DNA of 64,000 nt from Planctomycetota bacterium (GTDB lineage: Bacteria; Planctomycetota; GCA-002687715; CAIWVZ01): the NCBI GenBank assembly GCA_044222185.1, contig JBGANV010000001.1, forward strand, positions 128,001-192,000. The letters run 5' to 3'. This document shows, piece by piece, positions 1 to 64,000 of this stretch. Every line of letters begins with the position of its first letter. Position 1 is the first letter of the stretch. The position numbers and the translations under genes are program-made. Below the pieces are notes generated by a model, which was given only the letters and a program-made list of their open reading frames with translations, did no database searches and was not told the origin of the DNA.

Positions 1-476
1 TTGAGCGAGAGCGCTGCCATGAACGCCAGCGAGCCCACGGTCCGGAGCGCCGTATCGAAGAGGTACATGAACCCCGGACCGACGCCCATGCGGACGGATT
101 CGATGTCGCTGGTGAGACGCGACATGAGGTCGCCGGTGCGGCTGCGGTTGTAGAACGGCCAGGACAGAGTCAGCAGGTGCTCGTAGATCGAGAGCCGCAT
201 CCGCTGCTCGACGTCGCGGCTTGCAGTGATCAAGAGCCAGCGCATCCCGTACTGACAGACGGCCGTCACCAGGGACACACCGATCAGCAGCCCGACCCAC
301 CGCAGGACCGCACCCCATCCCGCGCCGTCGCACACCGCGTCGGCGGCGCGCCCGAGCAGCCACGGGACGGCGACGCCGAAAGCGCTGCGTCCGAGAAGGA
401 ATGCCGTACCGCCGGCCACGCGCCCAGGCTGGCTCTTGATGGTCGCGAGGAAGTCCGGATCGCGGAAGAAATTCAC
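1..476 (-). CDS. ABC exporter ATP-binding/permease protein (MsbA/YheI-like), N-terminal transmembrane part; runs off the window start
   Basis: Not in the ORF track (truncated). Manual minus-strand translation from GTG at 476 gives VNFFRDPDF...GVAVPWLLGRAAD...RWLLITASRDVEQRMRLSIYEHLLTLSWPFYNRSRTGDLMSRLTSDIESVRMGVGPGFMY, the typical ABC_membrane 'F..RTGDLMSR..D' signature. Confidence 0.85.
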   Translation of the reverse strand, partial: MNFFRDPDFLATIKSQPGRVAGGTAFLLGRSAFGVAVPWLLGRAADAVCDGAGWGAVLRWVGLLIGVSLVTAVCQYGMRWLLITASRDVEQRMRLSIYEHLLTLSWPFYNRSRTGDLMSRLTSDIESVRMGVGPGFMYLFDTALRTVGSLAFMAALSL

Positions 477-661
477 TGGGTGAGACCGGGCGGCTGCGAG
501 CAGCTCACCGGTGCATTGAGCGCGGTGATTGATCGTCCAGAGCGCCGCTTAAGTTGGTCCTCATTCGGCGACGGATGATGGACGTCCAGTCGTGGGCATT
601 CAAGGCGGCCCAGTCGCGGAACCGAATCAATCAGCAGGGACTCTTTGCGTCGGGAGGTTTC

Positions 662-1450
662 ATGCGTCCGCATCTGCTGATCCTTGTGGCTTCAATCGGG
701 CTCGGCTCGGGGCTTCTCGCCCAGGGATCCGAGCCGCGCGATGAACGCGTTCAGGTCGTACTCAAGAACGGCCACACGATGGTCGGCGTTGCCAAGAGCG
801 GCTTGCGCTGCGAGCGGCAGGTCCACGGTCGATTCATGGCGTGCAACGACAACGACGACCGCGCCGCCGGCATTCGCCTGTGGTACTACCAGAACCTCGA
901 CGGCTACATCTTCCTGGATCGGAAGGCTCTCGATCACGTCGACGTCCTCGGGCTGCTCACCCCTGACGAGTCGCGCGAGCTGGCGGCGGCGATGTCCGCA
1001 GCGAACGCGGGGAGCGGCGGTGCTCGGGCCGCGTCCAGACCTTCGAGCCGACCCTCGCCGCAACCCGATCGTCCGAGCACCACCGATGGCGCTACGTACT
1101 CGGACGAGGAGCGCGCCCTGCTCATCCAGTTTCCTCCGGAGAAGGGGTGGGGGCCGGAGAAATTCGGCGAGCTCCAGCGCCGGAAGATCGTGATGCACGT
1201 GAATCCCTCCGTCGAGGAGCAGGCGTTCGTGGACGCCTTCCCCCGGTATCAGGTCGCGTGGAGGAAGTGGGCGGAGGAACAGGGCCGCAAGAGCGAAGCC
1301 GCGGGCGGCGACGATGCCCACCCCGCGGTGAAGGCCGGAGCTCCACCGCCGCAGAAGGGCGCGGAGGCGCCTGAGGAGAAACCCGCGGACGACGACGCGA
1401 CGAACGTCGAGAAGTCGGCGAAGCGCGGGTCATCCAAGTCGAAACAGTGA
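662..1450 (+). CDS. Secreted hypothetical protein with low-complexity linkers
   Basis: GGGAGG SD before ATG 662; signal peptide MRPHLLILVASIGLGSGLLA-Q; Pro/Ser-rich linker and Lys-rich tail; no recognisable family. Confidence 0.65.
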   Translation: MRPHLLILVASIGLGSGLLAQGSEPRDERVQVVLKNGHTMVGVAKSGLRCERQVHGRFMACNDNDDRAAGIRLWYYQNLDGYIFLDRKALDHVDVLGLLTPDESRELAAAMSAANAGSGGARAASRPSSRPSPQPDRPSTTDGATYSDEERALLIQFPPEKGWGPEKFGELQRRKIVMHVNPSVEEQAFVDAFPRYQVAWRKWAEEQGRKSEAAGGDDAHPAVKAGAPPPQKGAEAPEEKPADDDATNVEKSAKRGSSKSKQ

Positions 1451-1479
1451 TCTCGCGCGGCTGCAAGGCCGTGGGGCGA

Positions 1480-2388
1480 TCATGGAGCCGTTCCCGAAAC
1501 GGGGAGCGGCACGCGCGCCCAGAGCCTCGACGGTTGCACTGCGGCAGCCTTGCGCACGACGCCGAGCGGCTCCGACGTCCCCTCTGACGTGATGACCTGC
1601 GAGATCAGCTCCAGCGGCACGGCTTCGAAGTAGCGGTTGTGGACGGTGACGGCCGCCGGTGCTCCCTCCCAGACCTGCGACGCCGGTTCGTCCAGGATGC
1701 GTAGTCGTTCCGCAAGTGCGGTTCCGACGATCTTCAGCTCCTCGAGACAGGCGACTACCGCGGTCCCTCGCGCACGGCACTCGCGGGCCGCCGATCGGCT
1801 GCCGACCTTGTTGATCAGCGCCGTCGGCGTGAGCGCGTCGCCGCCAAGCAGGAGCAGGTCGGCCGAACTCGCCGCCACGGGGAATGCGGAATCGGAGTAG
1901 AAGTGCGTCTCGTGGCCGGCCGCAACGGACCGTTGAGCCGCGCGACGTCCCTCGCCGCCCGGCCGCGAGTCGGCCACGAGGACGACGAGCTTGCGGCCGA
2001 TGCGGTCGAGGACCTCTCCAACGGTCGACGACCAACTGAGGATGGCGACGCGGCGCGCATCGCCGAGACGTGCGACTGCGGCGGCGACGATCGCCGAGAG
2101 ATTCTGTTGGTGCTCGGAGAGCTGGCGATCGGTCTCCGCAAGCACGGCCGCGGTGCCGCCGGTCTCTGCCGCGCGGAAGAGGCGGTCGAATCCCACGAGC
2201 AGTGCGGCCATCGTCGGTTGCGCCGGTACGACTCCGGACGCCATCCGTACGAGCGTGTTCTCGACGAGGTCGTCCGTGCGTCCACGTAGGGTCGACGCCA
2301 CGAGGTTGAGGAGGCGACCGGTGATCTCTCGCGCACCCGAAGTCCTGTCCTCTGCCAATTCCCGCAACCGCAGCGTCAGATCGCTCAT
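1480..2388 (-). CDS. eIF-2B alpha/beta/delta family protein (archaeal aIF-2B-like / R15P isomerase fold)
   Basis: Motifs DRTSGAREI, QPTMAAL, ILSWSSTV, DSRPGGEG, GGDAL..LINKVGS, HNRYFEAVP, ITSEG. Start 2388 chosen from the upstream promoter geometry; alternative start 2397. Confidence 0.85.
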   Translation of the reverse strand: MSDLTLRLRELAEDRTSGAREITGRLLNLVASTLRGRTDDLVENTLVRMASGVVPAQPTMAALLVGFDRLFRAAETGGTAAVLAETDRQLSEHQQNLSAIVAAAVARLGDARRVAILSWSSTVGEVLDRIGRKLVVLVADSRPGGEGRRAAQRSVAAGHETHFYSDSAFPVAASSADLLLLGGDALTPTALINKVGSRSAARECRARGTAVVACLEELKIVGTALAERLRILDEPASQVWEGAPAAVTVHNRYFEAVPLELISQVITSEGTSEPLGVVRKAAAVQPSRLWARVPLPVSGTAP

Positions 2389-2395
2389 GGTGTCC

Positions 2396-2423
2396 ATGGT
2401 GGCGCGCACCGCGCGGCCGTCAA
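2396..2423 (-). promoter_or_regulatory. Putative sigma70 promoter for a leaderless eIF-2B-like transcript
   Basis: Minus strand TTGACG-N16-CACCAT, then 7 nt, then ATG (2388). Confidence 0.45.
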
Positions 2424-2429
2424 CCCGGG

Positions 2430-2438
2430 TGCTATGTT
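2430..2438 (+). promoter_or_regulatory. Putative extended -10 for a leaderless lpxK operon
   Basis: TG-C-TATGTT followed 6 nt later by the GTG start at 2445; no SD. Confidence 0.4.
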
Positions 2439-2444
2439 CCGGCC

Positions 2445-3515
2445 GTGAAGGTCCGCCAAAGCCCGGTCGTCGCGTGGTGGTGGGGTGAAAGCGCGAGCGT
2501 GCTTTCCGCTGCGGCTCGCCTGCCGCTCATTCCCCTCGCCTTGGCGTACTCCGCGATCGCACGCGTGCGCACGTGGATGTGGACCCGCGGGCCGTTGCGC
2601 GGAAGGCGCGTTCGGTTGGCGCATCCCGTCATCAGCGTTGGGAACGTGACGGTAGGTGGCACGGGGAAGACTCCGACCGTCCGGTGGATCTGCGAAGTGC
2701 TGCAGCGTGCCGGCCGCGCGCCGTGGGTTCTCTCGAGTGGGTGGGGGACGCGGGGACCGGGCTGCGATCTCGACGAGGAGGGGGAGTCCCTCCGTCGTGT
2801 GATCCCCGGCCTGCGAATCACGCAGTCGAGACGACTGCGACGGCGGCTGCGTCGGGGCGATGACGCCATCGTGTCCGCACCGCCGAACACGGTGTTCGTG
2901 CTGGACGATGGGCTCCAGAAGGTCTGGCTGGCTCGAGACCTCGACATCGTCGTCGTTGACGCCTCCCGTCCGTTCGGGTCCGGGTGGTGCATTCCCGCCG
3001 GGCCGATGCGCGAGCCCCCGTCCGCGCTCGGTCGAGGTCACGTGGTGATTCTCTCCCGCGTCGACCAGGCGGACCCACAGAGCCTATCGAGGTTGCGGAG
3101 CCTCATGGGCGACCTGTGCCCGCGGGCCGACGTTCTCCGCCAATGCCACCGTCCGGATCGACTCGTGATCTCCGGACGGGGCCCGGAAACGCTGGCCGGG
3201 AAACGGGTCCACCTGCTTTCGGCGATCGGCAATCCGGCGGCATTCGAGCGCACGGTCGCCGCTCTCGGTGCCGAGGTCGTCGGGGCGTTCACGGCGGGCG
3301 ATCATGCACCGCTGGATGCGTCGCGGGTCGACGCGGCGCGACGCGCCGCCGTCGCCGAAGCGGCCGACGTCGTGCTTGCGACGGGCAAGGACGCGCCGAA
3401 GGTCGCGGCGTTTGCTGCGGGGAGGCCGCCCCTCGACGCTCTGGAGATCCGCGTGGAATTCGAGGATGATCCCGCGCCGCTCGTCGAACGGATCGCGTCG
3501 CTGCGGCGCGGTTGA
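2445..3515 (+). CDS. lpxK: Tetraacyldisaccharide 4'-kinase
   Basis: PVISVGNVTVGGTGKTP Walker A, DEE, LDDGLQ, ARDLDIVV, PAGPMRE, SAIGNP..F, DH, TGKDAPK. Confidence 0.95.
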   Translation: MKVRQSPVVAWWWGESASVLSAAARLPLIPLALAYSAIARVRTWMWTRGPLRGRRVRLAHPVISVGNVTVGGTGKTPTVRWICEVLQRAGRAPWVLSSGWGTRGPGCDLDEEGESLRRVIPGLRITQSRRLRRRLRRGDDAIVSAPPNTVFVLDDGLQKVWLARDLDIVVVDASRPFGSGWCIPAGPMREPPSALGRGHVVILSRVDQADPQSLSRLRSLMGDLCPRADVLRQCHRPDRLVISGRGPETLAGKRVHLLSAIGNPAAFERTVAALGAEVVGAFTAGDHAPLDASRVDAARRAAVAEAADVVLATGKDAPKVAAFAAGRPPLDALEIRVEFEDDPAPLVERIASLRRG

Positions 3516-3521
3516 CCGAAC

Positions 3522-4469
3522 ATGTCACGACGACGCAGCCTCGTCCGGAACGTTGCCGAATACGTCGCGGCCCGCGGCGTCATCGCCCTCACGCGGCTCT
3601 TACCCCGGCGCGCCATCCCCGCAGTGAGCCGTGCTCTCGGCGTGATCCTTCACACGGCGCTCCGCGGCCGCCGCCGCGTCGTGTACCAGAACGTAGCCTT
3701 GGCCTATCGGGGCGCACCCGATGCCCCCGATCCAGCCCGCTTGTCGAAGGCGTCGTTCGCGAACCTCTGCCGGTCATTCCTCGAGTTGTTCCTGATCCCA
3801 CCGGCGGATCGACCCGAGGAGCTTCTCGCCGCCGTGAAGTTCGACAGGGGCCTGACCCCGGAACGACTGGCGCAGCGCGTCGGCCCGGGGCCGGTGATCT
3901 ACACGGTCGGGCACTTCGGCGCATGGGAGATCGCCGGCGCCGTTTCGGGGGCGCTCGGTACGCCCGTCACGAGCCTCGTGCGCCCGCTCGACAACCCGCT
4001 GTTGGAGGCCTATCTCGCCCGGATTAGGATGCGCTTCGGTCAGAAGCTGGCCAGCAATCGCGGTGGGTTCCGCCAATTGTTCGAGGACCTGGCGAACGGT
4101 CGATCCGTCGCCGTTCTCGTCGACCTGAACATGAAGCGCCAGGGGGCTGTATTCGTGGACTTCTTCGGCGTGAAAGCCGCGACGGCGAAGACGCCCGCGG
4201 TTCTCGCGCTCCGCTCGGGGCGCCCCCTCGTGCCGGTGTTCTGCCATCGCACGGCCGAGGCCTACCGCTTCGAGATCGAGGTGGCGGAACCGATCGCGCC
4301 ACGGCTTCATTCGCAGGACCGTGATGAGGAGACCCTCCGGCTCGTCACGGAGGTGACGCGTGTCGTCGAGCAGCGGGTGCGCGCCACGCCCGAGCAGTGG
4401 CTGTGGACCCACCGGCGCTGGAAGACGCGACCCGACGGCGAGTCGTCGGCGGAGGCTTCGTCGCGATGA
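3522..4469 (+). CDS. lpxL: Lipid A biosynthesis late acyltransferase (HtrB/LpxL family)
   Basis: GHFGAWE catalytic motif, RPLDNP, FVDFFG, PEQWLWTHRRWK. Confidence 0.9.
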   Translation: MSRRRSLVRNVAEYVAARGVIALTRLLPRRAIPAVSRALGVILHTALRGRRRVVYQNVALAYRGAPDAPDPARLSKASFANLCRSFLELFLIPPADRPEELLAAVKFDRGLTPERLAQRVGPGPVIYTVGHFGAWEIAGAVSGALGTPVTSLVRPLDNPLLEAYLARIRMRFGQKLASNRGGFRQLFEDLANGRSVAVLVDLNMKRQGAVFVDFFGVKAATAKTPAVLALRSGRPLVPVFCHRTAEAYRFEIEVAEPIAPRLHSQDRDEETLRLVTEVTRVVEQRVRATPEQWLWTHRRWKTRPDGESSAEASSR

Positions 4470-5455
4470 CCGACACCGCCGGCCAGTTGTTGCAACGCTT
4501 CCCGGAGCTGCGGATCGCAGTCGTCGGAGACATCGTCGCCGACCAGTACATCTACAGCGAGCCCATGCGGCTTTCGCGCGAGGCGCCCGTCATCGTCGTC
4601 CGATATCAAGCGAAGCGGTTGATTCCGGGAGGCGCGGCAAACGCGTTGAACAACCTTCTTGCTCTTGGAGCCAAGGTCTTCCCCGTGGGCCTCGTCGGCG
4701 ACGACGACGAGGGTGAATCGCTCCTGTCGCACTTCCGTGGGTTCGGTGTCGAGACGTCGGGGATCGTCCGATCGCAGCGCTACCGCACGATCGCGAAGAC
4801 GCGGATCATGGCCGGCGATCCCAACCGCTCGAAGCAGCAGCTCCTGCGCATCGATCACGAGCCCGATGCCCCGCCGGACGTCGCTACGATCGACGAGGTC
4901 CGGGCCCGCGTTCGCGAAATCGTCCCCCACGTGGACGCGTTGCTCTTCTCCGACTATGGCTACGACCTGGTGACCTCCGACGTCGTGAAGGAGGCTCGCT
5001 CCGCGTTCCGCGGTTCGGTGTCCGCAGCAGACTCGCGGTATCGAATCCGCGATTTTGCTGGCGTGACGATCGTCACGCCGAACGAGGGCGAAGCCGAGGA
5101 CGCAGTCGGCATTCGGATCCGTGACGACGACGGGCTGGAGCGCGTCGGGCGCAAACTTCTCGCGGAGATCGGCTCTCCGGCGGTCCTGATCACTCGCGGG
5201 AACCGCGGGATGGCCCTCTTCGAGCGCGGGAAACCGCGGCTGGACATCCCGGCAACCGGCACGGACGAGGTGACTGACGTCTCCGGCGCCGGCGACACTG
5301 TGATCGCGGTCGTGACCTTGGCGCTCGCGGCCGGGGCATCGTTCGAGGTGGCAGCTCGGCTGAGCAACGCGGCGGCTGGCGTCGTCGTGATGAAACCCGG
5401 TGCGGCCACCTGTTCGCCGCAGGAGTTCCTCGCCGCAGCGGGGGATGGGATTTGA
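4466..5455 (+). CDS. rfaE1: D-glycero-beta-D-manno-heptose-7-phosphate kinase (RfaE domain I, PfkB family)
   Basis: VVGD..DQY, RLSREAPV, PGGAAN, KTRI..QQLLRID, SDYG, TPNEGE, DVSGAGDTV; ATGA overlap with the upstream gene. Confidence 0.92.
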   Translation: MTDTAGQLLQRFPELRIAVVGDIVADQYIYSEPMRLSREAPVIVVRYQAKRLIPGGAANALNNLLALGAKVFPVGLVGDDDEGESLLSHFRGFGVETSGIVRSQRYRTIAKTRIMAGDPNRSKQQLLRIDHEPDAPPDVATIDEVRARVREIVPHVDALLFSDYGYDLVTSDVVKEARSAFRGSVSAADSRYRIRDFAGVTIVTPNEGEAEDAVGIRIRDDDGLERVGRKLLAEIGSPAVLITRGNRGMALFERGKPRLDIPATGTDEVTDVSGAGDTVIAVVTLALAAGASFEVAARLSNAAAGVVVMKPGAATCSPQEFLAAAGDGI

Positions 5456-5943
5456 CGTCCAGCATCGACAAGGTCTGTCCCGACATGGCGACGCTCCTGT
5501 CGCGGCTCGATCCGGTGCGGGCGGCCGGCGGGACGATCGTGCTCACCAACGGTGCATTCGACCTTCTGCACGTGGGACACGTGCGCGCCCTCGAAGACGC
5601 TCGTCGACACGGCACGTGTCTCGTCGTCGCGATCAATAGTGATGCGTCCGTCCGGCGGCTGAAGGGACCCTCGCGACCTGTCGTGCCGGAAGGGGAGAGG
5701 GCCGAACTGGTCGCGGCCATCGGGTGCGTCGATCTCGTCTACGTGTTCGGCGAGACCGACGTCTCGGTGATCATCAGGGCCGTTCGCCCGGACGTTCATG
5801 CGAAGGGGCGGGACTACACGGCGGCGACGGTGCCAGAGCGCGCGGTGGTCGCGGAGGTCGGTGGTCGGGTGGTGATCGTCGGAGATCCAAAGGACCACGC
5901 GACGACTGACGTCATCGCGCGGATCCGAGCCCTGCCGCCGTGA
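5452..5943 (+). CDS. rfaE2: D-glycero-beta-D-manno-heptose 1-phosphate adenylyltransferase (RfaE domain II)
   Basis: TNGAFDLLHVGH, INSDASVRRLKGPSRP, HAKGRDY. Confidence 0.93.
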   Translation: MTSSIDKVCPDMATLLSRLDPVRAAGGTIVLTNGAFDLLHVGHVRALEDARRHGTCLVVAINSDASVRRLKGPSRPVVPEGERAELVAAIGCVDLVYVFGETDVSVIIRAVRPDVHAKGRDYTAATVPERAVVAEVGGRVVIVGDPKDHATTDVIARIRALPP

Positions 5944-6965
5944 GCGACCCGGAGCGCGTTCTGCTTCGCCTCCCGAACTGGGTCGGTGATCTCGTGATGG
6001 TCACGCCTGCGCTGCGCGCCGTCCGGCGGGCGTTTCCCAATGCGCGAGTGACGGCCGCGGTCAGAGGTTACGGCCTCCCCGTGCTCGGCGGGCTGCAGAC
6101 CATCGACGAGATCTGGCCCATCGGGCGCCGGTTCGAGCACATCGGGCCCGGGATCCTGGAATATGCACGCGAGCTCCGCGCCCGGCGGTTCGACCTGGCG
6201 GTGCTCTTCACGAATAGCCTGACGTCCGCGCTGGGCCCGTGGCTCGCGAGAATCCCCCGGCGCGTCGGGTACGAAGGCGACTGGCGGACTCCGTTCCTGA
6301 CGACGCGCGCCCCGCGGTCGGACCGGCGCGCGCCAGTCCCGATGCCCAGGTTCTATCTCGACCTTCTGGCCGCTGCCGGGGTGGAGCCCGCGGGGGTGGG
6401 GTATGACCTTCCCGTTCGCCAAGAGGACCGAAGCTACGTCGACGATCTCTTCGCGAGGCTTGGGATCGATGCCGCGCGACCGATCGCCGCGCTCAACCCA
6501 GGGGCAAAGTTCGGTTCGAGCAAGCTTTGGCCCATCGACCGGTTTGCCGCCGTCGGGGACGCGTTGGTCCGACGGTTCGGATACCAGGTGCTCCTGGTCT
6601 GTGGGCCCGATGAGGTCGCGATCGCGCGGGCGATCACTTCCGCGATGCGCGAACCGGTGGCGTCGACGCATGACCGTGTCGTCCCTCTCGCGCCCTTGCG
6701 CGCACTCATGCAGCGCATCGATCTCCTCGTGACGACTGACACGGGCCCCCGTCACATGGCGGTCGCCTTCGAGCGCCCCACGGTCGTCGTCATGGGTTCC
6801 ACGCACCCGGTCTGGACGGACTGGAACATGGGGCGGACGCGCGTCGTTCGGCACGACGTCCCGTGCGGGCCATGCCACCTTCGGGTTTGTCCGCTGGACC
6901 ACGCCTGCATGGAACTCGTCACGGTTGAGGAGGTCCTGGCGGCGGTCGAGGATCTCCGCCGTTGA
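5940..6965 (+). CDS. waaF: Lipopolysaccharide heptosyltransferase II (GT9)
   Basis: PNWVGDLVM, NPGAKFGSSKLWP, TTDTGPRHMA, C-terminal CGPC...CP..H.CM. Confidence 0.9.
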   Translation: MSDPERVLLRLPNWVGDLVMVTPALRAVRRAFPNARVTAAVRGYGLPVLGGLQTIDEIWPIGRRFEHIGPGILEYARELRARRFDLAVLFTNSLTSALGPWLARIPRRVGYEGDWRTPFLTTRAPRSDRRAPVPMPRFYLDLLAAAGVEPAGVGYDLPVRQEDRSYVDDLFARLGIDAARPIAALNPGAKFGSSKLWPIDRFAAVGDALVRRFGYQVLLVCGPDEVAIARAITSAMREPVASTHDRVVPLAPLRALMQRIDLLVTTDTGPRHMAVAFERPTVVVMGSTHPVWTDWNMGRTRVVRHDVPCGPCHLRVCPLDHACMELVTVEEVLAAVEDLRR

Positions 6966-7170
6966 GGCCGCGGCGCCCCCGGGGGGAGGCGGCCATCGGC
7001 ACGGATTGACGTCAAATGCGGCCCCCGGGGTGGGGTTGTTCGCCGCCGCACGGGCGGTGCGGATTCGCACAGGAAGTTTTCGTTCTTGAAGCCCCTTTCT
7101 GTATAAGGGCCGCAGATCGCTGCGCCCGTCAGCCTTGCCGCGGGGGACGCACGACATCGGAGTGCGACAG

Positions 7171-9147
7171 ATGGAGACAGAGCTCTCGTCGAAACGGGCG
7201 AAGCTGGTGCTCCAGGGACCGACCGGAACGATCATCCACCCTCTGGACAAGGGCACGATCACCGCCGGACGAGGAACTACGAATACCCTGGTCGTCAATG
7301 ATCCGCGCGTGAGTCGCGTTCACGCGCGGCTCGAGTTCACACCACAGGGCTACCGCATCCTGGACGCCGGAAGTCAGAACGGCACCTGGGTGAACGGGAA
7401 CCGGGTCCAGACCGCGATCCTTCGCGACGGCGACGTCGTGCAACTCGGCGCCACACGACTGACCTACCGAGAGGACGAAGACGCGTCGTCCGTCATCGTC
7501 TCTCCAGCAAAGCTCGATCCCGAATCCACGAACGAGTTCACACTCACCGAAGTGGGCCGACGCGCACCCGAGGACGCACCCCCTGCCGATCTCGCCGAGC
7601 GGTTCCATCGAGTCGCCGAGTTGATGCGAGCCATCTCCGGTGCGGTGGGTTCGGACCGGTTCTTCGATCAGCTCATCAACGCCGCCGTGGACCTCACGTC
7701 CGCCGAGCGCGGGTTCATCATCGTGAACACGAGGCAAGGCATGGAGTTTCGTGCGGCACGGAACATCGGGCAGGAAGACAGACGCGGGCCCGAGTTCGAG
7801 GTGTCGTGGTCGATCGCCGTGAAGGTCGGCACGACGGGCGACGGCGTCTTGCTCGTCGACGCGCTCCATGACGAGCGATTCCGCGCCATCGAGAGCGTGG
7901 AGTCGCTCGGACTTCGGTCCGTGCTCTGCGTTCCGATCCGAAGCGAACTCGGCATCCAAGGTGTCATCTACCTGGACAACCGCCTCCAACTCGGCGCATT
8001 CACCGCCGACGACCGCGCGGTGATCGACGTCCTCGCGGACCAGGCCGGCGTCGTTCTCGGGCAGGAGCGTCTCTCGCGTGACCTGAAGGCCCGGCAGCAG
8101 GAGGTCGAATCGCTCAACCGGCGGCTGAAGGAGAAGCTCTCCGAGCAGGACACCGAGCTGACGCGGATGCGTGCCGAACTGCGCGCAGGCCGTGTGGAGG
8201 CGGACGCAGGCTTCCAGCCGCTGATCGGAGGATCGGCGCGCATGGACGAACTTCGCAGCCTGATGCGCAAGATCGCGCCCTCGGAGCTTCCCGTCCTCGT
8301 CTTCGGCGAATCCGGCACCGGCAAGGAACTCGTCGCACGGTGCATTCATCAGAGCGGGCCGCGAGCCAACTCGGAGATGGTCTCCGTGAATTGCGCCGCG
8401 TTCCCTGAGGGGTTGCTCGAGGCCGAGTTGTTCGGCCACGTTCGCGGCGCCTTCACGGGTGCCGATCGCGCCAAGAAGGGCCTGCTGGAAGCGGCCCATG
8501 GCGGGACCCTGTTCCTCGACGAGGTCGAGTGCATGAGCCCGGGCATGCAGTCGCGACTCCTGCGAGTCCTCCAGGAGGGTGAGATCCGCCCCGTGGGCGC
8601 GCAACAAAGCCTGAAGGTGGACGTCCGAGTGATCGCGGCCAGCAACCAGGATCTGCGCAAGATGGTCGCGGACGGCACGTTCCGCGAGGACCTCTACTAC
8701 CGACTACGCGTCCTCCAGGTGAACATCCCGCCGCTCCGCGACCGCCGGGAGGACATCGCGATCCTCGTTGCGCATTTCATCGAGAAATACGCGCCTTCCG
8801 TCACGGTGTCGGCTGAGGCTCTCGATCTCCTCATGTCGTACAGCTGGCCCGGGAACGTCCGGGAACTGGAGAACGAGATCCGCCGCTGCGCGGTGATCGC
8901 CGGACCCGTCATCGGCGTCGAGGGGTTGTCGAAGCACATCAGTGACTCGACGCGCATGCTCATCGGGGAGGAATCGAGCTTCCATGACCTCGGAGATCTG
9001 GTCAAGATGGTCGAGAGCCGCGAGATCCAGAAGGCGCTGAAGAAGAGTGCGGGCAACAAGACACGGGCGGCGGACCTGCTCGGAATCTCCCGCTTCACGC
9101 TCCAGCGAAAGCTCGACAAGTACGGGATCGCGGCAGAGGACGACTGA
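7171..9147 (+). CDS. Sigma54-dependent enhancer-binding protein with FHA and GAF input domains
   Basis: FHA (AGRG, SRVHA, SQNGT), GAF (RSVLCVPI..GVIYLDNR), coiled coil, AAA+ (GESGTGKE, GAFTGA, LFLDEV, FREDLYYRL, WPGNVRELEN) and Fis HTH. Confidence 0.95.
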   Translation: METELSSKRAKLVLQGPTGTIIHPLDKGTITAGRGTTNTLVVNDPRVSRVHARLEFTPQGYRILDAGSQNGTWVNGNRVQTAILRDGDVVQLGATRLTYREDEDASSVIVSPAKLDPESTNEFTLTEVGRRAPEDAPPADLAERFHRVAELMRAISGAVGSDRFFDQLINAAVDLTSAERGFIIVNTRQGMEFRAARNIGQEDRRGPEFEVSWSIAVKVGTTGDGVLLVDALHDERFRAIESVESLGLRSVLCVPIRSELGIQGVIYLDNRLQLGAFTADDRAVIDVLADQAGVVLGQERLSRDLKARQQEVESLNRRLKEKLSEQDTELTRMRAELRAGRVEADAGFQPLIGGSARMDELRSLMRKIAPSELPVLVFGESGTGKELVARCIHQSGPRANSEMVSVNCAAFPEGLLEAELFGHVRGAFTGADRAKKGLLEAAHGGTLFLDEVECMSPGMQSRLLRVLQEGEIRPVGAQQSLKVDVRVIAASNQDLRKMVADGTFREDLYYRLRVLQVNIPPLRDRREDIAILVAHFIEKYAPSVTVSAEALDLLMSYSWPGNVRELENEIRRCAVIAGPVIGVEGLSKHISDSTRMLIGEESSFHDLGDLVKMVESREIQKALKKSAGNKTRAADLLGISRFTLQRKLDKYGIAAEDD

Positions 9148-9192
9148 CGCTTGGGCGCGGAGCGCGCACGGCGGCGTCCCATGAGGAAATCG

Positions 9193-10302
9193 ATGACACC
9201 TGCATCTCCGAGTTCGTCTTCCGCTTTCGCTTCGCGTGCCACCCGCGGTTGCGGTTCGACCCCGTTGCTCGTCCTTCTGGCATTCCTCGTCGCGGCGATG
9301 CCGGTTGCCGCGCAAAAACCAAAGCCGGATCCGAAGGCGAAACCGGCACCGGCGCCCGTCGAGACCAAGCCGGTGGAGCCGCCGGCACCGGCCAATCCCA
9401 AACTGAAGCGTGAAGTGGATTCGCTTTCCGCCGCCGTCGGGCAGCCTCTGACGGTCGTGGAGGGGAAGTACTTCGACTTCGCTGCAACGCTCACGCCGGC
9501 CGACGTGAATGTCCTCATGGACGTCGCCGACAAGTGCTTCGCCGAATGGACGCGCATCACCGGCGTCGAGAAGGCGGAGCGCATGTTCGACGGGCAGAAG
9601 TGTCTGATCGTCGTGTGCAAGAGCTCGCAGCAATACAAGCTCGTCGGCCCGTGGTACGAGAAGACCTACCCCGATGGGGGCGCGCAGCCCGCGATGCAGA
9701 GCGTGACGTATTTCCCATTTCCATACCCCAGGTGCATGATCGCGATGCACCTGAAGCCCGCGGACGTGAACGGGCTCAAGAACAACGTCGCGCATGAGAT
9801 CGGCCACATGCTGATCTACCGCCACGACTTCAACTACAACTTCTCGCCGGTCTGGCTCACGGAGGGATTCGGCTCGTGGCTCGAGGGCAAGGTCCTCGGC
9901 CTCACCAACTGCTACTGCTCCTCGGGCGGTTACGGCGACCACGCCGCGGCCCTGGAGAAGATGAGCAACCTCGAGTGGGCGAAGTGGAAGGCCGGTCTGA
10001 AGGCCTCCGTGAAGGCCCGCCAGGACAAGAACCTCAGCCAGATCATTCCCATGCAGCTCAGCGACATGAGCACGGCGGAGGTGGGGAAGGCGTGGTCGGT
10101 CGTCGACTACATGGTCAGCACGGATGCGGCGAAGTTCACGAAGTGGCTCAGCCTCGTGAAGAAACACTGGCCGCAGCCGCCCAAGTACGAGTGGTACCCC
10201 GCGAAGGGTGAGGCCCAGAAGAAGGCACTCCAGGAGGCCTGGGGCATCGACATCAACGCCCTCGACGATGCCTGGCGCACCTATGTCGACACCCGGTACT
10301 GA
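9193..10302 (+). CDS. Secreted zinc metallopeptidase-like protein (gluzincin/peptidase MA fold)
   Basis: Signal peptide ..LLVLLAFLVAAMPVAA-Q, Pro/Lys linker, AHEIGH (HExxH) and downstream WLTEGFG third-ligand motif. Alternative start 9181. Confidence 0.7.
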   Translation: MTPASPSSSSAFASRATRGCGSTPLLVLLAFLVAAMPVAAQKPKPDPKAKPAPAPVETKPVEPPAPANPKLKREVDSLSAAVGQPLTVVEGKYFDFAATLTPADVNVLMDVADKCFAEWTRITGVEKAERMFDGQKCLIVVCKSSQQYKLVGPWYEKTYPDGGAQPAMQSVTYFPFPYPRCMIAMHLKPADVNGLKNNVAHEIGHMLIYRHDFNYNFSPVWLTEGFGSWLEGKVLGLTNCYCSSGGYGDHAAALEKMSNLEWAKWKAGLKASVKARQDKNLSQIIPMQLSDMSTAEVGKAWSVVDYMVSTDAAKFTKWLSLVKKHWPQPPKYEWYPAKGEAQKKALQEAWGIDINALDDAWRTYVDTRY

Positions 10303-13300
10303 GCCGTTCCCGGAGGTTCCTGGGTTCATACTCGAAGCAGAAATCGGGCGTGGTACGTCGGCGCGCGTGTTCCGCGCGCGGCAGCAGGCGCTGGATCGGC
10401 CGGTCGCCCTCAAGGTGATCACGACTCTCGGCGACGAGGGAAAGAAGCGCGCGCTCCGACTCTTCCGCGAGGCACGCCTCGCTGGAGCGCTCGATCATCC
10501 AGGCATCGTTCGCGGCATCGACGCCGGAGACTCGGGCGAACTCTGCTGGTTTGCCATGGAACTCGTCGAGGGTCGCACGCTTCAGTCGATCCTCGACGAC
10601 CGCGGTCCGCTCCCGTGGCAGAAAGCCATCTCCATCGGACTGGAGCTACTGGATGCGCTCGGCCATGCGCACCGGCGCGGAATCATCCACCGTGATCTCA
10701 AACCGTCGAACATCCTCATCGGGACGGATGGCCACGCGCGACTCCTGGACCTGGGCCTGGCGCGGCGGGACGCGGAACCAAAACTGACGCACGAGGGCGC
10801 GACGGTCGGAACGCCGAAGTTCATGGCACCCGAGCAGGCGCGCCAGCCTACGGCGGTGGATGCGCGCGCGGACATCTTCTCCATGGGCGCCGTCCTCTAC
10901 CGAGCGATCGGGGGCGTCGCGCCCTTCGAGGGAGAGACCGTCGCGGCCGTGCTCACGCGCTTGTTTTATGACGACCCGATTCCGCTCACGGCGCTGCGAC
11001 CCGAGACGCCTCCCGCGGTCTCGCTCGTCGTCGGAAAGGCCCTGGAGAAGAAGCCGGAACATCGGTTCCCGGACGCGACCGCACTGTCCGTCGCCCTGAG
11101 GGAGGCGGCGCGGATGACCGAGCGCCCGGCGAGCCCGGCGAGGCGGATTGCTGCTGGCCTGGCGATCGTCGCTGCGGCTTGTGCATTGATCATCGTCGCC
11201 TGGATCCGCATGCACGAGCAGGAATCGCCGCAACCGCCGCCGCCGAGTCCCCGGCCCGAGTCGCGCGTGACCGTTCCCCTCGTCGCGGAGTTCATCCTCC
11301 CGAGACACCCCGAGCTCAGTCCCCTGGACCGCGCGCTCCGCGCCGCGGCCGCGGCCGAGCAGGCGACGCCGTCAGCCGCGCTCGACCACGACTTCGAAGC
11401 CGCCGTTGCGCCACTGCGCGCCGACTTGCGAAGTGCTGCCGCGGCGTTCGTCAGCAACATCCGGCGCGTTGCTCTGACGTCTGGCGTGGCCACTGCCCGT
11501 GACCACCTGCGGCAGATGCGCGATCGCATGGTGTCCGACCTCCAGCTCGATGACGGCGTCACGCTCCCCGTGTCGATCGCGCGGATCCTCGATGCGGTGG
11601 TGAAGGAATGCCAATCGCGCTTCGAGGCCGACCTGGAGAAGGAGCAGGCCGACGTGGCGTCGGACATCGAGACGGAGCTGCAGGAGCTTACGTCGAGGCC
11701 CGAGGCACATGGCTGGACCCTCCGCGAGCAGGATGCTCGGGTGAAGGCCGTGCTGGGGTCACGCGCCCTCTTGATCGATGGTCGCCGGCTCGACGCCGTG
11801 CTGGCGCGCCGCGATGCCGTGCTCAAGCGACTTGCAGAGATTCCAGCCGAGGCGGCGGAGCGCGGGCTCCAGCGCGCCAAGGGGCTGATCGACCAAGGGA
11901 AGTTCCGTGCCGCGCGCACGCTGCTCGAGTCGTTCACGTCGGCTGAGTCCGATGCCCTGGCGCCTGGTGCGAGCGTTCAGGCCGCGCAGATGCTCGCTGG
12001 AGTCGATGCTGCCGAGGCTCGTTGGACCGCGGCCCTCGATGCGCTCCCAGCGCTCCTCTTGCGGGGGAACGACGCGCGCCTCGATGCGGCGGCGCGCCGG
12101 CAGCGCCTCGAACGGCTCAGGGTGCAGACGACGGCGCTCTCGAGCGGCGCTGACGAGGTATCCGGCGGTGCCGAGCGCCTCGGGATCGTGCGGGAGCTTC
12201 TCGCGACCGCCGAGGCGGCCGCACGAGTTCGGGACGATCTCCTCGAACGACTCGGCGCGGCACCACCGCCAGCCGTAGGGCTTCCGATCCGATTGTGTTC
12301 GGGCGTGACGCTCGACGGTCGGATCGTCGTCGGGCGTGAAGGCAGCAAGGTCGCATTGCGCACCGCGGCGGAGAGGTCCAGGGAACTTCGCGACGTGGAG
12401 GACATCGCCCCCGTCGGACTGTCGGCGATTCTCGCGTTGTATGGGCACGAGCCGGCGCCCATGCCGCTCGCCCTCCTCGAGCATTGGGATCGCCTCGACG
12501 ACCATGCGCTGGCACGCCTCCAGAAGTTGCCCCCGTCGGCGACGCGGGATTGGCTCCTCGATGCCGTCGAGGCGTCGATGCAAGCGCACCTCGCCAGCTT
12601 CGAAACGGAAGAAGAGCGAAACGCCTACCGGTTGCTTCTCCAGGCCAACCGTCGCGCCGGCGAGGGCGCGCACGCCAAGGTGCGCGAGATCGGCCAGTCG
12701 ATCCTCTCGAACCCCAAGCTCACCGGCTCGGCGTTCATGCTCAGGCACCGGGCGGAGCTCGAGAAACTCGTCCAGCACGCGGCCAAGGAAGAAGCTCGGA
12801 GCGCGAGGCTGCGCCCATTCGGAAAGGCGGCGGAGATCCGGGATCGCAAGCGCGGCGTCGTCCGCCTCTCGTGGACGTTCGGCGTTGGTCAACCGGCGGA
12901 CGGGCTCCTTCGGCCGGCGGGAAGCATGCTCACGGCTGCGGGGCTCGTGTGGCCGGGCAAGCGCGCCGATCCTGCGTCGTTGCCGGAGGTCGCGCCAGCC
13001 TTGCAACTCAGTTTGCCGCCGGGCGTCGCGAACTACCCGTTCACCCTCACCGCCGACGTCGTTCGCGATCGCGAGCAGCCGCTGCAATTCACGGCGATCT
13101 CCTACGGCGACCTGGCCTTCCTGTGTATCGGCCAGCTCCGCGACGTGGGCGCATTCGGGGGCGTGCGGTTGCACGGACTCGAGCGCGATCTCCTCCAAAC
13201 ACACGACGTCGATCTGGCGCTGTTCGCCGCTGCCTCGGTCGCCGAGGTGCGCCAGAGGATCCGGCCGCCGACGGGCAGGCCGATCAATGCGCTCGTTCGC

Positions 13301-13492
13301 GGCGAGACCGCGCGCTTGACGCTCTCGACCGTCGGAGATCCATTTGCCGCCGTCGACGAGCAACGGTTCCCACTCTTCGGAGATCGGCGGCCCGTCAACG
13401 GCGCTACGTCCGTCGAGATCCGGCTGCCACCGGGGGCGGCATTGCGATCCCTGACCATCGAACTTCCGTTGATCCCGTCGGACGACGAATGA
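10283..13492 (+). CDS. Membrane-spanning Hanks-type Ser/Thr protein kinase with a large C-terminal extracytoplasmic region
   Basis: IGRGTSARV, VALK, HRDLKPSN, DLG, GTPKFMAPE, DIFSMG; TM helix IAAGLAIVAAACALIIVAWI; about 750 aa mostly helical C-terminus. Confidence 0.92.
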   Translation: MSTPGTEPFPEVPGFILEAEIGRGTSARVFRARQQALDRPVALKVITTLGDEGKKRALRLFREARLAGALDHPGIVRGIDAGDSGELCWFAMELVEGRTLQSILDDRGPLPWQKAISIGLELLDALGHAHRRGIIHRDLKPSNILIGTDGHARLLDLGLARRDAEPKLTHEGATVGTPKFMAPEQARQPTAVDARADIFSMGAVLYRAIGGVAPFEGETVAAVLTRLFYDDPIPLTALRPETPPAVSLVVGKALEKKPEHRFPDATALSVALREAARMTERPASPARRIAAGLAIVAAACALIIVAWIRMHEQESPQPPPPSPRPESRVTVPLVAEFILPRHPELSPLDRALRAAAAAEQATPSAALDHDFEAAVAPLRADLRSAAAAFVSNIRRVALTSGVATARDHLRQMRDRMVSDLQLDDGVTLPVSIARILDAVVKECQSRFEADLEKEQADVASDIETELQELTSRPEAHGWTLREQDARVKAVLGSRALLIDGRRLDAVLARRDAVLKRLAEIPAEAAERGLQRAKGLIDQGKFRAARTLLESFTSAESDALAPGASVQAAQMLAGVDAAEARWTAALDALPALLLRGNDARLDAAARRQRLERLRVQTTALSSGADEVSGGAERLGIVRELLATAEAAARVRDDLLERLGAAPPPAVGLPIRLCSGVTLDGRIVVGREGSKVALRTAAERSRELRDVEDIAPVGLSAILALYGHEPAPMPLALLEHWDRLDDHALARLQKLPPSATRDWLLDAVEASMQAHLASFETEEERNAYRLLLQANRRAGEGAHAKVREIGQSILSNPKLTGSAFMLRHRAELEKLVQHAAKEEARSARLRPFGKAAEIRDRKRGVVRLSWTFGVGQPADGLLRPAGSMLTAAGLVWPGKRADPASLPEVAPALQLSLPPGVANYPFTLTADVVRDREQPLQFTAISYGDLAFLCIGQLRDVGAFGGVRLHGLERDLLQTHDVDLALFAAASVAEVRQRIRPPTGRPINALVRGETARLTLSTVGDPFAAVDEQRFPLFGDRRPVNGATSVEIRLPPGAALRSLTIELPLIPSDDE

Positions 13493-13887
13493 CCGCGCGC
13501 GACGTCCATCTCATCGGTTCGTCGGGCATGTTCGAGGGCGTCAGGGCCGTCCTGCGGCCTGGCGATCGCGTCGTGGTCGGTCGAAGCCGCCACGTGGAGC
13601 TGAGCGCCGTCCGCACTCCTCTCGCGTTGCGTGTGGGCCGTGAGAAACTCGAGCGCAACTCCTCATTCCGCCGGTTGTCGCGCCGCCACATCGAACTCGA
13701 TTTTGCCGACGGCGAGAATCTCGTGCTGAAGAACCTGTCGAAGAACGGGTTCATGCTCGATGGAAATCGCGTGACCACGGCCGTGCTCTCGCTGGATGCG
13801 ATGGAGGCCGGACCCCATGTCGTTCGGTTCGGGACCAACGAGGAGATCCGGATCGAACTGGGTGTCGCGGACGGAGGGGGTTCGTGA
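13489..13887 (+). CDS. Stand-alone FHA domain protein
   Basis: ATGA overlap with the kinase; VVGRS...SRRHI...NLSKNGF FHA motifs. This is the C-terminal part of track ORF 12484..13887. Confidence 0.8.
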   Translation: MTARDVHLIGSSGMFEGVRAVLRPGDRVVVGRSRHVELSAVRTPLALRVGREKLERNSSFRRLSRRHIELDFADGENLVLKNLSKNGFMLDGNRVTTAVLSLDAMEAGPHVVRFGTNEEIRIELGVADGGGS

Positions 13888-14049
13888 GCTGAGGGGGCGC
13901 CCCGCGGGACCCACGCGCGTCGCTGCGGACCTGTCGGCCCGGCCTCGATCGGACCTTCCAAGGTGAGGGGGCCGCGCAGGTTCAAGAGGCCGGCCGGGTC
14001 GACGCCGGACCCCCGGGGTCGCCCGTCTCCGACGCGAACCTGACCTGGA

Positions 14050-14077
14050 TTTACATCCCGGTGCGGCTCCCTATAAT
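14050..14077 (+). promoter_or_regulatory. Sigma70-type promoter of the uvrA-XPB operon
   Basis: TTTACA-N16-TATAAT, an AT-rich island in GC-rich DNA, about 65 nt upstream of the GGGAG SD / GTG start. Confidence 0.7.
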
Positions 14078-14142
14078 CCCCGAATTCGTCGCGGCAGGTC
14101 CACTGTCGGAGCGGTTGCCAGCGGCGCGTCGATGGGAGCGAA

Positions 14143-17100
14143 GTGAGCCAGGTTCAACGCGAGATCGTCGTCCGCGGAGCGCGCGAGCACAATCTGAAAG
14201 GCGTCGATCTGCGGCTGCCTCGGGGTGCCCTGGTCACGATGACGGGCGTGTCCGGGTCGGGAAAATCGTCGCTCGCCTTCGACACGATCTTCCAGGAGGG
14301 GCAGCGGCGGTTCGTCGAGTCGCTCTCCTCCTACGCGCGGCAATTCCTCGGCCAGACCGAAAAACCCAAGGTCGAGCACATCGAGGGGCTGTCGCCCACG
14401 ATCTCCATCGACCAGAAAACGGTGAATCGCAGCCCGCGGTCGACCGTCGGGACGGTGACCGAGCTCTACGATCACCTCCGGCTCCTGTTCGCCCGCCTCG
14501 GAACGCCCCATTGCCCCAGCTGCGGCAAGCGCGTCGCGGCGCAGACCTCCGACCAGATCATCGACCGGATCCTCTCTGCCTACACCGGGCGCGCTCTTCT
14601 GTTCCTTGCCCCTCTGATCCGCGACCGCAAGGGGGAGTACCGCAAGGAACTGGAGGAGCTGCGGATGAAGGGCTACGTCCGCGCCCGGATCGACGGCGAG
14701 GTCCGGCGCCTGGACGAGCCCATCGAACTCGCGCGCTACGAGAGACACACGATCGAGGTCGTCCTCGACCGGCTTCGGATCGAGCCCGAAAAGCGGTCGC
14801 GGGTCGCCGAGTCGATCGAGCAGGGACTGAAGTTGGGCAAGGGGCTCGTCTCCGTCCTCGACGGCGACGCGATCGAGACGTTCTCGACCTCGTTCTCATG
14901 CCCCGACTGCAACGTGAGCCTGCCGGAGATGGAGCCGCGCACGTTCTCGTTCAACAGCCCGCACGGTGCGTGCGAGGCCTGTGACGGGCTCGGCGTCACG
15001 GCCGACGTCGATCCGGGGTTGGTGATCCCGGACCCCAAGCTGACGATCGACGAAGGCGCGATCGCACCCATGCGAGGCCAGTCGTGGACTCTGAGACATC
15101 ACTTTCGCGAGGAGGTGATGCGGCAGGTCTGCACGCACTTCGGAATTCCGCGGAACGTGCCCTGGAAGGCGTTGCCGGCACGCGCCCGAAAAATCCTGCT
15201 CGACGGGAACGCGGACGAGGAGATCACGATCTCGCGTCGCTACGAAGGCGAACGGCTGAAGGTCCGAAGTACCGAGCGGACGGCGTGGAAGGGAGTCTTG
15301 ACGATCCTCCGCGAGGTGCATGGGCGCCTGAAAGGGAAGTCGACGGAGGCGTTCATGTCGCCGGGATCCTGCCGCGCTTGCGGCGGGACCCGGCTGAAGC
15401 CGGCCGCGCTCTCCGTTCGCTTCCACGAGAAGAACATCGGGGACCTAAGCCGGTGGACCGTCGTCGAGATCCACTCGTTCTTGAAGGCCACGACCTTCGA
15501 GGGATCGCAGGCGACGATCGGCGATCCGATCAAGCGCGAGCTCATCACGCGCCTGAAGTTCCTCCTGGACGTCGGGCTTGGCTACCTCACCCTCGACCGG
15601 AACGTTTCCTCGCTCTCGGGCGGAGAGTCGCAGCGCATCCGCCTCGCGACCCAGGTGGGTTCAGGCCTGCGCGGGATCCTCTACGTCCTCGACGAGCCGT
15701 CGATCGGCCTTCATCAGCGCGACAACCGCCGCTTGATCCAAACCCTCGAGCGTCTGCGCGACGTCGGCAATACGGTGATAGTCGTCGAACATGACCGCGA
15801 GACGATGGAGGCCTCCGACTGGCTCGTGGACGTCGGGCCCGGTGCCGGGCGCGCGGGCGGCGAGATCGTCGCGACGGGACTCATCCCCGATCTCGTGCGT
15901 GAGTCGCGTTCGATCACCGGCGCGTTTCTCGATGGTCGCGAACGGATCGACCCGCCGGCACGACGTCGCACCGGGAACGGCAAGGCGATCGGCGTCCGCG
16001 GCGCTCGCGCCCACAACCTCAAGAACGTCGACGTGGACCTGCCCCTCGGTACGTTCATCGCCGTGACCGGAGTCTCGGGGTCCGGCAAGAGCACGCTGAT
16101 CAACGACATCCTCAAGTGCGCCCTCGCGCGGGAACTCCACAACGCCGAGACGAGGCCGGCCGAGCACGACTCCATCGTAGGCATCGAGCACCTCGACAAG
16201 GTGATCGAGATCGACCAGTCTCCCATCGGGCGGACGCCGCGCAGCAACCCTGCGACATACACCAAGCTCTTCGACGAGGTCAGGGCCCTGTTCGCCTCCC
16301 TGCCGGAGTCGAAGACTCGCGGCTACGAGCCCGGCCGCTTCTCCTTCAACGTGAAGGGCGGCCGGTGTGAGGCCTGCGGCGGCGCGGGTGTGAAGCTCAT
16401 CGAGATGCAATTCCTCGCCGACGTCGAGGTGCCGTGTGACGTTTGCGAGGGGCGCCGCTTCAACCCGGAAACGCTCGAGATCCGCTATCGGGGGAAGTCG
16501 ATCACCGACATCCTCGCGATGACCGTAGGGGAGGCGCTCGACTTCTTCGCGAGTCACCCGTCGATCAAGCGAAGTCTCGCGACGCTCGAGCGCGTCGGGC
16601 TCGGGTACGTTCAGCTCGGGCAGCCTTCGACCACGTTGTCCGGCGGTGAAGCGCAACGCGTGAAGTTGGCAACGCAGCTTCAGCGACCGCCGACAGGCCG
16701 CACGCTCTACATCCTCGATGAGCCGACGACGGGGCTCCATTTCCTCGACGTTCGCCGCCTCGTGGAGGCCTTGCAAGCACTCGTGGACGCGGGCAACACG
16801 GTCCTCGTCATCGAGCACAACCTGGACGTCGTTCGTTGTGCCGATTGGATCCTGGATCTTGGTCCGGACGGCGGCGCGGGCGGTGGGCAGATCGTGTTCA
16901 ACGGCAGCTATGCGGCGATCCTCGAGAACACCGAGTCAGCGACCGCCGACATGCTCCGCGAGATCGAGAACCCGGCGCCGCACGCGGCGCGACCGCGGCG
17001 TCCCGTCGTCGACCACGCGCTCGACGGCGACGTCGTTTTGCGGGGCGCACGCCTCCACAACCTGAAGAACGTCGATGCACGCTTCCCTGCGGGACGCATG

Positions 17101-19941
17101 ACCGTCGTCACCGGGCCGTCCGGGTCGGGGAAGACCAGCCTCGTCTTCCACACGCTTTTCGCGGAGGGGCAGCGGCGATTCGTCGAGTGCTTGTCGACCT
17201 ACGCACGGCAGTTCCTCGGCAGGCTCGAACGACCGCCCCTCGATTCTTTGGAGGGACTCGCACCGTCGATCGCCATCGACCAGAAGAACGCGAGCCGCAA
17301 TCCGAGATCGACGGTGTCGACGACGACCGAGATCCACGACTACTTGCGCTTGCTCTATGCTCGCGTCGGAATCCCTCACTGCCCGACGTGCGGGAAGGAA
17401 GCCCGTGCGTATCCGCCCGACATGGTCGTGCGCGCGCTCCTGGAACGCCACGCGGATGCCAAGGGGCGCCTCGTCGCTCCGCTGTGGCTGAAGGGCTTCC
17501 CAAAGCCCCTCCGCTTCAAGAAGCCCACCGACCTCAAGGTCCTTCGAGAGGAGCTCATGCAGGAGGGCTGCGTCCGCGTCCTGATCGACGGGGAAGAGAA
17601 GCGGCTCGACGAGAACCCGACGGTGACGGCGCGGACGAAGGAAGTCCTGCTCGTGCTGGATCGTGTCCAGATCTCAGCGCGATCGAGGACCCGCCTCCTG
17701 GATTCCGTCCAGCAGGCGTACTCGGCCGCCCGAGGGGTTCTGGCATTCCAGCCCGTGGATGGTGAGCGCGAGTGGTTCGGCGAGCACCCGTCCTGCGTGG
17801 GCTGCGGGTTCTTCTTGGACGAAGAGCTCACTCCGAGGATGTTCTCGTTCAACAGCCACGTCGGAGCGTGCGACAACTGCCACGGCCTGGGGTCGGAGCT
17901 GAAGTGTGACGTCGACCGTCTGGTGACGCGGCCCGAACTGCCGCTGTTCGAAGGCGCCATGATCGACAAGCCGGGCGACTTTCTCAGTCGTGCGGACGGC
18001 TACTTCCGCGGAGTCGTCGAGCAATTGGCCGACCATCTCGGTTTCAACGTGAACAAGCCCTTCGGTTCGCTCACGGCGAAGGCGCGACGCGTACTCATGT
18101 TCGGGTTCGACGAGAAGCTCGACGTGACGTTCGAGACCAGCGGCGCGCGCAAGAAGTCGACGTACGCCATGAGCGTGGCGTGGAAGGGTTTCGCGAGATA
18201 CATCGAGGAGTGGTATCGGACGTCCGACAACGACGAATGGGTGGAGATCCTCGGCCGGGTCATGCGTGCGGACACCTGCCCCGCATGCCAGGGTGAACGC
18301 CTGAAACCGGCGTTCCGCGCGGTGAAACTCGGCGGAGTGACGCTCGCAGAGGTGGGGCGGATGACCGTCGCCGGTGCGCGAGCGTTCTTCGACGGACTGC
18401 GGTTCGGGGACTCGGCGGCGCAGATCGCGGATCAGCCCGTGAAGGAGGCTCGCAACCGTCTCCGCTTCCTCGACGACGTGGGCCTGGGCTACCTCGAACT
18501 GGGGCGGTCTGCGGGCACGTTGTCGGGTGGCGAGGCGCAGCGCATTCGACTTGCGACGCAGATCGGCAATCGGCTGACAGGCGTCATCTACGTCCTGGAT
18601 GAGCCTACGATCGGACTTCACCAGCGCGACAACGAGCGGCTCCTGGGTACGCTGCGGGAACTGCGAGACCTCGGCAACACGATCGTGGTCGTCGAGCACG
18701 ACCGCGAGACGATCGAAGTCGCGGACTGGGTCTTGGACCTCGGGCCAGGCGCCGGGCGCCACGGCGGGGAGGTCGTCTACGCGGGCGAGCCGGCCGCACT
18801 CGCTGAGAAGGGCGAGTCGTTGACCGCTCGATATCTGCGCCGCGACCTGTCCGTGCCGACGCCGCCAGCCCGCCGGGCCGGATCGGGCAAGGAGTTGATC
18901 CTCCGGGACGTGACCGTCAACAACCTGAAGTCGGTCGACGTGTCGATCCCCGCGGCGCGGCTCGTGGCCGTGACGGGGGTTTCCGGGTCCGGAAAATCCA
19001 GCCTCGTGATGGATACGTTGGCGCCGGCCATGGCCCTCGCCACGGCGCGGCGGCGTGTCAAGGTGCAAGGGCTGGGCAGGCTCGAGGGGGCCGAGGCGTT
19101 CGACGAGTGCATCATCGTCGACCAGGCGCCCATCGGCACCTCGCCCAAGTCGAATCCTGCGTCCTACACGAAGATCTTCGACGAGATCCGGGAGATCTAC
19201 TCGACGATGCCCCTCGCGCAGCAGCGCGGCTACACCCCAGGCCGGTTCTCCTACAACACCGGTCCCGGGCGCTGCGGAACCTGCGATGGCCGCGGAAGCC
19301 TGAAGATCGAGATGCACTTCCTGCCGGACGTCTGGATCACCTGCGAGGCGTGCCGGGGCCGCCGGTACAACCCTGAAACGCTCGCCGTCGAGTACAAGGG
19401 GAAGTCGATCGCGGACGTCCTCGACATGGAGGTGAAGGAGGCCCGCGCGTTTTTTGCCAATCACAGGAGGATTGCAGGACCGCTCCAGTTGCTCGAAGAT
19501 GTGGGGCTCGGCTATCTGGAACTCGGCAGACCGGCGACGACCCTTTCAGGCGGCGAAGCCCAACGAATCAAGCTCGCAAGGGAGCTGGCGCGACGGTCAC
19601 ATGGGCGTACGCTCTACTTGTTGGATGAACCGACGACCGGCCTCCATTTCGATGATGTCGCGAAGCTCGTTGGAGTGCTTCAGCGACTCGTGGATGCCGG
19701 AAACTCGGTCGTGCTGATCGAGCACAACTTGGACGTCATCAAAGCGAGCGATTGGGTGATCGACCTGGGCCCCGAGGGGGGAACGGGTGGCGGCGAGGTC
19801 GTCTCCGTCGGGACTCCCGAAGACGTGGCGGCGGAGCCGCGATCTCATACGGGGCGCTTCCTGGCGAAAGAGCTGGGCCTCGTGGCCCCGGCAGGCGTGA
19901 AGCCCCCGACACCGAGAGAGCGGCATGAAGCTGCCAACTGA
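14143..19941 (+). CDS. uvrA: Excinuclease ABC subunit A, tandem UvrA-UvrA fusion (1932 aa)
   Basis: Two complete UvrA units: four Walker A motifs (GVSGSGKS x3, GPSGSGKT), four LSGGE signatures, duplicated zinc fingers and duplicated GAR.HNLK starts; junction near nt 16960-17030. Confidence 0.97.
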
Positions 19942-21634
19942 GCGCATCGGTCCGCCGCCGCTGATCGTCCAACGCGATCGCACGGTCCTGCTCGACCTGC
20001 ATGCGCCCGGTGCCGAGGAGTGTCGGACACACCTGTCGCGCTTCGCGGAGCTGGTCAAGAGCCCGGACCACCTCCACACGTATCGCCTTTCACCGCTGTC
20101 GCTGTGGAACGCCGCGGGGATCGACGCCGCCGAGATCACGGCGTTCCTCGACGCGCATAGCCTCGTGAGGACGCCGAAGGAAGTGAGGGCTTTCGTCGAG
20201 GACGTTCTCTCGCGGACGGGACGTGTGCGTCTCGTCCGCCGGGAGCGGGCGCTCGTTCTGGATGTAGATGCCGACCTCCGCGACACCATCGTTGCACTTC
20301 CCGGCGTCGACAAGCACACGCAGGTCCTGGAAGACGGGACCATCCTCGTCGCTCCCGCGAGCCGCGGTGAGATCAAACAAGCGCTCGTGAAAGCCGGGTA
20401 TCCCGTCGACGACCTCGCGGGCTACGTCGCCGGTGACGGTCTGACGCTTTCGATTCGTCCGGAGACCCGGGGCGGGCTCGCGTTCTCCGTGCGCGACTAC
20501 CAGGAGTCGGCCGCGCAGGTCTTCTACCAGCGCGGAACGGAGCGCGGCGGGGCCGGCGTGATCGTCCTTCCATGCGGGGCCGGCAAGACCCTCGTCGGCA
20601 TACGGGTGATCGACCTCTACCAGACGCAGACGCTCGTGCTGACGACGAATCGAAGCGCCGTCGCCCAGTGGATTCGCGAACTCCTCGATCGAACCACGCT
20701 GACCGCCGACCAGGTGGGAGAGTACACGGGAGAGGTGAAGGAAATCCGCCCGATCACCGTGTCGACGTACCAGATCCTCACGTACCGCAAGTCGGCAACG
20801 GACCCCTTCACGCACTTCGACCTGTTCCATCGCAACAACTGGGGCCTCATCGTCTACGACGAAGTGCACCTGCTCCCCGCGCCCGTGTTTCGAGTGACGG
20901 CGGAGTTGCAGGCCCGGCGTCGGCTCGGACTGACAGCCACGCTGGTTCGGGAGGACGGCAAGGAAGCGGACGTCTTCAGCCTCGTCGGCCCGTGCCGCTT
21001 CGATCTGCCCTGGCGAACCCTCGAGAAGGGCGGCCACATCGCCGAGGCGCACTGCGTCGAAGTACGCGTGCCACTCGCCGACGAATTGAAGGACCGCTAC
21101 GAGCTCGCCGACAAGAAGGAGCGATTCCGACTGGCCTCTGAGAACGAGTTGAAATTCTCGGTCGTTCGGGCCTTGCTGGATCGGCATCGCGAGGACCGTG
21201 TGTTGGTCATTGGTCAGTTCCTGCGTCAGCTCGCGTTGCTTCGGCGGCTCATCGAAGCGCCGTTGATCACGAGCAAGACGCCACATCCGGAGCGGGAGCG
21301 GCTGTATCAGGAGTTTCGAAAAGGGACGGTCCCGGTCCTGATCGTTTCCAAGGTCGCCAACTTCGCGATCGATCTCCCGGACGCGAATGTCGCAATCCAG
21401 ATCAGCGGAACGTTCGGCTCTCGCCAGGAAGAGGCGCAGCGCCTCGGGCGCGTTCTCCGCAAGAAGCAGAACGGAGCCCACGCGCTCTTCTATTCCGTCG
21501 TGACGGCCGAATCGCGCGACCAGGACTTCTCGGCCCATCGCCAACTGTTCCTGGCCGAGCAAGGCTACCCATACAAGATCGTGTCCTTCCGCGAAGTCGT
21601 GGGTGTGGACCAGGTTCAGGAGGTCGTTCGGTGA
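19925..21634 (+). CDS. XPB/Ssl2/Rad25-family SF2 DNA helicase/translocase
   Basis: N-terminal Helicase_C_3-like domain (FAELVKSPDHLHTYRLSPLSLWNA), LPCGAGKT, DEVH, GLTAT, XPB RED motif (LVREDG), QRLGRVLR. Confidence 0.95.
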   Translation: MKLPTERIGPPPLIVQRDRTVLLDLHAPGAEECRTHLSRFAELVKSPDHLHTYRLSPLSLWNAAGIDAAEITAFLDAHSLVRTPKEVRAFVEDVLSRTGRVRLVRRERALVLDVDADLRDTIVALPGVDKHTQVLEDGTILVAPASRGEIKQALVKAGYPVDDLAGYVAGDGLTLSIRPETRGGLAFSVRDYQESAAQVFYQRGTERGGAGVIVLPCGAGKTLVGIRVIDLYQTQTLVLTTNRSAVAQWIRELLDRTTLTADQVGEYTGEVKEIRPITVSTYQILTYRKSATDPFTHFDLFHRNNWGLIVYDEVHLLPAPVFRVTAELQARRRLGLTATLVREDGKEADVFSLVGPCRFDLPWRTLEKGGHIAEAHCVEVRVPLADELKDRYELADKKERFRLASENELKFSVVRALLDRHREDRVLVIGQFLRQLALLRRLIEAPLITSKTPHPERERLYQEFRKGTVPVLIVSKVANFAIDLPDANVAIQISGTFGSRQEEAQRLGRVLRKKQNGAHALFYSVVTAESRDQDFSAHRQLFLAEQGYPYKIVSFREVVGVDQVQEVVR

Positions 21635-23658
21635 ACCCCGCGACGGATCTCGTTTCGTTCTCGAGTGCGGAACTCGCGGATCTCTACAGATACTGGACCG
21701 GCGACGGTTCCGGGCCGTCGTCGGACGAGGATTCGATTCGTGATGCGCTCGGCCGGCTCATGTCCGAGCGCGGCCGGGTGATGACGCGCTTCCGCGACCT
21801 CCCACGGCGGCTGCGCGACGTGCTCGGGTGGATGCTCCGACAAAAGGACTTCCGGATCGCCACGCGCGCAGCGTCCGACAAGAACGGCGGCGCCGAGACG
21901 CCTGCACGGAACTTCGAGCTCGACAGCATCCTGGCGGAGCTCAAGCGTCGAGGGTTCGTCGTCGAGGAGCGCGACCGGTCGTGGGTCCGATACCACGAGC
22001 CCGTTTGGCGCGTCCCGCAGGCCCTCGGTGAACTGCTGGTGTCGGAGATCAAGGGCTCGATCCGCACGGTCGAGACCCAGATCTCGCTCCGCGCGCACGT
22101 TCGTGCGCTGGCGAAGGATCTGCTCGATCATCGGCTCTCGACCTTCGGGATCTCGTTCGCCGACGGCCGCGACCGCGCCGAGCTCGTGCAACCCCTCGCA
22201 TCGACGGAACGTCTCGAAGATGCGATTCGCCGCGTTTCAGATCCACGGTTGCGCGACGCCGTGTGCCGAGCGCTCGACGAGCATGGCGGAATGCTCGACC
22301 GGGGGCAGCTCGAGCGCCTGGAACTCCTTCCTGAGAACCTGGAGCCCTGGCGCGCGGAGCTGGAGCACCTGCTCCTGGGCACGATCGCCGACTTCGACCT
22401 CGCCGAGGTCGGCCTCCTCTTCAAGCCCGGCTCGATGATCATCTTCCACGAGCTTGCGCGAACACACCTGAATCGCGGACTCGAGGTCCACGTCGATGAA
22501 GCGCCCGAGGCTCCGGCCGAGCCGCTCGCCGACCTGTCCGCGATACGATCGTTCCTCGATCACCACAGCGTTCGAGCGACGCGCGAAGGCTCCCTCTACC
22601 GCGCAACGGCCCGCAAGATGGAGTCGGAAGTGTTGTCGCCTGGGAGCCGCCCGGTCTCGCAGGAGGCCGCGCTGGGATTCCTGCTGGAGTTCCTCTTCGC
22701 GGCGGACCTCGTCCGGGTCGACGACGACCAGCGGCTCCGTCCACGCCCCAGCTGGAAGACGTTCGAGGAACTTCCGCCGACCGCGCGCGGCGAGCAGTTG
22801 CTGCGCTTCGTTCAAGAGGATCTGCGGTCGATGAAGGCCGAGTTCCACCACGGTCGTCTTCGCCGGGTTTTCCTGACGATGTTGAAGGAGACGGGCGCGG
22901 GGCGGTGGATCGACTTGCGGAACCTGGCCCAGCTGGCGCGGAACTTCTACCTGGCGACGCTCGACGTCCGCTCGACGGCAGACCGATTCCAGCGTCGTTA
23001 TCAGTACACACCGATCCCGCCGCTGGTTTCCCTCGCCCTCGTCACGCGCGAACTCGTGGAGTTTGCGGGGTCACGGCTCGCCACGGCGGGACTCGTCGAA
23101 CTCCATGCGCCAGAGGACGGGCGGCCATCGATCCGACTCACGCGGCTCGGCTCCGCCGTCCTGGGTCTTGCCGCAGACAACGCGGGCACGACCGTCGACG
23201 GAGGGCTGATCGTGACGGCCGACTTCGAGATCGTCGTGTTTCCCGGCGCCGTCGAATACGACGTGACGCACGCACTGGGGCGCTTCGCGCGCCGCGAGAA
23301 GGCCGACGTGACCGTTCACTACCGGATCTCGGAACGATCGATCCAGGAGGCCGTCGCCGCTGGGATGGCGGCGTCGGAGATCCTCGCACTCCTGCGTCGT
23401 CATGCGCGGTACGACGTGCCTCAAAACGTGGTCGCTTCGTGCGAGGCCTGGGCGCGCGCGGTGACGGTCCTCGAGAGCCGCCGCACGATCGTGCTGCGCG
23501 CCGCGTCGAAGGCCGCCCTCGATGCCGCGATGAAAGTCCGCGAGCTGAAGGCCATCGTTGTCGAGCGGATCAGCGACACGGTCATCGAGGTGAACGAGGA
23601 CCCGACGACCGTGCGGATCGCAGAGGCGCTGCGAACCCAGGGCTTCTTCCTGCGGTGA
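21631..23658 (+). CDS. XPB-associated protein with a C-terminal Helicase_C_3 / Tfb2(p52)-like domain
   Basis: GTGA overlap with XPB; C-terminal GGLIVTADFEIVVF...YRISERSIQEAVAAGMAASEILALLRRHA..VPQNV...W. Confidence 0.8.
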   Translation: MNPATDLVSFSSAELADLYRYWTGDGSGPSSDEDSIRDALGRLMSERGRVMTRFRDLPRRLRDVLGWMLRQKDFRIATRAASDKNGGAETPARNFELDSILAELKRRGFVVEERDRSWVRYHEPVWRVPQALGELLVSEIKGSIRTVETQISLRAHVRALAKDLLDHRLSTFGISFADGRDRAELVQPLASTERLEDAIRRVSDPRLRDAVCRALDEHGGMLDRGQLERLELLPENLEPWRAELEHLLLGTIADFDLAEVGLLFKPGSMIIFHELARTHLNRGLEVHVDEAPEAPAEPLADLSAIRSFLDHHSVRATREGSLYRATARKMESEVLSPGSRPVSQEAALGFLLEFLFAADLVRVDDDQRLRPRPSWKTFEELPPTARGEQLLRFVQEDLRSMKAEFHHGRLRRVFLTMLKETGAGRWIDLRNLAQLARNFYLATLDVRSTADRFQRRYQYTPIPPLVSLALVTRELVEFAGSRLATAGLVELHAPEDGRPSIRLTRLGSAVLGLAADNAGTTVDGGLIVTADFEIVVFPGAVEYDVTHALGRFARREKADVTVHYRISERSIQEAVAAGMAASEILALLRRHARYDVPQNVVASCEAWARAVTVLESRRTIVLRAASKAALDAAMKVRELKAIVVERISDTVIEVNEDPTTVRIAEALRTQGFFLR

Positions 23659-23762
23659 GCTGACGCGCGCCTGAAGGCGGGCGCGCCGTAGGTCCTCCGC
23701 CGGCCCGTCGGCGCGCCGCGCGGGAACCGACGGAACGATCTCCAGCGATTCGGCGGGGCCTG

Positions 23763-26015
23763 TTAGGTCCCGAACTCGGCGAGGCCGTCGACGATGAGCT
23801 CGACCTTGTAGTTCGCGATGCCGGAGGGCAGGGGAACGGGGACGTCCTCGCCTACGCGGCGACCGAGGATCGCCATGCCGAGCGGTGACAGGTAGGAGAG
23901 GATCCCCTTTTCCTGGTCGGCATCCCAGGGTCCCAGAAGCGTGTAGATCTGTCGGCGGTTCGTGCCCTCCTGAGAGAGCGTGACCTTGGAACCCACGGTG
24001 ACGTGTTCGCCGTCCTGCATCGTGTGTTCGATCACACGCGCACGATTGAGATCTCGGGCCAGGTCCTCCGACTTCCGGGTGAGCTGGGTCTGTTTCTCGA
24101 TCGCCGCGCTCCACTCCGCGTTCTCGGAGAGGTCGCCGTACGAGGCGGCGCGGCCGATCTCGGCGGCGTTCTCTGGGATGTCCACGTTGACGAGGTGCTC
24201 GTATTCCTGCTGCTTGCGGAACAACCCCTGCTCGGTCGTGTAGATGACGTTCGCGTCCACACCACCTGGAAGAGCCGACGCTTCCTCGTCCTGCCGCGCC
24301 AGTTCGGGCCGCGTGCGGAGCATGTACGCGATCATCTTGTCGCGGATGTCGCGCGGGAGGCTCCTGTTGCTTCGGATCACGGTGCTGACGTTGCGGCCCT
24401 CGGTCTCCGTCGCCGCGACGAAGGCGTCCTTGACGACGCTGTAGTTCCCGGCCTGGATGAGGTTGGCCAGGGTCTTGCCCACCTTGCGGAGCTCGGCGTC
24501 TTCCTCACGGTAGAGCTTCTGCTCCAGGTGACTGTGCAGGATCACGATCTTCTCGAGCAGCGTCGGAAGCGGGATCTGCGGCACGCCCTCGGGGAGCTTC
24601 TCCTGCAGCTGGTGCCGCGCAAAGAAGGTGAAGGCCAGGGGGAAATCCCGGAACTTCCCGATGACGTCCTTCTCGATGCGGTCGACGACGTCCTTGCGGC
24701 CATGGCGGACGAGAGCCGACAGGGCGGCGTCGGCCGTTTCCGGCTCGCCGCGGAGAATGACCGTCCGATACAGCTCGGCCCAATCCTTGTCGCCAGATTC
24801 GCGAAGCACCTCGAGCGCCTCGATGCGATGCCCGGCGATCGGAATCGAGGGGAGCGCTTCCATGACGCTCTTGTGGTTGCTGCACAGAAGCTGGGGCGCG
24901 GCCTCGGGCGGAATGGTGATGCTCTTGTAGATCTGCTGCGCTTCCTTCATGAGGAAGGCGAGCGAAATCCGGCAGCCGAGTGGCACGTCGCTCTTCGGCG
25001 ACAATCCGGCCATCAGGACCTGGGCGACGGCGGTGACCGCTTCCTCTCCATCCGAGTGGTCCTGTGCCTCCTTCAGAAGGTCGCGGAAGTACTTCACGCG
25101 TTTGACGTCGTTATCCAGGAGGCGGAGGTCTCGGAGGCAGTTCTGCGAGTACCCGCGCATCTCGGGCGCGAGCTCGATGATCGGGTTGCTTCCCGGTGCA
25201 ACCGTGACGTCCGATGCAGTTTTCAGCTTCAGACGTGCCTTCTGCCACCAGCGGGACCAATCGCCGGCCGGGATGATTCCGTCGGTGAGTCGATCGCGCA
25301 GCTCGCGGAGGGTTGCCTTGTTGCGCCGGCTTCGGAGTGCCGCTCGGATGAGCTCCGTCGTATCGCCTTCGACCATGAGCGTGAGCTCGGCCAGCCGGTC
25401 GAGCTTCATGGCGCGCAGGTCATTCGAGTCGACGAACTCGGTGATGTTTCGTGCCATCTCCATCGACAGTCGATGGCCCTTCTTGGTCCCGAAGTCGATC
25501 ACGACCGACGCCTGCTCGGCGTCGACCATCACGATGCGGCCGGTGCCCCAGCCGGCCGGGTGGTGGACGTACCGCCCTTCGCGGAACGCGAAGTACGTAT
25601 CCATCTTGTTGACGGCCGTCTTGAGATCGGGGTCAGCCTCGATCTTGCTGTGGCGCAGGAAGATCGGGAGGTGCGGGTTGTCTTTGTGGATCGCCTTGTA
25701 GGCAGTCAGCAGCCCGTGGCGAAGGATCCGCTCCTTCGGTGCGATCTCCGCCATCTTGCGAAGGGAGACGAGGGCGTTCTCGAATTGGCCTTGCTCGAGG
25801 AAGCGCGCGGTGAGCCCGGAGAGGAGCTGTCCCGCCTTCTCGAAGTTGCCTATGGACTCGAGTCCGGCAATCCCTTGCATGAAGACACCCACGTCTTCGG
25901 GCGAGCTCTCGGTCAGCTCCGCCCACAGGGCGTCGAAGAGTTGGTGCTTTCCTTGTTCTGCGTACTCGCGAAGCTGACGTTTGCGGCCGTCCGGGGTCGG
26001 GTTCTGTAGACTCAT
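23763..26015 (-). CDS. greA: Long-form transcription elongation factor GreA (about 590 aa N-terminal extension)
   Basis: C-terminal Gre domain (EIGRAASYGDLSENAEW, VTVGSKV, YTLLGPWDAD, SYLSPLG); the N-terminus has helical repeats and an HPAGWGTG Tudor-like motif. Confidence 0.88.
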   Translation of the reverse strand: MSLQNPTPDGRKRQLREYAEQGKHQLFDALWAELTESSPEDVGVFMQGIAGLESIGNFEKAGQLLSGLTARFLEQGQFENALVSLRKMAEIAPKERILRHGLLTAYKAIHKDNPHLPIFLRHSKIEADPDLKTAVNKMDTYFAFREGRYVHHPAGWGTGRIVMVDAEQASVVIDFGTKKGHRLSMEMARNITEFVDSNDLRAMKLDRLAELTLMVEGDTTELIRAALRSRRNKATLRELRDRLTDGIIPAGDWSRWWQKARLKLKTASDVTVAPGSNPIIELAPEMRGYSQNCLRDLRLLDNDVKRVKYFRDLLKEAQDHSDGEEAVTAVAQVLMAGLSPKSDVPLGCRISLAFLMKEAQQIYKSITIPPEAAPQLLCSNHKSVMEALPSIPIAGHRIEALEVLRESGDKDWAELYRTVILRGEPETADAALSALVRHGRKDVVDRIEKDVIGKFRDFPLAFTFFARHQLQEKLPEGVPQIPLPTLLEKIVILHSHLEQKLYREEDAELRKVGKTLANLIQAGNYSVVKDAFVAATETEGRNVSTVIRSNRSLPRDIRDKMIAYMLRTRPELARQDEEASALPGGVDANVIYTTEQGLFRKQQEYEHLVNVDIPENAAEIGRAASYGDLSENAEWSAAIEKQTQLTRKSEDLARDLNRARVIEHTMQDGEHVTVGSKVTLSQEGTNRRQIYTLLGPWDADQEKGILSYLSPLGMAILGRRVGEDVPVPLPSGIANYKVELIVDGLAEFGT

Positions 26016-26153
26016 TCGAGGTCGGTCCCTCGGGAAGGGCGCGGATCATAACAAAGGGTCACAAGCCGGAAGGGTGTGGCTTCGGGAAGGTCGTGTCGCC
26101 GCGGTGGAGATCGAGTGGGACGACGATAGACTCGCAGGCCTCGGAGGGTTCTC

Positions 26154-26375
26154 ATGCCGATCGATCCAGCGCTCCTCGAAATCCTCGTGTGCCCGGACTC
26201 ACGTGCCCCACTGGTCCTCGACGGAAACCGGCTCGTGAGTACCGACCGCAAGACCCGCCGGGCCTACCGGATCGAGGACGGCGACATCCCGGTGATGGTC
26301 GTGGAGGAGTCGGCGGTGCTCGCGGAGCCGGAGTGGCTCGCCGTGATGCAGAAGTACGGGATCACCGTCCGATGA
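26154..26375 (+). CDS. Trm112/YcaR family protein
   Basis: IDPALLEILVCPDSRAPL...AYRIEDGDIPVMV; GGAGG SD. Confidence 0.88.
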   Translation: MPIDPALLEILVCPDSRAPLVLDGNRLVSTDRKTRRAYRIEDGDIPVMVVEESAVLAEPEWLAVMQKYGITVR

Positions 26376-26722
26376 CCGCGGCGCCGGACACGGTCTTCGG
26401 CAAGATCCTCCGCCGGGAGATTCCCGCGAAGTTCCTGCACGAGGATGACCGGTGCATCGTGATCCGGGATGTGTCCCCGAAGGCGCCCACTCATTTCCTG
26501 GTGATCCCGAAGGCTCCGATCACGAACCTGACCGACGCGGACGCTTCACACGAAGGGACACTCGGGCATCTCTTGCTCGTCGCGGCGAAGGTCGCGGCCT
26601 CCGAAGGCATCGGCGCTGGCTACCGGGTCGTGATCAACAACGGAGCGCCCGCAGGCCAGTCCGTGTTTCATCTCCACGTTCACGTGCTCGGTGGTCGGCC
26701 GCTGGAATGGCCGCCGGGATAG
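26372..26722 (+). CDS. hinT: Histidine triad nucleotide-binding protein (HinT/PKCI)
   Basis: TVFGKILRREIP, PKAPTHFLVIPK, GQSVFHLHVHVLGGR..WPPG; ATGA overlap. Confidence 0.93.
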   Translation: MTAAPDTVFGKILRREIPAKFLHEDDRCIVIRDVSPKAPTHFLVIPKAPITNLTDADASHEGTLGHLLLVAAKVAASEGIGAGYRVVINNGAPAGQSVFHLHVHVLGGRPLEWPPG

Positions 26723-26776
26723 ACCCGAAGGACTGGCGTGCGCGGTCCCGTGTGGACCGTGCGCGGTTCGGTCGGA

Positions 26777-26861
26777 TGCCGGGGAAGGGACTTGAACCCA
26801 TACGCCCTGTCAAGGGCTGTGGATTTTGAATCCACCGCGTCTGCCATTTCGCCACCCCGGC
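26777..26861 (-). tRNA. tRNA-Leu(CAA), long variable arm, CCA not encoded
   Basis: Minus strand GCCGGGG-TGGCGAAATGGCAGACGC-GGTGGA-TTCAAAA-TCCAC-AGCCCTTGACAGGGC-GTATGGGTTCAAGTCCCTT-CCCCGGC-A. Confidence 0.96.
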
Positions 26862-26872
26862 GCGTGGGCGGA

Positions 26873-26901
26873 ATGTTGCCCGGCTTGTGGGGCTTAGTCA
26901 A
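26873..26901 (-). promoter_or_regulatory. Putative sigma70 promoter of tRNA-Leu
   Basis: Minus strand TTGACT-N17-CAACAT followed by a GC-rich discriminator. Confidence 0.55.
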
Positions 26902-26946
26902 CCGGGCGTCACGAAGGGTGTTCCGCGGACGACGGATCCGAGCCGC

Positions 26947-27882
26947 TCACCGGGCATCGGTCGTCGCTGCGACGGCATGGGGAGCCTCGAAATCCTCCGG
27001 CTGCTCCGGATACGGATCCGCGTGAATCGTCACGAGCGCGCCCGGGATCGTCTGTTCGATCGCTGCGCCCACTTCCTCCACCATCCGGTGTGCCGCACGG
27101 AACGACAACGATGCATCCAGCTCGAGGTGCATCTGGATGAATCGGCGGGGGCCAGCGCGGCGCGTCATCAGATCGTGAAACCCGTGGACGGCTGGGCGTC
27201 GCGCGAGCACGACGTCTTCGATCCGCTTGAGCTCCTCTCCCGAGATCTTCGCGTCCATCAGCCCGTTGATCGCTTCGAAGCCGTTCTTCCAGGCGAGGCG
27301 GACGATGGCGATTCCGATGATTCCGGCGATGACGGGATCGGCCCAGCGCCACCCGAGGAGCGAGTCACACGCGAACGCGACGATCACGCCGGCGTTCGTG
27401 AGGTAGTCAGAGGCGTAGTGCGCAGCATCCGCCCGAAGTGCCGGTGAGTCGGACCGGTTCCCCGCCCGCGACAGGTGGCGTGCGAGGAGAAAGGCGACGG
27501 TGATCGAGACGGCGGCGATCGACAACCCGATGCCCGGCTGACGGAGCGGGGCGCCGATGTCGTGGTTCGTCACGGGCGCCAGGATGCAGAGCGCCGCGGC
27601 GCCAGCGAGGATGAGCGTCTGGAAGAGCGCGCTGAGATGTTCGACCTTCCCGTGACCGAAGGGATGTCCGGCATCCGGTGGGCTGACCGCAAGGCGGACC
27701 GACCATGCACTGACTCCGCTGACGAACGCGTCCGTGGCGGAGTCGACGGCTGCGGCGAGGAGCGTCGCGGAACCGGTGACTGCGTACCCCACCGTTTTCA
27801 GGAGGGCGAGCGCGATGGAAACCAGCATGGCGGTGATCGCCGGTTTCTCTCGTCCTGGCGCTTCCGTACGTTCGACTCTCAC
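26947..27882 (-). CDS. Cation diffusion facilitator transporter (FieF/YiiP-like)
   Basis: DSATD, PPDAGHPFGHGKVEHL, ADAAHYASD, HDLMTRRAG, TIHADP. Confidence 0.92.
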   Translation of the reverse strand: MRVERTEAPGREKPAITAMLVSIALALLKTVGYAVTGSATLLAAAVDSATDAFVSGVSAWSVRLAVSPPDAGHPFGHGKVEHLSALFQTLILAGAAALCILAPVTNHDIGAPLRQPGIGLSIAAVSITVAFLLARHLSRAGNRSDSPALRADAAHYASDYLTNAGVIVAFACDSLLGWRWADPVIAGIIGIAIVRLAWKNGFEAINGLMDAKISGEELKRIEDVVLARRPAVHGFHDLMTRRAGPRRFIQMHLELDASLSFRAAHRMVEEVGAAIEQTIPGALVTIHADPYPEQPEDFEAPHAVAATTDAR

Positions 27883-28153
27883 GGCGCGATTATTCGGTTC
27901 AGCGGTGCGTGCGGCAAGGCGAATCCAGCGCGGCTCGCTCGCAGATCTTGGAGCTCAGGAGATTGGGTCGCGGTCACATGTCCGTGCGGCCGGTTGCTCA
28001 GGGTTCGGCGGCCGACGGCCGCGCGCCGCGCGGGCGGTTCGCCTGCGCCAGCTCCGCGCGGAGAAAGGTGGCACCATGCGCTCGGTTTCCCGTGTGATCT
28101 CGAATAATCGCAGGGTGGCTGAGAATACGCGTCCCAAGGAGTTTCGACCGAGC

Positions 28154-30175
28154 ATGTTTCGCGAACTGAAGAAGCTCAGCGACGCCGAGCGCCTGCTGAA
28201 AGAAGGCCGTTTCGGCGACGTCCTGGCGCTGACGCGCGATCCCGAGATCTCCCAGCACCGGCGCGCCGTCGAGGTTCGGAAGGAAGCCCGCCTGGCCTTG
28301 GCAAACGCGGCCAAAGCGGACCTTAAGGAAGGCCGGGTGCCGGCGGCCGCGCAGAAGGTCCGTCTCGTGCTCGACGATGGGCCTGACGATGCGGCTGCGG
28401 CGCTCGATCGCGAGATCCGAAGTTCCGCAGAACGGGCCGATGCGCTCGATCGGGCGGCAGGCACCGCGCTGCGAGAGGCCCGGTGGCTCGCCGACCAGGG
28501 TGATCGTTCGCGCGCGCGGCGGATGTTGGAGAGCCATCCCACGCCGGCCGTCCGCGAGTTCCTCGATGGGCTCGAGGAAGCAGAACGCTCCGAGAACGCT
28601 GCGCTCACCCGCGCGCGCCAAGCGCTCTCGGCCGAGCCACGAGGCGTGAGCCCGCGAGCCGTCCTGAAGGAGGCTCGGTCGCAGGTGCGAGCGCAGGCGC
28701 CGCTCGCCAGGCTGCATGGCGAGGCGGCCGAGATGCTCCTGAAGGCGAAGGACTGGACGGAACTCGCCGGAGCGCTTGCTGACGCCATCTCGGGAGGGAT
28801 CGAATTCGGCGACACGATCGATCGCTACGGCGAGGCCCTGCTGGAAGCGGCGCGGGATCACGTTCTCGCGGGCGCGACGGCGGACGCCGCGTCTCTGCTC
28901 CGTGCCTTCCCGCTCAAGTCGACGTCGGACACCGCTGCCGCCGCACTCAGACAGGGGGTGTGGGCCGTCGGTCGCGCTGCGGCCCTCGCGCGTCGCGGTC
29001 ATGCTCGACTCGCGGAAGAGCTTTTCACCGAGGCCGAGGAACTTCTTCCCAAGGCCCGTGTCGCGAGGTCAGCTCGCGCCGAAGCGGAAGCGGCGGCCGA
29101 CGACGTCGAGGCCGCGATCGAAGAGGCGACCCGACTCGTGCGCGAGGGAAATCTGGCCGGCGCGCGCGAGCGCATCCGCGCGGCTGCGGGTGACGGGTTG
29201 GAGGAGAACCGCGCGCTCGAATTCGCGCAGGTGCTTGATGACGTGACCGCCGACGATGATGCGCGACTGGAAGAGGCGCGTCAGGCATCCGCCGCCGGTG
29301 ACACGCGCCGGGCCAAACGGATCGCACAGGGCCTCGTGCTGCGTCGTCCCGACCTCGCGGGAGCACGATTGCTTCTCGACGAACTGACCCAACGTGAAGA
29401 GCAGGCGCAGCGTGCGTCCGCCGACGCCGAGCGGCGCCTGCTGCGGAACGTCGCAGCGCGTGTGGAAGGGGTTGCCCACATGGAGACCCAACGTCCGCTC
29501 GTGCCACCACTTGCCTCCGACGTTCCCATTCTGCCGGGAGATCCGTTCTTCCTGCGCGTGGAGAACGAAGGAGATTGGTTCATCCATCCAGGGCGCGTCG
29601 TCTGGTTCGGGAACCAGGCCAACGGGCGCGCCGACCTTCCGGTGCTTGCCGCACTGGGGGCCCAGCATGCTTCCATCGAGCGCGTCGTCGATCCTCAGGG
29701 GGCCGCGAGGTACGTCTTCACCCTGGCGCCCGGACAGACCGCGTGGCGAAACCGCAGCCCCGTGACGACTTGCACGCTGGCCCCAGGCGACCTCATCCAG
29801 CTGGGGCCCTCGTTCGGGTTCACGTTCCAGCGGCCGAACCCCGCGAACACGTCGGCAGTACTTCGCATCCACGGCGACTTCACCGTGCACGGCTGTACCC
29901 GCGTCGTCCTGTTCTCGGAGACCGGGCGGAATGGTGCGATCCTTCTCGCTCCCGGGTCCGACGGCCACGCCGGTCTGCGAAGCGTGGACGCTCGGGTCGA
30001 GGTCTTCCGCGGCTTAGATGGTCCGCAGGGGGGCGAGCTGATGGCGCGCAGTCCCCATGGAATCGCATCCGGAGACGAGCCGGAGCGAGCGCAGGTGCGT
30101 GTTCGCAGCGGGCTGCCGCTTACGGTCGGTGCGCTTCGCATCCACGTCGATTCACTGAAGTCCTCGGCACGCTGA
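28154..30175 (+). CDS. Helical-repeat (TPR-like) protein with C-terminal degenerate FHA-like domain(s)
   Basis: AAGGAG SD before ATG 28154; Ala/Arg/Glu-rich helical N-terminus; C-terminal VWFGN..ADLPVLAALGAQHASI..LAPGDLIQLG beta-sandwich pattern. Confidence 0.65.
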   Translation: MFRELKKLSDAERLLKEGRFGDVLALTRDPEISQHRRAVEVRKEARLALANAAKADLKEGRVPAAAQKVRLVLDDGPDDAAAALDREIRSSAERADALDRAAGTALREARWLADQGDRSRARRMLESHPTPAVREFLDGLEEAERSENAALTRARQALSAEPRGVSPRAVLKEARSQVRAQAPLARLHGEAAEMLLKAKDWTELAGALADAISGGIEFGDTIDRYGEALLEAARDHVLAGATADAASLLRAFPLKSTSDTAAAALRQGVWAVGRAAALARRGHARLAEELFTEAEELLPKARVARSARAEAEAAADDVEAAIEEATRLVREGNLAGARERIRAAAGDGLEENRALEFAQVLDDVTADDDARLEEARQASAAGDTRRAKRIAQGLVLRRPDLAGARLLLDELTQREEQAQRASADAERRLLRNVAARVEGVAHMETQRPLVPPLASDVPILPGDPFFLRVENEGDWFIHPGRVVWFGNQANGRADLPVLAALGAQHASIERVVDPQGAARYVFTLAPGQTAWRNRSPVTTCTLAPGDLIQLGPSFGFTFQRPNPANTSAVLRIHGDFTVHGCTRVVLFSETGRNGAILLAPGSDGHAGLRSVDARVEVFRGLDGPQGGELMARSPHGIASGDEPERAQVRVRSGLPLTVGALRIHVDSLKSSAR

Positions 30176-30255
30176 CGGACGCTCCGGCCCACCGGAATAT
30201 CGGTCGGCCTTCGCGTAGACCGTCTCCAGTGTCCTCGCTGGGAGACAAGTACGCC

Positions 30256-31104
30256 ATGAAACGCTTCACAGTGCTCCTGACGCTGTTCGTTCTGGGAGCG
30301 AACCTTGTGGCGCAGGATGTGGAACCGACGCTGGCTCGCGCGGTTGTCCGGATCTCGCACCGGCTCGCACGAGAGCTGCCGTACCGAGCAGCCCCAGCGG
30401 ACGCGCTGATGCTGAGGCCGGAAAAGGGGACGCGAGCAGCAGCCATTCAGGCCCTCGGGCAGGCACTTCTGGCAGAGGGCTTTCGGATCCAGGCCGACCG
30501 CGCCGGCGCCGATGAGGCTCGCGTGCTCCCCCTGGCGATCTCGACCCGGCCGGCCGGGGAGGTCGTCGCACTTCGCGTCGCTACCAACGACGACCCTCCA
30601 TTCGCCATCGAATGCGCCTACGGCGGAGCCGGGTGGGTCGACGCGGCCGCAGACGGATCGCTCCGCCGGATCGTGATTGCAGGACCGCTCGCCGGTACAC
30701 CGGAGCGAGCCGTCGAACTCGCCCGCGGCCAGGTCGAGGAGCGCCTTCGCGCGGGTTTCCCCGCGTTGGCGCGCCGTCAGCCATCGAACTCCTTCCTGAA
30801 TCCGCGGCACCTGAGCTCTTTCATCGCGTCCGAGGGCGCGGGCGACTCGCGGCTGTTCCGTGCTTACGTAGCCGCGGAGCCGGAGATCCAACGCCTCGAG
30901 CGGGCCGAGCGGCTCGCCATCGGTGCCGAATGGATCGGGCCACTGGTTCGCCTTGGTCTCGGCGGTGCTGCGGCACTGACCTGCTGGCTCCTGTTCCTGC
31001 GGTCCGACTTCCGCTCCCGCGGGTACCGGACGGGCCGGCTGAGGATCGCGTTTGCTACGCTGTTCGCAGTTCTGACTGCGGGCATCTGGAGGCTGCCACT
31101 GTGA
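30256..31104 (+). CDS. Exported/membrane protein (signal peptide plus C-terminal TM hairpin)
   Basis: GGGAG SD; MKRFTVLLTLFVLGANLVA-Q; C-terminal TM-RSDFRSRGYRTGRLR-TM. Confidence 0.65.
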   Translation: MKRFTVLLTLFVLGANLVAQDVEPTLARAVVRISHRLARELPYRAAPADALMLRPEKGTRAAAIQALGQALLAEGFRIQADRAGADEARVLPLAISTRPAGEVVALRVATNDDPPFAIECAYGGAGWVDAAADGSLRRIVIAGPLAGTPERAVELARGQVEERLRAGFPALARRQPSNSFLNPRHLSSFIASEGAGDSRLFRAYVAAEPEIQRLERAERLAIGAEWIGPLVRLGLGGAAALTCWLLFLRSDFRSRGYRTGRLRIAFATLFAVLTAGIWRLPL

Positions 31105-32408
31105 TGGGCCTAGCCACCGAACCAGCCGCAGCCGGGCCTGAGCCAAGAGCGATGGACTGGGAAGGCTTCTTTCGAGCGTTCCGCGAGCCGGACTTCGTTC
31201 CCGGATATCAGATCCTGAACAAGCTCGGTGGCGGTGTATTCGGCGACGTCTACAAGGCGCGGAAGACGTCGATAGGGAAGTTCTATGCCGTCAAGTTCCT
31301 CAAGGTCCTCGACGAGCAGACTCGCGACGACGTTCTTCGCGAGCTGAAGTCCGTCGACGCCTTCGCCCAGGTCGATCATCCCCATCTCGTGTCCATCGAG
31401 GACAAGGGCGAGGTGAAGGGCATTCCCTACATCGTGATGAGCTACGCCGGAGACGAAACGCTCCGCACGCGACTGTCACAGGGGCCGCTGCCGGTGCCGA
31501 CGGCCTATCAGCTCTTCGGCCAGATCCTGCAGGGAGTCTCGGCACTTCACGAGCGATCGATCATTCACTTCGATCTGAAGCCGGCGAACGTCTTCCTCAA
31601 GGGGGAGGTTGCACGCGTCGGTGACTACGGCCTCTCGAAACTCGTCACGCAAACGGCGCGCACACTCTCCATGGGCCGAGGAACTCCGGCGTACATGGCC
31701 CCCGAGATGCTCCAGCGCAAGGGCGATGCGCGGTCAGACGTCTACTCGCTTGGCGCCATGCTCTTCGAGATGCTCGCCGGCAGGGCGCCGTTCGAAGGCG
31801 AGAGCGAGTGGGAAGTCCTCAAGAAACACGAGACGGCACCGGTCGTGTTCCCGGTCGCCATACCGGACGCCGTTCGTCCGCTCATCACGCAGGCGCTGGC
31901 GAAGGAGCCGGAGCGGAGGTTCAGGGACGCTGCCGCGATGATGAGGGCGTTCGAGGCAAGCATTGGTCAGTCGAACAGCGGGTCCGTGGCGATTCCGCCC
32001 CCCATCCTTCCTGCGGCAATGTCGAACGGTGCCTCCGCCGGCCTCGGGCAGCGTGTCGGGCAGGTCGTCGGCCGCGGTGCGGCGCAGGCCGGCGCGACCG
32101 TCGCAACGGTCGGGCAACGCATCCAGGACCTGTGGGACGTCGTGCGGACCGAAACCAGTGAGGCGGTGACGACTGCGCGCAACGCATACCAGCGCAACCG
32201 TCCGATGACGCCGCCGCCCGGTTTCCCGTCGAGGCCCACTCCGCCGCCCGTGCCCCGCCGGCGCGGCTTCTTCCTGACGGTGTTTGGCGCGCCCTTTCGC
32301 CTGGTGCGGTGGGTCTTCTCGAACCTCATCACGGTCGTCCTGACCTGCGCGATCGCCGGGGTCCTCATCGGGCTCGTCGATGTTGCCCTCGAAGCGCTGA
32401 TCAGATAG
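31104..32408 (+). CDS. Ser/Thr protein kinase (non-RD, HFD catalytic loop) with C-terminal membrane anchor
   Basis: LGGGVFGDV, YAVK, HFDLKPAN, DYGLSK, GTPAYMAPE, DVYSLG; Pro-rich linker and hydrophobic C-terminus; TGATG overlap. Confidence 0.92.
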   Translation: MGLATEPAAAGPEPRAMDWEGFFRAFREPDFVPGYQILNKLGGGVFGDVYKARKTSIGKFYAVKFLKVLDEQTRDDVLRELKSVDAFAQVDHPHLVSIEDKGEVKGIPYIVMSYAGDETLRTRLSQGPLPVPTAYQLFGQILQGVSALHERSIIHFDLKPANVFLKGEVARVGDYGLSKLVTQTARTLSMGRGTPAYMAPEMLQRKGDARSDVYSLGAMLFEMLAGRAPFEGESEWEVLKKHETAPVVFPVAIPDAVRPLITQALAKEPERRFRDAAAMMRAFEASIGQSNSGSVAIPPPILPAAMSNGASAGLGQRVGQVVGRGAAQAGATVATVGQRIQDLWDVVRTETSEAVTTARNAYQRNRPMTPPPGFPSRPTPPPVPRRRGFFLTVFGAPFRLVRWVFSNLITVVLTCAIAGVLIGLVDVALEALIR

Positions 32409-32417
32409 CCTCGCGCC

Positions 32418-33056
32418 GTGGGCGTCGCCGACTATGACATCACCAAGCTCCAGGCCCTCGACGAGGCCGAATGGAGCAAGCTTCGCGACGAGTATCACGA
32501 CCGCGTGTTCGGGTACGTGAAGCGGCAGATCGCTGACCCGGAGCTCGCGGAGGACCTCACTCAGGACACGTTCCTCGGCGCCATCCGCGGCATCCGCGGA
32601 TTCGACCGCCGCTACAACGTCGAGCAGTACCTCATGGGGATTGCTCGCAACAAGGTGATCGATCACCTGCGGAAGAAGCGCGCCGAGGTCAGCATCGCCG
32701 ACAAGAACGAAGACTCGTCGGGGTTCTTCAACATCACACCATCTCCGACCGCTCGACGCCCAAGCCAGATCCACTCGGCGCGCGAGACGATTACGCGGCA
32801 GAAGGACGCGCTCGTCGAGTGCCTCCACGACATGGTCCAGGACCTCAAGTCGAAGCGCGAGTTCAAGAAACTCATGGCGATCGAGCTGTGCTTCCTGAAA
32901 GACTGGAAGCACCGCGCCATCGCCGAGAAGCTGGCGATCTCGGACGAGAAATCCATCGCCGGGATCAAGTTCAGGGCAATTCGTGACCTTCAGCAGCGAC
33001 TCATGAAGCGCGACCCGCGCAAGACGCTCTTCAGCGAGTTGTGGAGGCAGGGATGA
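32418..33056 (+). CDS. ECF sigma factor (sigma70 group 4)
   Basis: Region 2 (ELAEDLTQDTF...YLMGIARNKVIDHLRK) and region 4 (KHRAIAEKLAIS..SIAGIKFRA). Confidence 0.9.
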   Translation: MGVADYDITKLQALDEAEWSKLRDEYHDRVFGYVKRQIADPELAEDLTQDTFLGAIRGIRGFDRRYNVEQYLMGIARNKVIDHLRKKRAEVSIADKNEDSSGFFNITPSPTARRPSQIHSARETITRQKDALVECLHDMVQDLKSKREFKKLMAIELCFLKDWKHRAIAEKLAISDEKSIAGIKFRAIRDLQQRLMKRDPRKTLFSELWRQG

Positions 33057-33472
33057 GGGACTGCCCGGAACTACGCGAGATCGCCCGTTTCGTCGAAACG
33101 GGAGAAGGTCCCAAGGACCTGGTCGATCACCTGAAGGTGTGCGACGCGTGCCAGGACGCCCGCGACAACCTGGAGGACGAGGTCACCAGCCTCCAGATCT
33201 CGATCTCGGAACTGTGGTTCCGCGAAGGCGTGTCCTGCGTCAGTCTCGAGGCGCTCCAGAAGTACGCAGCGCGCCAATTGCCGGCGGACGAGCAGGAATA
33301 CGTCGCGTTCCATCTGGAGACGCTCGAGTGCCGGACGTGCCAGGCCCGTCTCGGGGCGCACGAAACGGCAGCGTCACCCGAAGGTCGGCGTCGGATCACC
33401 CAGTCTCGATCCCGAGTCGCGGACGCGACGACGAGGCTCCTGGGGACGCTCCGAAAAGAACAGCGCCCTTGA
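33053..33472 (+). CDS. Small soluble protein with two zinc-binding (ZAS/zf-HC2-like) motifs; putative anti-sigma factor
   Basis: ATGA overlap with the ECF gene; C...HLKVCDAC and C...HLETLECRTC; no TM. Confidence 0.7.
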   Translation: MRDCPELREIARFVETGEGPKDLVDHLKVCDACQDARDNLEDEVTSLQISISELWFREGVSCVSLEALQKYAARQLPADEQEYVAFHLETLECRTCQARLGAHETAASPEGRRRITQSRSRVADATTRLLGTLRKEQRP

Positions 33473-33657
33473 TCCGGCGGCCGGGCGAGAGCGCCCGACT
33501 CCATGGTCGTTCCCCGCGCCGTCCGGCCCCCATCCCACGATTTTTCGTCGCCCGTAATACCGCCAGGGTGCCTACGTATGCGTCCCCCATCGGCCGGGAA
33601 TCGACGGTGGGTGATCCCCCCGCAAAATGAACCCGGAAACGCACAGGAGTTGCATCC

Positions 33658-34476
33658 ATGTTCAAGAAGCTGGTGATTGGGTCGGTGGTGTTCGCGGGTC
33701 TGGCGTTCTTGTTCCTGGGGCCGGCGGTCGTGTCGCACGCCCGGCATGCGTTCGGGTCCGTTCGCGAGGGCGTGCAGGGCGCGTTCCCCATCGAATACGA
33801 ACTCCAGCGGGCAGAGCGGATGATCCAGGACGTCGCGCCGGAGATCGAGAAGGCCAAACACTCCGTGGCGGAAGAGCAGGTCGAGATCTCCTACCTCGAG
33901 CAGGAGGTCACCCGGCTCGAGAAGCGCATCTCTGACTCGGAGCGCAAGGTCAAGTTGCAGAACGCCTCCATGAAGACGGGGGAGACGTCCTTCACCTTCG
34001 CGGGGCGCCAGTACACCCGCAACCAACTGGAGAACGACCTGCGGCTGACGTTCGACGAGTTCAAGAACGACCAGCAGCTGATCGGCAGCAAGAAGAAACT
34101 CCTCGAGGCCCGGACCGGGGCGCTCCAAGCCGCGATCCAGAGGCTCGAGGCCGTGCGGGCGCAGGAAGGCCAGCTCCGCGCGAACGTCGAGAACCTTCGT
34201 GCGCGGCTCCGTCACACGCAGGCCATCGAGGCGTGCAGTGGGAAGATCACCCTCGACGACGGCGCGCTCGCCCAGGCGAAGGAGATTCTCGCCCGGTGCC
34301 AGAAGCGGATCGACGTCGCGTCGAAGGTGATCGAGAACGAGGGTGCCCGTCCGGGGGCGATCGCGCCCGAGGCCATGGATGTCCGTGACATCACTGCGGA
34401 GGTCGACCGGTACTTCACGCAGCCCGCGCAGGCGCCGACCGTCGATGCGACGGCCTCCGCCCGCCTCGAGCGGTGA
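33658..34476 (+). CDS. Membrane-anchored coiled-coil protein, PspA/IM30 (ESCRT-III)-like
   Basis: AGGAG SD; N-terminal hydrophobic helix; PIEYELQRAERMIQD..EIEKAKHSVA heptads, LRARL..QA, LAQAKEILAR..KRID and C-terminal ITAEVD follow the PspA helix pattern (judged by eye). Confidence 0.6.
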   Translation: MFKKLVIGSVVFAGLAFLFLGPAVVSHARHAFGSVREGVQGAFPIEYELQRAERMIQDVAPEIEKAKHSVAEEQVEISYLEQEVTRLEKRISDSERKVKLQNASMKTGETSFTFAGRQYTRNQLENDLRLTFDEFKNDQQLIGSKKKLLEARTGALQAAIQRLEAVRAQEGQLRANVENLRARLRHTQAIEACSGKITLDDGALAQAKEILARCQKRIDVASKVIENEGARPGAIAPEAMDVRDITAEVDRYFTQPAQAPTVDATASARLER

Positions 34477-34508
34477 GCCACTGAGCGCGGTTCGTTCCGC
34501 GACTGAAG

Positions 34509-34550
34509 GAAGGCCGTCCGGCGTACCCGCCGACGGCCTTCGTCGTTTTT
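34509..34550 (+). terminator. Intrinsic terminator after the PspA-like gene
   Basis: GAAGGCCGTC(C)GGCG-TACC-CGCCGACGGCCTTC stem followed by GTCGTTTTT. Confidence 0.75.
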
Positions 34551-34694
34551 GCATCGAACGCAGGCCTGCGCACCGCGTCGGCGCGGGACTGGCTTCTTGT
34601 TCACGACGCGCCGGCGTCGGAAGATCGGCCACAGGCGGTCGCCGCTCGGCAGGCCGCACCACCGCCGTCTTCAGGTCAAAGGAGGACCCGTACC

Positions 34695-35534
34695 GTGACC
34701 GACTCCACCAACCCAGGCCCCCAGAGTCCGGCCCCTGCACCGGCCCCCGCCACGGCGACGGATTTCGCCATTCGCGAGATCGCCGCCAAGCGCGAGGCGA
34801 AGAAGCCGTCGCACGTGAGTGAACGGGAGTGGCAGCGGCACCGGTGCGCGGCGGGCACGATGGTGCTCATCCGCAGCCACTTCAAATCGATCTACCTCAT
34901 CCCGATGGCGGTGCTTTCACTGCTCTGCGGGATCTGGATGGTCTTCACGGACCCGGGCACGGCTGCCGATCCCCACGGCGTGTCCTACAAGATCGGGCTC
35001 GTCTGGATCCTGGCGTTCGTGTTCTACATGAACATCTTCATCTTCGAGTGGTCGCGAACCTGGACCTACGTCCTCCTGGCGACCATCCTCGCGCTCGTAT
35101 TCCTGGGGTTTGCGGTGAACGGCCCCGGATTCCCGGTCTGGCAGAAGGTCCGGGACGTGATCGGGGTGAGCCGCTTCGAGTTCTCGGCGCAGTCGTACTT
35201 CTTCTTCGCCATCTACTTCGCGTTTTGCGCCACTCTCTCGTGGCTGAAAACACGCTTGAACTACGTGGTCGTCGAGCACAACGAGATGCAGATGCACCGA
35301 AACGCCCTCTTCGGGGATCGGGAGCGTGTGTCCCTCCTCAACCCGCGGATCGAGGTTCGCGTTCCTGACATGCTGGAGTACTTCCACCCGTTGTATCGGG
35401 CCGGCCAGATCATCATCCACGCGCCCGACAGGACGATCGTCCTCGACAACGTCCTGCACATCCGCGCGATCGAGCGCACGCTCGACCACCTCACGGGGAC
35501 GTTGAGCGTGCAGGTCGAGAAGCCCGCAACTTGA
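34695..35534 (+). CDS. Four-TM membrane protein with a C-terminal cytoplasmic beta domain (bacterial PH-like)
   Basis: AAGGAGG SD; four hydrophobic segments; tail YRAGQIIIHAPDRTIVLDNVLHI resembles bPH_2 domains. Confidence 0.6.
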   Translation: MTDSTNPGPQSPAPAPAPATATDFAIREIAAKREAKKPSHVSEREWQRHRCAAGTMVLIRSHFKSIYLIPMAVLSLLCGIWMVFTDPGTAADPHGVSYKIGLVWILAFVFYMNIFIFEWSRTWTYVLLATILALVFLGFAVNGPGFPVWQKVRDVIGVSRFEFSAQSYFFFAIYFAFCATLSWLKTRLNYVVVEHNEMQMHRNALFGDRERVSLLNPRIEVRVPDMLEYFHPLYRAGQIIIHAPDRTIVLDNVLHIRAIERTLDHLTGTLSVQVEKPAT

Positions 35535-35582
35535 TCTCCCTCATCCCTTTCCGCGACATGCGCCGAACGTATGATTCGGCGC

Positions 35583-37454
35583 ATGAAGCGCGAAGAGGCG
35601 ATCCAGCAGTCCGCCGTTCACGAGTGGGGTGAGTCCTACTTCTCCATCGACGAGAGCGGTTTCGTGTGCGTCCGACCCAAGCAGTCGGACGAGCTCTCCG
35701 TCCGGCTCGTGGATGTGGTCGAGGAACTGCGCCGCCGCGGTTTCCGGTCACCGTTCCTGCTGCGGTTCCCTCAGATACTGCGGCACCGCGTTGCTCGCCT
35801 GAACGAGGCGTTCGCGGCGGCGATCAAGGAGTTCGACTATCCGAAGCACTATCAGGGCGTGCTGCCGGTCAAGGTGAACCAGCAGCGCGTGGTCGTCGAG
35901 GCCGTGGTGGAGGAGAGCGCCACCTATCGGTACGGACTCGAGGCTGGGAGCAAGGGCGAGCTCGTTCTCGCATTGACGATGACGCTCCATCCGGACGCGC
36001 TCATCATCTGCAACGGCTTCAAAGACCGCGACTACATCGAGCTCGCGCTTCGCGGATCACTCGCCGGGACGCAGGTCGTGCTCATCTCCGAGACGATCCA
36101 CGAGGTTCGCGAGGTCGTTGCGATCGCAAAGGACGTAGGGATCCGTCCGCGGATCGGGTTCCGCGCGCGCCTGCACAGCGCTGGCGTAGGCAAATGGCAG
36201 GATTCGGGGGGCTCACACGCGAAGTTCGGCCTCTCCACCTCGGAGCTGCTCGAAGCCCTGAACTTCCTCCAGGAGGTCGGCTACCTCGATTGCGTCGCCT
36301 GCCTCCACTTCCACATCGGGTCGCAGATCTGCGACATTCGCGCCGTGAAGGAGGCCGTGAAGGAGGCGACGCGCCTCTACTGCCATGTGAAACGCCGCGC
36401 GCCATCGTTGTACTTTCTCGATCTGGGCGGCGGCCTCGGCGTCGACTATGACGGAACGAGCACGAGCACGGACTGGAGCCTCAACTACACGATGGAAGGC
36501 TACTGCCGTGACGCGGTCTACAACGTGAAGATGATCTGCGACCAGGAGGAAGTCGATCCACCGATCCTCGTGACTGAGAGCGGGCGTTCGGTCCTCGCGT
36601 ACCACGCGGTAACCGTGGTGACGCCGCTGAAGGTCATCGGTCGGACGCCCCAGGCGCCTCCACCGGTGCTGCCGCCTGAAGCCTGTCACCAGGTCCGCGA
36701 GCTCAAGTCCACGCTCGAAGAACTGCGGAAGAACAACTGCCGCGAGCTGATCAACGACGGCCGGGCGCTGCACGCCGAACTCATCTCCGGGTTCAAGCTC
36801 GGCTTCGTCACGCTCGAAGATCGAGCGGCGGGGGAGGCGCTGTTCGTGGACCTCTGCATCAAGGCGCTTCAGATCTGGGATCGCGCCGACGCCTCCGACG
36901 AGGAGCTCCGGGAGCTCGAAGAGATGACGGCCCCGCGGTTCGTCTGCAATTTCTCGATCTTCCAGAGCGTTCCCGACACGTGGGCGTTCCGGCAGGTCTT
37001 CCCGGTCCTGCCGCTGGCGCGGATGCTCGAGGATCCGATCACCCATGCCACCGTGGGCGACATCACGTGCGACTCCGACGGGCGCATCGACGAATTCGTG
37101 GGCAATTGCGGACTGCGACGGACGCTCCCGCTCCCGACGTTGAACGTCGACGAGCCCTTCCACATCGGGATCTTCCTCGTGGGCGCGTATCAGGACACGC
37201 TCGGCGATTACCACAACCTCTTCGGTGCGGCGAACGAGGCGGCCGTCATCGTGAACGAGGGCGGATCGTTCAACGTCGTCCACCAGTATCGTGGGACGAC
37301 CGTGGCCGAGGCGCTGGAAGCCTTCGGCTACCAGCTCTCGATGTTGCGCGCGCGATTCGACGAACGCTATGGCGGAGACGACTCCGTGGACATGGTCCGC
37401 TACCGGGACTGTTTCATGCGGATCGTGTCGTCAGGCACCTACCTGAAGCGCTGA
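35583..37454 (+). CDS. speA: Biosynthetic arginine decarboxylase
   Basis: WGESYF, LRFPQIL, PVKVNQ (PLP Lys), GLEAGSK, ICNGFKD, KFGL, HFHIGSQ, GGGLGVDYDG, TESGR, DITCDSDG, GAYQ..LGDYHNLFG. Alternative start 35571. Confidence 0.95.
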   Translation: MKREEAIQQSAVHEWGESYFSIDESGFVCVRPKQSDELSVRLVDVVEELRRRGFRSPFLLRFPQILRHRVARLNEAFAAAIKEFDYPKHYQGVLPVKVNQQRVVVEAVVEESATYRYGLEAGSKGELVLALTMTLHPDALIICNGFKDRDYIELALRGSLAGTQVVLISETIHEVREVVAIAKDVGIRPRIGFRARLHSAGVGKWQDSGGSHAKFGLSTSELLEALNFLQEVGYLDCVACLHFHIGSQICDIRAVKEAVKEATRLYCHVKRRAPSLYFLDLGGGLGVDYDGTSTSTDWSLNYTMEGYCRDAVYNVKMICDQEEVDPPILVTESGRSVLAYHAVTVVTPLKVIGRTPQAPPPVLPPEACHQVRELKSTLEELRKNNCRELINDGRALHAELISGFKLGFVTLEDRAAGEALFVDLCIKALQIWDRADASDEELRELEEMTAPRFVCNFSIFQSVPDTWAFRQVFPVLPLARMLEDPITHATVGDITCDSDGRIDEFVGNCGLRRTLPLPTLNVDEPFHIGIFLVGAYQDTLGDYHNLFGAANEAAVIVNEGGSFNVVHQYRGTTVAEALEAFGYQLSMLRARFDERYGGDDSVDMVRYRDCFMRIVSSGTYLKR

Positions 37455-37455
37455 T

Positions 37456-39327
37456 TCACATGCGATCGACCATCGCGATTCCGAGGAGCGCGCACCCGCG
37501 CTCCAGGACGTTCGCCGTGGCGGAGGAGATCAGCAGCCGGGAGTGCTTCAACGCATCCGGCGTCGCACGGAGCACCGGCACCTCCTGGTAGTAGGCGTTG
37601 TAGGCCTGCGCGAGGTCATGCAGATAGGTGCAGACGACGGCAGGACTGAACTCGGCCGCGGCTCGGGCCGTCGCACGGTTGAAGCGCAACAACGCCCGGG
37701 CGAGTGCCACCTCCGTCGGGGCCCCGAGCAAGGTCGGATCGAAGTTTCCGACCGCCGATTTCAGGTCGAGTCCCGAGTCGCGGAGCATCCGCCGGATTCT
37801 CGCGAACGTGTAGAGGATGTACGGCCCGGTGTCCCCGTCGAACGACACGGACTCCTTCGGGTTGTAGACCATCGTGCTCACCGGGTTCACCTTGAGCAGC
37901 ATGAAACGGAGCGCCGCGAGCGCAATCTTTTCGGAGCGCGCAGACAACTCGTCGGTCGTGACCTCCGGGTCTCGGTTCTTGATCTCGTCCTTCGCGAGCG
38001 CAGACACCTCGTCCAGGAGGTCGTCCGCATCCACGACAGTGCCTTCCCGTGACTTCATCCGTCCTTCGGGGAGGTTCACGAGTCCGTAGGCCAGATGGTG
38101 GCAGCCCTTCGCCCACGGGTAACCCATGAGCTCCAGGATCTTGAAGAGGACCTTGAAGTGGTGCTTTTGCTCGTCGGCGACGACCCAGGTCTGTCCGTCG
38201 GCATTCCACTGTTCGGCCTTCTGTACCGTCGTCCCGATGTCCTGCGTGATGTAGACCGACGTGCCGTCCGAGCGCAGCACGACCTTCTTGCCGAGCCCGT
38301 GCGCCGACAGGTCGATCTCGACCGCGCCGTCAGCGCGCTTCTGGAATATGCCACGCTCGAGCGCGTCCAGGATGAGGTCTCGCCCGAGCTTGTACGTCTC
38401 GCTTTCGAGGTAGATCCGGTCGAATGCGATCCCGAGTCTCGCGTACGTCTCGTTGAACCCGTCGAACACCCACCCGTTCATCGTCTTCCAGAGATTCACC
38501 GTCGCGGGATCGCCACGTTCCCATTGCCGCAACATCTCCTGCGCCGCCGCTCCGAGCGGGATCTTCCCGAAGCCTTCCTCCTTGAACGACGATCGCCACT
38601 CCTTCGCGACCTCTTCGACGGGGCGCGGCTGCCCCTTGCGGTCGACGGCATGCGTGCGGACGTACTCGTCTCGCTCGGCCTCGTGAGTTGCGACGTACTC
38701 GTCGACCTCCTTCTGGAACGCCTTCTCGAACTCGACGTAGAAGCGTCCGACGAGGTGGTCGCCCTTCGTCCCCGACGTTTGGGGCGTCACGCCGTTGCCG
38801 AACCGCTGGTACGCGAGCATCGACTTGCAGATGTGGATGCCGCGATCGTTGATGAGGTTCACCTTCGTCACGTTCGCGCCCGCGTTCGCGAGCAGTCGCG
38901 AGACGGAGTCGCCGAGGAAGTTGTTGCGCAGGTGCCCCAGGTGCTGCGGCTTGTTCGTGTTCGGTGCCGAAAACTCGACGAGAAGGCGCCGCCCGTCGCA
39001 AACCGAGTTGCGGCCGGCCGCCGTTGCATCGAGCACTGCCGCTGGGATGGCCGAGCGGAAGAGGGCCGCGCGGTCGACGGTGACGTTCACGTAACCCGAG
39101 ACGGCCGTCGCCGCGATGATCGAACCTCGGCCCACGAGCCTCGGTGCCAACTCGGCGGCGAGAATCGGCGGCGCCTTTCGAAGCGATTTCGCCAGATGAA
39201 AGCAATTGACGGTGAAGTCACCGAAGGACGCGTCCTCGGGAAACTCGACCGAGATCGCGGGCACTTCAGCGCCCGTCATTTCCTTCAGCGCCGCGCGCGC
39301 GGTCTGCCCGATTTCGTCGATGATCAT
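37456..39327 (-). CDS. argS: Arginine--tRNA ligase
   Basis: EFSAPNTNKPQHLGHLRN (HIGH), NDRGIHICK, RSDGTSVYITQD, MKSREG, GDTGPYILY, C-terminal DRM. Confidence 0.96.
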   Translation of the reverse strand: MIIDEIGQTARAALKEMTGAEVPAISVEFPEDASFGDFTVNCFHLAKSLRKAPPILAAELAPRLVGRGSIIAATAVSGYVNVTVDRAALFRSAIPAAVLDATAAGRNSVCDGRRLLVEFSAPNTNKPQHLGHLRNNFLGDSVSRLLANAGANVTKVNLINDRGIHICKSMLAYQRFGNGVTPQTSGTKGDHLVGRFYVEFEKAFQKEVDEYVATHEAERDEYVRTHAVDRKGQPRPVEEVAKEWRSSFKEEGFGKIPLGAAAQEMLRQWERGDPATVNLWKTMNGWVFDGFNETYARLGIAFDRIYLESETYKLGRDLILDALERGIFQKRADGAVEIDLSAHGLGKKVVLRSDGTSVYITQDIGTTVQKAEQWNADGQTWVVADEQKHHFKVLFKILELMGYPWAKGCHHLAYGLVNLPEGRMKSREGTVVDADDLLDEVSALAKDEIKNRDPEVTTDELSARSEKIALAALRFMLLKVNPVSTMVYNPKESVSFDGDTGPYILYTFARIRRMLRDSGLDLKSAVGNFDPTLLGAPTEVALARALLRFNRATARAAAEFSPAVVCTYLHDLAQAYNAYYQEVPVLRATPDALKHSRLLISSATANVLERGCALLGIAMVDRM

Positions 39328-39369
39328 GTGTTGTTCGCTCGTCCCTGCGACGGTTGGCTCGGTCGCGAA

Positions 39370-39387
39370 GGCCGGTATTCTACGGCC
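39370..39387. promoter_or_regulatory. Putative bidirectional -10 between argS and the amidinotransferase gene
   Basis: TATTCTA reads TATTCT on plus and TAGAAT on minus; flanked by GGCCG/CGGCC. Confidence 0.4.
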
Positions 39388-39412
39388 GCACTTCGAGCCA
39401 AGAAGGAGCCTG

Positions 39413-40309
39413 ATGACGCTCGTGTCCAGCGACGAACGCTCCGTGATCATGACCGCGCCACGGCGGTCAGAGCCACGTCGCGTGCTCATGTGCAGTCCCG
39501 AATCCTTCGACGTCGCGTACGCGATCAACCCCCACATGCGTGACGAGAACGGCGACCTGCAGCGGGTCGACGCGCACGCAGCCCGGGCGCAATGGGAAGC
39601 CCTGCGTCGGGCCTACGGATCGCTTGGGCTCGCCGTCGACGTGATCCCCGGTGTTCCTGGCTTGCCCGACATGGTGTTCGCCGCCAACCAGACCCTCCCG
39701 TTTCGCACTAAAACCGGGTCTCCCGCGGTCCTCCTGTCGAACATGCACCACGAGGAACGACGACCAGAGGTCGCCCATTTCGCCGCCTGGTTCAAGGCCC
39801 GCGGGTTCGACGTTCGATCCCTACCTCGTGAAGCCGTCGGTGATTTCGAAGGGAATGGCGATGTGCTCTGGTTCCCCGGGCGCGAGGTCGTCTTCGGAGG
39901 GTTCGGTTACCGGACGTCGCGTTCTGCGCTCGCGTCGATCGCCGACGTCATCGAGAGACCGTTGATCCCGCTCGAACTCGTGGACCCGCGCTTCTACCAC
40001 CTGGACACGTGTCTGTGCCCGCTCGATTCATCCCGAGCACTCGCCGTGCGCGACGCCTTCACTGCGGCCTCCTGGGCCGTGCTCGAGGCCTGTTTCGAGA
40101 CCTTGATCGAGCCACCGCTGAACGAATGTGCGGCATCCTTTGCCTGCAACGGGCATTGCCCCGACGGCCAGAACGTCGTCATCGACCTCAGTGCGACGGC
40201 GACGATCGCGCGTCTTCGAGGGTTGGGGTTCACGCCACACCCCGTCGACACGTCCGAGTTCCGCAAGTCGGGGGGATCCGTGTTCTGCCTGAAGATGATG
40301 TTCGACTGA
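39413..40309 (+). CDS. Amidinotransferase/pentein-superfamily enzyme (arginine dihydrolase ArgZ-N / DDAH-like)
   Basis: AAGGAG SD; LMCSP..F.V.YAINP.M, PDMVFAAN, ER..E, FEGNGD, FYHLDTC, FACN, SEFRKSGGSVFC. Confidence 0.88.
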   Translation: MTLVSSDERSVIMTAPRRSEPRRVLMCSPESFDVAYAINPHMRDENGDLQRVDAHAARAQWEALRRAYGSLGLAVDVIPGVPGLPDMVFAANQTLPFRTKTGSPAVLLSNMHHEERRPEVAHFAAWFKARGFDVRSLPREAVGDFEGNGDVLWFPGREVVFGGFGYRTSRSALASIADVIERPLIPLELVDPRFYHLDTCLCPLDSSRALAVRDAFTAASWAVLEACFETLIEPPLNECAASFACNGHCPDGQNVVIDLSATATIARLRGLGFTPHPVDTSEFRKSGGSVFCLKMMFD

Positions 40310-40330
40310 CCGCGAAGGGACGCCGGAAAC

Positions 40331-41191
40331 ATGAAGGATTTCAGAAGCCACGACACCTGGATGGTCTTCAAGATCATGGGCGAGTTCGTGGAAGGGTTCG
40401 AGACGCTGCGCCGGCTCGGCCCGGCCGTCTCGATCTTCGGTGGCGCCCGTTTCGGGGAAACCGACCCGCACTACCGGATGGCCGTCGACATCGCGGAGCG
40501 CGTCGCGCGCGCCGGCTACGCGATCATCACTGGTGGGGGACCGGGGGTCATGGAAGCCGCGAACCGCGGAGCGTCGCTCGCCGGCGCGAAGTCCGTGGGG
40601 CTGAACATCAAGCTCCCGTTCGAACAGGGGGCGAACAAGTTCGCGAACACGAAGGTCGAGTTCGACTACTTCTTCGCCCGTAAGGTGATGTTCATCCGTT
40701 ACGCCCAGGCATACATCTGCCTGCCGGGCGGATTCGGCACGCTCGACGAGGTCTTCGAAGCCCTCACACTGATCCAGACCGCCAAGATCCGGAACTTCCC
40801 CGTCATCCTCGTGGGACGGACGTTCTGGCGTGGGTTGCTGGATTGGATCGACTCGACGCTGGTCCCCCTCAAGACGATCAGCCCGGACGATCGCGCGATC
40901 TACACCGTCGTCGACACCGCTGAGGAGGTCCTGGAGGTCATCCGGCAAAGCCGCATGAGGACGCGCCGAGAGCTCCGGCGTGGAGGCTCCGACCGGGAGA
41001 TCCGCCCGGGCCTGGAGACGGGTCCGCGCGAACCGACGAACGGCTCAGCGGAGGCGGATCCTGGCGTCGGGTTCGGTTTGGGTCCCGCAGCTGCGGCTTC
41101 AGCCGAGCCGGTCGACGCGCCGCCCGATCCGGGCGCCGCCAACCTCCGCGTGAAGCGCACGCGGGCGCGTCGCGGCGCCGGCCGACGCTGA
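40331..41191 (+). CDS. LOG family protein (TIGR00730, Rossmann fold)
   Basis: ITGGGPGVMEAANRGA, GLNIKLPFEQ, YFFARKVMF, PGGFGTLDE; low-complexity tail. Confidence 0.92.
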   Translation: MKDFRSHDTWMVFKIMGEFVEGFETLRRLGPAVSIFGGARFGETDPHYRMAVDIAERVARAGYAIITGGGPGVMEAANRGASLAGAKSVGLNIKLPFEQGANKFANTKVEFDYFFARKVMFIRYAQAYICLPGGFGTLDEVFEALTLIQTAKIRNFPVILVGRTFWRGLLDWIDSTLVPLKTISPDDRAIYTVVDTAEEVLEVIRQSRMRTRRELRRGGSDREIRPGLETGPREPTNGSAEADPGVGFGLGPAAAASAEPVDAPPDPGAANLRVKRTRARRGAGRR

Positions 41192-41305
41192 ACGAATCTT
41201 GAACGGGGGGGCGCAACCCGACAGAGTAGCCGCCGCGCGCGAGCAGCAGTCCTTGGAGACGTAGCCAGGACCGCGCGGGTTTCCGCCCTCACTCCGGTGC
41301 CCTAC

Positions 41306-43138
<1,833 letters not shown>

Positions 43139-43292
43139 GCGAGACTTCCGCGGGCGCGCCGTGGTCTGAGTTGCGGTCGCGGATCGTGCCGCCGTGTCGC
43201 ATGCGCGCCCAGCGCGCGGCGCTGTCGTCGCTCGCCGAGCAGCGGACCCGCACCCCGACTTCGCGCAGGTGGTCGGTGGCCGGCGACTCGCC

Positions 43293-43733
43293 CTACGCGC
43301 CTGAGGTTGGTTCGCGGTTCATCTCCGCTGGTGCCGCCGTCTTGCGCACGGACCACCGGCTGCGCTTCCAGGCGAGGGCCAGCGCGGCGATGCTGACATA
43401 CCAACCCTCCATCGGGGGCGCTGGACGCGTGGCGTCGAGCTGCATTTTCGTCATGAGGCAGAGGTAGACGATTCCGAACAGCACGAGAGCGGGCTGTGAC
43501 AGGAGGGCGCCACCCTTTCGCGGGCGATTGGCCACCAGGCGGAACCCCACGGCCACAGCGAACGACGCGACGGCGGCCAGGACTGCAGTGAACGACCATT
43601 CGAGTTGCACTCGGGCCGTCGCCTGGCGAACGCACAGCCCCAGCATCCCGAAGCCGACGCCGAGTGCGAGCAGCCCACAGACGACACCGAGCGGTCGGGG
43701 CAGGGGTGAGGGCGCGTCCAGTCGATGGAACAC
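43293..43733 (-). CDS. Small hypothetical membrane protein (about 4 TM)
   Basis: GAGGG SD before GTG 43733; four hydrophobic stretches; fills the typA-gdhA gap. Confidence 0.5.
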   Translation of the reverse strand: MFHRLDAPSPLPRPLGVVCGLLALGVGFGMLGLCVRQATARVQLEWSFTAVLAAVASFAVAVGFRLVANRPRKGGALLSQPALVLFGIVYLCLMTKMQLDATRPAPPMEGWYVSIAALALAWKRSRWSVRKTAAPAEMNREPTSGA

Positions 43734-43808
43734 GGCGGTGCCCTCGTTGGGGTGTCCGGAGCCGCGCGAAGGAGAGGTGGAGGAACCTGAAGTCCCCGTG
43801 GGGGTCAT

Positions 43809-43839
43809 CGGCGAGACGCCTCGATGGAACGTCTCGCCG
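43809..43839 (-). terminator. GC-rich hairpin downstream of gdhA
   Basis: CGGCGAGACG-N11-CGTCTCGCCG perfect 10-bp stem; no U tract. Confidence 0.4.
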
Positions 43840-43890
43840 GAGCGGATCGAGCCGAGGACGCGCAGCCGCGGCGGCCGGCGCGTCAGTCGA

Positions 43891-45189
43891 TCACGGGAAG
43901 ATGCCGCGAGCCTTGTAGGCGTCGCCGATGCGCTGGATCGCCACGCAGTACGCGGCCGTGCGCATGTCCACGCGCTTGTCCTTCGACATCTTGACGACCT
44001 TGCCGTAGGCCGTGAGGAGCATGTCCTTCAGCTTGCGGTCGATCTCGTCCAGGTGCCAGTACTGCGAGGCGCGGTTCTGGGCCCACTCGAAGAACGACAC
44101 GATCACGCCGCCCGAGTTGGCGAGGATGTCCGGGATCACGTCGATCCCGCGGCGCGCGAGCTCGCGCTCGCCGAGCGGCGTCGTTGGGCCGTTGGCGCCC
44201 TCGACGACGATCTTCGCCTTGATCAGCGGCGCCGTCTTTCCCGTCACCTGGTTCTCGATGGCGGCTGGCACCATCACGTCGCAGTCCACGCCCCAGAACG
44301 TCTCGGGCGTGATGTCCTCGCCGCCGGCGAAGCCCGGGAGACGTCCCGTGGAGGCCGTGTGCCGGCGCAGCGCGGCCACGTCGATCCCGCGCGCATTCAT
44401 GATCGCGCCGGTGTGATCGTGGATCGCCACGACCTTGGCGCCCATCTCGGAGATGATCGCCGCCGTGAACGAGCCCACGTTGCCGAAGCCCTGAACGGCG
44501 ACGCGAAGATCGGAGAGCTTGTGTCCGTGGTCCTTCGCCCACTGCTCGATGATGAGGCAGACGCCCTGGCCCGTGGCCTTCTCGCGTCCTTCCGAGCCGC
44601 CACAGGCGAGGCTCTTGCCCGTCACGACGCCGCGCCCGCGCGTCCGATCGACGGAGGCGACGGTGTTCGTGAACGTGTCCATCATCCAGTCCATCGTCTG
44701 GGAATTCGTCCCGACGTCGGGGGCTGGGATGTCGTAGTCCGGTCCGATGTTCGTCCCGAGGGCGTACGTGAAGCGCCGCGTCAGGCGCATGTTCTCTTCC
44801 TTCGACAACGTCGTCGGGCGAACGTTCACACCGCCCTTCGCGCCGCCGTATGGAAGTCCGGCGAGAGACGTCTTCCAGGTCATCCACGCCGCGAGCGCCT
44901 TCACCTCCTCGAGGTTGACGTCGTGGTGGTAGCGGATGCCTCCCTTGTACGGGCCGAGGATGTTGTTGTGCTGGATCCGGTAGCCGGTGAACAGGCGGTA
45001 TGAACCGTCATCCATCCGCACCGGGAAGTTCACGATGATCTCGCTCTTCGGCTGACCGAGGATCGTTCGGATCGCCGGATCGAGTTCGATTGCGTCGGCT
45101 GCGCGCTGGAACTGCGCGGACGCCATCTCGTACAGGTTTAGGTGTTGCTCAGTCTGCCCGGCCTGGGCTGGGGTGCGGGACTCTGACAT
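43891..45189 (-). CDS. gdhA: Glu/Leu/Phe/Val dehydrogenase (glutamate dehydrogenase)
   Basis: GPYKGGIRY, MTWK, GGAKGG, DIPAPDVGT, VVTGK, ATGQG, QGFGNVG, EGANGP, NSGGVIVS. Confidence 0.93.
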   Translation of the reverse strand: MSESRTPAQAGQTEQHLNLYEMASAQFQRAADAIELDPAIRTILGQPKSEIIVNFPVRMDDGSYRLFTGYRIQHNNILGPYKGGIRYHHDVNLEEVKALAAWMTWKTSLAGLPYGGAKGGVNVRPTTLSKEENMRLTRRFTYALGTNIGPDYDIPAPDVGTNSQTMDWMMDTFTNTVASVDRTRGRGVVTGKSLACGGSEGREKATGQGVCLIIEQWAKDHGHKLSDLRVAVQGFGNVGSFTAAIISEMGAKVVAIHDHTGAIMNARGIDVAALRRHTASTGRLPGFAGGEDITPETFWGVDCDVMVPAAIENQVTGKTAPLIKAKIVVEGANGPTTPLGERELARRGIDVIPDILANSGGVIVSFFEWAQNRASQYWHLDEIDRKLKDMLLTAYGKVVKMSKDKRVDMRTAAYCVAIQRIGDAYKARGIFP

Positions 45190-45354
45190 GCGAGTTGGCT
45201 CCGGAAATTCGGGCGGGAGTCCGTGAAGGAATCGCGACTCGGCCCTAGGACGAGAGTGCGTTCGTGATATGTCCCGAGCTCGATTTCGGCAAGTGGCGAG
45301 TGTCCGTCGGCGCGTCGTGCGCGGGTGATCTCAACGTCCTGATTTCTCACACCC

Positions 45355-45384
45355 TTGACAGCTTTCCCGTGTTCCCCATAGAGT
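45355..45384 (+). promoter_or_regulatory. Sigma70-type promoter upstream of the parvulin gene
   Basis: TTGACA-N18-TAGAGT. Confidence 0.55.
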
Positions 45385-45456
45385 CTTCGCCGTCTGGGGC
45401 CGGCGACGTCTTCACCTCGCCATCAATCGAGTCCTCCCCATTTCGACGTCAAGAGC

Positions 45457-46212
45457 ATGACCCTTCCAAGCGCGCACGCGGTGCGACGACTGTCGCCCGC
45501 AGCATTGTGTCTGCTGGTGTTCGTCCAGGCTTGCGGCAAACCGGCCGAGGTCACGATCGTCGCCCCGCCGCCGCAGCCAGGGATCGTCGCCTGTTTCCCC
45601 GACTCAGGTCCCATCGCGTTCAGCGTGAACGGCGTCCTCGTCCCGGAAGCGACGATCACTCGCCTTGCGGGCTTCGTTCGCGAGATCAACTCGGCGTACT
45701 CGGATGATCAGGCCAAGGAGGTCGCGATCACGGAAGCCGTGATTCCGACCGCCGTCGTCTACGCTGCCGCACAGGATCGCATCGCCGAATGGTCCAAGCG
45801 TGTCCAGGACGTCCGCAACCGCCTTTCCGCTGGCGCGGACCTGGCCGACGTCGCGAAGGCCGAGTCGGCGTGTCCGTCAAAGGAGAAGGGCGGCGACCTG
45901 GGCAGCTTCACGCGAGACAAGATGGTCCTCCCATTCTCCGAGGCGACCTTTCACGCGGAGGTGGGCGCGATCTCGGGACCCGTCGTCACGGTCTTCGGCG
46001 CGCACGTCTTCAAGGTGACGTCCAAGACCGACGGCTCCAGCGCGGCCCAAGATCAGCGCCGCGTCTCGCACGTTCTGATTCCCTTCGATGCCGCGGCGAT
46101 CAAGGATGCCGCGGCCTACGGCAAGGCCCTCGAGGACCTGAAGCGGACAGCCCGCGTCGAGGTCAAGAAGGACGCCTACAAGAAACTGGTCCCTGCGAAC
46201 TACAGGCGCTGA
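45457..46212 (+). CDS. Parvulin-type peptidyl-prolyl isomerase lipoprotein (PrsA/SurA-like)
   Basis: Lipobox VQA-C; SACPSKEKGGDLG, MVLPFSEA, GPVVTVFGAHVFKV. Confidence 0.85.
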   Translation: MTLPSAHAVRRLSPAALCLLVFVQACGKPAEVTIVAPPPQPGIVACFPDSGPIAFSVNGVLVPEATITRLAGFVREINSAYSDDQAKEVAITEAVIPTAVVYAAAQDRIAEWSKRVQDVRNRLSAGADLADVAKAESACPSKEKGGDLGSFTRDKMVLPFSEATFHAEVGAISGPVVTVFGAHVFKVTSKTDGSSAAQDQRRVSHVLIPFDAAAIKDAAAYGKALEDLKRTARVEVKKDAYKKLVPANYRR

Positions 46213-46656
46213 GGTCGAACGAGGCGCGCGTCTCCAGGGAGCGTTCCCACCGAACGCCGGCGGATCGCCGTCTGGACTCGGTGCGGCGGAAGACCGACTT
46301 TTTGTGAGACACTCGAAATCTTTGGGGCTTGCGGCTGATGTGGTCGATGGTATATCTCGTCCACGTCGGCGCGGCTGCACTGCTGCGTCGGAAGCGCGAG
46401 CTTCATCTGCCCCGCACGGTTCTGACGCGGGGCCGCGGATCCAAGATGTCGCCATGGCCCATGGCCGCGACGCTGCGATCCGCTCCAGTTCCTTCGCCTG
46501 GGACCTGTCTTGTTGGCGCATGGCGCGCCTTGCTCGGTCCCATGGCAATACGCGAACTGGCTTTCTCGGGCTCTTTCTTGCGCACCGAGCGCGAGTGCAT
46601 TCGGGACGACCCGGGTGCCCTCGCACGGCGCAAGTGTTTCAGGAGACTGGCTGACC

Positions 46657-48276
46657 ATGAGCGCCAGGAATTCTCGTAGGCGACCGGGTGGCGGAGGTTC
46701 GGGGGGCGGTGGACCCGGCGGTGGTGGCGGCGGCGGCGGTGGCGGCGGTGGTCGCCGCGGCGGACGTCGGCGCGGCCGCGGGCGTCGAGGAGGTGGGGGC
46801 GGTGGCGGCGGCCCATGGGGCGGCGGCGGACCTGGCCCTGGAGCCGGACCGGGGTCGGATCAACTCGCCGACCAATCGATGATGGGGCAGGAGGCCGGAT
46901 TCGGCGGCCAGCCTCAGGGGTGGGAGACGGAATCGCTCCCGTTCGACGTCGAGCCGGGCGCGGCGGCTGCTGCGGCCGGGGACGAAGGGATGGCTGAGGG
47001 GTTCGGCGCCGGGCTTGGCAACGCAGGCCACGGTGGCGCACCTGCGGTAGCGCCCTTCCCAGGTGGCGGACCTCAGGGGCAGCACTATCAGCAGCAAATG
47101 CACGGAGGCCAGCAGCACCAGCAGAACATGCAGATGCCGCAGCGGCCGACGGAGCCGATGAAACGCCCGGGGCTGCTGGAGCTCATGCAGGACGGCTTCG
47201 GCTTCCTGCGCTTCGTCGAGAACAACTACCTGCCCGATGCCGAGGACATCTACGTGCCAGCGGGCCTCGTGCGCCGCTACCGGATTCGTCCGGGCTCGAT
47301 GATCATGGGCGACCTTCAGCCGGCGCGAAAGCCGGGGCAGAAACCGGCGCTCGCGGCGATCCACACGATCAACGACCGCGACCCCGAGCTCCATGCGGGC
47401 GAGGTGGCCTTCAAGAGCCTTCCGCCCTGCGACCCCGAACAACGATTCCTGCTGGAGACGTTCCCGGACAACGACATCTCCATGCGAGTCGTCGACCTTC
47501 TTTGCCCGATCGGCCGAGGACAGCGCGCCCTGATCGTCGCTCCGCCGCGAACCGGCAAGACGATCCTGATGCAGAAGATCTGCAACTCGATCAGCCGGAA
47601 CCACCCGGAGACGAAGGTTCTGGTCCTGCTCGTCGACGAACGCCCGGAGGAAGTCACGGATTTCCGCCGCAACACGACGGCCGAGATCGTCGCGTCCTGC
47701 CTCGACGAGGGCGCCGGCAACCACATCCGCGTGACGGAGCTGGTCCTCGAGAAGATGAAGCGGCAGGTCGAGGCCGGCCACCACATGGTCGTGTTGCTCG
47801 ACTCCATCACGCGCCTGGGTCGCGCCTACAACAACGAGGCCAAGGGCGGCGGCCGCATCCTCTCGGGCGGTCTCGATGCCAAGGTCCTCACCAAGCCAAA
47901 GGCGTTCTTCGGCTCGGCCCGCAACATCGAAGGCGGCGGCAGCCTGACGATCATCGCGACCGCGCTCATCGACACCGGGTCCCGGATGGACCAGGTGATC
48001 TTCGAGGAGTTCAAGGGCACGGGCAACAGCGAGATCGTGCTGTCCCGCCAGCTCTCCAACAACCGCATCTTCCCGGCGATCGACATCTCGACGTCGGGCA
48101 CGCGCAAGGAGGAGAAGCTCTTCCACCCCGATGAGATCGAGCGCATCAAGGTGCTGCGCCGCGTTCTCGGGCAGCTGAATCCGAACGAGTCCATGCGCCT
48201 GCTCATCGAGAAACTGGAGAAGACCCGGAGCAACGCCGAGTTCCTCCTTCAGTTCACCATCCGGGACAGCGCCTGA
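46657..48276 (+). CDS. rho: Transcription termination factor Rho with N-terminal disordered extension
   Basis: AGGAG SD; GFGFLR, DIYV, PIGRGQR, APPRTGKT, DERPEEVTD, DSITRL, FEEFKGTGN, SGTRKEE. Confidence 0.97.
   Translation: MSARNSRRRPGGGGSGGGGPGGGGGGGGGGGGRRGGRRRGRGRRGGGGGGGGPWGGGGPGPGAGPGSDQLADQSMMGQEAGFGGQPQGWETESLPFDVEPGAAAAAAGDEGMAEGFGAGLGNAGHGGAPAVAPFPGGGPQGQHYQQQMHGGQQHQQNMQMPQRPTEPMKRPGLLELMQDGFGFLRFVENNYLPDAEDIYVPAGLVRRYRIRPGSMIMGDLQPARKPGQKPALAAIHTINDRDPELHAGEVAFKSLPPCDPEQRFLLETFPDNDISMRVVDLLCPIGRGQRALIVAPPRTGKTILMQKICNSISRNHPETKVLVLLVDERPEEVTDFRRNTTAEIVASCLDEGAGNHIRVTELVLEKMKRQVEAGHHMVVLLDSITRLGRAYNNEAKGGGRILSGGLDAKVLTKPKAFFGSARNIEGGGSLTIIATALIDTGSRMDQVIFEEFKGTGNSEIVLSRQLSNNRIFPAIDISTSGTRKEEKLFHPDEIERIKVLRRVLGQLNPNESMRLLIEKLEKTRSNAEFLLQFTIRDSA
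46686..46855 (+). repeat. Low-complexity GGN codon tract (poly-Gly/RGG) in the rho 5' end
   Basis: GGTGGCGGAGGT...GGCGGCGGC encoding GGGGSGGGGPGGGGGGGGGGGGRRGGRRRGRGRRGGGGGGGGP. Confidence 0.85.
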
Positions 48277-48397
48277 TCGCCTCGGGCGGACCGCGCGGGG
48301 CCGAGGCTCCGCGCGGCGCCACCGAGATCCTGGCCACACGATCGGACGCATTCCGGCCCTCGCCCGATACAACGGTCGAGACTACAATCGCGCGATC

Positions 48398-50632
48398 GTG
48401 ACTTCCCCCGCGGCGCGATCCATCGTCCTTCTCGGCATCCTCCTCGTCTGCGCTTCCCGCGTGCGCGGCCAGCAGCAGGCGCCGATCCTCTTCGTCGACG
48501 ACCGGCCCATGCTGAAGGCGACGCTGAAGGCCGGCGAGAAGGTCTACTACTGCCACCTCCTGCTCGACCTGTCGCTGGCGGAACCGCTCGTGCTTCATCG
48601 CAACGCGGCGGGCAGCCTCCGCGCGCAGGAGACCGACATCTCCTTCGAGGGGCTGAAGCTCGAGGGCGTCCCCATCACGCCGACGCGGAGTGAATGGCTC
48701 GAGACGCTCACGCGGGACTACGCGAAGGAGCTGCAGGAAGTCCCCTGCGCCGGCTTCATCGGCCTCTCCGCATTCGGCAGCTCCGTCGTGCAGATCGATG
48801 GTCCGGGCAAGGTTCTGCGGACGTTCGACGTGGATCCGACGGCGGGCGCTGACGCCGCTCCGCCGCCCAACTTCACGCGAGTCGCGTTCCTCGCCGGATC
48901 CGACGCCACATCGGTTTCGATCCAGGCAAGCGTCGGCGACTCGAAAGTGGCGAAACTGCTCTTCGACACCAAGGAGCGCGCGTCGACCATCGAACGCTCA
49001 TGGTTTGGCGCCGCGGACACTCGCCCGACTGTGCCATCGATGATGGCGGGCACGCTCGACCTCGCTCGACTGACGCCGTTCCGGCGCGTCGACGCGTCGC
49101 CGCTCGATGGGACCGTCGGTGCGACCCTCATCTCGAAGCTCGTCGTGACCATCGATCGCACCGCCCGCCAGCTCGCGCTCCAGGGCCCGGCAAGCGCCGC
49201 GTACCCGAAGGACGAGGCCGACTTCTACGCGGCACTCGACGCCCCAGGCCATGAACGGCTACGCGAGTTCTACAAGGCCAACCCATCGTCGCGGTGGACG
49301 TCCGACGCGGCGGGTGAGGCGTTCACGCGCGCCACGGCGGCAGCGCCACGCGACCTCGATGTCGCGATCGAGGCCGCACTTGCTGTCGTCGACGCGACGT
49401 CCATCGAGAAGAAGGCGACGACCGCACTCGCCCTGGACGACGCGCTCGCGAAATGCGCCGACTCCGACTCCGTTCGCCAGCGGCTGCTCTCTGCGGGCGC
49501 TGCCGTCGCGCGCGGCGACGCCGACGGAACGGCTCAGCTCCAGGTGCGCATGAGGCTCGGCCAGATCGAACTCTCGCGCGGAAACCACAAGGAGGCCTAC
49601 CGCAACCTCTTGTCGGCGGCGTTCGGCATGACCGGTGACGGGCGGCCCGCACTTTCGCTCGGCCATCTGCACCGCGACCTGGGACAGCTCGATCGGGCCT
49701 GGTCGCGCTACGTCCAGGCGCTGCTCGACGTGAAGCAGACGGGCGTCGATGGCCTGATCGCCCTCGACGCGCTGTGGCGCAAGCAGCACCAAGGCGGTGG
49801 CGGTCTCGCCGCCGCGATCGCCGAATCCGTCGAGGGGAAGGCCCCCGGGTTTCACCCAATCCCGAGAGATGCGGCGGAGACCCGTCCTGCTGGCGGCCCC
49901 GTGCTCGTCGAATTGTTCACCGGGGCACACTGCCCGCCCTGTACCGGTGCCGACCTCGCCGTCGACGCGCTGGAGGAGTACTTCACGCCTGATCGCGAGG
50001 TGATCACGCTCGTCTGGCACCTTCCGATCCCGGCCCCCGAGCCCCTCGTCTCGACGGAGGCCTTGGCGCGCGCGCGTCACTACTCCGTCGAGGGAACCCC
50101 GACGATCGTCGTTCAAGGGGGCGAGAAGAGCGTGGGTGGCGGGGGAGCGGGTGAGGCGCCCAAGCTGTTCGAGAAGTTCAAGTCGGCGGTCGAGGAGGCG
50201 CTGGCCGACGCCAAGCCGATCGACCTCGACGCGACGGTCGCGTGGAGCGGCGACAAACTCACGGTGACACCGCGCCTGGCGCCGATCGCCGGAGCGCGCT
50301 TGCACGCGATCCTCACGGAGCGCTCCATGGTGTTCCCGGGGCGCAACGGCGTGATCTTCCATCACGCGGTGGTCCGCGCGGCGCTGACGTCGCCGGACGG
50401 CGCCGACGCATCCGTGAACGTCCCGGCGCTGGACCTGACCATGGCGACGGTCGAGTCGCGACTCGATCGACAGCTCACCCAGTTCGAAGCGAAGGGACCG
50501 TTCCCGATCCGTCCGACGCAGCCGGACCCCACGAATCTCGCCGTCGTCCTCTTCGTCGAGAAACCCGGTGATGGCGTCGTGGCGGCAAAGCGCATCGACG
50601 TGCCGGCTCCCGCGGAGGGGAAGGGCCGATGA
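48398..50632 (+). CDS. Exported multidomain protein: degenerate tandem retropepsin-like, TPR, and thioredoxin-like CPPC/Omp28-like domains
   Basis: Signal peptide; LLLDLS..AGFIG and LLFDTK..DGTVG..VVTID lobes; TPR-like helices; VLVELFTGAHCPPC, GTPT cis-Pro loop, HHAVVR. Confidence 0.7.
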   Translation: MTSPAARSIVLLGILLVCASRVRGQQQAPILFVDDRPMLKATLKAGEKVYYCHLLLDLSLAEPLVLHRNAAGSLRAQETDISFEGLKLEGVPITPTRSEWLETLTRDYAKELQEVPCAGFIGLSAFGSSVVQIDGPGKVLRTFDVDPTAGADAAPPPNFTRVAFLAGSDATSVSIQASVGDSKVAKLLFDTKERASTIERSWFGAADTRPTVPSMMAGTLDLARLTPFRRVDASPLDGTVGATLISKLVVTIDRTARQLALQGPASAAYPKDEADFYAALDAPGHERLREFYKANPSSRWTSDAAGEAFTRATAAAPRDLDVAIEAALAVVDATSIEKKATTALALDDALAKCADSDSVRQRLLSAGAAVARGDADGTAQLQVRMRLGQIELSRGNHKEAYRNLLSAAFGMTGDGRPALSLGHLHRDLGQLDRAWSRYVQALLDVKQTGVDGLIALDALWRKQHQGGGGLAAAIAESVEGKAPGFHPIPRDAAETRPAGGPVLVELFTGAHCPPCTGADLAVDALEEYFTPDREVITLVWHLPIPAPEPLVSTEALARARHYSVEGTPTIVVQGGEKSVGGGGAGEAPKLFEKFKSAVEEALADAKPIDLDATVAWSGDKLTVTPRLAPIAGARLHAILTERSMVFPGRNGVIFHHAVVRAALTSPDGADASVNVPALDLTMATVESRLDRQLTQFEAKGPFPIRPTQPDPTNLAVVLFVEKPGDGVVAAKRIDVPAPAEGKGR

Positions 50633-52134
50633 CAGGCGCGACGGCGACCGCGCAGCTCGAAGCTGCGCTCGCACCACATCTGCGGACCCTCGGCGCGCGA
50701 CGGCGATCGCACGCTTGGCGCAGGGGACTTGCCCGTGGCGTCCGGCGCGCGCCCGCGGTCGCTCTCGCACTCGGGGGGACCGTGTCTGCGCTGCGGCTCG
50801 GCGGACTCGTCGATGGCGGCATCCTCGTGCTCGCGGGGTTGGTGGGAGCGTCGGTACTCGTTCCAGCGATCTGGCGCGTCGCGCTGGACTGGATGGCACC
50901 TCCCACGGTGGAGGATGCAGCCATCGCCTGCGACAGGGCCGCCGGGTGGCACGATCGCCTCTCGGCTGCGTGGGAGTTCCAGCAGGCCGGGGCGACGGAT
51001 CCCATGCGCCGCGCGGCGATCGAGGACGGCTTGCTGGCGCTTTCGACGCTGGCCACGCGCCCGATCCGACTCCCCGTCCGCCGAGTGGACATCCCGCTCG
51101 CGCCAGCGTTCCTCGCGTGCCTCGTCCTGTGGGCGTGCGCCCTCGTTCCGTCGACGGCCGCACCGTCGACCCGGCCCGTGGATCTGTCGGCGAAACCACG
51201 GATGTCCGGCGATACCAGCGCCACCGCCGAACAACGCGCGACTCCCGACTCGCGACCGAATCAACGCGCAGCGTCCCGCCCGGCGAGCCGGCCCGCCGCA
51301 GAGTCCGAGCCCGTGGCGCGGCGCGCGCAGGCGAGGCCCACCCCGGCAACCACCGCACCGGCAGCCTCCGCGGGAAACGCCGGGCGCCAGGGGAGTGCCG
51401 CCGCCGAGGGAAGCGATTCCAGCGGTGCATCGGAGGTCGCGCAGGCGAAATCCGGCGAACCGTCTCCAGGTGCCGGAGGATCGGGCGCAGCCGCTGGATC
51501 CTCCGCTGCCGCGCCGCCCCCATCGGCACCGCAGAAGAAGCCACAGAAGCGCGACTCTCCGCCGACGCCGAACAAGCCCAGCCGACCGAGCCGAGAGGAT
51601 TCGATCGGCGCCACGGGCGGTGCGTCGAAAAACCGGGGAATGACGACGCCGACGGGTGGCCGCAAGGAACTGTCCCAGCGCGCCAATCCCGCGGGCGACG
51701 ACGCGCGCTCGCCCGACGAGGACACGCAGGACGAGCGTGAGGAGACCGAACAACGCGGTGGCGTCGCGCCGCTTCAGCGCGACCGGCCCAAGCCGCCGTC
51801 GCGAGAGCTTTCGATCAGCGGTGACGGTCCACCGGACGACGGGCGTGGTGGGCCCACTCCGCCGAAGAAGTCCCGAGGAACGGCAGCGCTCGTCCTCGGG
51901 ATCACTCTCGAGGATCAGGTGCGAGGTCAGCCCAACCCGGGGACTGCGCGCACGTCCATGGGCCGCATCCCACCGATTCCCGAACCCGACCCGAACGGCC
52001 AGCGCTCGGCTGCCGCGCACGCCGCGGCACCGGCCACGCCCCAACCTCCGCACGTCCTCGACGCGCGCTTTTGGGGCCTCGTGCAACGCTTCCATGAACG
52101 GCTGCGCCAGAGCGAGCCTTCGGAGAAACCGTGA
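50629..52134 (+). CDS. Membrane protein with long S/G/A/P low-complexity region (MoxR-operon accessory)
   Basis: Three TM segments with DRLSAAWEF; disordered middle; compact KKSRGTAALVLG..DQVRGQPNPG block; overlaps both neighbours. Confidence 0.65.
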   Translation: MTGATATAQLEAALAPHLRTLGARRRSHAWRRGLARGVRRAPAVALALGGTVSALRLGGLVDGGILVLAGLVGASVLVPAIWRVALDWMAPPTVEDAAIACDRAAGWHDRLSAAWEFQQAGATDPMRRAAIEDGLLALSTLATRPIRLPVRRVDIPLAPAFLACLVLWACALVPSTAAPSTRPVDLSAKPRMSGDTSATAEQRATPDSRPNQRAASRPASRPAAESEPVARRAQARPTPATTAPAASAGNAGRQGSAAAEGSDSSGASEVAQAKSGEPSPGAGGSGAAAGSSAAAPPPSAPQKKPQKRDSPPTPNKPSRPSREDSIGATGGASKNRGMTTPTGGRKELSQRANPAGDDARSPDEDTQDEREETEQRGGVAPLQRDRPKPPSRELSISGDGPPDDGRGGPTPPKKSRGTAALVLGITLEDQVRGQPNPGTARTSMGRIPPIPEPDPNGQRSAAAHAAAPATPQPPHVLDARFWGLVQRFHERLRQSEPSEKP

Positions 52135-53120
52135 TGTCAGACACTCAACAGGTCCGATCCCAAGGCAATCGTTTCGGCGAGATCTTCAGGTCGTTGGAGG
52201 CGGATGTCCACCGCCTCATCGTGGGACAGGACTCGGTCGTCCGCGGCGTGCTCACGGCGCTGTTCTCCGGCGGACACGTCCTCCTCGAAGGCGTTCCGGG
52301 CATCGGCAAGACGGCGCTCGTGAAGGCCCTGGGCTCGGCCCTGCATCTCGAGCGCAGCCGGATCCAGTTCACTCCGGACCTCATGCCGGCGGACGTGGTC
52401 GGAACGCTCGTTCTCGACGACGCGGGCGCGGGCCGGAGCGTCCGGTTCCAGCCCGGGCCGATCCACGCCAACCTCGTCCTCGCCGACGAGATCAACCGCG
52501 CGACACCGAAGACGCAGTCTGCGCTTCTGGAGGCCATGCAAGAGCAGCAGGTCACCGCGGGCGGCGTGACGCGTCCTCTGCCACAGCCGTTCATCGTCCT
52601 CGCCACGCAGAATCCCGTGGAACAGGAGGGCACCTATCCGCTTCCCGAGGCTCAACTCGATCGCTTCATGTTCAAGCTGATCGTCGGGTATCCGCGGGAG
52701 GAGGAGTACGACCTCATTCTCGATCGCACCACGGGCCGCGGGCTCCCCACGATCGACGCAGTGACGACGGGTGAGGAGATCTGCCGGATGCGCGACCTGG
52801 TTCGCGACGTGCCCGTGCCCGAGGCGGCGCGGCGGTGCGCCGTCCGGCTCGTGATGGCGACGCAGCCCGGCAGCCGGCATGCTCCCGCGCGCGTGGGCAA
52901 ATTCGTGGCGCTGGGAAGCTCTCCGCGCGGGGCTCAGGCGCTCCTTCTCGCGGGGAAGGTCTCGGCGCTGCGGGATGGCCGGTTTGCCGTGTCGGAGGCC
53001 GACATCCGCAGTTCGGCTCACGACGCGTTGCGGCACCGCATGCTCCTGAACTTCGCGGCGCGCTCCGAGGGCGTGACGCCCGACAACCTCGTCGACGAGA
53101 TCCTCGAGACTACGAAGTGA
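52131..53120 (+). CDS. moxR: MoxR family AAA+ ATPase
   Basis: GHVLLEGVPGIGKT, RIQFTPDLMPAD, LADEINRATPKTQSALLEAM, ATQNPVEQEGTYPLPEAQLDRF, SPRG. Confidence 0.96.
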   Translation: MMSDTQQVRSQGNRFGEIFRSLEADVHRLIVGQDSVVRGVLTALFSGGHVLLEGVPGIGKTALVKALGSALHLERSRIQFTPDLMPADVVGTLVLDDAGAGRSVRFQPGPIHANLVLADEINRATPKTQSALLEAMQEQQVTAGGVTRPLPQPFIVLATQNPVEQEGTYPLPEAQLDRFMFKLIVGYPREEEYDLILDRTTGRGLPTIDAVTTGEEICRMRDLVRDVPVPEAARRCAVRLVMATQPGSRHAPARVGKFVALGSSPRGAQALLLAGKVSALRDGRFAVSEADIRSSAHDALRHRMLLNFAARSEGVTPDNLVDEILETTK

Positions 53121-54013
53121 CGGAGGCGGGCCTGTTCGATCCGGCGTTTCTTTCGGCGTTGGAGGCGCTTCGGCTGACGGTCCGATCGGTCCCGGCAGGC
53201 GGACGGCCTGCCGAGCATCGCTCGCGCACCCGCGGCGCGGGCCTGGAATTCGCCGACATGCGTCCCTACGTGCCTGGCGACGACCTTCGGTCTGTCGATT
53301 GGCATCTGTTCCAGCGACTCGACAAGGTGTTCGTGCGGCTGTACCTCCACGAGGAGGACCTTCCCGTCCACTTCTTGCTGGACGAAAGCGCCAGCATGAC
53401 GCTGACGCGTTCTGCCGACGGACGCAGCAAACACGTCGTCGCACGACAGGCGTTGGCGGCGCTCGCATACATCGCCATGAACCGCATGGATCGGGTGACG
53501 GTGTGGCCTTTCGCAGGCGAGCCGCTCGAACCGCTCGTCGAACAGACGGGCGGTCTCGGCTTCGAGCGCCTCCTCCGCTGGCTTTCGACGCGGCCCACGA
53601 CAGGGCGGGGTGATCTGGTCTCCGCCGCGCGCCGACTGGCTGAACGCAGCCGTCGGCGAGGCGTGTGCGTCATCGTCTCGGATTGCTTCGACGTTCGTGG
53701 GATCGACGCCGTGCGTGAAGCTCTCGCGGCGATCACTCATCGCATCTGCCTCGTCAGACCCGTTCACGCGGGGGAGAGCGAGCCCACCGTCCGCGGGCCC
53801 CTCGAACTCGTCGATTGCGAGGGAGGGGAGAGCCTGACGCTCGAGGTCGACGATTCCGTCGTCGCGCGCTATCGGTCCGCCTACGAGTCCTTCGTCGCGG
53901 AGGTCGAATCCGCCGTTGCTCATCGCGGAGGCGGCTGCTGCACGTTGACGACGGCCGAGCCCGTCGTCCCCCAGATCGCCGCGCTCTTCGAGCGGGGAGC
54001 GTTCGTTCCATGA
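53117..54013 (+). CDS. DUF58 domain protein
   Basis: GLEFADMRPYVPGDDLRSVDW, LDESASM, IVSD; GTGA overlap. Confidence 0.93.
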   Translation: MTEAGLFDPAFLSALEALRLTVRSVPAGGRPAEHRSRTRGAGLEFADMRPYVPGDDLRSVDWHLFQRLDKVFVRLYLHEEDLPVHFLLDESASMTLTRSADGRSKHVVARQALAALAYIAMNRMDRVTVWPFAGEPLEPLVEQTGGLGFERLLRWLSTRPTTGRGDLVSAARRLAERSRRRGVCVIVSDCFDVRGIDAVREALAAITHRICLVRPVHAGESEPTVRGPLELVDCEGGESLTLEVDDSVVARYRSAYESFVAEVESAVAHRGGGCCTLTTAEPVVPQIAALFERGAFVP

Positions 54014-55434
54014 CGCTCACGGCCCTTTCCCTCGGAACCTATCTCGCAGGCATCGGAGCCGTTGCGGCGGCCGTGTTCGTGGCACACCTGCTGCGCGTGC
54101 GCCATCGCCGGGTGCCGGTCGAGACGTTGCTCTTCTTTCGACTCACGGAGACCCCCAGCCGCCCGCGCGTGCTGTTCGGCATGCCGGCGCGGTGGTTGTC
54201 CATGCTGGCCGCGATGCTCGCGGCCGCGGCGATCTGGACGGCGGTCGCGGATCCTGTCGCCGCCGGTGACGACGCCTCCCGATTCGTGGTCGTGGCGGGC
54301 AGCTCGGCGGTCGATCCCGAGCTTCGGGACGAGGTCCTCTCGTCACCGCTCGGACCGCGCGGACGCATCGTCACCGCGGATGACGACGGCGGGCTCCTCG
54401 CCGGTGCGGACGAGCCGCGAGGCGTGGCGACGGCGCGCCTGGACCCGCGCGAAGCCGCGCCGGGAACGGCCGTCGATGGCGCCGCGGAGCTCGTCACCGC
54501 TCTCGCACGACCGGGGGACGCGGTCGCCGCTCACGGGGTTGATGCTCCCTCCGTTCGCCCGGGCGTCCACGTGGAAACTTCGCGATGGACGCTCGTGCGA
54601 GGTTCCCGCGACGACGTCGCGGACTCGCGGCCCGTGCGGCCCCGGCGCGTTCGCATCGATCCGGCCGTTCCATCCGTCGTCGCCACCGCCGTTGCGTCCG
54701 ATCGGCGGTTCATCGTCGCCTCGGACGGGGAAGCCGAGGCTCTCGTCGTGATGGCGGAAACGGCGCGGTCGGATCCGCGGTCACCCATGCTGGTCATCGA
54801 GCCCGGCGCGAACGCTCGCGAACGGCGTGCAGTCGCCACCTCGGTGCTCCCACTGCCGCTCGGCACGTTCGATCGCACCTCGACGAGCGGAACGCGCCTC
54901 GATGCGCAACCCGGCGAGACGACGTGGGTCGAAGATGCGTTCACCACGGAACCGCTCGTCGCCGCGCGACCGCGTCGCGGTGATGGCGGCCCGCAGGTGC
55001 GTGTCGTCGAATGGCTGCTCGCGCCGGCCGCGCACCGTGACGTGCCCATCCTGGTCTGCGGCGCGCTCGCGATGCTGACGGGCGTCGATCGTCCCGCACG
55101 CGTGACGGCGGGCCAGATCCTCGCGCTTCCGGCCCTCGCCACGAATCCCATCCTCGTCCGGGGATCGGAGACCTTCACCGTCTTGCCGCTGGGGGGGTCC
55201 TACCGTTTCTCGCTTCATCGGCCGGGATCGGCGGTCCTCGATGACGGCGTCACGAGCGCGACCGTCGAGGTCGAGGCCGCCGCGGTCACTCAGAGGCCGG
55301 CGGCCTCATCATCGACGTCCCACGAACGCGGCGTCGTTCGCGACCCGGTCCGCCTCCGCACGTGGCTGATCGCCGCGGCGCTGCTGGCGCTCGTGCTCGA
55401 CATCTGGCTCTATCGGCGAGGGAGCGTGCCATGA
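54010..55434 (+). CDS. BatA-like membrane protein with degenerate vWA region
   Basis: N-terminal double TM with HLLR..RRVPV.TLLFF BatA pattern; C-terminal TM ending LDIWLYRRG. Confidence 0.7.
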   Translation: MTLTALSLGTYLAGIGAVAAAVFVAHLLRVRHRRVPVETLLFFRLTETPSRPRVLFGMPARWLSMLAAMLAAAAIWTAVADPVAAGDDASRFVVVAGSSAVDPELRDEVLSSPLGPRGRIVTADDDGGLLAGADEPRGVATARLDPREAAPGTAVDGAAELVTALARPGDAVAAHGVDAPSVRPGVHVETSRWTLVRGSRDDVADSRPVRPRRVRIDPAVPSVVATAVASDRRFIVASDGEAEALVVMAETARSDPRSPMLVIEPGANARERRAVATSVLPLPLGTFDRTSTSGTRLDAQPGETTWVEDAFTTEPLVAARPRRGDGGPQVRVVEWLLAPAAHRDVPILVCGALAMLTGVDRPARVTAGQILALPALATNPILVRGSETFTVLPLGGSYRFSLHRPGSAVLDDGVTSATVEVEAAAVTQRPAASSSTSHERGVVRDPVRLRTWLIAAALLALVLDIWLYRRGSVP

Positions 55435-58400
55435 CGTTCGGCCACCCCTGGGCGCTCCTCTTCTTGGTCGGCGTCGTTCCGGCCGGCGTGGTCCTGTTGC
55501 GCCGTGGAGCGCGAGCCGGCGAGGTGTCGCGCGCGGCGACGCTCCTCCAACTCCTGGCGCTCGTTTGCCTGTGTCTTGCGCTGGCGGATCCACAGGTCGA
55601 GCGCCCGGACACGCCCGTGCACGTGATCGCGGTCGCCGTCGGCGATTCGGCACGCGCGGCCGGCGACGACGCGGTCGCAGCGTTGCGTCGCGCCGACGGC
55701 GATGCGCGAGTCGAACGGATCCAGGTGGATTCCCAGGTGAGCCTCGGCGATGGGAGTCCGCCCGAAACGGCGCCCGATCTGGCGCGCGGCCTGGCCGTGG
55801 CGCGCGGGCTCGTCCCTTCCGGCGCCTCCGGTCGGATCACTCTCGTGAGCGACGGAAGCCACGTGGGCCCGTCTTTCCACGATGAGGTCTCGGCCATCAC
55901 GCGACGCGGGATCGCCTTCGACGTCGTCGCCGTTCGCGGGGATCGACGCCCCGCGCTGCTCTCCGTGGATCACCCGTCGGCCGTCCGCGCCCGGGAGCCG
56001 TTCACGCTTCGCGCACGCGTCCGAGCGAGCGAGCCCACGAGCGGCCACCTCGTCGTCGAATCCCGCGGCGCCGTGCTCGCGCGCCACGCGGCGAAGTTGG
56101 ACGTCGGCACGACGACACTCGCGATGGACCTGTCGATCGAGGCCCTCGGCGTCGCCGACCTGCGGACGCGCTTCGTCATCGGCGTCGACACCACGGCCTC
56201 GGGCTTCGAGGAGCGCTCTGCGGTCGACGTCACCGCTCCGCCCATCATCGCCCACGTGATTCCCGGAGTCGATGGAAGCGACCCGCTCGCGTCGCTCCTC
56301 GCGCCGTTCGGCTTCGACGTTCGCGTCGTCGATCCGGGACACGTGGCACCGGCGTTGTTTCGCGAAGCGTCCGCCTGGGTCGTGGACGACGTCGCCGCGG
56401 ACCGCTGGGAAGCCACGGCCCAGGAGGAACTGCGTCGTGCGGTGCTGGAAGAGGGTTCGGGACTCCTGCTCGCGGGCGCGCACCAGAACCTCGGCCCCGG
56501 GGGTTACGGCGGATCGCCCCTCGCCGACATCCTGCCTGTCGACTTCCCGCAGGAGGAGGAGCGCCGCGATCCGTCCGTCGGCCTCGTGCTCATCATCGAT
56601 ACGAGCGGAAGCATGGGCGGAGCGCGCATCGAACTTGCGAAGGAAGTTGCGCGCCTCGCACTGAAGCGTCTCCAGCCGCACGACAAGGTCGGCATCGTCG
56701 AGTTCTACGGCAGCAAGCGGTGGGCAGCGCCCCTTCAGTCGGCCAGCAACGCCATCGAGATCCAACGCGCACTCAACCGGCTCCAGGCCGGCGGCGGAAC
56801 GATCATCTACTCGGCGATCGAAGAGGCGTTCCACGCGTTGCGCGCCGCGACCACGCGTTTTCGCCAGATCCTCGTGCTCACGGACGGCGGCGTGGAGTCG
56901 GGTCCATTCGACGTTCTCGCACGCCAGATCGCGGAGAGCGGAATCAACTTGAACACGGTCCTGATCGGCCCGCAGGGGAACTCGCCGTTCCTCCAGAACC
57001 TCGCCAACTGGGGACGGGGACGGTTCTACTCCTGCCCGTCGCGGTTCCAGCTTCCGGACCTGTCGTTCCGCGAGCCCCAGACGTCGCCCTCCTCCGCCGT
57101 GCGCGATGCGCGGATGGAAGTCGACGTCTCGATGCCGGTGGACGCCCTGCGCGTCTGGGCCGGTCACGCCATGCCTGCGATCGGCGCGCTGACGAACGGA
57201 ACGGCGCGGCCGGGCGCCTCGACGTGGATCTCGACACGCGATGGGCGACCCGTCCTCACGGCCTGGGACCAAGGCTGCGGGCGCGCGGCGGTGCTCGCGA
57301 CGGAGTTGTTCGGGCCCGCGTCAGCCGAGTGGCGGAGTGACGGGCGATTCGGCGCGGGACTGGCCGATCTGCTCCGAGCACTCGGCCACGGCAGTCGGGC
57401 CATCGTGCCCGCCGTCGACGTTCAGGCGTTCCCGCACCGACTGCTGGTTTCCGGACGAACGGCCGGCGTCGACGACGTGACCGTGAGCCTTCGAACCAAC
57501 ACGGGAGCACTCGCGGCAGCGCCGGCGAGGTGCGCAGCGGATGGCACATGGCGTGCGGCATTCGAGTGGCCTTCGGACTCACCCGTCGTGATCGAAGCCG
57601 AGACGGATCACGTGGTGGCTCGCGGAGCAGCCGTTCGTCCGCTTTCGCGGAGCGAGCGTGCGGAGGACGTCACGGCCGACCTGGCGATGCTGCGCGAACA
57701 CACCGCACGGGCGCCCGCCGTGGCTGCGAGGCCGAGGTCCGTTCCGCGGCGGATCGCACCCATCGTCCTCGTCGCCGCGCTGCTGGCGTACATCGCCCAG
57801 CTCTTCGTGCGCCGAACGGCTCCGCGCGGCGGTATTGCGGTGACCGCTGCGTTGGTGCTGTGGGGAACGCCCGCGGCCGCGCAGTCGCCAGCCGAGTTCC
57901 AGGCGACGATCCAGGAGACGCTGATGCGCGACGGTCGCCTCGATGCGCTTCGCGCGAGGGCCGACTCTCGACCGTCCTGGTGCCGGGTCGCCATCGAGCG
58001 CGCCGATGGCGATCTCGAGGCCGCGCTCGCCGCAGTCGACCGGGCCGACGCCTCCACGCGAATCGAGTTGCTCGAGCGCCTGGGACGCCTCGCCGACGCC
58101 GAGAGCGAATTGCATCTGAACGCCGGGGGTTCGACCGCGGAGGATCGCCTCCATTCGACCTGGATGTCGACCCAGCGGGCCCTGCTGCGTCTTGCCCAGG
58201 GGCGTCCCGACGAGGCCTCGAAGGACGTCGATTCCGTGGTGTCGAACGCGACGGCCGAAGACCGCGCGTTCTTCGTGCGACTCCTCGCGCTGTGGGGCCA
58301 GCGCGCGAAGGCTCTCGCTCTCGACACGCGCAAGACCGGCGAACTCTCGCTCGGGGATTCCCTCCGGCGCGCCATGTGGCTGTCGGATGCGGGGCGGGTG

Positions 58401-61400
58401 CCGGAAGCCCTCGACACCCTCGAGTTGGCGTATGGCAAGGCCGCACTCGATCGCGATCGCAGATTCCTCCTCGCGCGCAGCATCACGCTGGCGCGGCGAG
58501 GTGGCCTGCTCGCGGAGCTGGCCACGCGGTGGACGCGCTCGCTCACGCCCGAAGACGTGACGCGTCGCACGGGCCTCCTCCAGGCGCTCCGTGAGCTCGG
58601 TCGCGCCGACGAAGCTCTCGCTCTCGCGTCGGCGTCGACGGACGGCGACCTGCGCCAGGAAGCACTGGCGATCGCAGCGGAGCTTGGACGAACGTCCGAC
58701 GTGATCGAACGGGCGCGGGCTGCGCTCGTGACGAACCCGAAGGACGGACGCGCGCGCCGATTCCTCGCGTTGACCCTGGCCGAGAACCGGCGCCTCGACG
58801 AAGCCGACGCCGTCCTTCGCGAGGCCGTCGTCGTCGAGTCCAGGATCGGAGAACTCGTGGGATGGGCCGAGGCGGCGGGGGACCTGGGCCTCGCCGCGAG
58901 TCGCGACCTGGCGATCGAGCGGCTCTCCGGTCAGGGGGAAAATGGACGCGTTGCCGCGGCCCTGGTTCGTGCTCGCGACCTGCGGAACCGGCGGAAGCTG
59001 GCCGACGCGGCCGTCGTGCTGGTGGACGCCGCGAAGGCCGCCGAGGGCCCCGCCAATCTGGCGGCGCTCGCATCCGAGCTGGAAGCGGTGGACAAGCGGA
59101 CGGAGGCGATCGAGGTCTTGCAGCGCGTCTGGGGGGCGACGGGGAGCGAGGACGTCGGCGCGCGCCTCGCACAGTTGCTCGCCGACGGCAAGCAGCAGTC
59201 CGAACGCGATCGAGCCCTCGCGATCCAACGCGAACTGTGGTTGCGACCCGGGACCGCGGCCCGGCGCGTCCAGGCCGAGGAGCGCGTTCTCGACGCGGCG
59301 GCGCGCGAAGGAACGCTGGCCGACCTCGCAATCGAACTCGAGGAGGGCCTCGCCGCGGCCGGCCCCGATCACGACGCGCGACTGGATGCGCTCTTGAAGA
59401 TCTATTCGCGGGCGCGGGACGCGGCCGGCGGCTCGGCGATCCTCGCCGAGGAAATGAAGCGTCGACCGGAAGAACGGGTCCGGTTGACGGAACGGCTGGC
59501 GCAGCTCCAACTCGAGTGCGAGGAGTTCACCGCGTACGAGCGCACCCTGCGCGAACTGATCGTGATGGCTCCGGCGAACGAGCTGGACTACCGTCAGCAA
59601 CTCGCCATGAGCGCGCTCGAGCGCGGCCGGCCCGCGGACGCAGCCAAGGTCGTTCGCGACCTCGTGTCACGCGGGGGGATGCTCCCCGAGACCGCGTTCG
59701 AGTTCTCGGCGGGCATCTTCAACCTCGCGGGCGACCATCAGTCGGCCGCGGCTGCGTACCGGCGGACGCTCGCGCTCCATCCCGATCGGATCGAGACGTG
59801 GCTGCTGCTCGGAGACGCGTTGCGGAACCTGGGCGAGTCCGATCGCGCGATCGGGATCTTCTCGGACCTCATCAAGCCGTCCGCGAGAGACGACCTCTTC
59901 GTCGTCGCCGTCGACGGCCTCCTCAACATGGACGCCAATCCGCGGATCATGGCGTTCGCCGAAATGCGAATTCGCGAGCGCCTCGCGTCGCGCCCCGACA
60001 CCGTGTTCCTGCTGCGACTGCTCCAGGACGTGCTCGAGCAGCGCCGGGACGAGAAGGGGCGGGCCGTACTCCTCGACGAGCTCGTCATCGCGGCTGGCGA
60101 GCAGCGCGTCGCGTTCCTGCGCGAAGCGATGGACGACGCGCGCACGGCATCGGATTGGCAGCGCTACAGCGACTTCGGCCACGAACTCCTCATGCTCGAG
60201 GACGACGCGCCCCCGGCCGTCTTCCTCGAACTTGGCGAAGTGTTGTTGAAACGCAAGGACCTGCGCGGCGCCGAACAGGCGTTCGGAAGGGCCCGGATGG
60301 CGAACGAGTTCGACGCCATCGAGCAACACATCGCCGAGCTCTACGCGGCAGGCGGCAGCCCGGCGGATGCGGCGCGCGTTCGCGCGAGGATCCTGCTTCG
60401 GCACCCGGAGGATCCGGCGGCGCGGCTCGCGCTTGCGAAATTGTGGGAGCAGCTCGGACGCCATGCGGAAGCGGGACCGTTGTTCGTCGATGCCGCGGTG
60501 ATGCAGCTCGCGTCACCCGGATCAGCACCGGCCGAGCCACCGGACTTGACCTCGGGCGGCGGCATCGCCGGTGCCCTGTCGACCGTCCGCCTCGTGAGCC
60601 GCGCCGACCGCGCCCAGGAAGCGGCAGCTGACGAAGCGATGGCTGGCGCCGCGCGGTGCGCGAGCCGTCCGTCCGACCTCGGGGCGGTGGTCGACCGCCT
60701 GAAGGCCGTCGCGCGCGATTCCACGCGCCGGGATCGGCCCATGGCCCTCGACCGCCTGAGGGAACTCGCCGTCGTCTTCCGGTCCGACGATCTCGCTGGA
60801 GAAGTGGGCGCGATCGAGGCGGAATGGCTCGGCGCCGCGGATCCCGTGCTCGTGCGGGCCGTCGTCGCGGGGCGCGATCGCATCGGAGACGTCGACGGAG
60901 CCGTGGCGGCCGCCAAGGCCCAGCCTGCGGCACGGTTCGATCGACCGGCGTGGCGTGCGGCGCTGCTCGCGGGCAAGGGCGACGACGCGCTCTCGCTCGC
61001 GGCGAATGCTCCGCCGGAAGCGCTGTTGCAGACGCTGCAGGCTTTCGTGCTCGACGGCGATCTCGATCGGGCGCGGCGGGCGCTCGACGCACTGCGGCGA
61101 TCGGGCGCGGGCCGCGAGCGAACGATCGCCGCCCAGCTCCGCAAGGCACAAGCGACGCTCGGTGAGCCCGTGACCGCCGATTCGCGTCCACCCGACCGGG
61201 GCATCGACGACGCCCTGGCGTCGAAGGGCCGCAGTCGCGTCCAGGCCGTCATCTCGGCCGTTCGCGCGTCGAAAGGGGCGCCCGTCGATCGGAAGGTCCA
61301 GGCGTTGTTGGCGATCCTCCCCGAAGTCCGCGCGGATGCCACGGGCAATACCGCGGCGTCGTTCGTCGGAGCTGCGCGCGGTGTCCTCCCCGCGGAACAG

Positions 61401-63464
61401 ACGACGGAGTTGGTGGAGAAGGCGCTCCAGACGGCGTCCATGCCCGTGCTGGTCGGGATCCGGCTGCGGGATCTGGACATGGTCGTCCCCGAGCGCCGCC
61501 TCGAAATTGCCGTCAAGGCGCTCGACCGCTTGAAGGGCGAGGAAGCGAACACGGCGCTCCTCTCGCTCTTCGACGGCCAGGCTGCGCAGCTCTCCGAAGA
61601 TCTGCTCCTCGGGCTCGTGAAGAAACTCGCGGCGCGGCGTCTGGATCAGCCCGACCTCACGCGCCTTTCGCGGATCGTCGCAAACCCGGCCCTCCCCGCG
61701 ACCGTGCGCCGCGCCCTCGTCGACCACGTCGGCGAGGCTCGCCCCGACGATCCTGCCGTGCTCGTCCAGCGGGCCGGATTCATGCCCGTTGGACCCGAGC
61801 GTGACGCACTCGCCGATCGGGCCGCCAAGGCGTTCGCCGCGCAGAAGCGCATGGGATCCGGCGGAATCGACCTCGCGAACGAGATAGCCGCATTGCTCGG
61901 GCCCGACTCCCTTCGGGCCGCCGCCGGCACGGATTCGCGGCCCGCGGCGCGCCTGCTCGCGGGACTCGCGGACGCACGCAGCGGCAACTGGAAGGCCTTC
62001 GGGGACGCGGTTCGCGATCTCGGCTTCGATCTCGCCGAAGACGTGAGCGCCGTGATGCAGACCGTCAGCGTGATGAAACAGCTCGGCCGGATCGAGGACG
62101 CCGCCGGCATCTACCAGCGCCATCTGGCGCGTGCGTCGCAGGTCTATCCGTATCACGCGCAAAACGCCGCCGAGCTGCTCCTGCGCAGCGGGAAACCTGC
62201 AGAGGCGCTTGCGGCGCTCGGAATGGCGAAGAGCGACCTGGGCGAGGACCCGTCCCTTCGGCTGCGCGTCGGCGCTCGACTGCCCGATGCGACGGCCCGC
62301 CGCACGGCGCTTCGCGTCGCCATCGGATCCTCCGGGCGATCCACGCTCGTGCCTTCGCTCGTCGCGCGGAACGACGATGATGGCGGCAGTCTGGCGGAGG
62401 CCTTGGCTCGCCCCACGCTCCGGCCGCGGGTGCCCTCGTCCCTGAAGGATTGCGAGTCGCTTCGAGCCGGCTTGGACGTGCTCGGATTCGTGCCGGAGGG
62501 GGCCGACCTGGTCGCCGCATGTCGCCGCGCCGCGGCGATCACCATGGGCGACCTCGGCCTCGCCGTCGAGCGCGCGCGCGTCCGCAGCGCGTCCGCGAGC
62601 GGAGGGCTGGCCACGCTCCTCCAGGAAGCGCGGGCGGCGCTTGCCGCGCGCCCGTTCGATCGCGACGCGTTGCGCGTGCTCGTCGCCGCGATCGAATGCG
62701 GGCTCGCGAAAGAGAAGGACGCGCCCATGCGCCTCGCGCACGTGGCGCTCCTGCGTGATCGGACGGACTGGAAGCTGCTGGTGGAGATGGCGCGCGTGCT
62801 CGAAACCGCAGGCGACAAGGAGGAGGCGGACCGGCTTCTGGCGATCATCGCCGTCGACCGCGAGACGCTTTCCGGCCTCGATTTGGCGGACGAGGCCCGG
62901 GATCTGATCGCCATGGTCGCGTCGCGTGATCCGGCCCGCCTGATGCGCCTCGTTCCAGCGGGCGACACGCCCCAGAACGACTTCGACGGCGAACTCCTCT
63001 CGGCGCTCACGGCCTCCGACGTTCCCGTGCGCGCGATCGTCGAAGCCTACCCGACCATGCAATCGCATTTCGGAGACGGGGGATCCCGCTACCGCATGGA
63101 GCGGTTGGCCCTCCCGTGGGTCGGCGTGATGCTCCGCGCGGGGAATCGCGACGGTTTGCTCCGCACGCTCGGCGTGCTCGCGACCACGACCGACGATCTC
63201 GTCGCCGCGCGTCTCGTCGGCGCCGCGGTTCCGCCGCTCCGATCCTGGACCGATCGAACGATCGCCGAGGACTTCGCGACGGCGATCCGGGAGCGGCTCG
63301 CGTCCCCGAATCTGAAGTCGCGCTTCCTCTTCGCGCGGCTGGGCTCCGTGCTCGCGCGCCGTCTCGACGAAGGCGGAGAGGCCGATGCCGCACGGGCGCT
63401 GTGGGCCTCGGTCGAAGCCGCGACGGGCGGGATCCCCGGCTTCTCGGCGTGGCGGCCGTTCTGA
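55431..63464 (+). CDS. Giant (2677 aa) vWA / GATase1-like / TPR membrane protein
   Basis: MTFGHPWALL TM start; degenerate vWA; GATase1-like GLLLAG..GPGGY..SPLADILPV; intact MIDAS vWA (DTSGSM, GGGT, TDG); TM; about 1850 aa of TPR-like repeats. Confidence 0.85.
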   Translation: MTFGHPWALLFLVGVVPAGVVLLRRGARAGEVSRAATLLQLLALVCLCLALADPQVERPDTPVHVIAVAVGDSARAAGDDAVAALRRADGDARVERIQVDSQVSLGDGSPPETAPDLARGLAVARGLVPSGASGRITLVSDGSHVGPSFHDEVSAITRRGIAFDVVAVRGDRRPALLSVDHPSAVRAREPFTLRARVRASEPTSGHLVVESRGAVLARHAAKLDVGTTTLAMDLSIEALGVADLRTRFVIGVDTTASGFEERSAVDVTAPPIIAHVIPGVDGSDPLASLLAPFGFDVRVVDPGHVAPALFREASAWVVDDVAADRWEATAQEELRRAVLEEGSGLLLAGAHQNLGPGGYGGSPLADILPVDFPQEEERRDPSVGLVLIIDTSGSMGGARIELAKEVARLALKRLQPHDKVGIVEFYGSKRWAAPLQSASNAIEIQRALNRLQAGGGTIIYSAIEEAFHALRAATTRFRQILVLTDGGVESGPFDVLARQIAESGINLNTVLIGPQGNSPFLQNLANWGRGRFYSCPSRFQLPDLSFREPQTSPSSAVRDARMEVDVSMPVDALRVWAGHAMPAIGALTNGTARPGASTWISTRDGRPVLTAWDQGCGRAAVLATELFGPASAEWRSDGRFGAGLADLLRALGHGSRAIVPAVDVQAFPHRLLVSGRTAGVDDVTVSLRTNTGALAAAPARCAADGTWRAAFEWPSDSPVVIEAETDHVVARGAAVRPLSRSERAEDVTADLAMLREHTARAPAVAARPRSVPRRIAPIVLVAALLAYIAQLFVRRTAPRGGIAVTAALVLWGTPAAAQSPAEFQATIQETLMRDGRLDALRARADSRPSWCRVAIERADGDLEAALAAVDRADASTRIELLERLGRLADAESELHLNAGGSTAEDRLHSTWMSTQRALLRLAQGRPDEASKDVDSVVSNATAEDRAFFVRLLALWGQRAKALALDTRKTGELSLGDSLRRAMWLSDAGRVPEALDTLELAYGKAALDRDRRFLLARSITLARRGGLLAELATRWTRSLTPEDVTRRTGLLQALRELGRADEALALASASTDGDLRQEALAIAAELGRTSDVIERARAALVTNPKDGRARRFLALTLAENRRLDEADAVLREAVVVESRIGELVGWAEAAGDLGLAASRDLAIERLSGQGENGRVAAALVRARDLRNRRKLADAAVVLVDAAKAAEGPANLAALASELEAVDKRTEAIEVLQRVWGATGSEDVGARLAQLLADGKQQSERDRALAIQRELWLRPGTAARRVQAEERVLDAAAREGTLADLAIELEEGLAAAGPDHDARLDALLKIYSRARDAAGGSAILAEEMKRRPEERVRLTERLAQLQLECEEFTAYERTLRELIVMAPANELDYRQQLAMSALERGRPADAAKVVRDLVSRGGMLPETAFEFSAGIFNLAGDHQSAAAAYRRTLALHPDRIETWLLLGDALRNLGESDRAIGIFSDLIKPSARDDLFVVAVDGLLNMDANPRIMAFAEMRIRERLASRPDTVFLLRLLQDVLEQRRDEKGRAVLLDELVIAAGEQRVAFLREAMDDARTASDWQRYSDFGHELLMLEDDAPPAVFLELGEVLLKRKDLRGAEQAFGRARMANEFDAIEQHIAELYAAGGSPADAARVRARILLRHPEDPAARLALAKLWEQLGRHAEAGPLFVDAAVMQLASPGSAPAEPPDLTSGGGIAGALSTVRLVSRADRAQEAAADEAMAGAARCASRPSDLGAVVDRLKAVARDSTRRDRPMALDRLRELAVVFRSDDLAGEVGAIEAEWLGAADPVLVRAVVAGRDRIGDVDGAVAAAKAQPAARFDRPAWRAALLAGKGDDALSLAANAPPEALLQTLQAFVLDGDLDRARRALDALRRSGAGRERTIAAQLRKAQATLGEPVTADSRPPDRGIDDALASKGRSRVQAVISAVRASKGAPVDRKVQALLAILPEVRADATGNTAASFVGAARGVLPAEQTTELVEKALQTASMPVLVGIRLRDLDMVVPERRLEIAVKALDRLKGEEANTALLSLFDGQAAQLSEDLLLGLVKKLAARRLDQPDLTRLSRIVANPALPATVRRALVDHVGEARPDDPAVLVQRAGFMPVGPERDALADRAAKAFAAQKRMGSGGIDLANEIAALLGPDSLRAAAGTDSRPAARLLAGLADARSGNWKAFGDAVRDLGFDLAEDVSAVMQTVSVMKQLGRIEDAAGIYQRHLARASQVYPYHAQNAAELLLRSGKPAEALAALGMAKSDLGEDPSLRLRVGARLPDATARRTALRVAIGSSGRSTLVPSLVARNDDDGGSLAEALARPTLRPRVPSSLKDCESLRAGLDVLGFVPEGADLVAACRRAAAITMGDLGLAVERARVRSASASGGLATLLQEARAALAARPFDRDALRVLVAAIECGLAKEKDAPMRLAHVALLRDRTDWKLLVEMARVLETAGDKEEADRLLAIIAVDRETLSGLDLADEARDLIAMVASRDPARLMRLVPAGDTPQNDFDGELLSALTASDVPVRAIVEAYPTMQSHFGDGGSRYRMERLALPWVGVMLRAGNRDGLLRTLGVLATTTDDLVAARLVGAAVPPLRSWTDRTIAEDFATAIRERLASPNLKSRFLFARLGSVLARRLDEGGEADAARALWASVEAATGGIPGFSAWRPF

Positions 63465-63483
63465 TCGGGCGGGCCTCTGGACG

Positions 63484-63987
63484 CTAGGCCGGCGGAGGTC
63501 CGCCCGTCGAGCGGATGGCGTTGGACCAGTCCGTCTCGTAGAGGAGGTACCCCGTCTCGTGCATGGCCTGGTGCTCGTAGGTCGTGCGCGCGCGGCGGTT
63601 CTCTTCCTCGACGTAGAGCCGCAACCCGATCACGTTGCCCTCCGCACGCGCCGCCGATTCCACGTGGCGATGCAGGGTTCGGTAGACACCGTGGCCGCGG
63701 AAGCGCTCCGCGACGTAGACGCTCTGGATCCACCAGAACCAGCCGTTGCGCCAGTCGCTCCACTCCGTGGTGATCATCACCTGGCCGGCGATTTCCGCTC
63801 CCACCATCGCCACGAAGTAGCGACCGCGACCACGATCGGAAAGGACCGCGGCGACGCCTGGCTTCAGGATCCCGAGGTCGAGCTCGCGGGCTTCGCTCTC
63901 CCGCGCCAGCCGCGCGTTGAACTCCGCGATGACGTCGACGTCGGCGGGGACGGCGTCGCGCACGCGCACGAGCAAAGGTGTCGTCAT
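63484..63987 (-). CDS. GNAT family N-acetyltransferase
   Basis: EWSDWRNG..WWIQSVYV..FRGHGVY, GLRLYVEEEN..A..TY. Confidence 0.9.
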   Translation of the reverse strand: MTTPLLVRVRDAVPADVDVIAEFNARLARESEARELDLGILKPGVAAVLSDRGRGRYFVAMVGAEIAGQVMITTEWSDWRNGWFWWIQSVYVAERFRGHGVYRTLHRHVESAARAEGNVIGLRLYVEEENRRARTTYEHQAMHETGYLLYETDWSNAIRSTGGPPPA

Positions 63988-64000
63988 GATGGCGGACACG

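Follow-up and report, generated by a model that had tools for sequence, protein, structure and literature searches.

A conserved planctomycete operon sets an XPB-p52-like pair behind tandem UvrA, suggesting a role in UvrA-initiated repair

What does a eukaryote-type XPB translocase do in a bacterium, and why would its gene, together with that of a p52/Tfb2-like protein, lie directly behind uvrA? The function of bacterial XPB has been an open question since its discovery. In mycobacteria, XPB occurs with a helicase-associated neighbor. We analyzed a 64-kb stretch of planctomycete DNA (the window), for which an earlier note had proposed hybrid nucleotide excision repair by a double UvrA and a bacterial 'mini-TFIIH'. 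Three genes of the window form a packed unit on one strand (Table 1), with open reading frames and junctions exactly as claimed in that note: uvrA and the XPB gene overlap by 17 nt, the XPB and partner genes by 4 nt (GTGA).

Table 1. Features of the uvrA-XPB-partner locus, in window coordinates
Feature	Position	Strand	Details
Sigma-70-like promoter candidate	14050..14077	+	TTTACA-16 nt-TATAAT; 65 nt 5' of uvrA start
SD-like GGGAG	14134-14138		5' of uvrA
Tandem UvrA gene	14143..19941	+	start GTG 14143, stop TGA 19939-19941, 1932 aa
XPB/ERCC3-type SF2 helicase/translocase gene	19925..21634	+	start ATG 19925, stop TGA 21632-21634, 569 aa
p52/Tfb2-like XPB partner gene	21631..23658	+	start GTG 21631, 675 aa
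Clutch-like C-terminal domain of partner (residues 526-675)	23206..23655	+	PF13625 match; predicted XPB-binding surface
GC-rich hairpin, possible terminator	23665..23686	unassigned (.)	between convergent partner and GreA-like genes

The locus had also been described as having one clear promoter. A near-consensus site (11 of 12 consensus positions matched) is present, and no other sigma-70-like site occurs on the two strands between 13400 and 24200, the three-gene unit included. Since shuffled sequences are expected to contain 0.4 +/- 0.7 such sites, a single site is not strong statistically, and the same scan found none in the uvrA upstream regions of related loci (0 of the 5 loci with a full upstream region). 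Because it has no counterpart there, we retained the site only as a promoter candidate. The dense packing of the three genes leaves no space for an internal promoter. An operator search of the region additionally returned an imperfect palindrome at 14001-14027. A terminator 3' of the partner gene was considered and rejected, since the region, although it contains a 9-bp stem, is no more stably folded than shuffled sequences (z -0.09) and lacks a T run.

The UvrA chain comprises two complete UvrA units, as had been proposed. It matches NF001503 with 2537.5 bits (cut-off 1147) in two full stretches and TIGR00630 with 2445.4 bits (cut-off 729.8) in two stretches, and stays below the cut-off of the chlamydial double-UvrA model NF001885 (1337.7 bits, cut-off 3054). 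UvrA_inter and UvrA_DNA-bind each match in two stretches, and search patterns written from recall located four Walker A, four LSGGE, four Walker B and 12 CxxC motifs, which amounts to a complete set for each of two units. The halves (ca. 14143-17007 and ca. 17008-19941) are 47% identical. The doubling is, however, no peculiarity of this locus: where PMC8567305 addresses the point, in a statement on the phylum and in its Figure 13 legend, a double-length UvrA with two uvrA units is the standard form of Planctomycetes. A regional UvrA homologue search yielded 6709 matches among 8000 scored candidates (1062-3381 aa), and all matches with a named source came from Planctomycetota. What sets the window UvrA apart from other tandem UvrAs of the phylum is its setting, confined to a single clade, at the head of an operon that also contains XPB and the partner.

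Compared with the canonical UvrA2-UvrB2 complex, the window UvrA has all UvrA modules, but one chain replaces the homodimer, and the data strongly indicate a covalent UvrA pseudo-dimer whose first half bears a canonical UvrB-binding domain. This domain (PF17760) spans profile positions 1-106 of 109 at 124.9 bits and is conserved like the rest of half 1 (0.59 vs. 0.60). Its equivalent in half 2 is partial (44.8 bits, profile positions 28-107), and across 61 tandem UvrAs no part of half 2 varies more (identity 0.37 vs. 0.55 over half 2 as a whole). Given this variability, the degenerate domain is unlikely to be a conserved docking site, and the idea that it became a new one for XPB is not supported. 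With only one of two UvrB-binding domains well kept, an asymmetric complex is implied.

The window XPB matches NF045503 over the entire profile (positions 1-548 of 548; 789.7 bits, cut-off 610). It contains a PF13625 N-terminal domain (residues 13-127) and a helicase core (residues 187-556), with Helicase_C_3, ResIII and ERCC3_RAD25_C as further Pfam domains. GAGKT (G218-T222) and DEVH (D312-H315), which we take to be motifs I and II, are invariant in 20 aligned XPBs, as is R342-E343-D344; judged by sequence, the ATPase motifs are clearly intact. The RED motif of XPB is named in the relevant section of PMC13024598. The Mycobacterium tuberculosis XPB, of the same NCBI equivalog family and with the same domain set, is biochemically a 3'-5' helicase and DNA-dependent ATPase according to the results seen in PMC3353954. 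Passages of that 2012 paper state that bacteria have no homologue of p52, p44 or another TFIIH subunit and that bacterial XPB probably works outside a TFIIH-like complex. The partner family found here argues against this no-p52, no-complex view.

The only Pfam match of the partner is PF13625 at residues 526-647 (63.6 bits, cut-off 34.2). Its AlphaFold2 model (pLDDT 92.7, pTM 0.79) consists of a winged-helix-type array (ca. residues 1-515) followed by the C-terminal clutch-like domain. When the whole model was used for a Foldseek search of the PDB, the best 19 matches were chains from TFIIH entries (E 8.6e-10 to 1.4e-4), among which 8ebt_D, 7o4i_2/7zs9_2 and 6trs_A were confirmed as p52/Tfb2. 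Matches to p52/Tfb2 chains spanned 512-571 aligned columns at TM 0.28-0.35 (E down to 8.6e-10), and chains of the XPB N-terminal domain ranked after them (E 2e-4 or worse). Further, the partner family profile, in the numbering of the deposited chains, matched human XPB residues 60-173 (8ebt_A; E 4e-4) as well as p52 residues 346-373 (28jm_D) and Tfb2 residues 377-405 (5sva_a; E 2e-3 to 8e-3 for the two); the human p52 clutch is given as residues 306-399 in the part of PMC6422496 that defines it. These results strongly indicate that the C-terminal domain shares ancestry with both the p52 clutch and the N-terminal domain of XPB, and they point to a p52-like overall layout. The label p52/Tfb2-like, used in the earlier note, therefore holds for the XPB-binding domain and the architecture. 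It fits the remainder less well, as residues 1-506 alone match p52 weakly (E 0.009-0.03, probability 0.57-0.94), with RNA polymerase III RPC62/C82 scoring equally, and Pfam Tfb2 (PF03849) has no match in the window partner at E<=0.1. Relatives of the partner numbered 1210 representatives at E<=0.001, some of 770-915 aa; Pfam Tfb2 was matched by 10 of 62 relatives, in all cases below the cut-off (12.1-22.5 bits against 34.5) and only at profile positions 187-358.

Modeling XPB together with its partner, as the earlier note had suggested, produced a complex in which the partner is predicted to dock on the XPB N-terminal domain with an ipSAE of 0.70, compared with 0.13 for the best of three controls. 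The score passes a mark attained by 58 of 80 solved complexes and by 2 of 110 mismatched pairs, and the pass may reflect model memory of solved XPB-p52 structures. Runs agreed on at least 93% of contacts with a partner pLDDT of at least 78. The predicted interface involves partner residues 527-538, 557-561 and 593-610, and interface residues are invariant or nearly so in the XPB and partner families alike.

Set against the eukaryotic XPB-p52(-p8) assembly, using TFIIH features from the sections of PMC6422496 that describe them, the window XPB has the same N-terminal domain, the partner's XPB-binding domain is homologous to it and follows a winged-helix array, and the model predicts beta-sheet pairing of the homologous domains with contacts to the end of RecA2. 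In TFIIH, p52 forms a pseudo-symmetric dimer with the XPB N-terminal domain, stimulates the XPB ATPase, has a p8-binding C-terminal module and contacts p34 by way of its first winged helix. The differences are that no p8, p34, p44, p62 or XPD-type gene is found at the window locus and that the partner has no recognized separate p8-binding C-terminal domain. It is also longer than p52 (675 aa vs. about 460-510), is only weakly p52-like in its N-terminal part, falls below Pfam Tfb2 membership by score and shares a predicted operon with a bacterial UvrA. The archaeal XPB-Bax1 system likewise pairs a prokaryotic XPB with a dedicated neighboring modulating partner. As far as PMC13024598 describes it in the sections concerned, Bax1 is a nuclease binding the thumb motif and HD2, whereas the window partner is clutch-type, has no nuclease domain and is predicted to sit on the XPB N-terminal domain.

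We compared the gene order with 80 XPB loci kept from other genomes, none of them actinobacterial. Nine, all from Planctomycetota, have uvrA directly upstream on the same strand and the partner gene as well (L001, L002, L003, L011, L014, L018, L020, L030 and L031), with partner scores of 571-720 bits compared with 28-181 bits in other phyla. Adjacency in this genome only, which the earlier note had named as an outcome that would speak against its proposal, is thus not what we observe, since a deep planctomycete clade conserves it. The nine XPBs and that of the window form one clade in a 79-row FastTree phylogeny (SH-like support 94, the only support measure; L072 and L077, with XPB matches below 480 residues, were left out), and none of 500 label shuffles reached this degree of clustering. 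Within the clade, terminal branches measure 0.14-0.66, which indicates that the arrangement is old. At the uvrA/XPB junction an overlapping start codon is available in all nine related loci, and at the XPB/partner junction an overlapping start candidate is present in eight, and in L018 13 nt separate the two genes; all candidate gaps are 65 nt or shorter. Maintenance of the overlapping-stop/start gene order across the clade is therefore strongly indicated. In metagenomic data, UvrA, XPB and partner matches share contigs of 11.7-24.3 kb in four cases, and UvrA and XPB in 10 more, taking equal longest-contig sizes as a proxy for the same contig. One metagenomic record, P0309, is a single 2512-aa UvrA-UvrA-XPB chain, which could be an assembly or sequencing error as it stands alone on one contig.

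Outside this clade the picture differs. Among the 59 XPB loci with at least 3 kb of upstream sequence, uvrA is absent upstream in 54 and present in five, and it is missing from six Planctomycetota loci for which 1 kb or more of upstream sequence is available. Of the 62 XPB loci whose downstream sequence extends 2.2 kb or more, 36, drawn from many phyla, carry a partner-like gene in the same orientation no further than 4 kb away. The pair occurs without uvrA in Sumerlaeota, Bacillota, Spirochaetota, Chloroflexota, Gemmatimonadota, other Planctomycetota and archaeal MAGs. Since most lineages have the pair without uvrA, the module has a role independent of uvrA. No repair gene other than uvrA was found as a conserved neighbor in the XPB and triad neighborhoods of any phylum.

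On balance, we favor, with moderate confidence, reading the locus as a conserved packed operon of a Phycisphaerae-type planctomycete lineage, in which a housekeeping tandem UvrA is followed by an XPB-p52-like module that would assist UvrA-initiated repair alongside UvrB. The module probably aids such repair; operon sharing hints at a joint DNA repair role but is no proof of one. According to the complex model, the partner would bind the XPB N-terminal domain through beta-sheet pairing of homologous domains, like p52 in TFIIH, and by analogy it may tune the XPB ATPase/translocase. The pair would act in one damage response together with UvrA, most probably as an accessory double-strand DNA translocase that opens or remodels DNA at UvrA-marked sites or clears obstacles, acting besides UvrB, UvrC and UvrD and replacing none of them. 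A physical or mechanistic UvrA-XPB link may exist, and direct contact of the pair with UvrA is conceivable; the natural fusion P0309 is the sole additional hint of such a link. The hybrid repair route of the earlier note is only partly supported: it gains from the packed unit, the adjacency conserved in the clade and the p52-like partner predicted to bind XPB, and loses from tandem UvrA being ordinary in the phylum, from the retained UvrB-binding domain and from uvrA mostly not being near XPB elsewhere.

The strongest competing explanation, possible if doubtful in our judgment, is co-expression without mechanistic coupling: an autonomous XPB-p52-like pair, whose task has nothing to do with UvrA and could lie in strand annealing or at replication or transcription complexes that have stalled, landed behind uvrA in the clade ancestor and stayed. 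The many pairs without uvrA in bacterial phyla and archaeal MAGs fit this account, as do the unrelated neighbors of XPB elsewhere (histidine kinase, ABC-F, ECF sigma factor) and the failure to find a conserved UvrA surface for XPB docking in the 61 tandem UvrAs. It is at odds with the fused chain and with the fact that 10 of 10 members of the deep XPB clade have kept the arrangement, stop and start codons overlapping. Fusion and tight operon packing are usual marks of a shared pathway.

Going further than our favored reading of an assisting module is two-motor excision repair, which we regard as unlikely. Here, tandem UvrA would mark the lesion and physically recruit the XPB-p52-like pair as a 'mini-TFIIH' that uses double-strand translocation to open the duplex, either ahead of UvrB loading or alongside it, as a bacterial counterpart of the XPC-to-TFIIH hand-off, and the XPB-p52 core would be a prokaryotic invention.

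It is highly improbable that UvrA passes lesions to the XPB-p52-like pair instead of UvrB, in a lineage devoid of uvrB and uvrC. This idea draws on the degenerate UvrB-binding domain of half 2 and on the absence of both genes from the window, which the earlier note had correctly reported (no UvrB or UvrC Pfam domains in the 37 other ORFs scanned). The absence says little, since the half 1 domain is canonical, being full and as conserved as its surroundings. Moreover, the operon encodes no nuclease according to Pfam and NCBI model scans, and UvrA, UvrB, UvrC and UvrD were all detected in the proteome of Tuwongella, a planctomycete, in the data given in PMC8567305, which speak for expression of all four in Planctomycetes with tandem UvrA. 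Least credible is an anti-phage defense or mobile cassette assembled from helicase and UvrA-like components, which we rejected in spite of UvrA matches to the PADLOC UvrA-like mad3/mad8 models and a weak XPB match to PbeA, because UvrA and XPB score above the NCBI equivalog cut-offs of housekeeping proteins, the partner has no PADLOC match, G+C is uniform across the region, and the flanking genes are ordinary chromosomal ones that vary between related loci while the triad remains constant.

In conclusion, the locus provides two handles on the function of bacterial XPB. In the full-text literature, a scope outside which subscription journals and supplements fall, we found no description of a bacterial p52 homologue or of a uvrA-XPB operon. 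A partner family that is widespread and resembles p52 in its XPB-binding domain and layout would make a bacterial XPB holoenzyme testable in vitro. The welding of the pair to uvrA, through operon packing and in one case through fusion, suggests nucleotide excision repair as the pathway in which to look for its function. The locus further bears on the origin of the XPB-p52 pair of TFIIH. Being present across bacterial phyla and Asgard-type archaeal MAGs, the pair would predate eukaryotes, and if the two-motor reading were true, the XPB-p52 core of TFIIH would have been invented by prokaryotes.

The uvrA, XPB and partner genes are three plus-strand open reading frames with high third-position G+C that together fill positions 14143-23658 (see table). 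Both overlaps proposed in the earlier note are present in the sequence, 17 nt between uvrA and XPB and GTGA at the XPB/partner junction. The G+C content of the region is even (0.65-0.69) and the flanks hold ordinary chromosomal genes (LpxK, heptosyltransferase, sigma-54 activator, Ser/Thr kinases, ArgRS, BipA, Rho and GDH). A clear promoter had also been claimed. A near-consensus site does precede uvrA and is the single sigma-70-like site on either strand of 13400-24200 (0.4 +/- 0.7 expected), but the same criteria returned none upstream of uvrA in all five related loci whose upstream region is complete; the site is kept as a candidate promoter and carries no weight as evidence. Further upstream, a palindrome that may be an operator stops 23 nt short of the -35 hexamer. 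Two Ser/Thr protein kinase genes of eukaryote type are present, and 650 nt separate the end of the first from uvrA. An ORF convergent with the partner gene has GreA/GreB domains confined to residues 591-739, the first ca. 590 residues being without any Pfam family match. A MoxR-type AAA+ ATPase gene is followed ca. 2.2 kb further on by a gene for a protein with VWA and TPR domains.

Features of the uvrA-XPB-partner region and its flanks (window positions)
Feature	Position	Strand	Remarks
Ser/Thr protein kinase gene	10208-13492	+	1094 aa
Palindrome	14001-14027		imperfect, 13 nt, 77% complementary; possible operator
TTTACA-16-TATAAT	14050-14077		candidate promoter; 11/12 consensus positions matched
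uvrA	14143-19941	+	start GTG 14143; stop TGA 19939-19941
UvrA half 2	17008-19941		second UvrB-binding-like domain, residues ~1090-1205
XPB	19925-21634	+	start ATG 19925; stop TGA 21632-21634
partner	21631-23658	+	start GTG 21631
GreA-like ORF	23763-26015	-	750 aa
Ser/Thr protein kinase gene	30612-32408	+	
MoxR-type ATPase gene	52131-53120	+	
VWA/TPR protein gene	55362-63464	+	2700 aa

The adjacency recurs outside this genome. A genome scan with 20 XPB seeds listed at least 80 loci (XPB 51-59% identical); among the 80 considered, 19 are from Planctomycetota, and Chloroflexota, Bacillota, Spirochaetota, Fibrobacterota, Gemmatimonadota, Acidobacteriota, other phyla and a few archaeal MAGs are also represented. 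Using phmmer (E<=1e-20), uvrA was called in 9 of the 80, always on the same strand and immediately upstream of XPB (full-length in five, cut by a contig end in four); counting only loci that have 3 kb or more of upstream sequence, it is 5/59. All nine are from Planctomycetota, three being labelled Phycisphaerales or Phycisphaeraceae. Every one carries the partner at 571-720 bits, compared with 28-181 bits in other loci except L051, a planctomycete locus without uvrA (462 bits). Of the 62 loci having 2.2 kb or more of downstream sequence, 36 contain a same-strand partner-like gene no more than 4 kb away. In a FastTree phylogeny of 79 XPBs, those of the nine uvrA-XPB loci group with the window's in a single clade (SH-like 94). 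At the uvrA/XPB junction, all nine loci offer an overlapping start candidate (4 nt in eight, and in L003 the same 17 nt as in the window), although in two of them (L014, L020) an XPB start 41-44 nt downstream agrees better with the alignment. The XPB/partner junction has a 4-nt overlap candidate in seven; the others show an 8-nt overlap or 4-nt gap (L001) and a 13-nt gap (L018). Beyond the triad, the GreA-like gene alone is shared, and with a single related locus, L003, where a homologue occupies the same position. We regard it as very likely that this clade has a genuine operon on which selection acts.

Metagenomic proteins, compared using equal 'longest contig' size as a proxy for a shared contig, lend additional support to the gene order. 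UvrA, XPB and partner agreed in four cases (11,753, 16,805, 17,137 and 24,298 nt) and UvrA and XPB alone in 10 further cases. One of the 120 tandem UvrAs listed, P0309 (2512 aa; a single record on one contig of 19,462 nt), reads UvrA-UvrA, a linker of ca. 30 residues and then a complete XPB, and is either a natural fusion or the product of a lost stop codon.

The XPB protein (569 aa) scores 789.7 bits against the NCBI XPB equivalog (cut-off 610), and its N-terminal domain, motif I, DEVH and RED triplet are kept as invariant columns. The sole Pfam match of the partner (675 aa) is to the XPB N-terminal domain family PF13625 (residues 526-647); neither the PADLOC models nor Pfam Tfb2 matched it. 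An exhaustive search yielded 1210 representative relatives at E<=0.001. Pfam Tfb2 was found in 10 of 62 relatives at 12-22.5 bits, all below the cut-off of 34.5 and within profile positions 187-358 alone, while 10% of the members of one Atlas cluster of relatives carry it. An AlphaFold2 model built with the 62 relatives (pLDDT 92.7, pTM 0.79) was compared with the PDB by Foldseek. Ranks 1-19 were all chains of TFIIH-containing entries (289-453 residues; E 8.6e-10 to 1.4e-4), among which a profile search identified 8ebt_D as p52, 7o4i_2 and 7zs9_2 as Tfb2 and 6trs_A as fungal p52. The alignments span 512-571 columns except for the 6trs crystal chains (418, 357) and 7nvv_2 (383). The TM-scores of 0.28-0.35 per target and rmsd of ca. 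20 A are expected if the domains are alike but the angles between them differ. XPB chains rank behind p52/Tfb2 (E 2e-4 or worse, ca. 165 columns), their N-terminal domain pairing with the partner C-terminal domain. In sequence comparison, the partner family profile matches the human XPB N-terminal domain at E 4e-4 and the p52/Tfb2 clutch region at E 2e-3 to 8e-3.

The p52/Tfb2 likeness suggested earlier therefore holds for the C-terminal domain, which is homologous to the p52 clutch, and, in our reading, for the overall layout, which follows the description of p52 in PMC6422496. For residues 1-506, modelled separately (pLDDT 93.1), nothing in the PDB matched at E<=0.001; the values were E 0.009-0.015 for p52 chains and E 0.02-0.03 (probability 0.93-0.94) for the crystallised N-terminal half of p52, and RNA polymerase III RPC62/C82, another winged-helix array, scored as well as p52. 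Full-length orthology of partner and p52 is plausible.

Complex prediction with full XPB and partner residues 486-675 passed with a score of 0.70, compared with 0.13 for the best of three controls; 58 of 80 solved complexes attain this mark, as do 2 of 110 mismatched pairs. The runs had at least 93% of their contacts in common, with partner pLDDT of at least 78. The predicted interface pairs XPB 14-26, 45-50 and 80-84 with partner 527-538, 557-561 and 593-610, also touches XPB residues 529-552, and would mirror the pseudo-symmetric XPB-p52 dimer of TFIIH. XPB 14-26 and partner 527-538 contain beta-strands. Within the interface stretches, both families have columns that are invariant or almost so. 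Since the XPB-p52 complex is already solved, the pass may be partly memory, and the prediction expresses likeness to that complex and does not demonstrate binding. We are fairly confident that the partner serves bacterial XPB as its regulatory subunit, the two binding via the clutch and the XPB N-terminal domain.

UvrA (1932 aa) comprises two complete units, 47% identical, and matches the equivalog NF001503 in two stretches (2537 bits). Four Walker A, four LSGGE and four Walker B motifs and 12 CxxC pairs are present, and both halves have UvrB-binding and insertion domains. In half 1, the UvrB-binding domain covers the whole profile (124.9 bits), and its conservation across 61 tandem UvrAs is on a par with that of the half (0.59 vs 0.60). 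Its counterpart in half 2 covers the profile in part (44.8 bits) and is the most variable part of that half (0.37 vs 0.55); the second domain is degenerate and fast-evolving, the first canonical. Judged from these sequences, the tandem protein probably forms an asymmetric pseudo-dimer that has a single UvrB site. PMC8567305 describes a double-length UvrA of two uvrA units for Planctomycetes. In agreement, 6709 of the 8000 double-length candidates scored match, and all matches bearing a source name are from Planctomycetota; we therefore take double UvrA to be this phylum's housekeeping sensor.

Several findings temper the hybrid repair route proposed in the earlier note. Double UvrA is the ordinary sensor of the phylum, and according to PMC8567305 all four UvrABCD proteins were detected in Tuwongella. 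Half 1 keeps an intact UvrB-binding domain. Neither uvrB nor uvrC lies within the 64-kb window, which is uninformative. In many phyla the XPB-partner pair clearly exists with no uvrA, and no repair gene accompanies it in those loci. We give about even odds to a role of the XPB module in repair begun by UvrA, in which it would act alongside UvrB as an accessory protein that translocates on double-strand DNA or opens it. Direct contact of the module with UvrA is rather doubtful, and replacement of UvrB by XPB and partner is very improbable.

Outside the uvrA clade, a Thorarchaeota MAG (L054, 9983-15123) and two uncultured-archaeon MAGs (L019, L043) carry a bacterial-type XPB, 54-56% identical to that of the window, and, at 1.7-3.5 kb downstream of it, a p52-like gene. 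The two genes of L054 are separated by an RFC small-subunit-like gene on the opposite strand. These genes bear on the origin of the TFIIH XPB-p52 pair. In five further loci (three Bacillota, two Planctomycetota, e.g. L029, 7686-8324), an ECF-type sigma factor gene lies immediately downstream of XPB and the partner is absent at that position.

Tandem UvrA and bacterial XPB are already known. Full-text searches of open PMC and bioRxiv found no paper on a p52-like partner in bacteria or on an operon of uvrA, XPB and partner, and a 2012 study on bacterial XPB (PMC3353954) states the opposite on TFIIH subunit homologues in bacteria. What makes the locus interesting is that it opens the function of bacterial XPB to defined experiments.

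What the first reader, a model, noticed from the sequence alone, without database searches (positions are those of the whole stretch)
28101..35534. Kinase-ECF-zinc protein locus apparently controlling a membrane-anchored PspA/ESCRT-III-like protein
Seen: co-oriented, mostly overlapping genes for a helical-repeat/FHA-like protein, an exported membrane protein, a non-RD membrane kinase, an ECF sigma and a double zinc-motif protein. A separately transcribed PspA-like gene with its own terminator and a TM/PH-like protein follow. Known: kinase-associated ECFs are described in Planctomycetes, and direct phospho-activation of ECFs is shown for Vibrio EcfP/PknT and Xanthomonas EcfK/PknS. PspA/Vipp1 are bacterial ESCRT-III membrane-repair proteins, usually controlled by PspF-sigma54 or LiaRS. 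Inference: a phosphorylation- and zinc/redox-gated envelope-stress or membrane-remodelling system with non-canonical wiring, of particular interest in a phylum with elaborate inner membranes.
Basis: partly seen in the sequence, partly recalled or inferred. Interest (0 to 1): 0.8.

Follow-up and report, generated by a model that had tools for sequence, protein, structure and literature searches.

The report
Kinase-sigma signalling cassette with coiled-coil partner
This is a six-gene signalling cassette of planctomycete bacteria (a kinase, its likely helpers, a stress sigma factor, a zinc-binding inhibitor and a membrane-anchored coiled-coil protein), and the coiled-coil protein cannot be shown to be a PspA-type membrane-repair protein.

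Summary
They encode a helical/FHA protein (A), an exported membrane protein (B), a tail-anchored non-RD Hanks kinase (C), an ECF sigma (D), a soluble protein with two Cys-His-Cys-Cys zinc motifs (E), a membrane-anchored coiled-coil protein with its own terminator (F) and a multi-pass membrane protein (G).

A to F form a conserved cassette. One distant MAG keeps the same order. An Isosphaeraceae MAG keeps all six but shuffled (F, A, C, B-like, D, E), so F is linked to the kinase-ECF-zinc genes by more than shared descent.

The "PspA-like" label is weak:
- No Pfam PspA_IM30 hit, even at E<=10.
- No PspA or Vipp1 hit with the family profile against PDB sequences.
- hhalign against E. coli PspA gives 3.3% probability.
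- The model is a long helical hairpin whose best Foldseek matches are Vipp1 (E about 1e-3), but EnvC, RipA and V-ATPase stalk hairpins score similarly.
- The invariant MxKK plus a hydrophobic helix suggests the coiled coil faces the periplasm.

The sigma keeps its acidic sigma-2.2 motif and has an anti-sigma candidate. The wiring therefore resembles Mycobacterium SigE-RseA-PknB more than ECF43 phospho-activation. ECF control of F was not testable. I rate this a new variant of a known kind, of moderate interest.

The parts
28154..30175 (+). Gene A: a helical-repeat (TPR-like in relatives) N-terminal half, then an FHA-fold domain (about 29537-29854) and a second, unassigned beta domain (about 29855-30172). 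An alternative start lies at 28076.
   Evidence: 230 representative homologues at E<=1e-3, and their alignments begin at the residue encoded at 28154. Of 50 homologues scanned, 13 hit Pfam FHA at E<=1e-3 and 7 hit TPR models. The C-terminal profile hits FHA structures, with KIF1B 2eh0 at E 1.9e-7. The model has pLDDT 93.1 and its top Foldseek hits are all FHA domains.
30256..31104 (+). Gene B: an exported or periplasm-exposed protein with an N-terminal signal-like helix and a C-terminal pair of TM helices. Its stop codon overlaps the kinase start by 1 nt.
   Evidence: Hydropathy segments at residues 4-22, 230-248 and 264-282. No Pfam or NCBIfam family. Only the C-terminal TM hairpin is conserved: E 1e-6 against L002 and E 0.003 against L003 7763-8746.
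31104..32408 (+). Gene C: a Hanks-type Ser/Thr kinase. It is non-RD (HFD) and tail-anchored by one TM helix at the extreme C-terminus, so it has no extracytoplasmic sensor domain.
   Evidence: Pfam Pkinase E 4e-46. TM at residues 411-429 of 434. HFD in the window and L002, HRD in L003 (translations).
32418..33056 (+). Gene D: an ECF sigma factor (GTG start) with an intact acidic sigma-2.2 motif, a Ser-rich linker (D-SSGFF) and a conserved C-terminal tail (DPRxTLFSGLW).
   Evidence: Sigma70_r2 E 1.6e-17. TIGR02937 at 69.1 bits against a cut-off of 42.9. The family profile hits ECF sigma structures. Alignment A2 holds 31 sequences.
33053..33472 (+). Gene E: a soluble 139-aa protein with two Cys-His-Cys-Cys motifs. 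It is the candidate zinc-binding anti-sigma factor and overlaps D by 4 nt.
   Evidence: C4, H26, C30 and C33 are nearly invariant; C62, H87, C93 and C96 are invariant in 23 sequences. zf-HC2 scores 18.9 bits, below the 22.2 cut-off. ChrR-family N-terminus E 4.4e-4. No TM segment.
33658..34476 (+). Gene F: an N-terminal hydrophobic anchor (MFKK plus residues 6-24), then a long antiparallel helical hairpin with a beta-hairpin tip and one further helix.
   Evidence: Model with pLDDT 75.9. Foldseek results. 28 homologues at E<=1e-3. No PspA signal.
34509..34552 (+). Intrinsic-terminator-like hairpin and U tract downstream of F.
   Evidence: Pattern scan. RNA fold with MFE -38.7 kcal/mol and z -2.81. 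A comparable GC hairpin plus T run follows F in L002 (sequence printed).
34695..35534 (+). Gene G: a multi-pass membrane protein with a soluble C-terminal domain. It is a neighbour and not part of the conserved cassette. It lies 36 nt upstream of speA.
   Evidence: TM segments. 52% identical in L002 but absent from L003. No Pfam or NCBIfam family. Atlas gives only a 0.83 lead to bPH_2.

Best explanation
Genes A to F are a conserved Planctomycetota envelope-signalling cassette built around an ECF sigma and a soluble zinc-binding anti-sigma candidate, with a Hanks kinase as the input.

Proposed mechanism:
1. The kinase (C) has no sensor domain of its own. It is tail-anchored in the cytoplasmic membrane next to B, whose bulk is outside the cytoplasm and whose gene is translationally coupled to the kinase gene. 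B is the likely sensor partner.
2. A, a helical-repeat/FHA protein, acts as the cytoplasmic scaffold or adaptor of the kinase.
3. In the resting state E holds the sigma (D) through its Cys-His-Cys-Cys domains.
4. A signal reaches E as kinase-dependent phosphorylation and possibly also as thiol oxidation. E then releases D, as described for M. tuberculosis RseA/SigE and RshA/SigH with PknB.
5. F is a constant sixth member. It is a membrane-anchored helical-hairpin protein whose coiled coil most likely faces the periplasm. It works either as the envelope-side partner of B or as the main product of the regulon, and not as a classical cytoplasmic PspA.

Shown here: gene identities, folds, motifs, membrane segments and conserved linkage. 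Inferred: every protein-protein contact, the kinase substrate, the zinc and redox role of E, the topology of F and the ECF regulon.
For: Linkage:
- L002 keeps the order A-B-C-D-E-F-G-speA-argS. Identities are D 62%, E 47%, F 42% and kinase 52%.
- L003 (Isosphaeraceae) has F-like 2862-3776, FHA protein 4062-5720 (Pfam FHA E 6.9e-6), kinase 5774-7699, a B-like signal-plus-two-TM protein 7763-8746, ECF 8832-9503 and zinc protein 9510-10010. All are on one strand, and G, speA and argS are absent.
- L001 carries D, E and F in a row. The NCBI locus tags of the same three proteins are consecutive.
- The F and E hit lists share six contig lengths. The F and D lists share five.

Kinase without a sensor: a single TM at residues 411-429 of 434, and a B/C overlap of 1 nt.

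FHA in A. The A4 profile also finds the bona fide FHA domain of the sigma-54 activator in the window.

Anti-sigma candidate: a 4-nt D/E overlap, two conserved CHCC motifs, sub-threshold zf-HC2 and ChrR-family hits, and one homologue named 'anti-sigma factor RsiW' by its source.

The sigma is not of the phospho-dependent type. Its sigma-2.2 reads AEDLTQD in the window, AADLVQE in L002 and SEDVVQE in L003. ECF43 has the uncharged QTTA there (passages of PMC13147305).

Precedent for a kinase acting on a zinc anti-sigma: passages of PMC10027907 and PMC13147305.

F topology: an invariant MxKK N-flank (+2), against a net charge of -4 to 0 over the 25 residues after the helix, in 17 of 17 sequences.
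Against: - No interaction was tested. The sigma-plus-E complex job was never accepted by the tool.
- The E family profile finds no solved anti-sigma factor in PDB sequences (best E 1.4), and zf-HC2 is below Pfam's cut-off.
- The FHA domain appears to lack the usual phosphothreonine-binding Arg and Ser. The window reads GN and GAQH where the recalled FHA consensus has GR and SxxH. Only L003 keeps GR (alignment). A may therefore not read phosphothreonine at all.
- The kinase-associated ECF groups described so far typically lack anti-sigma factors (passages of PMC7826278), so the kinase could serve something else.
- No phosphatase gene lies in the cassette.
- Only three related loci could be fetched, and one of them is 2.1 kb long.
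- B-like homology in L003 rests on architecture and one loop motif (E 0.003).
- No shared promoter motif was found upstream of F and of the operon.
- The positive-inside argument for F is weak. The 15 residues after the helix carry -1 to +2.
Confidence: 0.5

Rival explanations
1. F is a membrane-anchored member of the PspA/Vipp1/ESCRT-III superfamily. It polymerises on the cytoplasmic face of the membrane to repair or remodel it, and its gene is the main target of the kinase- and zinc-gated ECF sigma.
For: - The best Foldseek matches of the F model are Vipp1 filaments and rings: 8qbs E 7.8e-4, 8qbw 9.4e-4, and also 8qbr, 7o3w, 7o3x and 6zvr, with 207-247 aligned columns.
- The architecture (N-terminal membrane helix, long hairpin, further helix) loosely parallels helices alpha0 to alpha4 of PspA.
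- Two of the 28 homologues were named 'phage shock protein A' by their source.
- F is linked to the ECF cassette in all three related loci.
- M. tuberculosis SigE reaches a psp operon.
Against: - No Pfam PspA_IM30 hit even at E<=10, for L003 F-like as well.
- The family profile finds no PspA or Vipp1 chain in PDB sequences at E<=10.
- hhalign against E. coli PspA gives 3.3% probability. The A1 HMM misses PspA at E<=1.
- Only 2 Foldseek hits reach E<=1e-3. Their rmsd is 17-20 A and identity 14-16%. EnvC, RipA (TMt 0.64, rmsd 5.9), PcsB, SMC and V-ATPase stalk hairpins score alike.
- The N-terminus is a hydrophobic TM helix and not an amphipathic one.
- A conserved beta-hairpin sits at the hairpin tip.
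- The charge distribution favours an extracytoplasmic coiled coil.
- Other homologues carry the unrelated names CwlO-like, Zn-ribbon or SMC.
- No ECF promoter was found.
Confidence: 0.18
2. ECF43-like direct activation. The kinase phosphorylates the sigma factor itself, for example on the conserved Ser-rich linker, and that is the main switch. E is then an accessory or unrelated zinc protein.
For: - The kinase gene lies 9 nt upstream of the sigma gene.
- The linker motif D-SSGFF is conserved among close homologues.
- Linker Ser/Thr residues of EcfK are phosphorylated by PknS and are functionally important (passages of PMC13147305).
- Kinase-associated ECF groups are known in Planctomycetes (passages of PMC7826278).
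Against: - The sigma-2.2 acidic residues that ECF43 lacks are present.
- A conserved CHCC protein is translationally coupled to the sigma in the window, L001, L002 and L003.
- The linker motif is not kept in the more distant family members or in L003.
Confidence: 0.15
3. There is no functional unit beyond sigma plus anti-sigma. The kinase, the FHA protein, B and F are neighbours kept together by descent, and F is an unrelated envelope coiled-coil protein.
For: - In L002 the housekeeping genes speA and argS are syntenic too, so that locus alone does not separate function from descent.
- F has its own terminator and a 185-nt gap from E.
- Only three related loci were available.
Against: - L003 has lost G, speA and argS and has reordered the genes, yet it keeps all six gene types together on one strand at 25-37% protein identity.
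- The E, F and D hit lists share contig lengths.
Confidence: 0.12

Closest known systems
Mycobacterium tuberculosis SigE-RseA-PknB, and SigH-RshA-PknB
   Same: An ECF sigma with an adjacent soluble cysteine/zinc-type anti-sigma that responds to redox state and is phosphorylated by a Hanks kinase under surface stress. The SigE regulon also reaches the clgR-psp operon (passages of PMC10027907 and of PMC13147305).
   Different: - Here the kinase, an FHA protein and a membrane partner are encoded in the same cassette as the sigma.
- The kinase has no PASTA or other ectodomain.
- E has two CHCC motifs in 139 aa and no detectable sequence similarity to solved anti-sigma factors.
- No phosphorylation, proteolysis or redox data exist for this system.
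ECF43-type phospho-activated sigma factors (Vibrio EcfP/PknT, Xanthomonas EcfK/PknS)
   Same: A membrane Hanks kinase is encoded next to an ECF sigma, and the sigma linker carries Ser/Thr residues.
   Different: - ECF43 has the uncharged QTTA in sigma-2.2 and no anti-sigma.
- D keeps the acidic motif and has a coupled CHCC partner.
- ECF group membership could not be assigned. ECF Hub is not available here, and the supplements of PMC7826278 are closed.
PspA / Vipp1 (IM30) / ESCRT-III superfamily
   Same: A long helical hairpin preceded by a membrane-binding N-terminal helix. Vipp1 structures are the top Foldseek matches.
   Different: - No sequence or profile similarity.
- A hydrophobic TM helix replaces the amphipathic helix.
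- A conserved beta-hairpin sits at the tip.
- The coiled coil is probably extracytoplasmic.
- No pspBC, pspF or liaI-type neighbours.
Extracytoplasmic coiled-coil hairpins of cell-wall hydrolase regulators (EnvC, PcsB, RipA, CwlO)
   Same: A membrane- or signal-anchored long antiparallel coiled coil. Foldseek hits are 8tzl_E at E 5.2e-3, 4cgk_A, 6ewy and 9hmx_A (TMt 0.64, rmsd 5.9). Three homologues are named CwlO-like by their source.
   Different: F has no LytM, CHAP or NlpC/P60 domain after the coiled coil. No ftsEX genes are nearby. Sequence similarity is at noise level (RipA E 0.42).
PknG-GlnX-GlnH-GarA/OdhI pathway of Actinobacteria
   Same: A kinase with no sensor domain of its own receives its signal through a separate membrane protein and works with an FHA protein. 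This comes from a passage of PMC11032199. GarA and OdhI FHA domains are among the Foldseek hits of A.
   Different: There the output is metabolic (2-oxoglutarate dehydrogenase) and not a sigma factor. PknG is soluble with TPRs on the kinase, whereas here the helical repeats sit on the FHA protein. There is no sequence relationship beyond the shared domains.

Membership tests
PspA/IM30 (Pfam PF04012) and the ESCRT-III superfamily | Sequence or profile match to PspA_IM30 or to solved PspA/Vipp1 chains | tested here: not met
   - No PF04012 hit at E<=10 for F, and none at E<=0.01 for L003 F-like.
- The A1 profile against PDB sequences gives no PspA or Vipp1 at E<=10.
- hhalign of A1 against E. 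coli PspA gives 3.3% probability.
- The A1 HMM misses PspA at E<=1.
PspA/IM30 (Pfam PF04012) and the ESCRT-III superfamily | ESCRT-III-type fold (alpha1/alpha2-3 hairpin followed by alpha4 and alpha5) | tested here: inconclusive
   Vipp1 entries top the Foldseek list, but at E 7.8e-4 to 7e-3, rmsd 17-28 A and 14-16% identity. Unrelated helical hairpins score alike. The model shows a hairpin, a beta-hairpin tip and one further helix.
PspA/IM30 (Pfam PF04012) and the ESCRT-III superfamily | N-terminal amphipathic membrane-binding helix on a soluble or peripheral cytoplasmic protein (feature recalled from the literature) | tested here: not met
   Residues 6-24 form a hydrophobic segment with Kyte-Doolittle mean 2.26, preceded by an invariant MxKK. 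The side of the membrane is not proven.
PspA/IM30 (Pfam PF04012) and the ESCRT-III superfamily | Self-assembly into rings, rods or sheets that remodel membranes | not testable with these tools
   This needs purified protein and electron microscopy.
ECF (group 4) sigma factors | Sigma-2 and sigma-4 regions only, matching ECF models | tested here: met
   Sigma70_r2 E 1.6e-17. TIGR02937 at 69.1 bits against a cut-off of 42.9, covering model positions 3-165 of 165. The profile hits ECF structures 6dxo, 5wuq and 6in7.
ECF43-type kinase-activated sigma factors | Loss of the acidic DxxDxxQE motif in sigma-2.2, with a phosphorylatable Thr (QTTA) | tested here: not met
   The window reads AEDLTQD, L002 reads AADLVQE and L003 reads SEDVVQE. 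The criterion comes from passages of PMC13147305.
ECF43-type kinase-activated sigma factors | No co-encoded anti-sigma factor, with a co-encoded Ser/Thr kinase | tested here: not met
   The kinase is present, but a conserved CHCC protein overlaps the sigma gene. The criterion comes from passages of PMC7826278.
Zinc-binding anti-sigma factors (ZAS, Pfam zf-HC2 PF13490) | C/H-x(n)-H-x3-C-x2-C zinc motif | tested here: met
   C4-x21-H26-x3-C30-x2-C33 is nearly invariant. A second site, C62-x24-H87-x5-C93-x2-C96, is invariant and has non-canonical spacing. The motif definition is recalled.
Zinc-binding anti-sigma factors (ZAS, Pfam zf-HC2 PF13490) | Pfam zf-HC2 match above the gathering score | tested here: not met
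   18.9 bits against 22.2 for E, and 20.0 bits for L003 E-like. There are no anti-sigma hits in PDB sequences.
Zinc-binding anti-sigma factors (ZAS, Pfam zf-HC2 PF13490) | Binds and inhibits its cognate sigma factor | not tested
   The complex-prediction job for D plus E was never accepted by the tool, so nothing was computed.
FHA domain (Pfam PF00498) | FHA beta-sandwich fold and profile similarity | tested here: met
   - The window protein alone has no Pfam hit.
- The family profile hits FHA structures, with 2eh0 at E 1.9e-7 and 3hx1 at 5.9e-5.
- The pLDDT 93.1 model matches FHA domains, with 15 hits at E<=1e-3.
- 13 of 50 homologues and the L003 orthologue hit PF00498.
FHA domain (Pfam PF00498) | Conserved phosphothreonine-binding Arg (GR) and Ser (SxxH) (consensus recalled) | tested here: not met
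   The window reads GN and GAQH, L002 reads GS and GRRH, and L003 reads GR and ARNH. Most of the 22 aligned sequences lack both residues. The mapping was done by eye on the alignment and not on a superposition.
Hanks-type Ser/Thr kinases | Pkinase domain with catalytic Lys, HxD, DxG and APE motifs | tested here: met
   Pkinase E 4e-46. The motifs AVKF, HFDLKPAN, DYG and APE were read from the translation. It is non-RD because Phe replaces Arg.
Bacterial PH domain (bPH_2, PF03703) for G | Pfam match | tested here: not met
   No Pfam hit at E<=10. The Atlas gives only a 0.83 feature lead to a cluster in which 58% of members carry bPH_2.

The most novel reading that the evidence does not exclude
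F founds a Planctomycetota-specific branch of the PspA/Vipp1/ESCRT-III superfamily. This branch would have diverged beyond sequence recognition and would be permanently membrane-anchored. It would be produced or controlled by a dedicated kinase/FHA/ECF/zinc-anti-sigma cassette, giving this phylum, with its invaginated inner membranes, a private membrane-remodelling system.
Probability: 0.15. Interest if true: 0.8.

Novelty: new variant of a known kind. Interest (0 to 1): 0.45.

Why it matters
Kinase-linked ECF sigma factors are common in Planctomycetota but have mostly been treated as anti-sigma-free systems switched on by direct phosphorylation of the sigma. This cassette instead combines, in one conserved unit:
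- a sensor-less, tail-anchored kinase;
- a membrane partner;
- an FHA scaffold with degenerate phosphothreonine-binding residues;
- an ordinary-looking ECF sigma;
- a soluble anti-sigma candidate with two zinc sites.

That makes it a compact and genetically tractable example of a Ser/Thr-kinase signal and a thiol/zinc signal converging on one sigma factor, outside the Actinobacteria. The sixth gene, F, belongs to a phylum-restricted family with no Pfam domain. Settling its topology and whether it assembles would show whether planctomycetes have their own envelope-maintenance device. If F is simply a periplasmic coiled-coil adaptor, the finding is a useful but incremental addition to ECF signalling.

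Tried and rejected
- Promoter search. An exact dyad search (5-mer, N14-19, 4-mer) across five upstream regions found 0 dyads shared by at least 4 regions, against a shuffled mean of 0.08. A 9-mer footprint comparison of the regions upstream of F, of A and of D found only GC-rich matches. It also found a GAATC...CCCCG(N)AAAT pair whose spacing differs between loci (19, 15 and 8 nt), so I do not accept it as a promoter. In L003, one exact 9-mer is shared between the regions upstream of F and of the sigma. About 0.26 such matches are expected by chance (my estimate), so I did not pursue it.
- Sigma-70 and terminator pattern scans were at or below shuffle expectation, apart from the terminator after F.
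- Rfam at gathering thresholds found only a tRNA at 26777-26861 on the minus strand.
The job was not sent on. One search gave no usable answer.
- Literature. Jogler et al. 2012 (recalled; J Bacteriol) is not held. A search for ECFSTK and kinase-associated ECF terms gave one unrelated paper. No listing or 115 describes this cassette. This statement rests on those five searches only. The supplements of PMC7826278, which hold the per-group descriptions, are closed.
- E as a known anti-sigma fold by sequence: there was no PDB hit.
- B: no family was found and it was not modelled.
- I considered and rejected a link to the FHA/sigma-54 activator at 7135-9147 acting as a PspF-like regulator of F. It lies 24 kb away, and no sigma-54 evidence was sought.

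Full report
**What is there**

The window is about 64-72% G+C. Between a divergent cation-efflux gene (26947-27882, minus strand; Cation_efflux E 3.3e-38) and speA/argS lie seven co-oriented genes.

| Gene | Coordinates | Size |
|---|---|---|
| A | 28154-30175 | 673 aa |
| B | 30256-31104 | 282 aa |
| C | 31104-32408 | 434 aa |
| D | 32418-33056 | 212 aa, GTG start |
| E | 33053-33472 | 139 aa |
| F | 33658-34476 | 272 aa |
| G | 34695-35534 | 279 aa |

- For A, an ATG at 28076 is also open, but homologues align from the residue encoded at 28154.
- Junctions: A/B has an 80-nt gap, B/C overlaps by 1 nt, C/D has a 9-nt gap, D/E overlaps by 4 nt, E/F has a 185-nt gap, F/G has a 218-nt gap, and G/speA has a 36-nt gap.
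- "Mostly overlapping" therefore means 2 of the 4 junctions within A to E.
- Third-position G+C is 0.76-0.90 for all seven genes.

**Identities**

- **C (kinase).** C is a Hanks kinase (Pkinase E 4e-46). Its catalytic loop reads HFD, so it is non-RD. Its only hydrophobic segment is residues 411-429 of 434. It is therefore tail-anchored and has no ectodomain.
- **B.** B has a signal-like N-terminal helix and two C-terminal TM helices. It has no known family.
- **D (sigma).** D is an ECF sigma (Sigma70_r2 E 1.6e-17; TIGR02937 at 69.1 bits against a cut-off of 42.9; ECF structures).
- **E (zinc protein).** E has no TM segment. It has two Cys-His-Cys-Cys motifs. C4/H26/C30/C33 has the canonical H-x3-C-x2-C spacing. 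C62/H87/C93/C96 has H-x5-C-x2-C spacing. The second motif is invariant in 23 sequences, including the distant L003 protein, which lacks the first. Pfam zf-HC2 is sub-threshold (18.9 against 22.2 bits). A ChrR-family anti-sigma model matches weakly (E 4.4e-4). The family profile finds no solved anti-sigma factor.
- **A (helical/FHA protein).** A has no Pfam hit of its own, but several lines point to an FHA domain:
  - It has 230 representative homologues at E<=1e-3.
  - Of 50 homologues scanned, 13 hit FHA at E<=1e-3, 12 of them above Pfam's cut-off, and 7 hit TPR models.
  - A profile of the C-terminal 231 residues hits FHA structures (KIF1B 2eh0 at E 1.9e-7, Slr1951, GarA, EssC, FhaA; 23 sequences at E<=1).
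  - Its AlphaFold model (pLDDT 93.1) matches FHA domains only among the listed hits, 15 of them at E<=1e-3.
  - The match covers roughly the first 110 residues of the fragment. A second beta domain remains unassigned.
  - By eye on alignment A4, the usual phosphothreonine-binding Arg and Ser (consensus recalled) are mostly absent. The window reads GN and GAQH.

**The "PspA-like" gene**

Sequence and profile tests are negative:
- F has no PspA_IM30 hit even at E<=10. Only generic coiled-coil noise appears.
- Its 17-sequence profile finds no PspA or Vipp1 chain among PDB sequences at E<=10.
- hhalign against E. coli PspA, fetched from the K-12 record, gives 3.3% probability.
- The family HMM does not find that PspA at E<=1 among 789 ORF translations.

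The structural evidence is ambiguous:
- The model (pLDDT 75.9) shows a hydrophobic helix at 2-19 and a low-confidence helix at 23-42. A long hairpin follows (helices 45-106 and 121-196), joined by a conserved beta-hairpin at 111-120, and then a helix at 201-229.
- Foldseek puts Vipp1 entries first (8qbs E 7.8e-4, TM 0.42/0.55, rmsd 17 A, 16% identity).
- Only 2 hits reach E<=1e-3.
- EnvC, RipA, PcsB, SMC, YscO-like and V-ATPase stalk hairpins follow closely.
- I read this as "a long helical hairpin". That is compatible with the ESCRT-III fold but not diagnostic of it.

Other observations on F:
- All 17 aligned family members start with MxKK before the hydrophobic helix. They carry a net charge of -4 to 0 over the next 25 residues, and -1 to +2 over the next 15. 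This favours an N-in orientation with the coiled coil outside the cytoplasm, but it does not prove it.
- Source annotations of homologues are inconsistent. They include phage shock protein A (2), CwlO-like (3), Zn-ribbon (5), SMC-like (2) and hypothetical.
- The Atlas places F among Planctomycetota clusters without Pfam families.
- F is followed by a good intrinsic-terminator candidate, and the same is true in L002.

**Linkage**

The F family is small by the word-indexed search: 28 proteins at E<=1e-3. So is the E family, with 30. The sigma family is larger, with 168.

- **L001 (2.1 kb).** It carries D, E and F in a row.
- **L002.** It keeps A-B-C-D-E-F-G-speA-argS at 33-62% identity. Its A is a short 346-aa form.
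- **L003 (an Isosphaeraceae MAG).** Its F homologue is 28% identical over 267 residues (E 1e-31). The genes are, in order:
  - F-like;
  - an FHA protein (Pfam FHA E 6.9e-6);
  - a kinase, here HRD and with three TM segments;
  - a protein with the architecture of B and its loop motif (E 0.003);
  - an ECF sigma;
  - a protein with the second CHCC motif.

  All lie on one strand, and G, speA and argS are absent.
- The six gene types thus stay together while their order and flanks change. This is the main argument for a functional cassette, and F belongs to it.
- As soft support, the F and E hit lists share six contig lengths and the F and D lists share five.

**Mechanism**

- The sigma keeps the acidic sigma-2.2 residues whose absence defines the phospho-activated ECF43 group (passages of PMC13147305).
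- Unlike most kinase-associated ECF groups (passages of PMC7826278), this sigma has a coupled anti-sigma candidate.
- The nearest described logic is M. tuberculosis RseA/SigE and RshA/SigH. There a redox-sensitive anti-sigma is also a PknB substrate, and SigE reaches the clgR-psp operon (passages of PMC10027907).
- I therefore favour the following model. B, perhaps together with F, senses an envelope cue. The tail-anchored kinase, scaffolded by A, modifies E, and D is released.
- Every step after the gene identities is inference.
- No shared promoter could be found with so few sequences, so ECF control of F remains open.

**Limits**

- Only three related loci were available.
- The metagenome and viral contig collections and the paper supplements were closed.
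- The D-plus-E complex prediction never ran.
- B was not modelled.
- The ECF group was not assigned.

Noticed in passing
window 7135-13492 (+): A second FHA/kinase pairing. A 670-aa FHA-GAF-sigma-54-activator-HTH protein (7135-9147; FHA E 1.4e-18, Sigma54_activat E 9.1e-69) is followed by a weak peptidase-MA-like ORF (9151-10302) and a 1094-aa Ser/Thr kinase (10208-13492).
   Followed up: partly
window 14143-19941 (+): A 1932-aa protein with duplicated UvrA modules (UvrA_inter and UvrA_DNA-bind, two stretches each). It is followed by an XPB/ERCC3-like helicase (19925-21634) and a Helicase_C_3 protein (21631-23658).
   Followed up: no
window 23763-26015 (-): A 750-aa protein whose GreA/GreB domains occupy only residues 591-739. 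The first roughly 590 residues have no Pfam match at E<=1e-5.
   Followed up: no
window 32418-33056 (gene D), C-terminal 17 residues: The sigma family carries a nearly invariant tail after region 4 (DPRxTLFSGLW) and a conserved linker motif (D-SSGFF). Neither is present in the L003 sigma. They could be docking or phosphorylation sites.
   Followed up: partly
window 33053-33472 (gene E), residues 46-58: A nearly invariant Ser-rich segment, SLQISISELWFRE, lies between the two zinc motifs. W55 and R57 are invariant, including in L003. It is a candidate sigma-binding helix or kinase target.
   Followed up: no
L002 5547-6587: The A orthologue in L002 is only 346 aa. It keeps the first roughly 45 residues and the FHA/beta C-terminal half but lacks most of the helical repeats. 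Short forms (340-360 aa) also occur among the representatives.
   Followed up: partly
window 26777-26861 (-): A tRNA gene (Rfam 55.4 bits) lies just downstream of the cation-efflux gene.
   Followed up: no
window 52131-63464 (+): A MoxR-type AAA ATPase (52131-53120) lies upstream of a 2700-aa protein with VWA and TPR domains (55362-63464).
   Followed up: no
window 2445-6965 (+): A run of lipopolysaccharide core and lipid A genes: LpxK, a lipid A acyltransferase, a PfkB kinase plus a cytidylyltransferase (a split HldE-like pair), and a heptosyltransferase.
   Followed up: no
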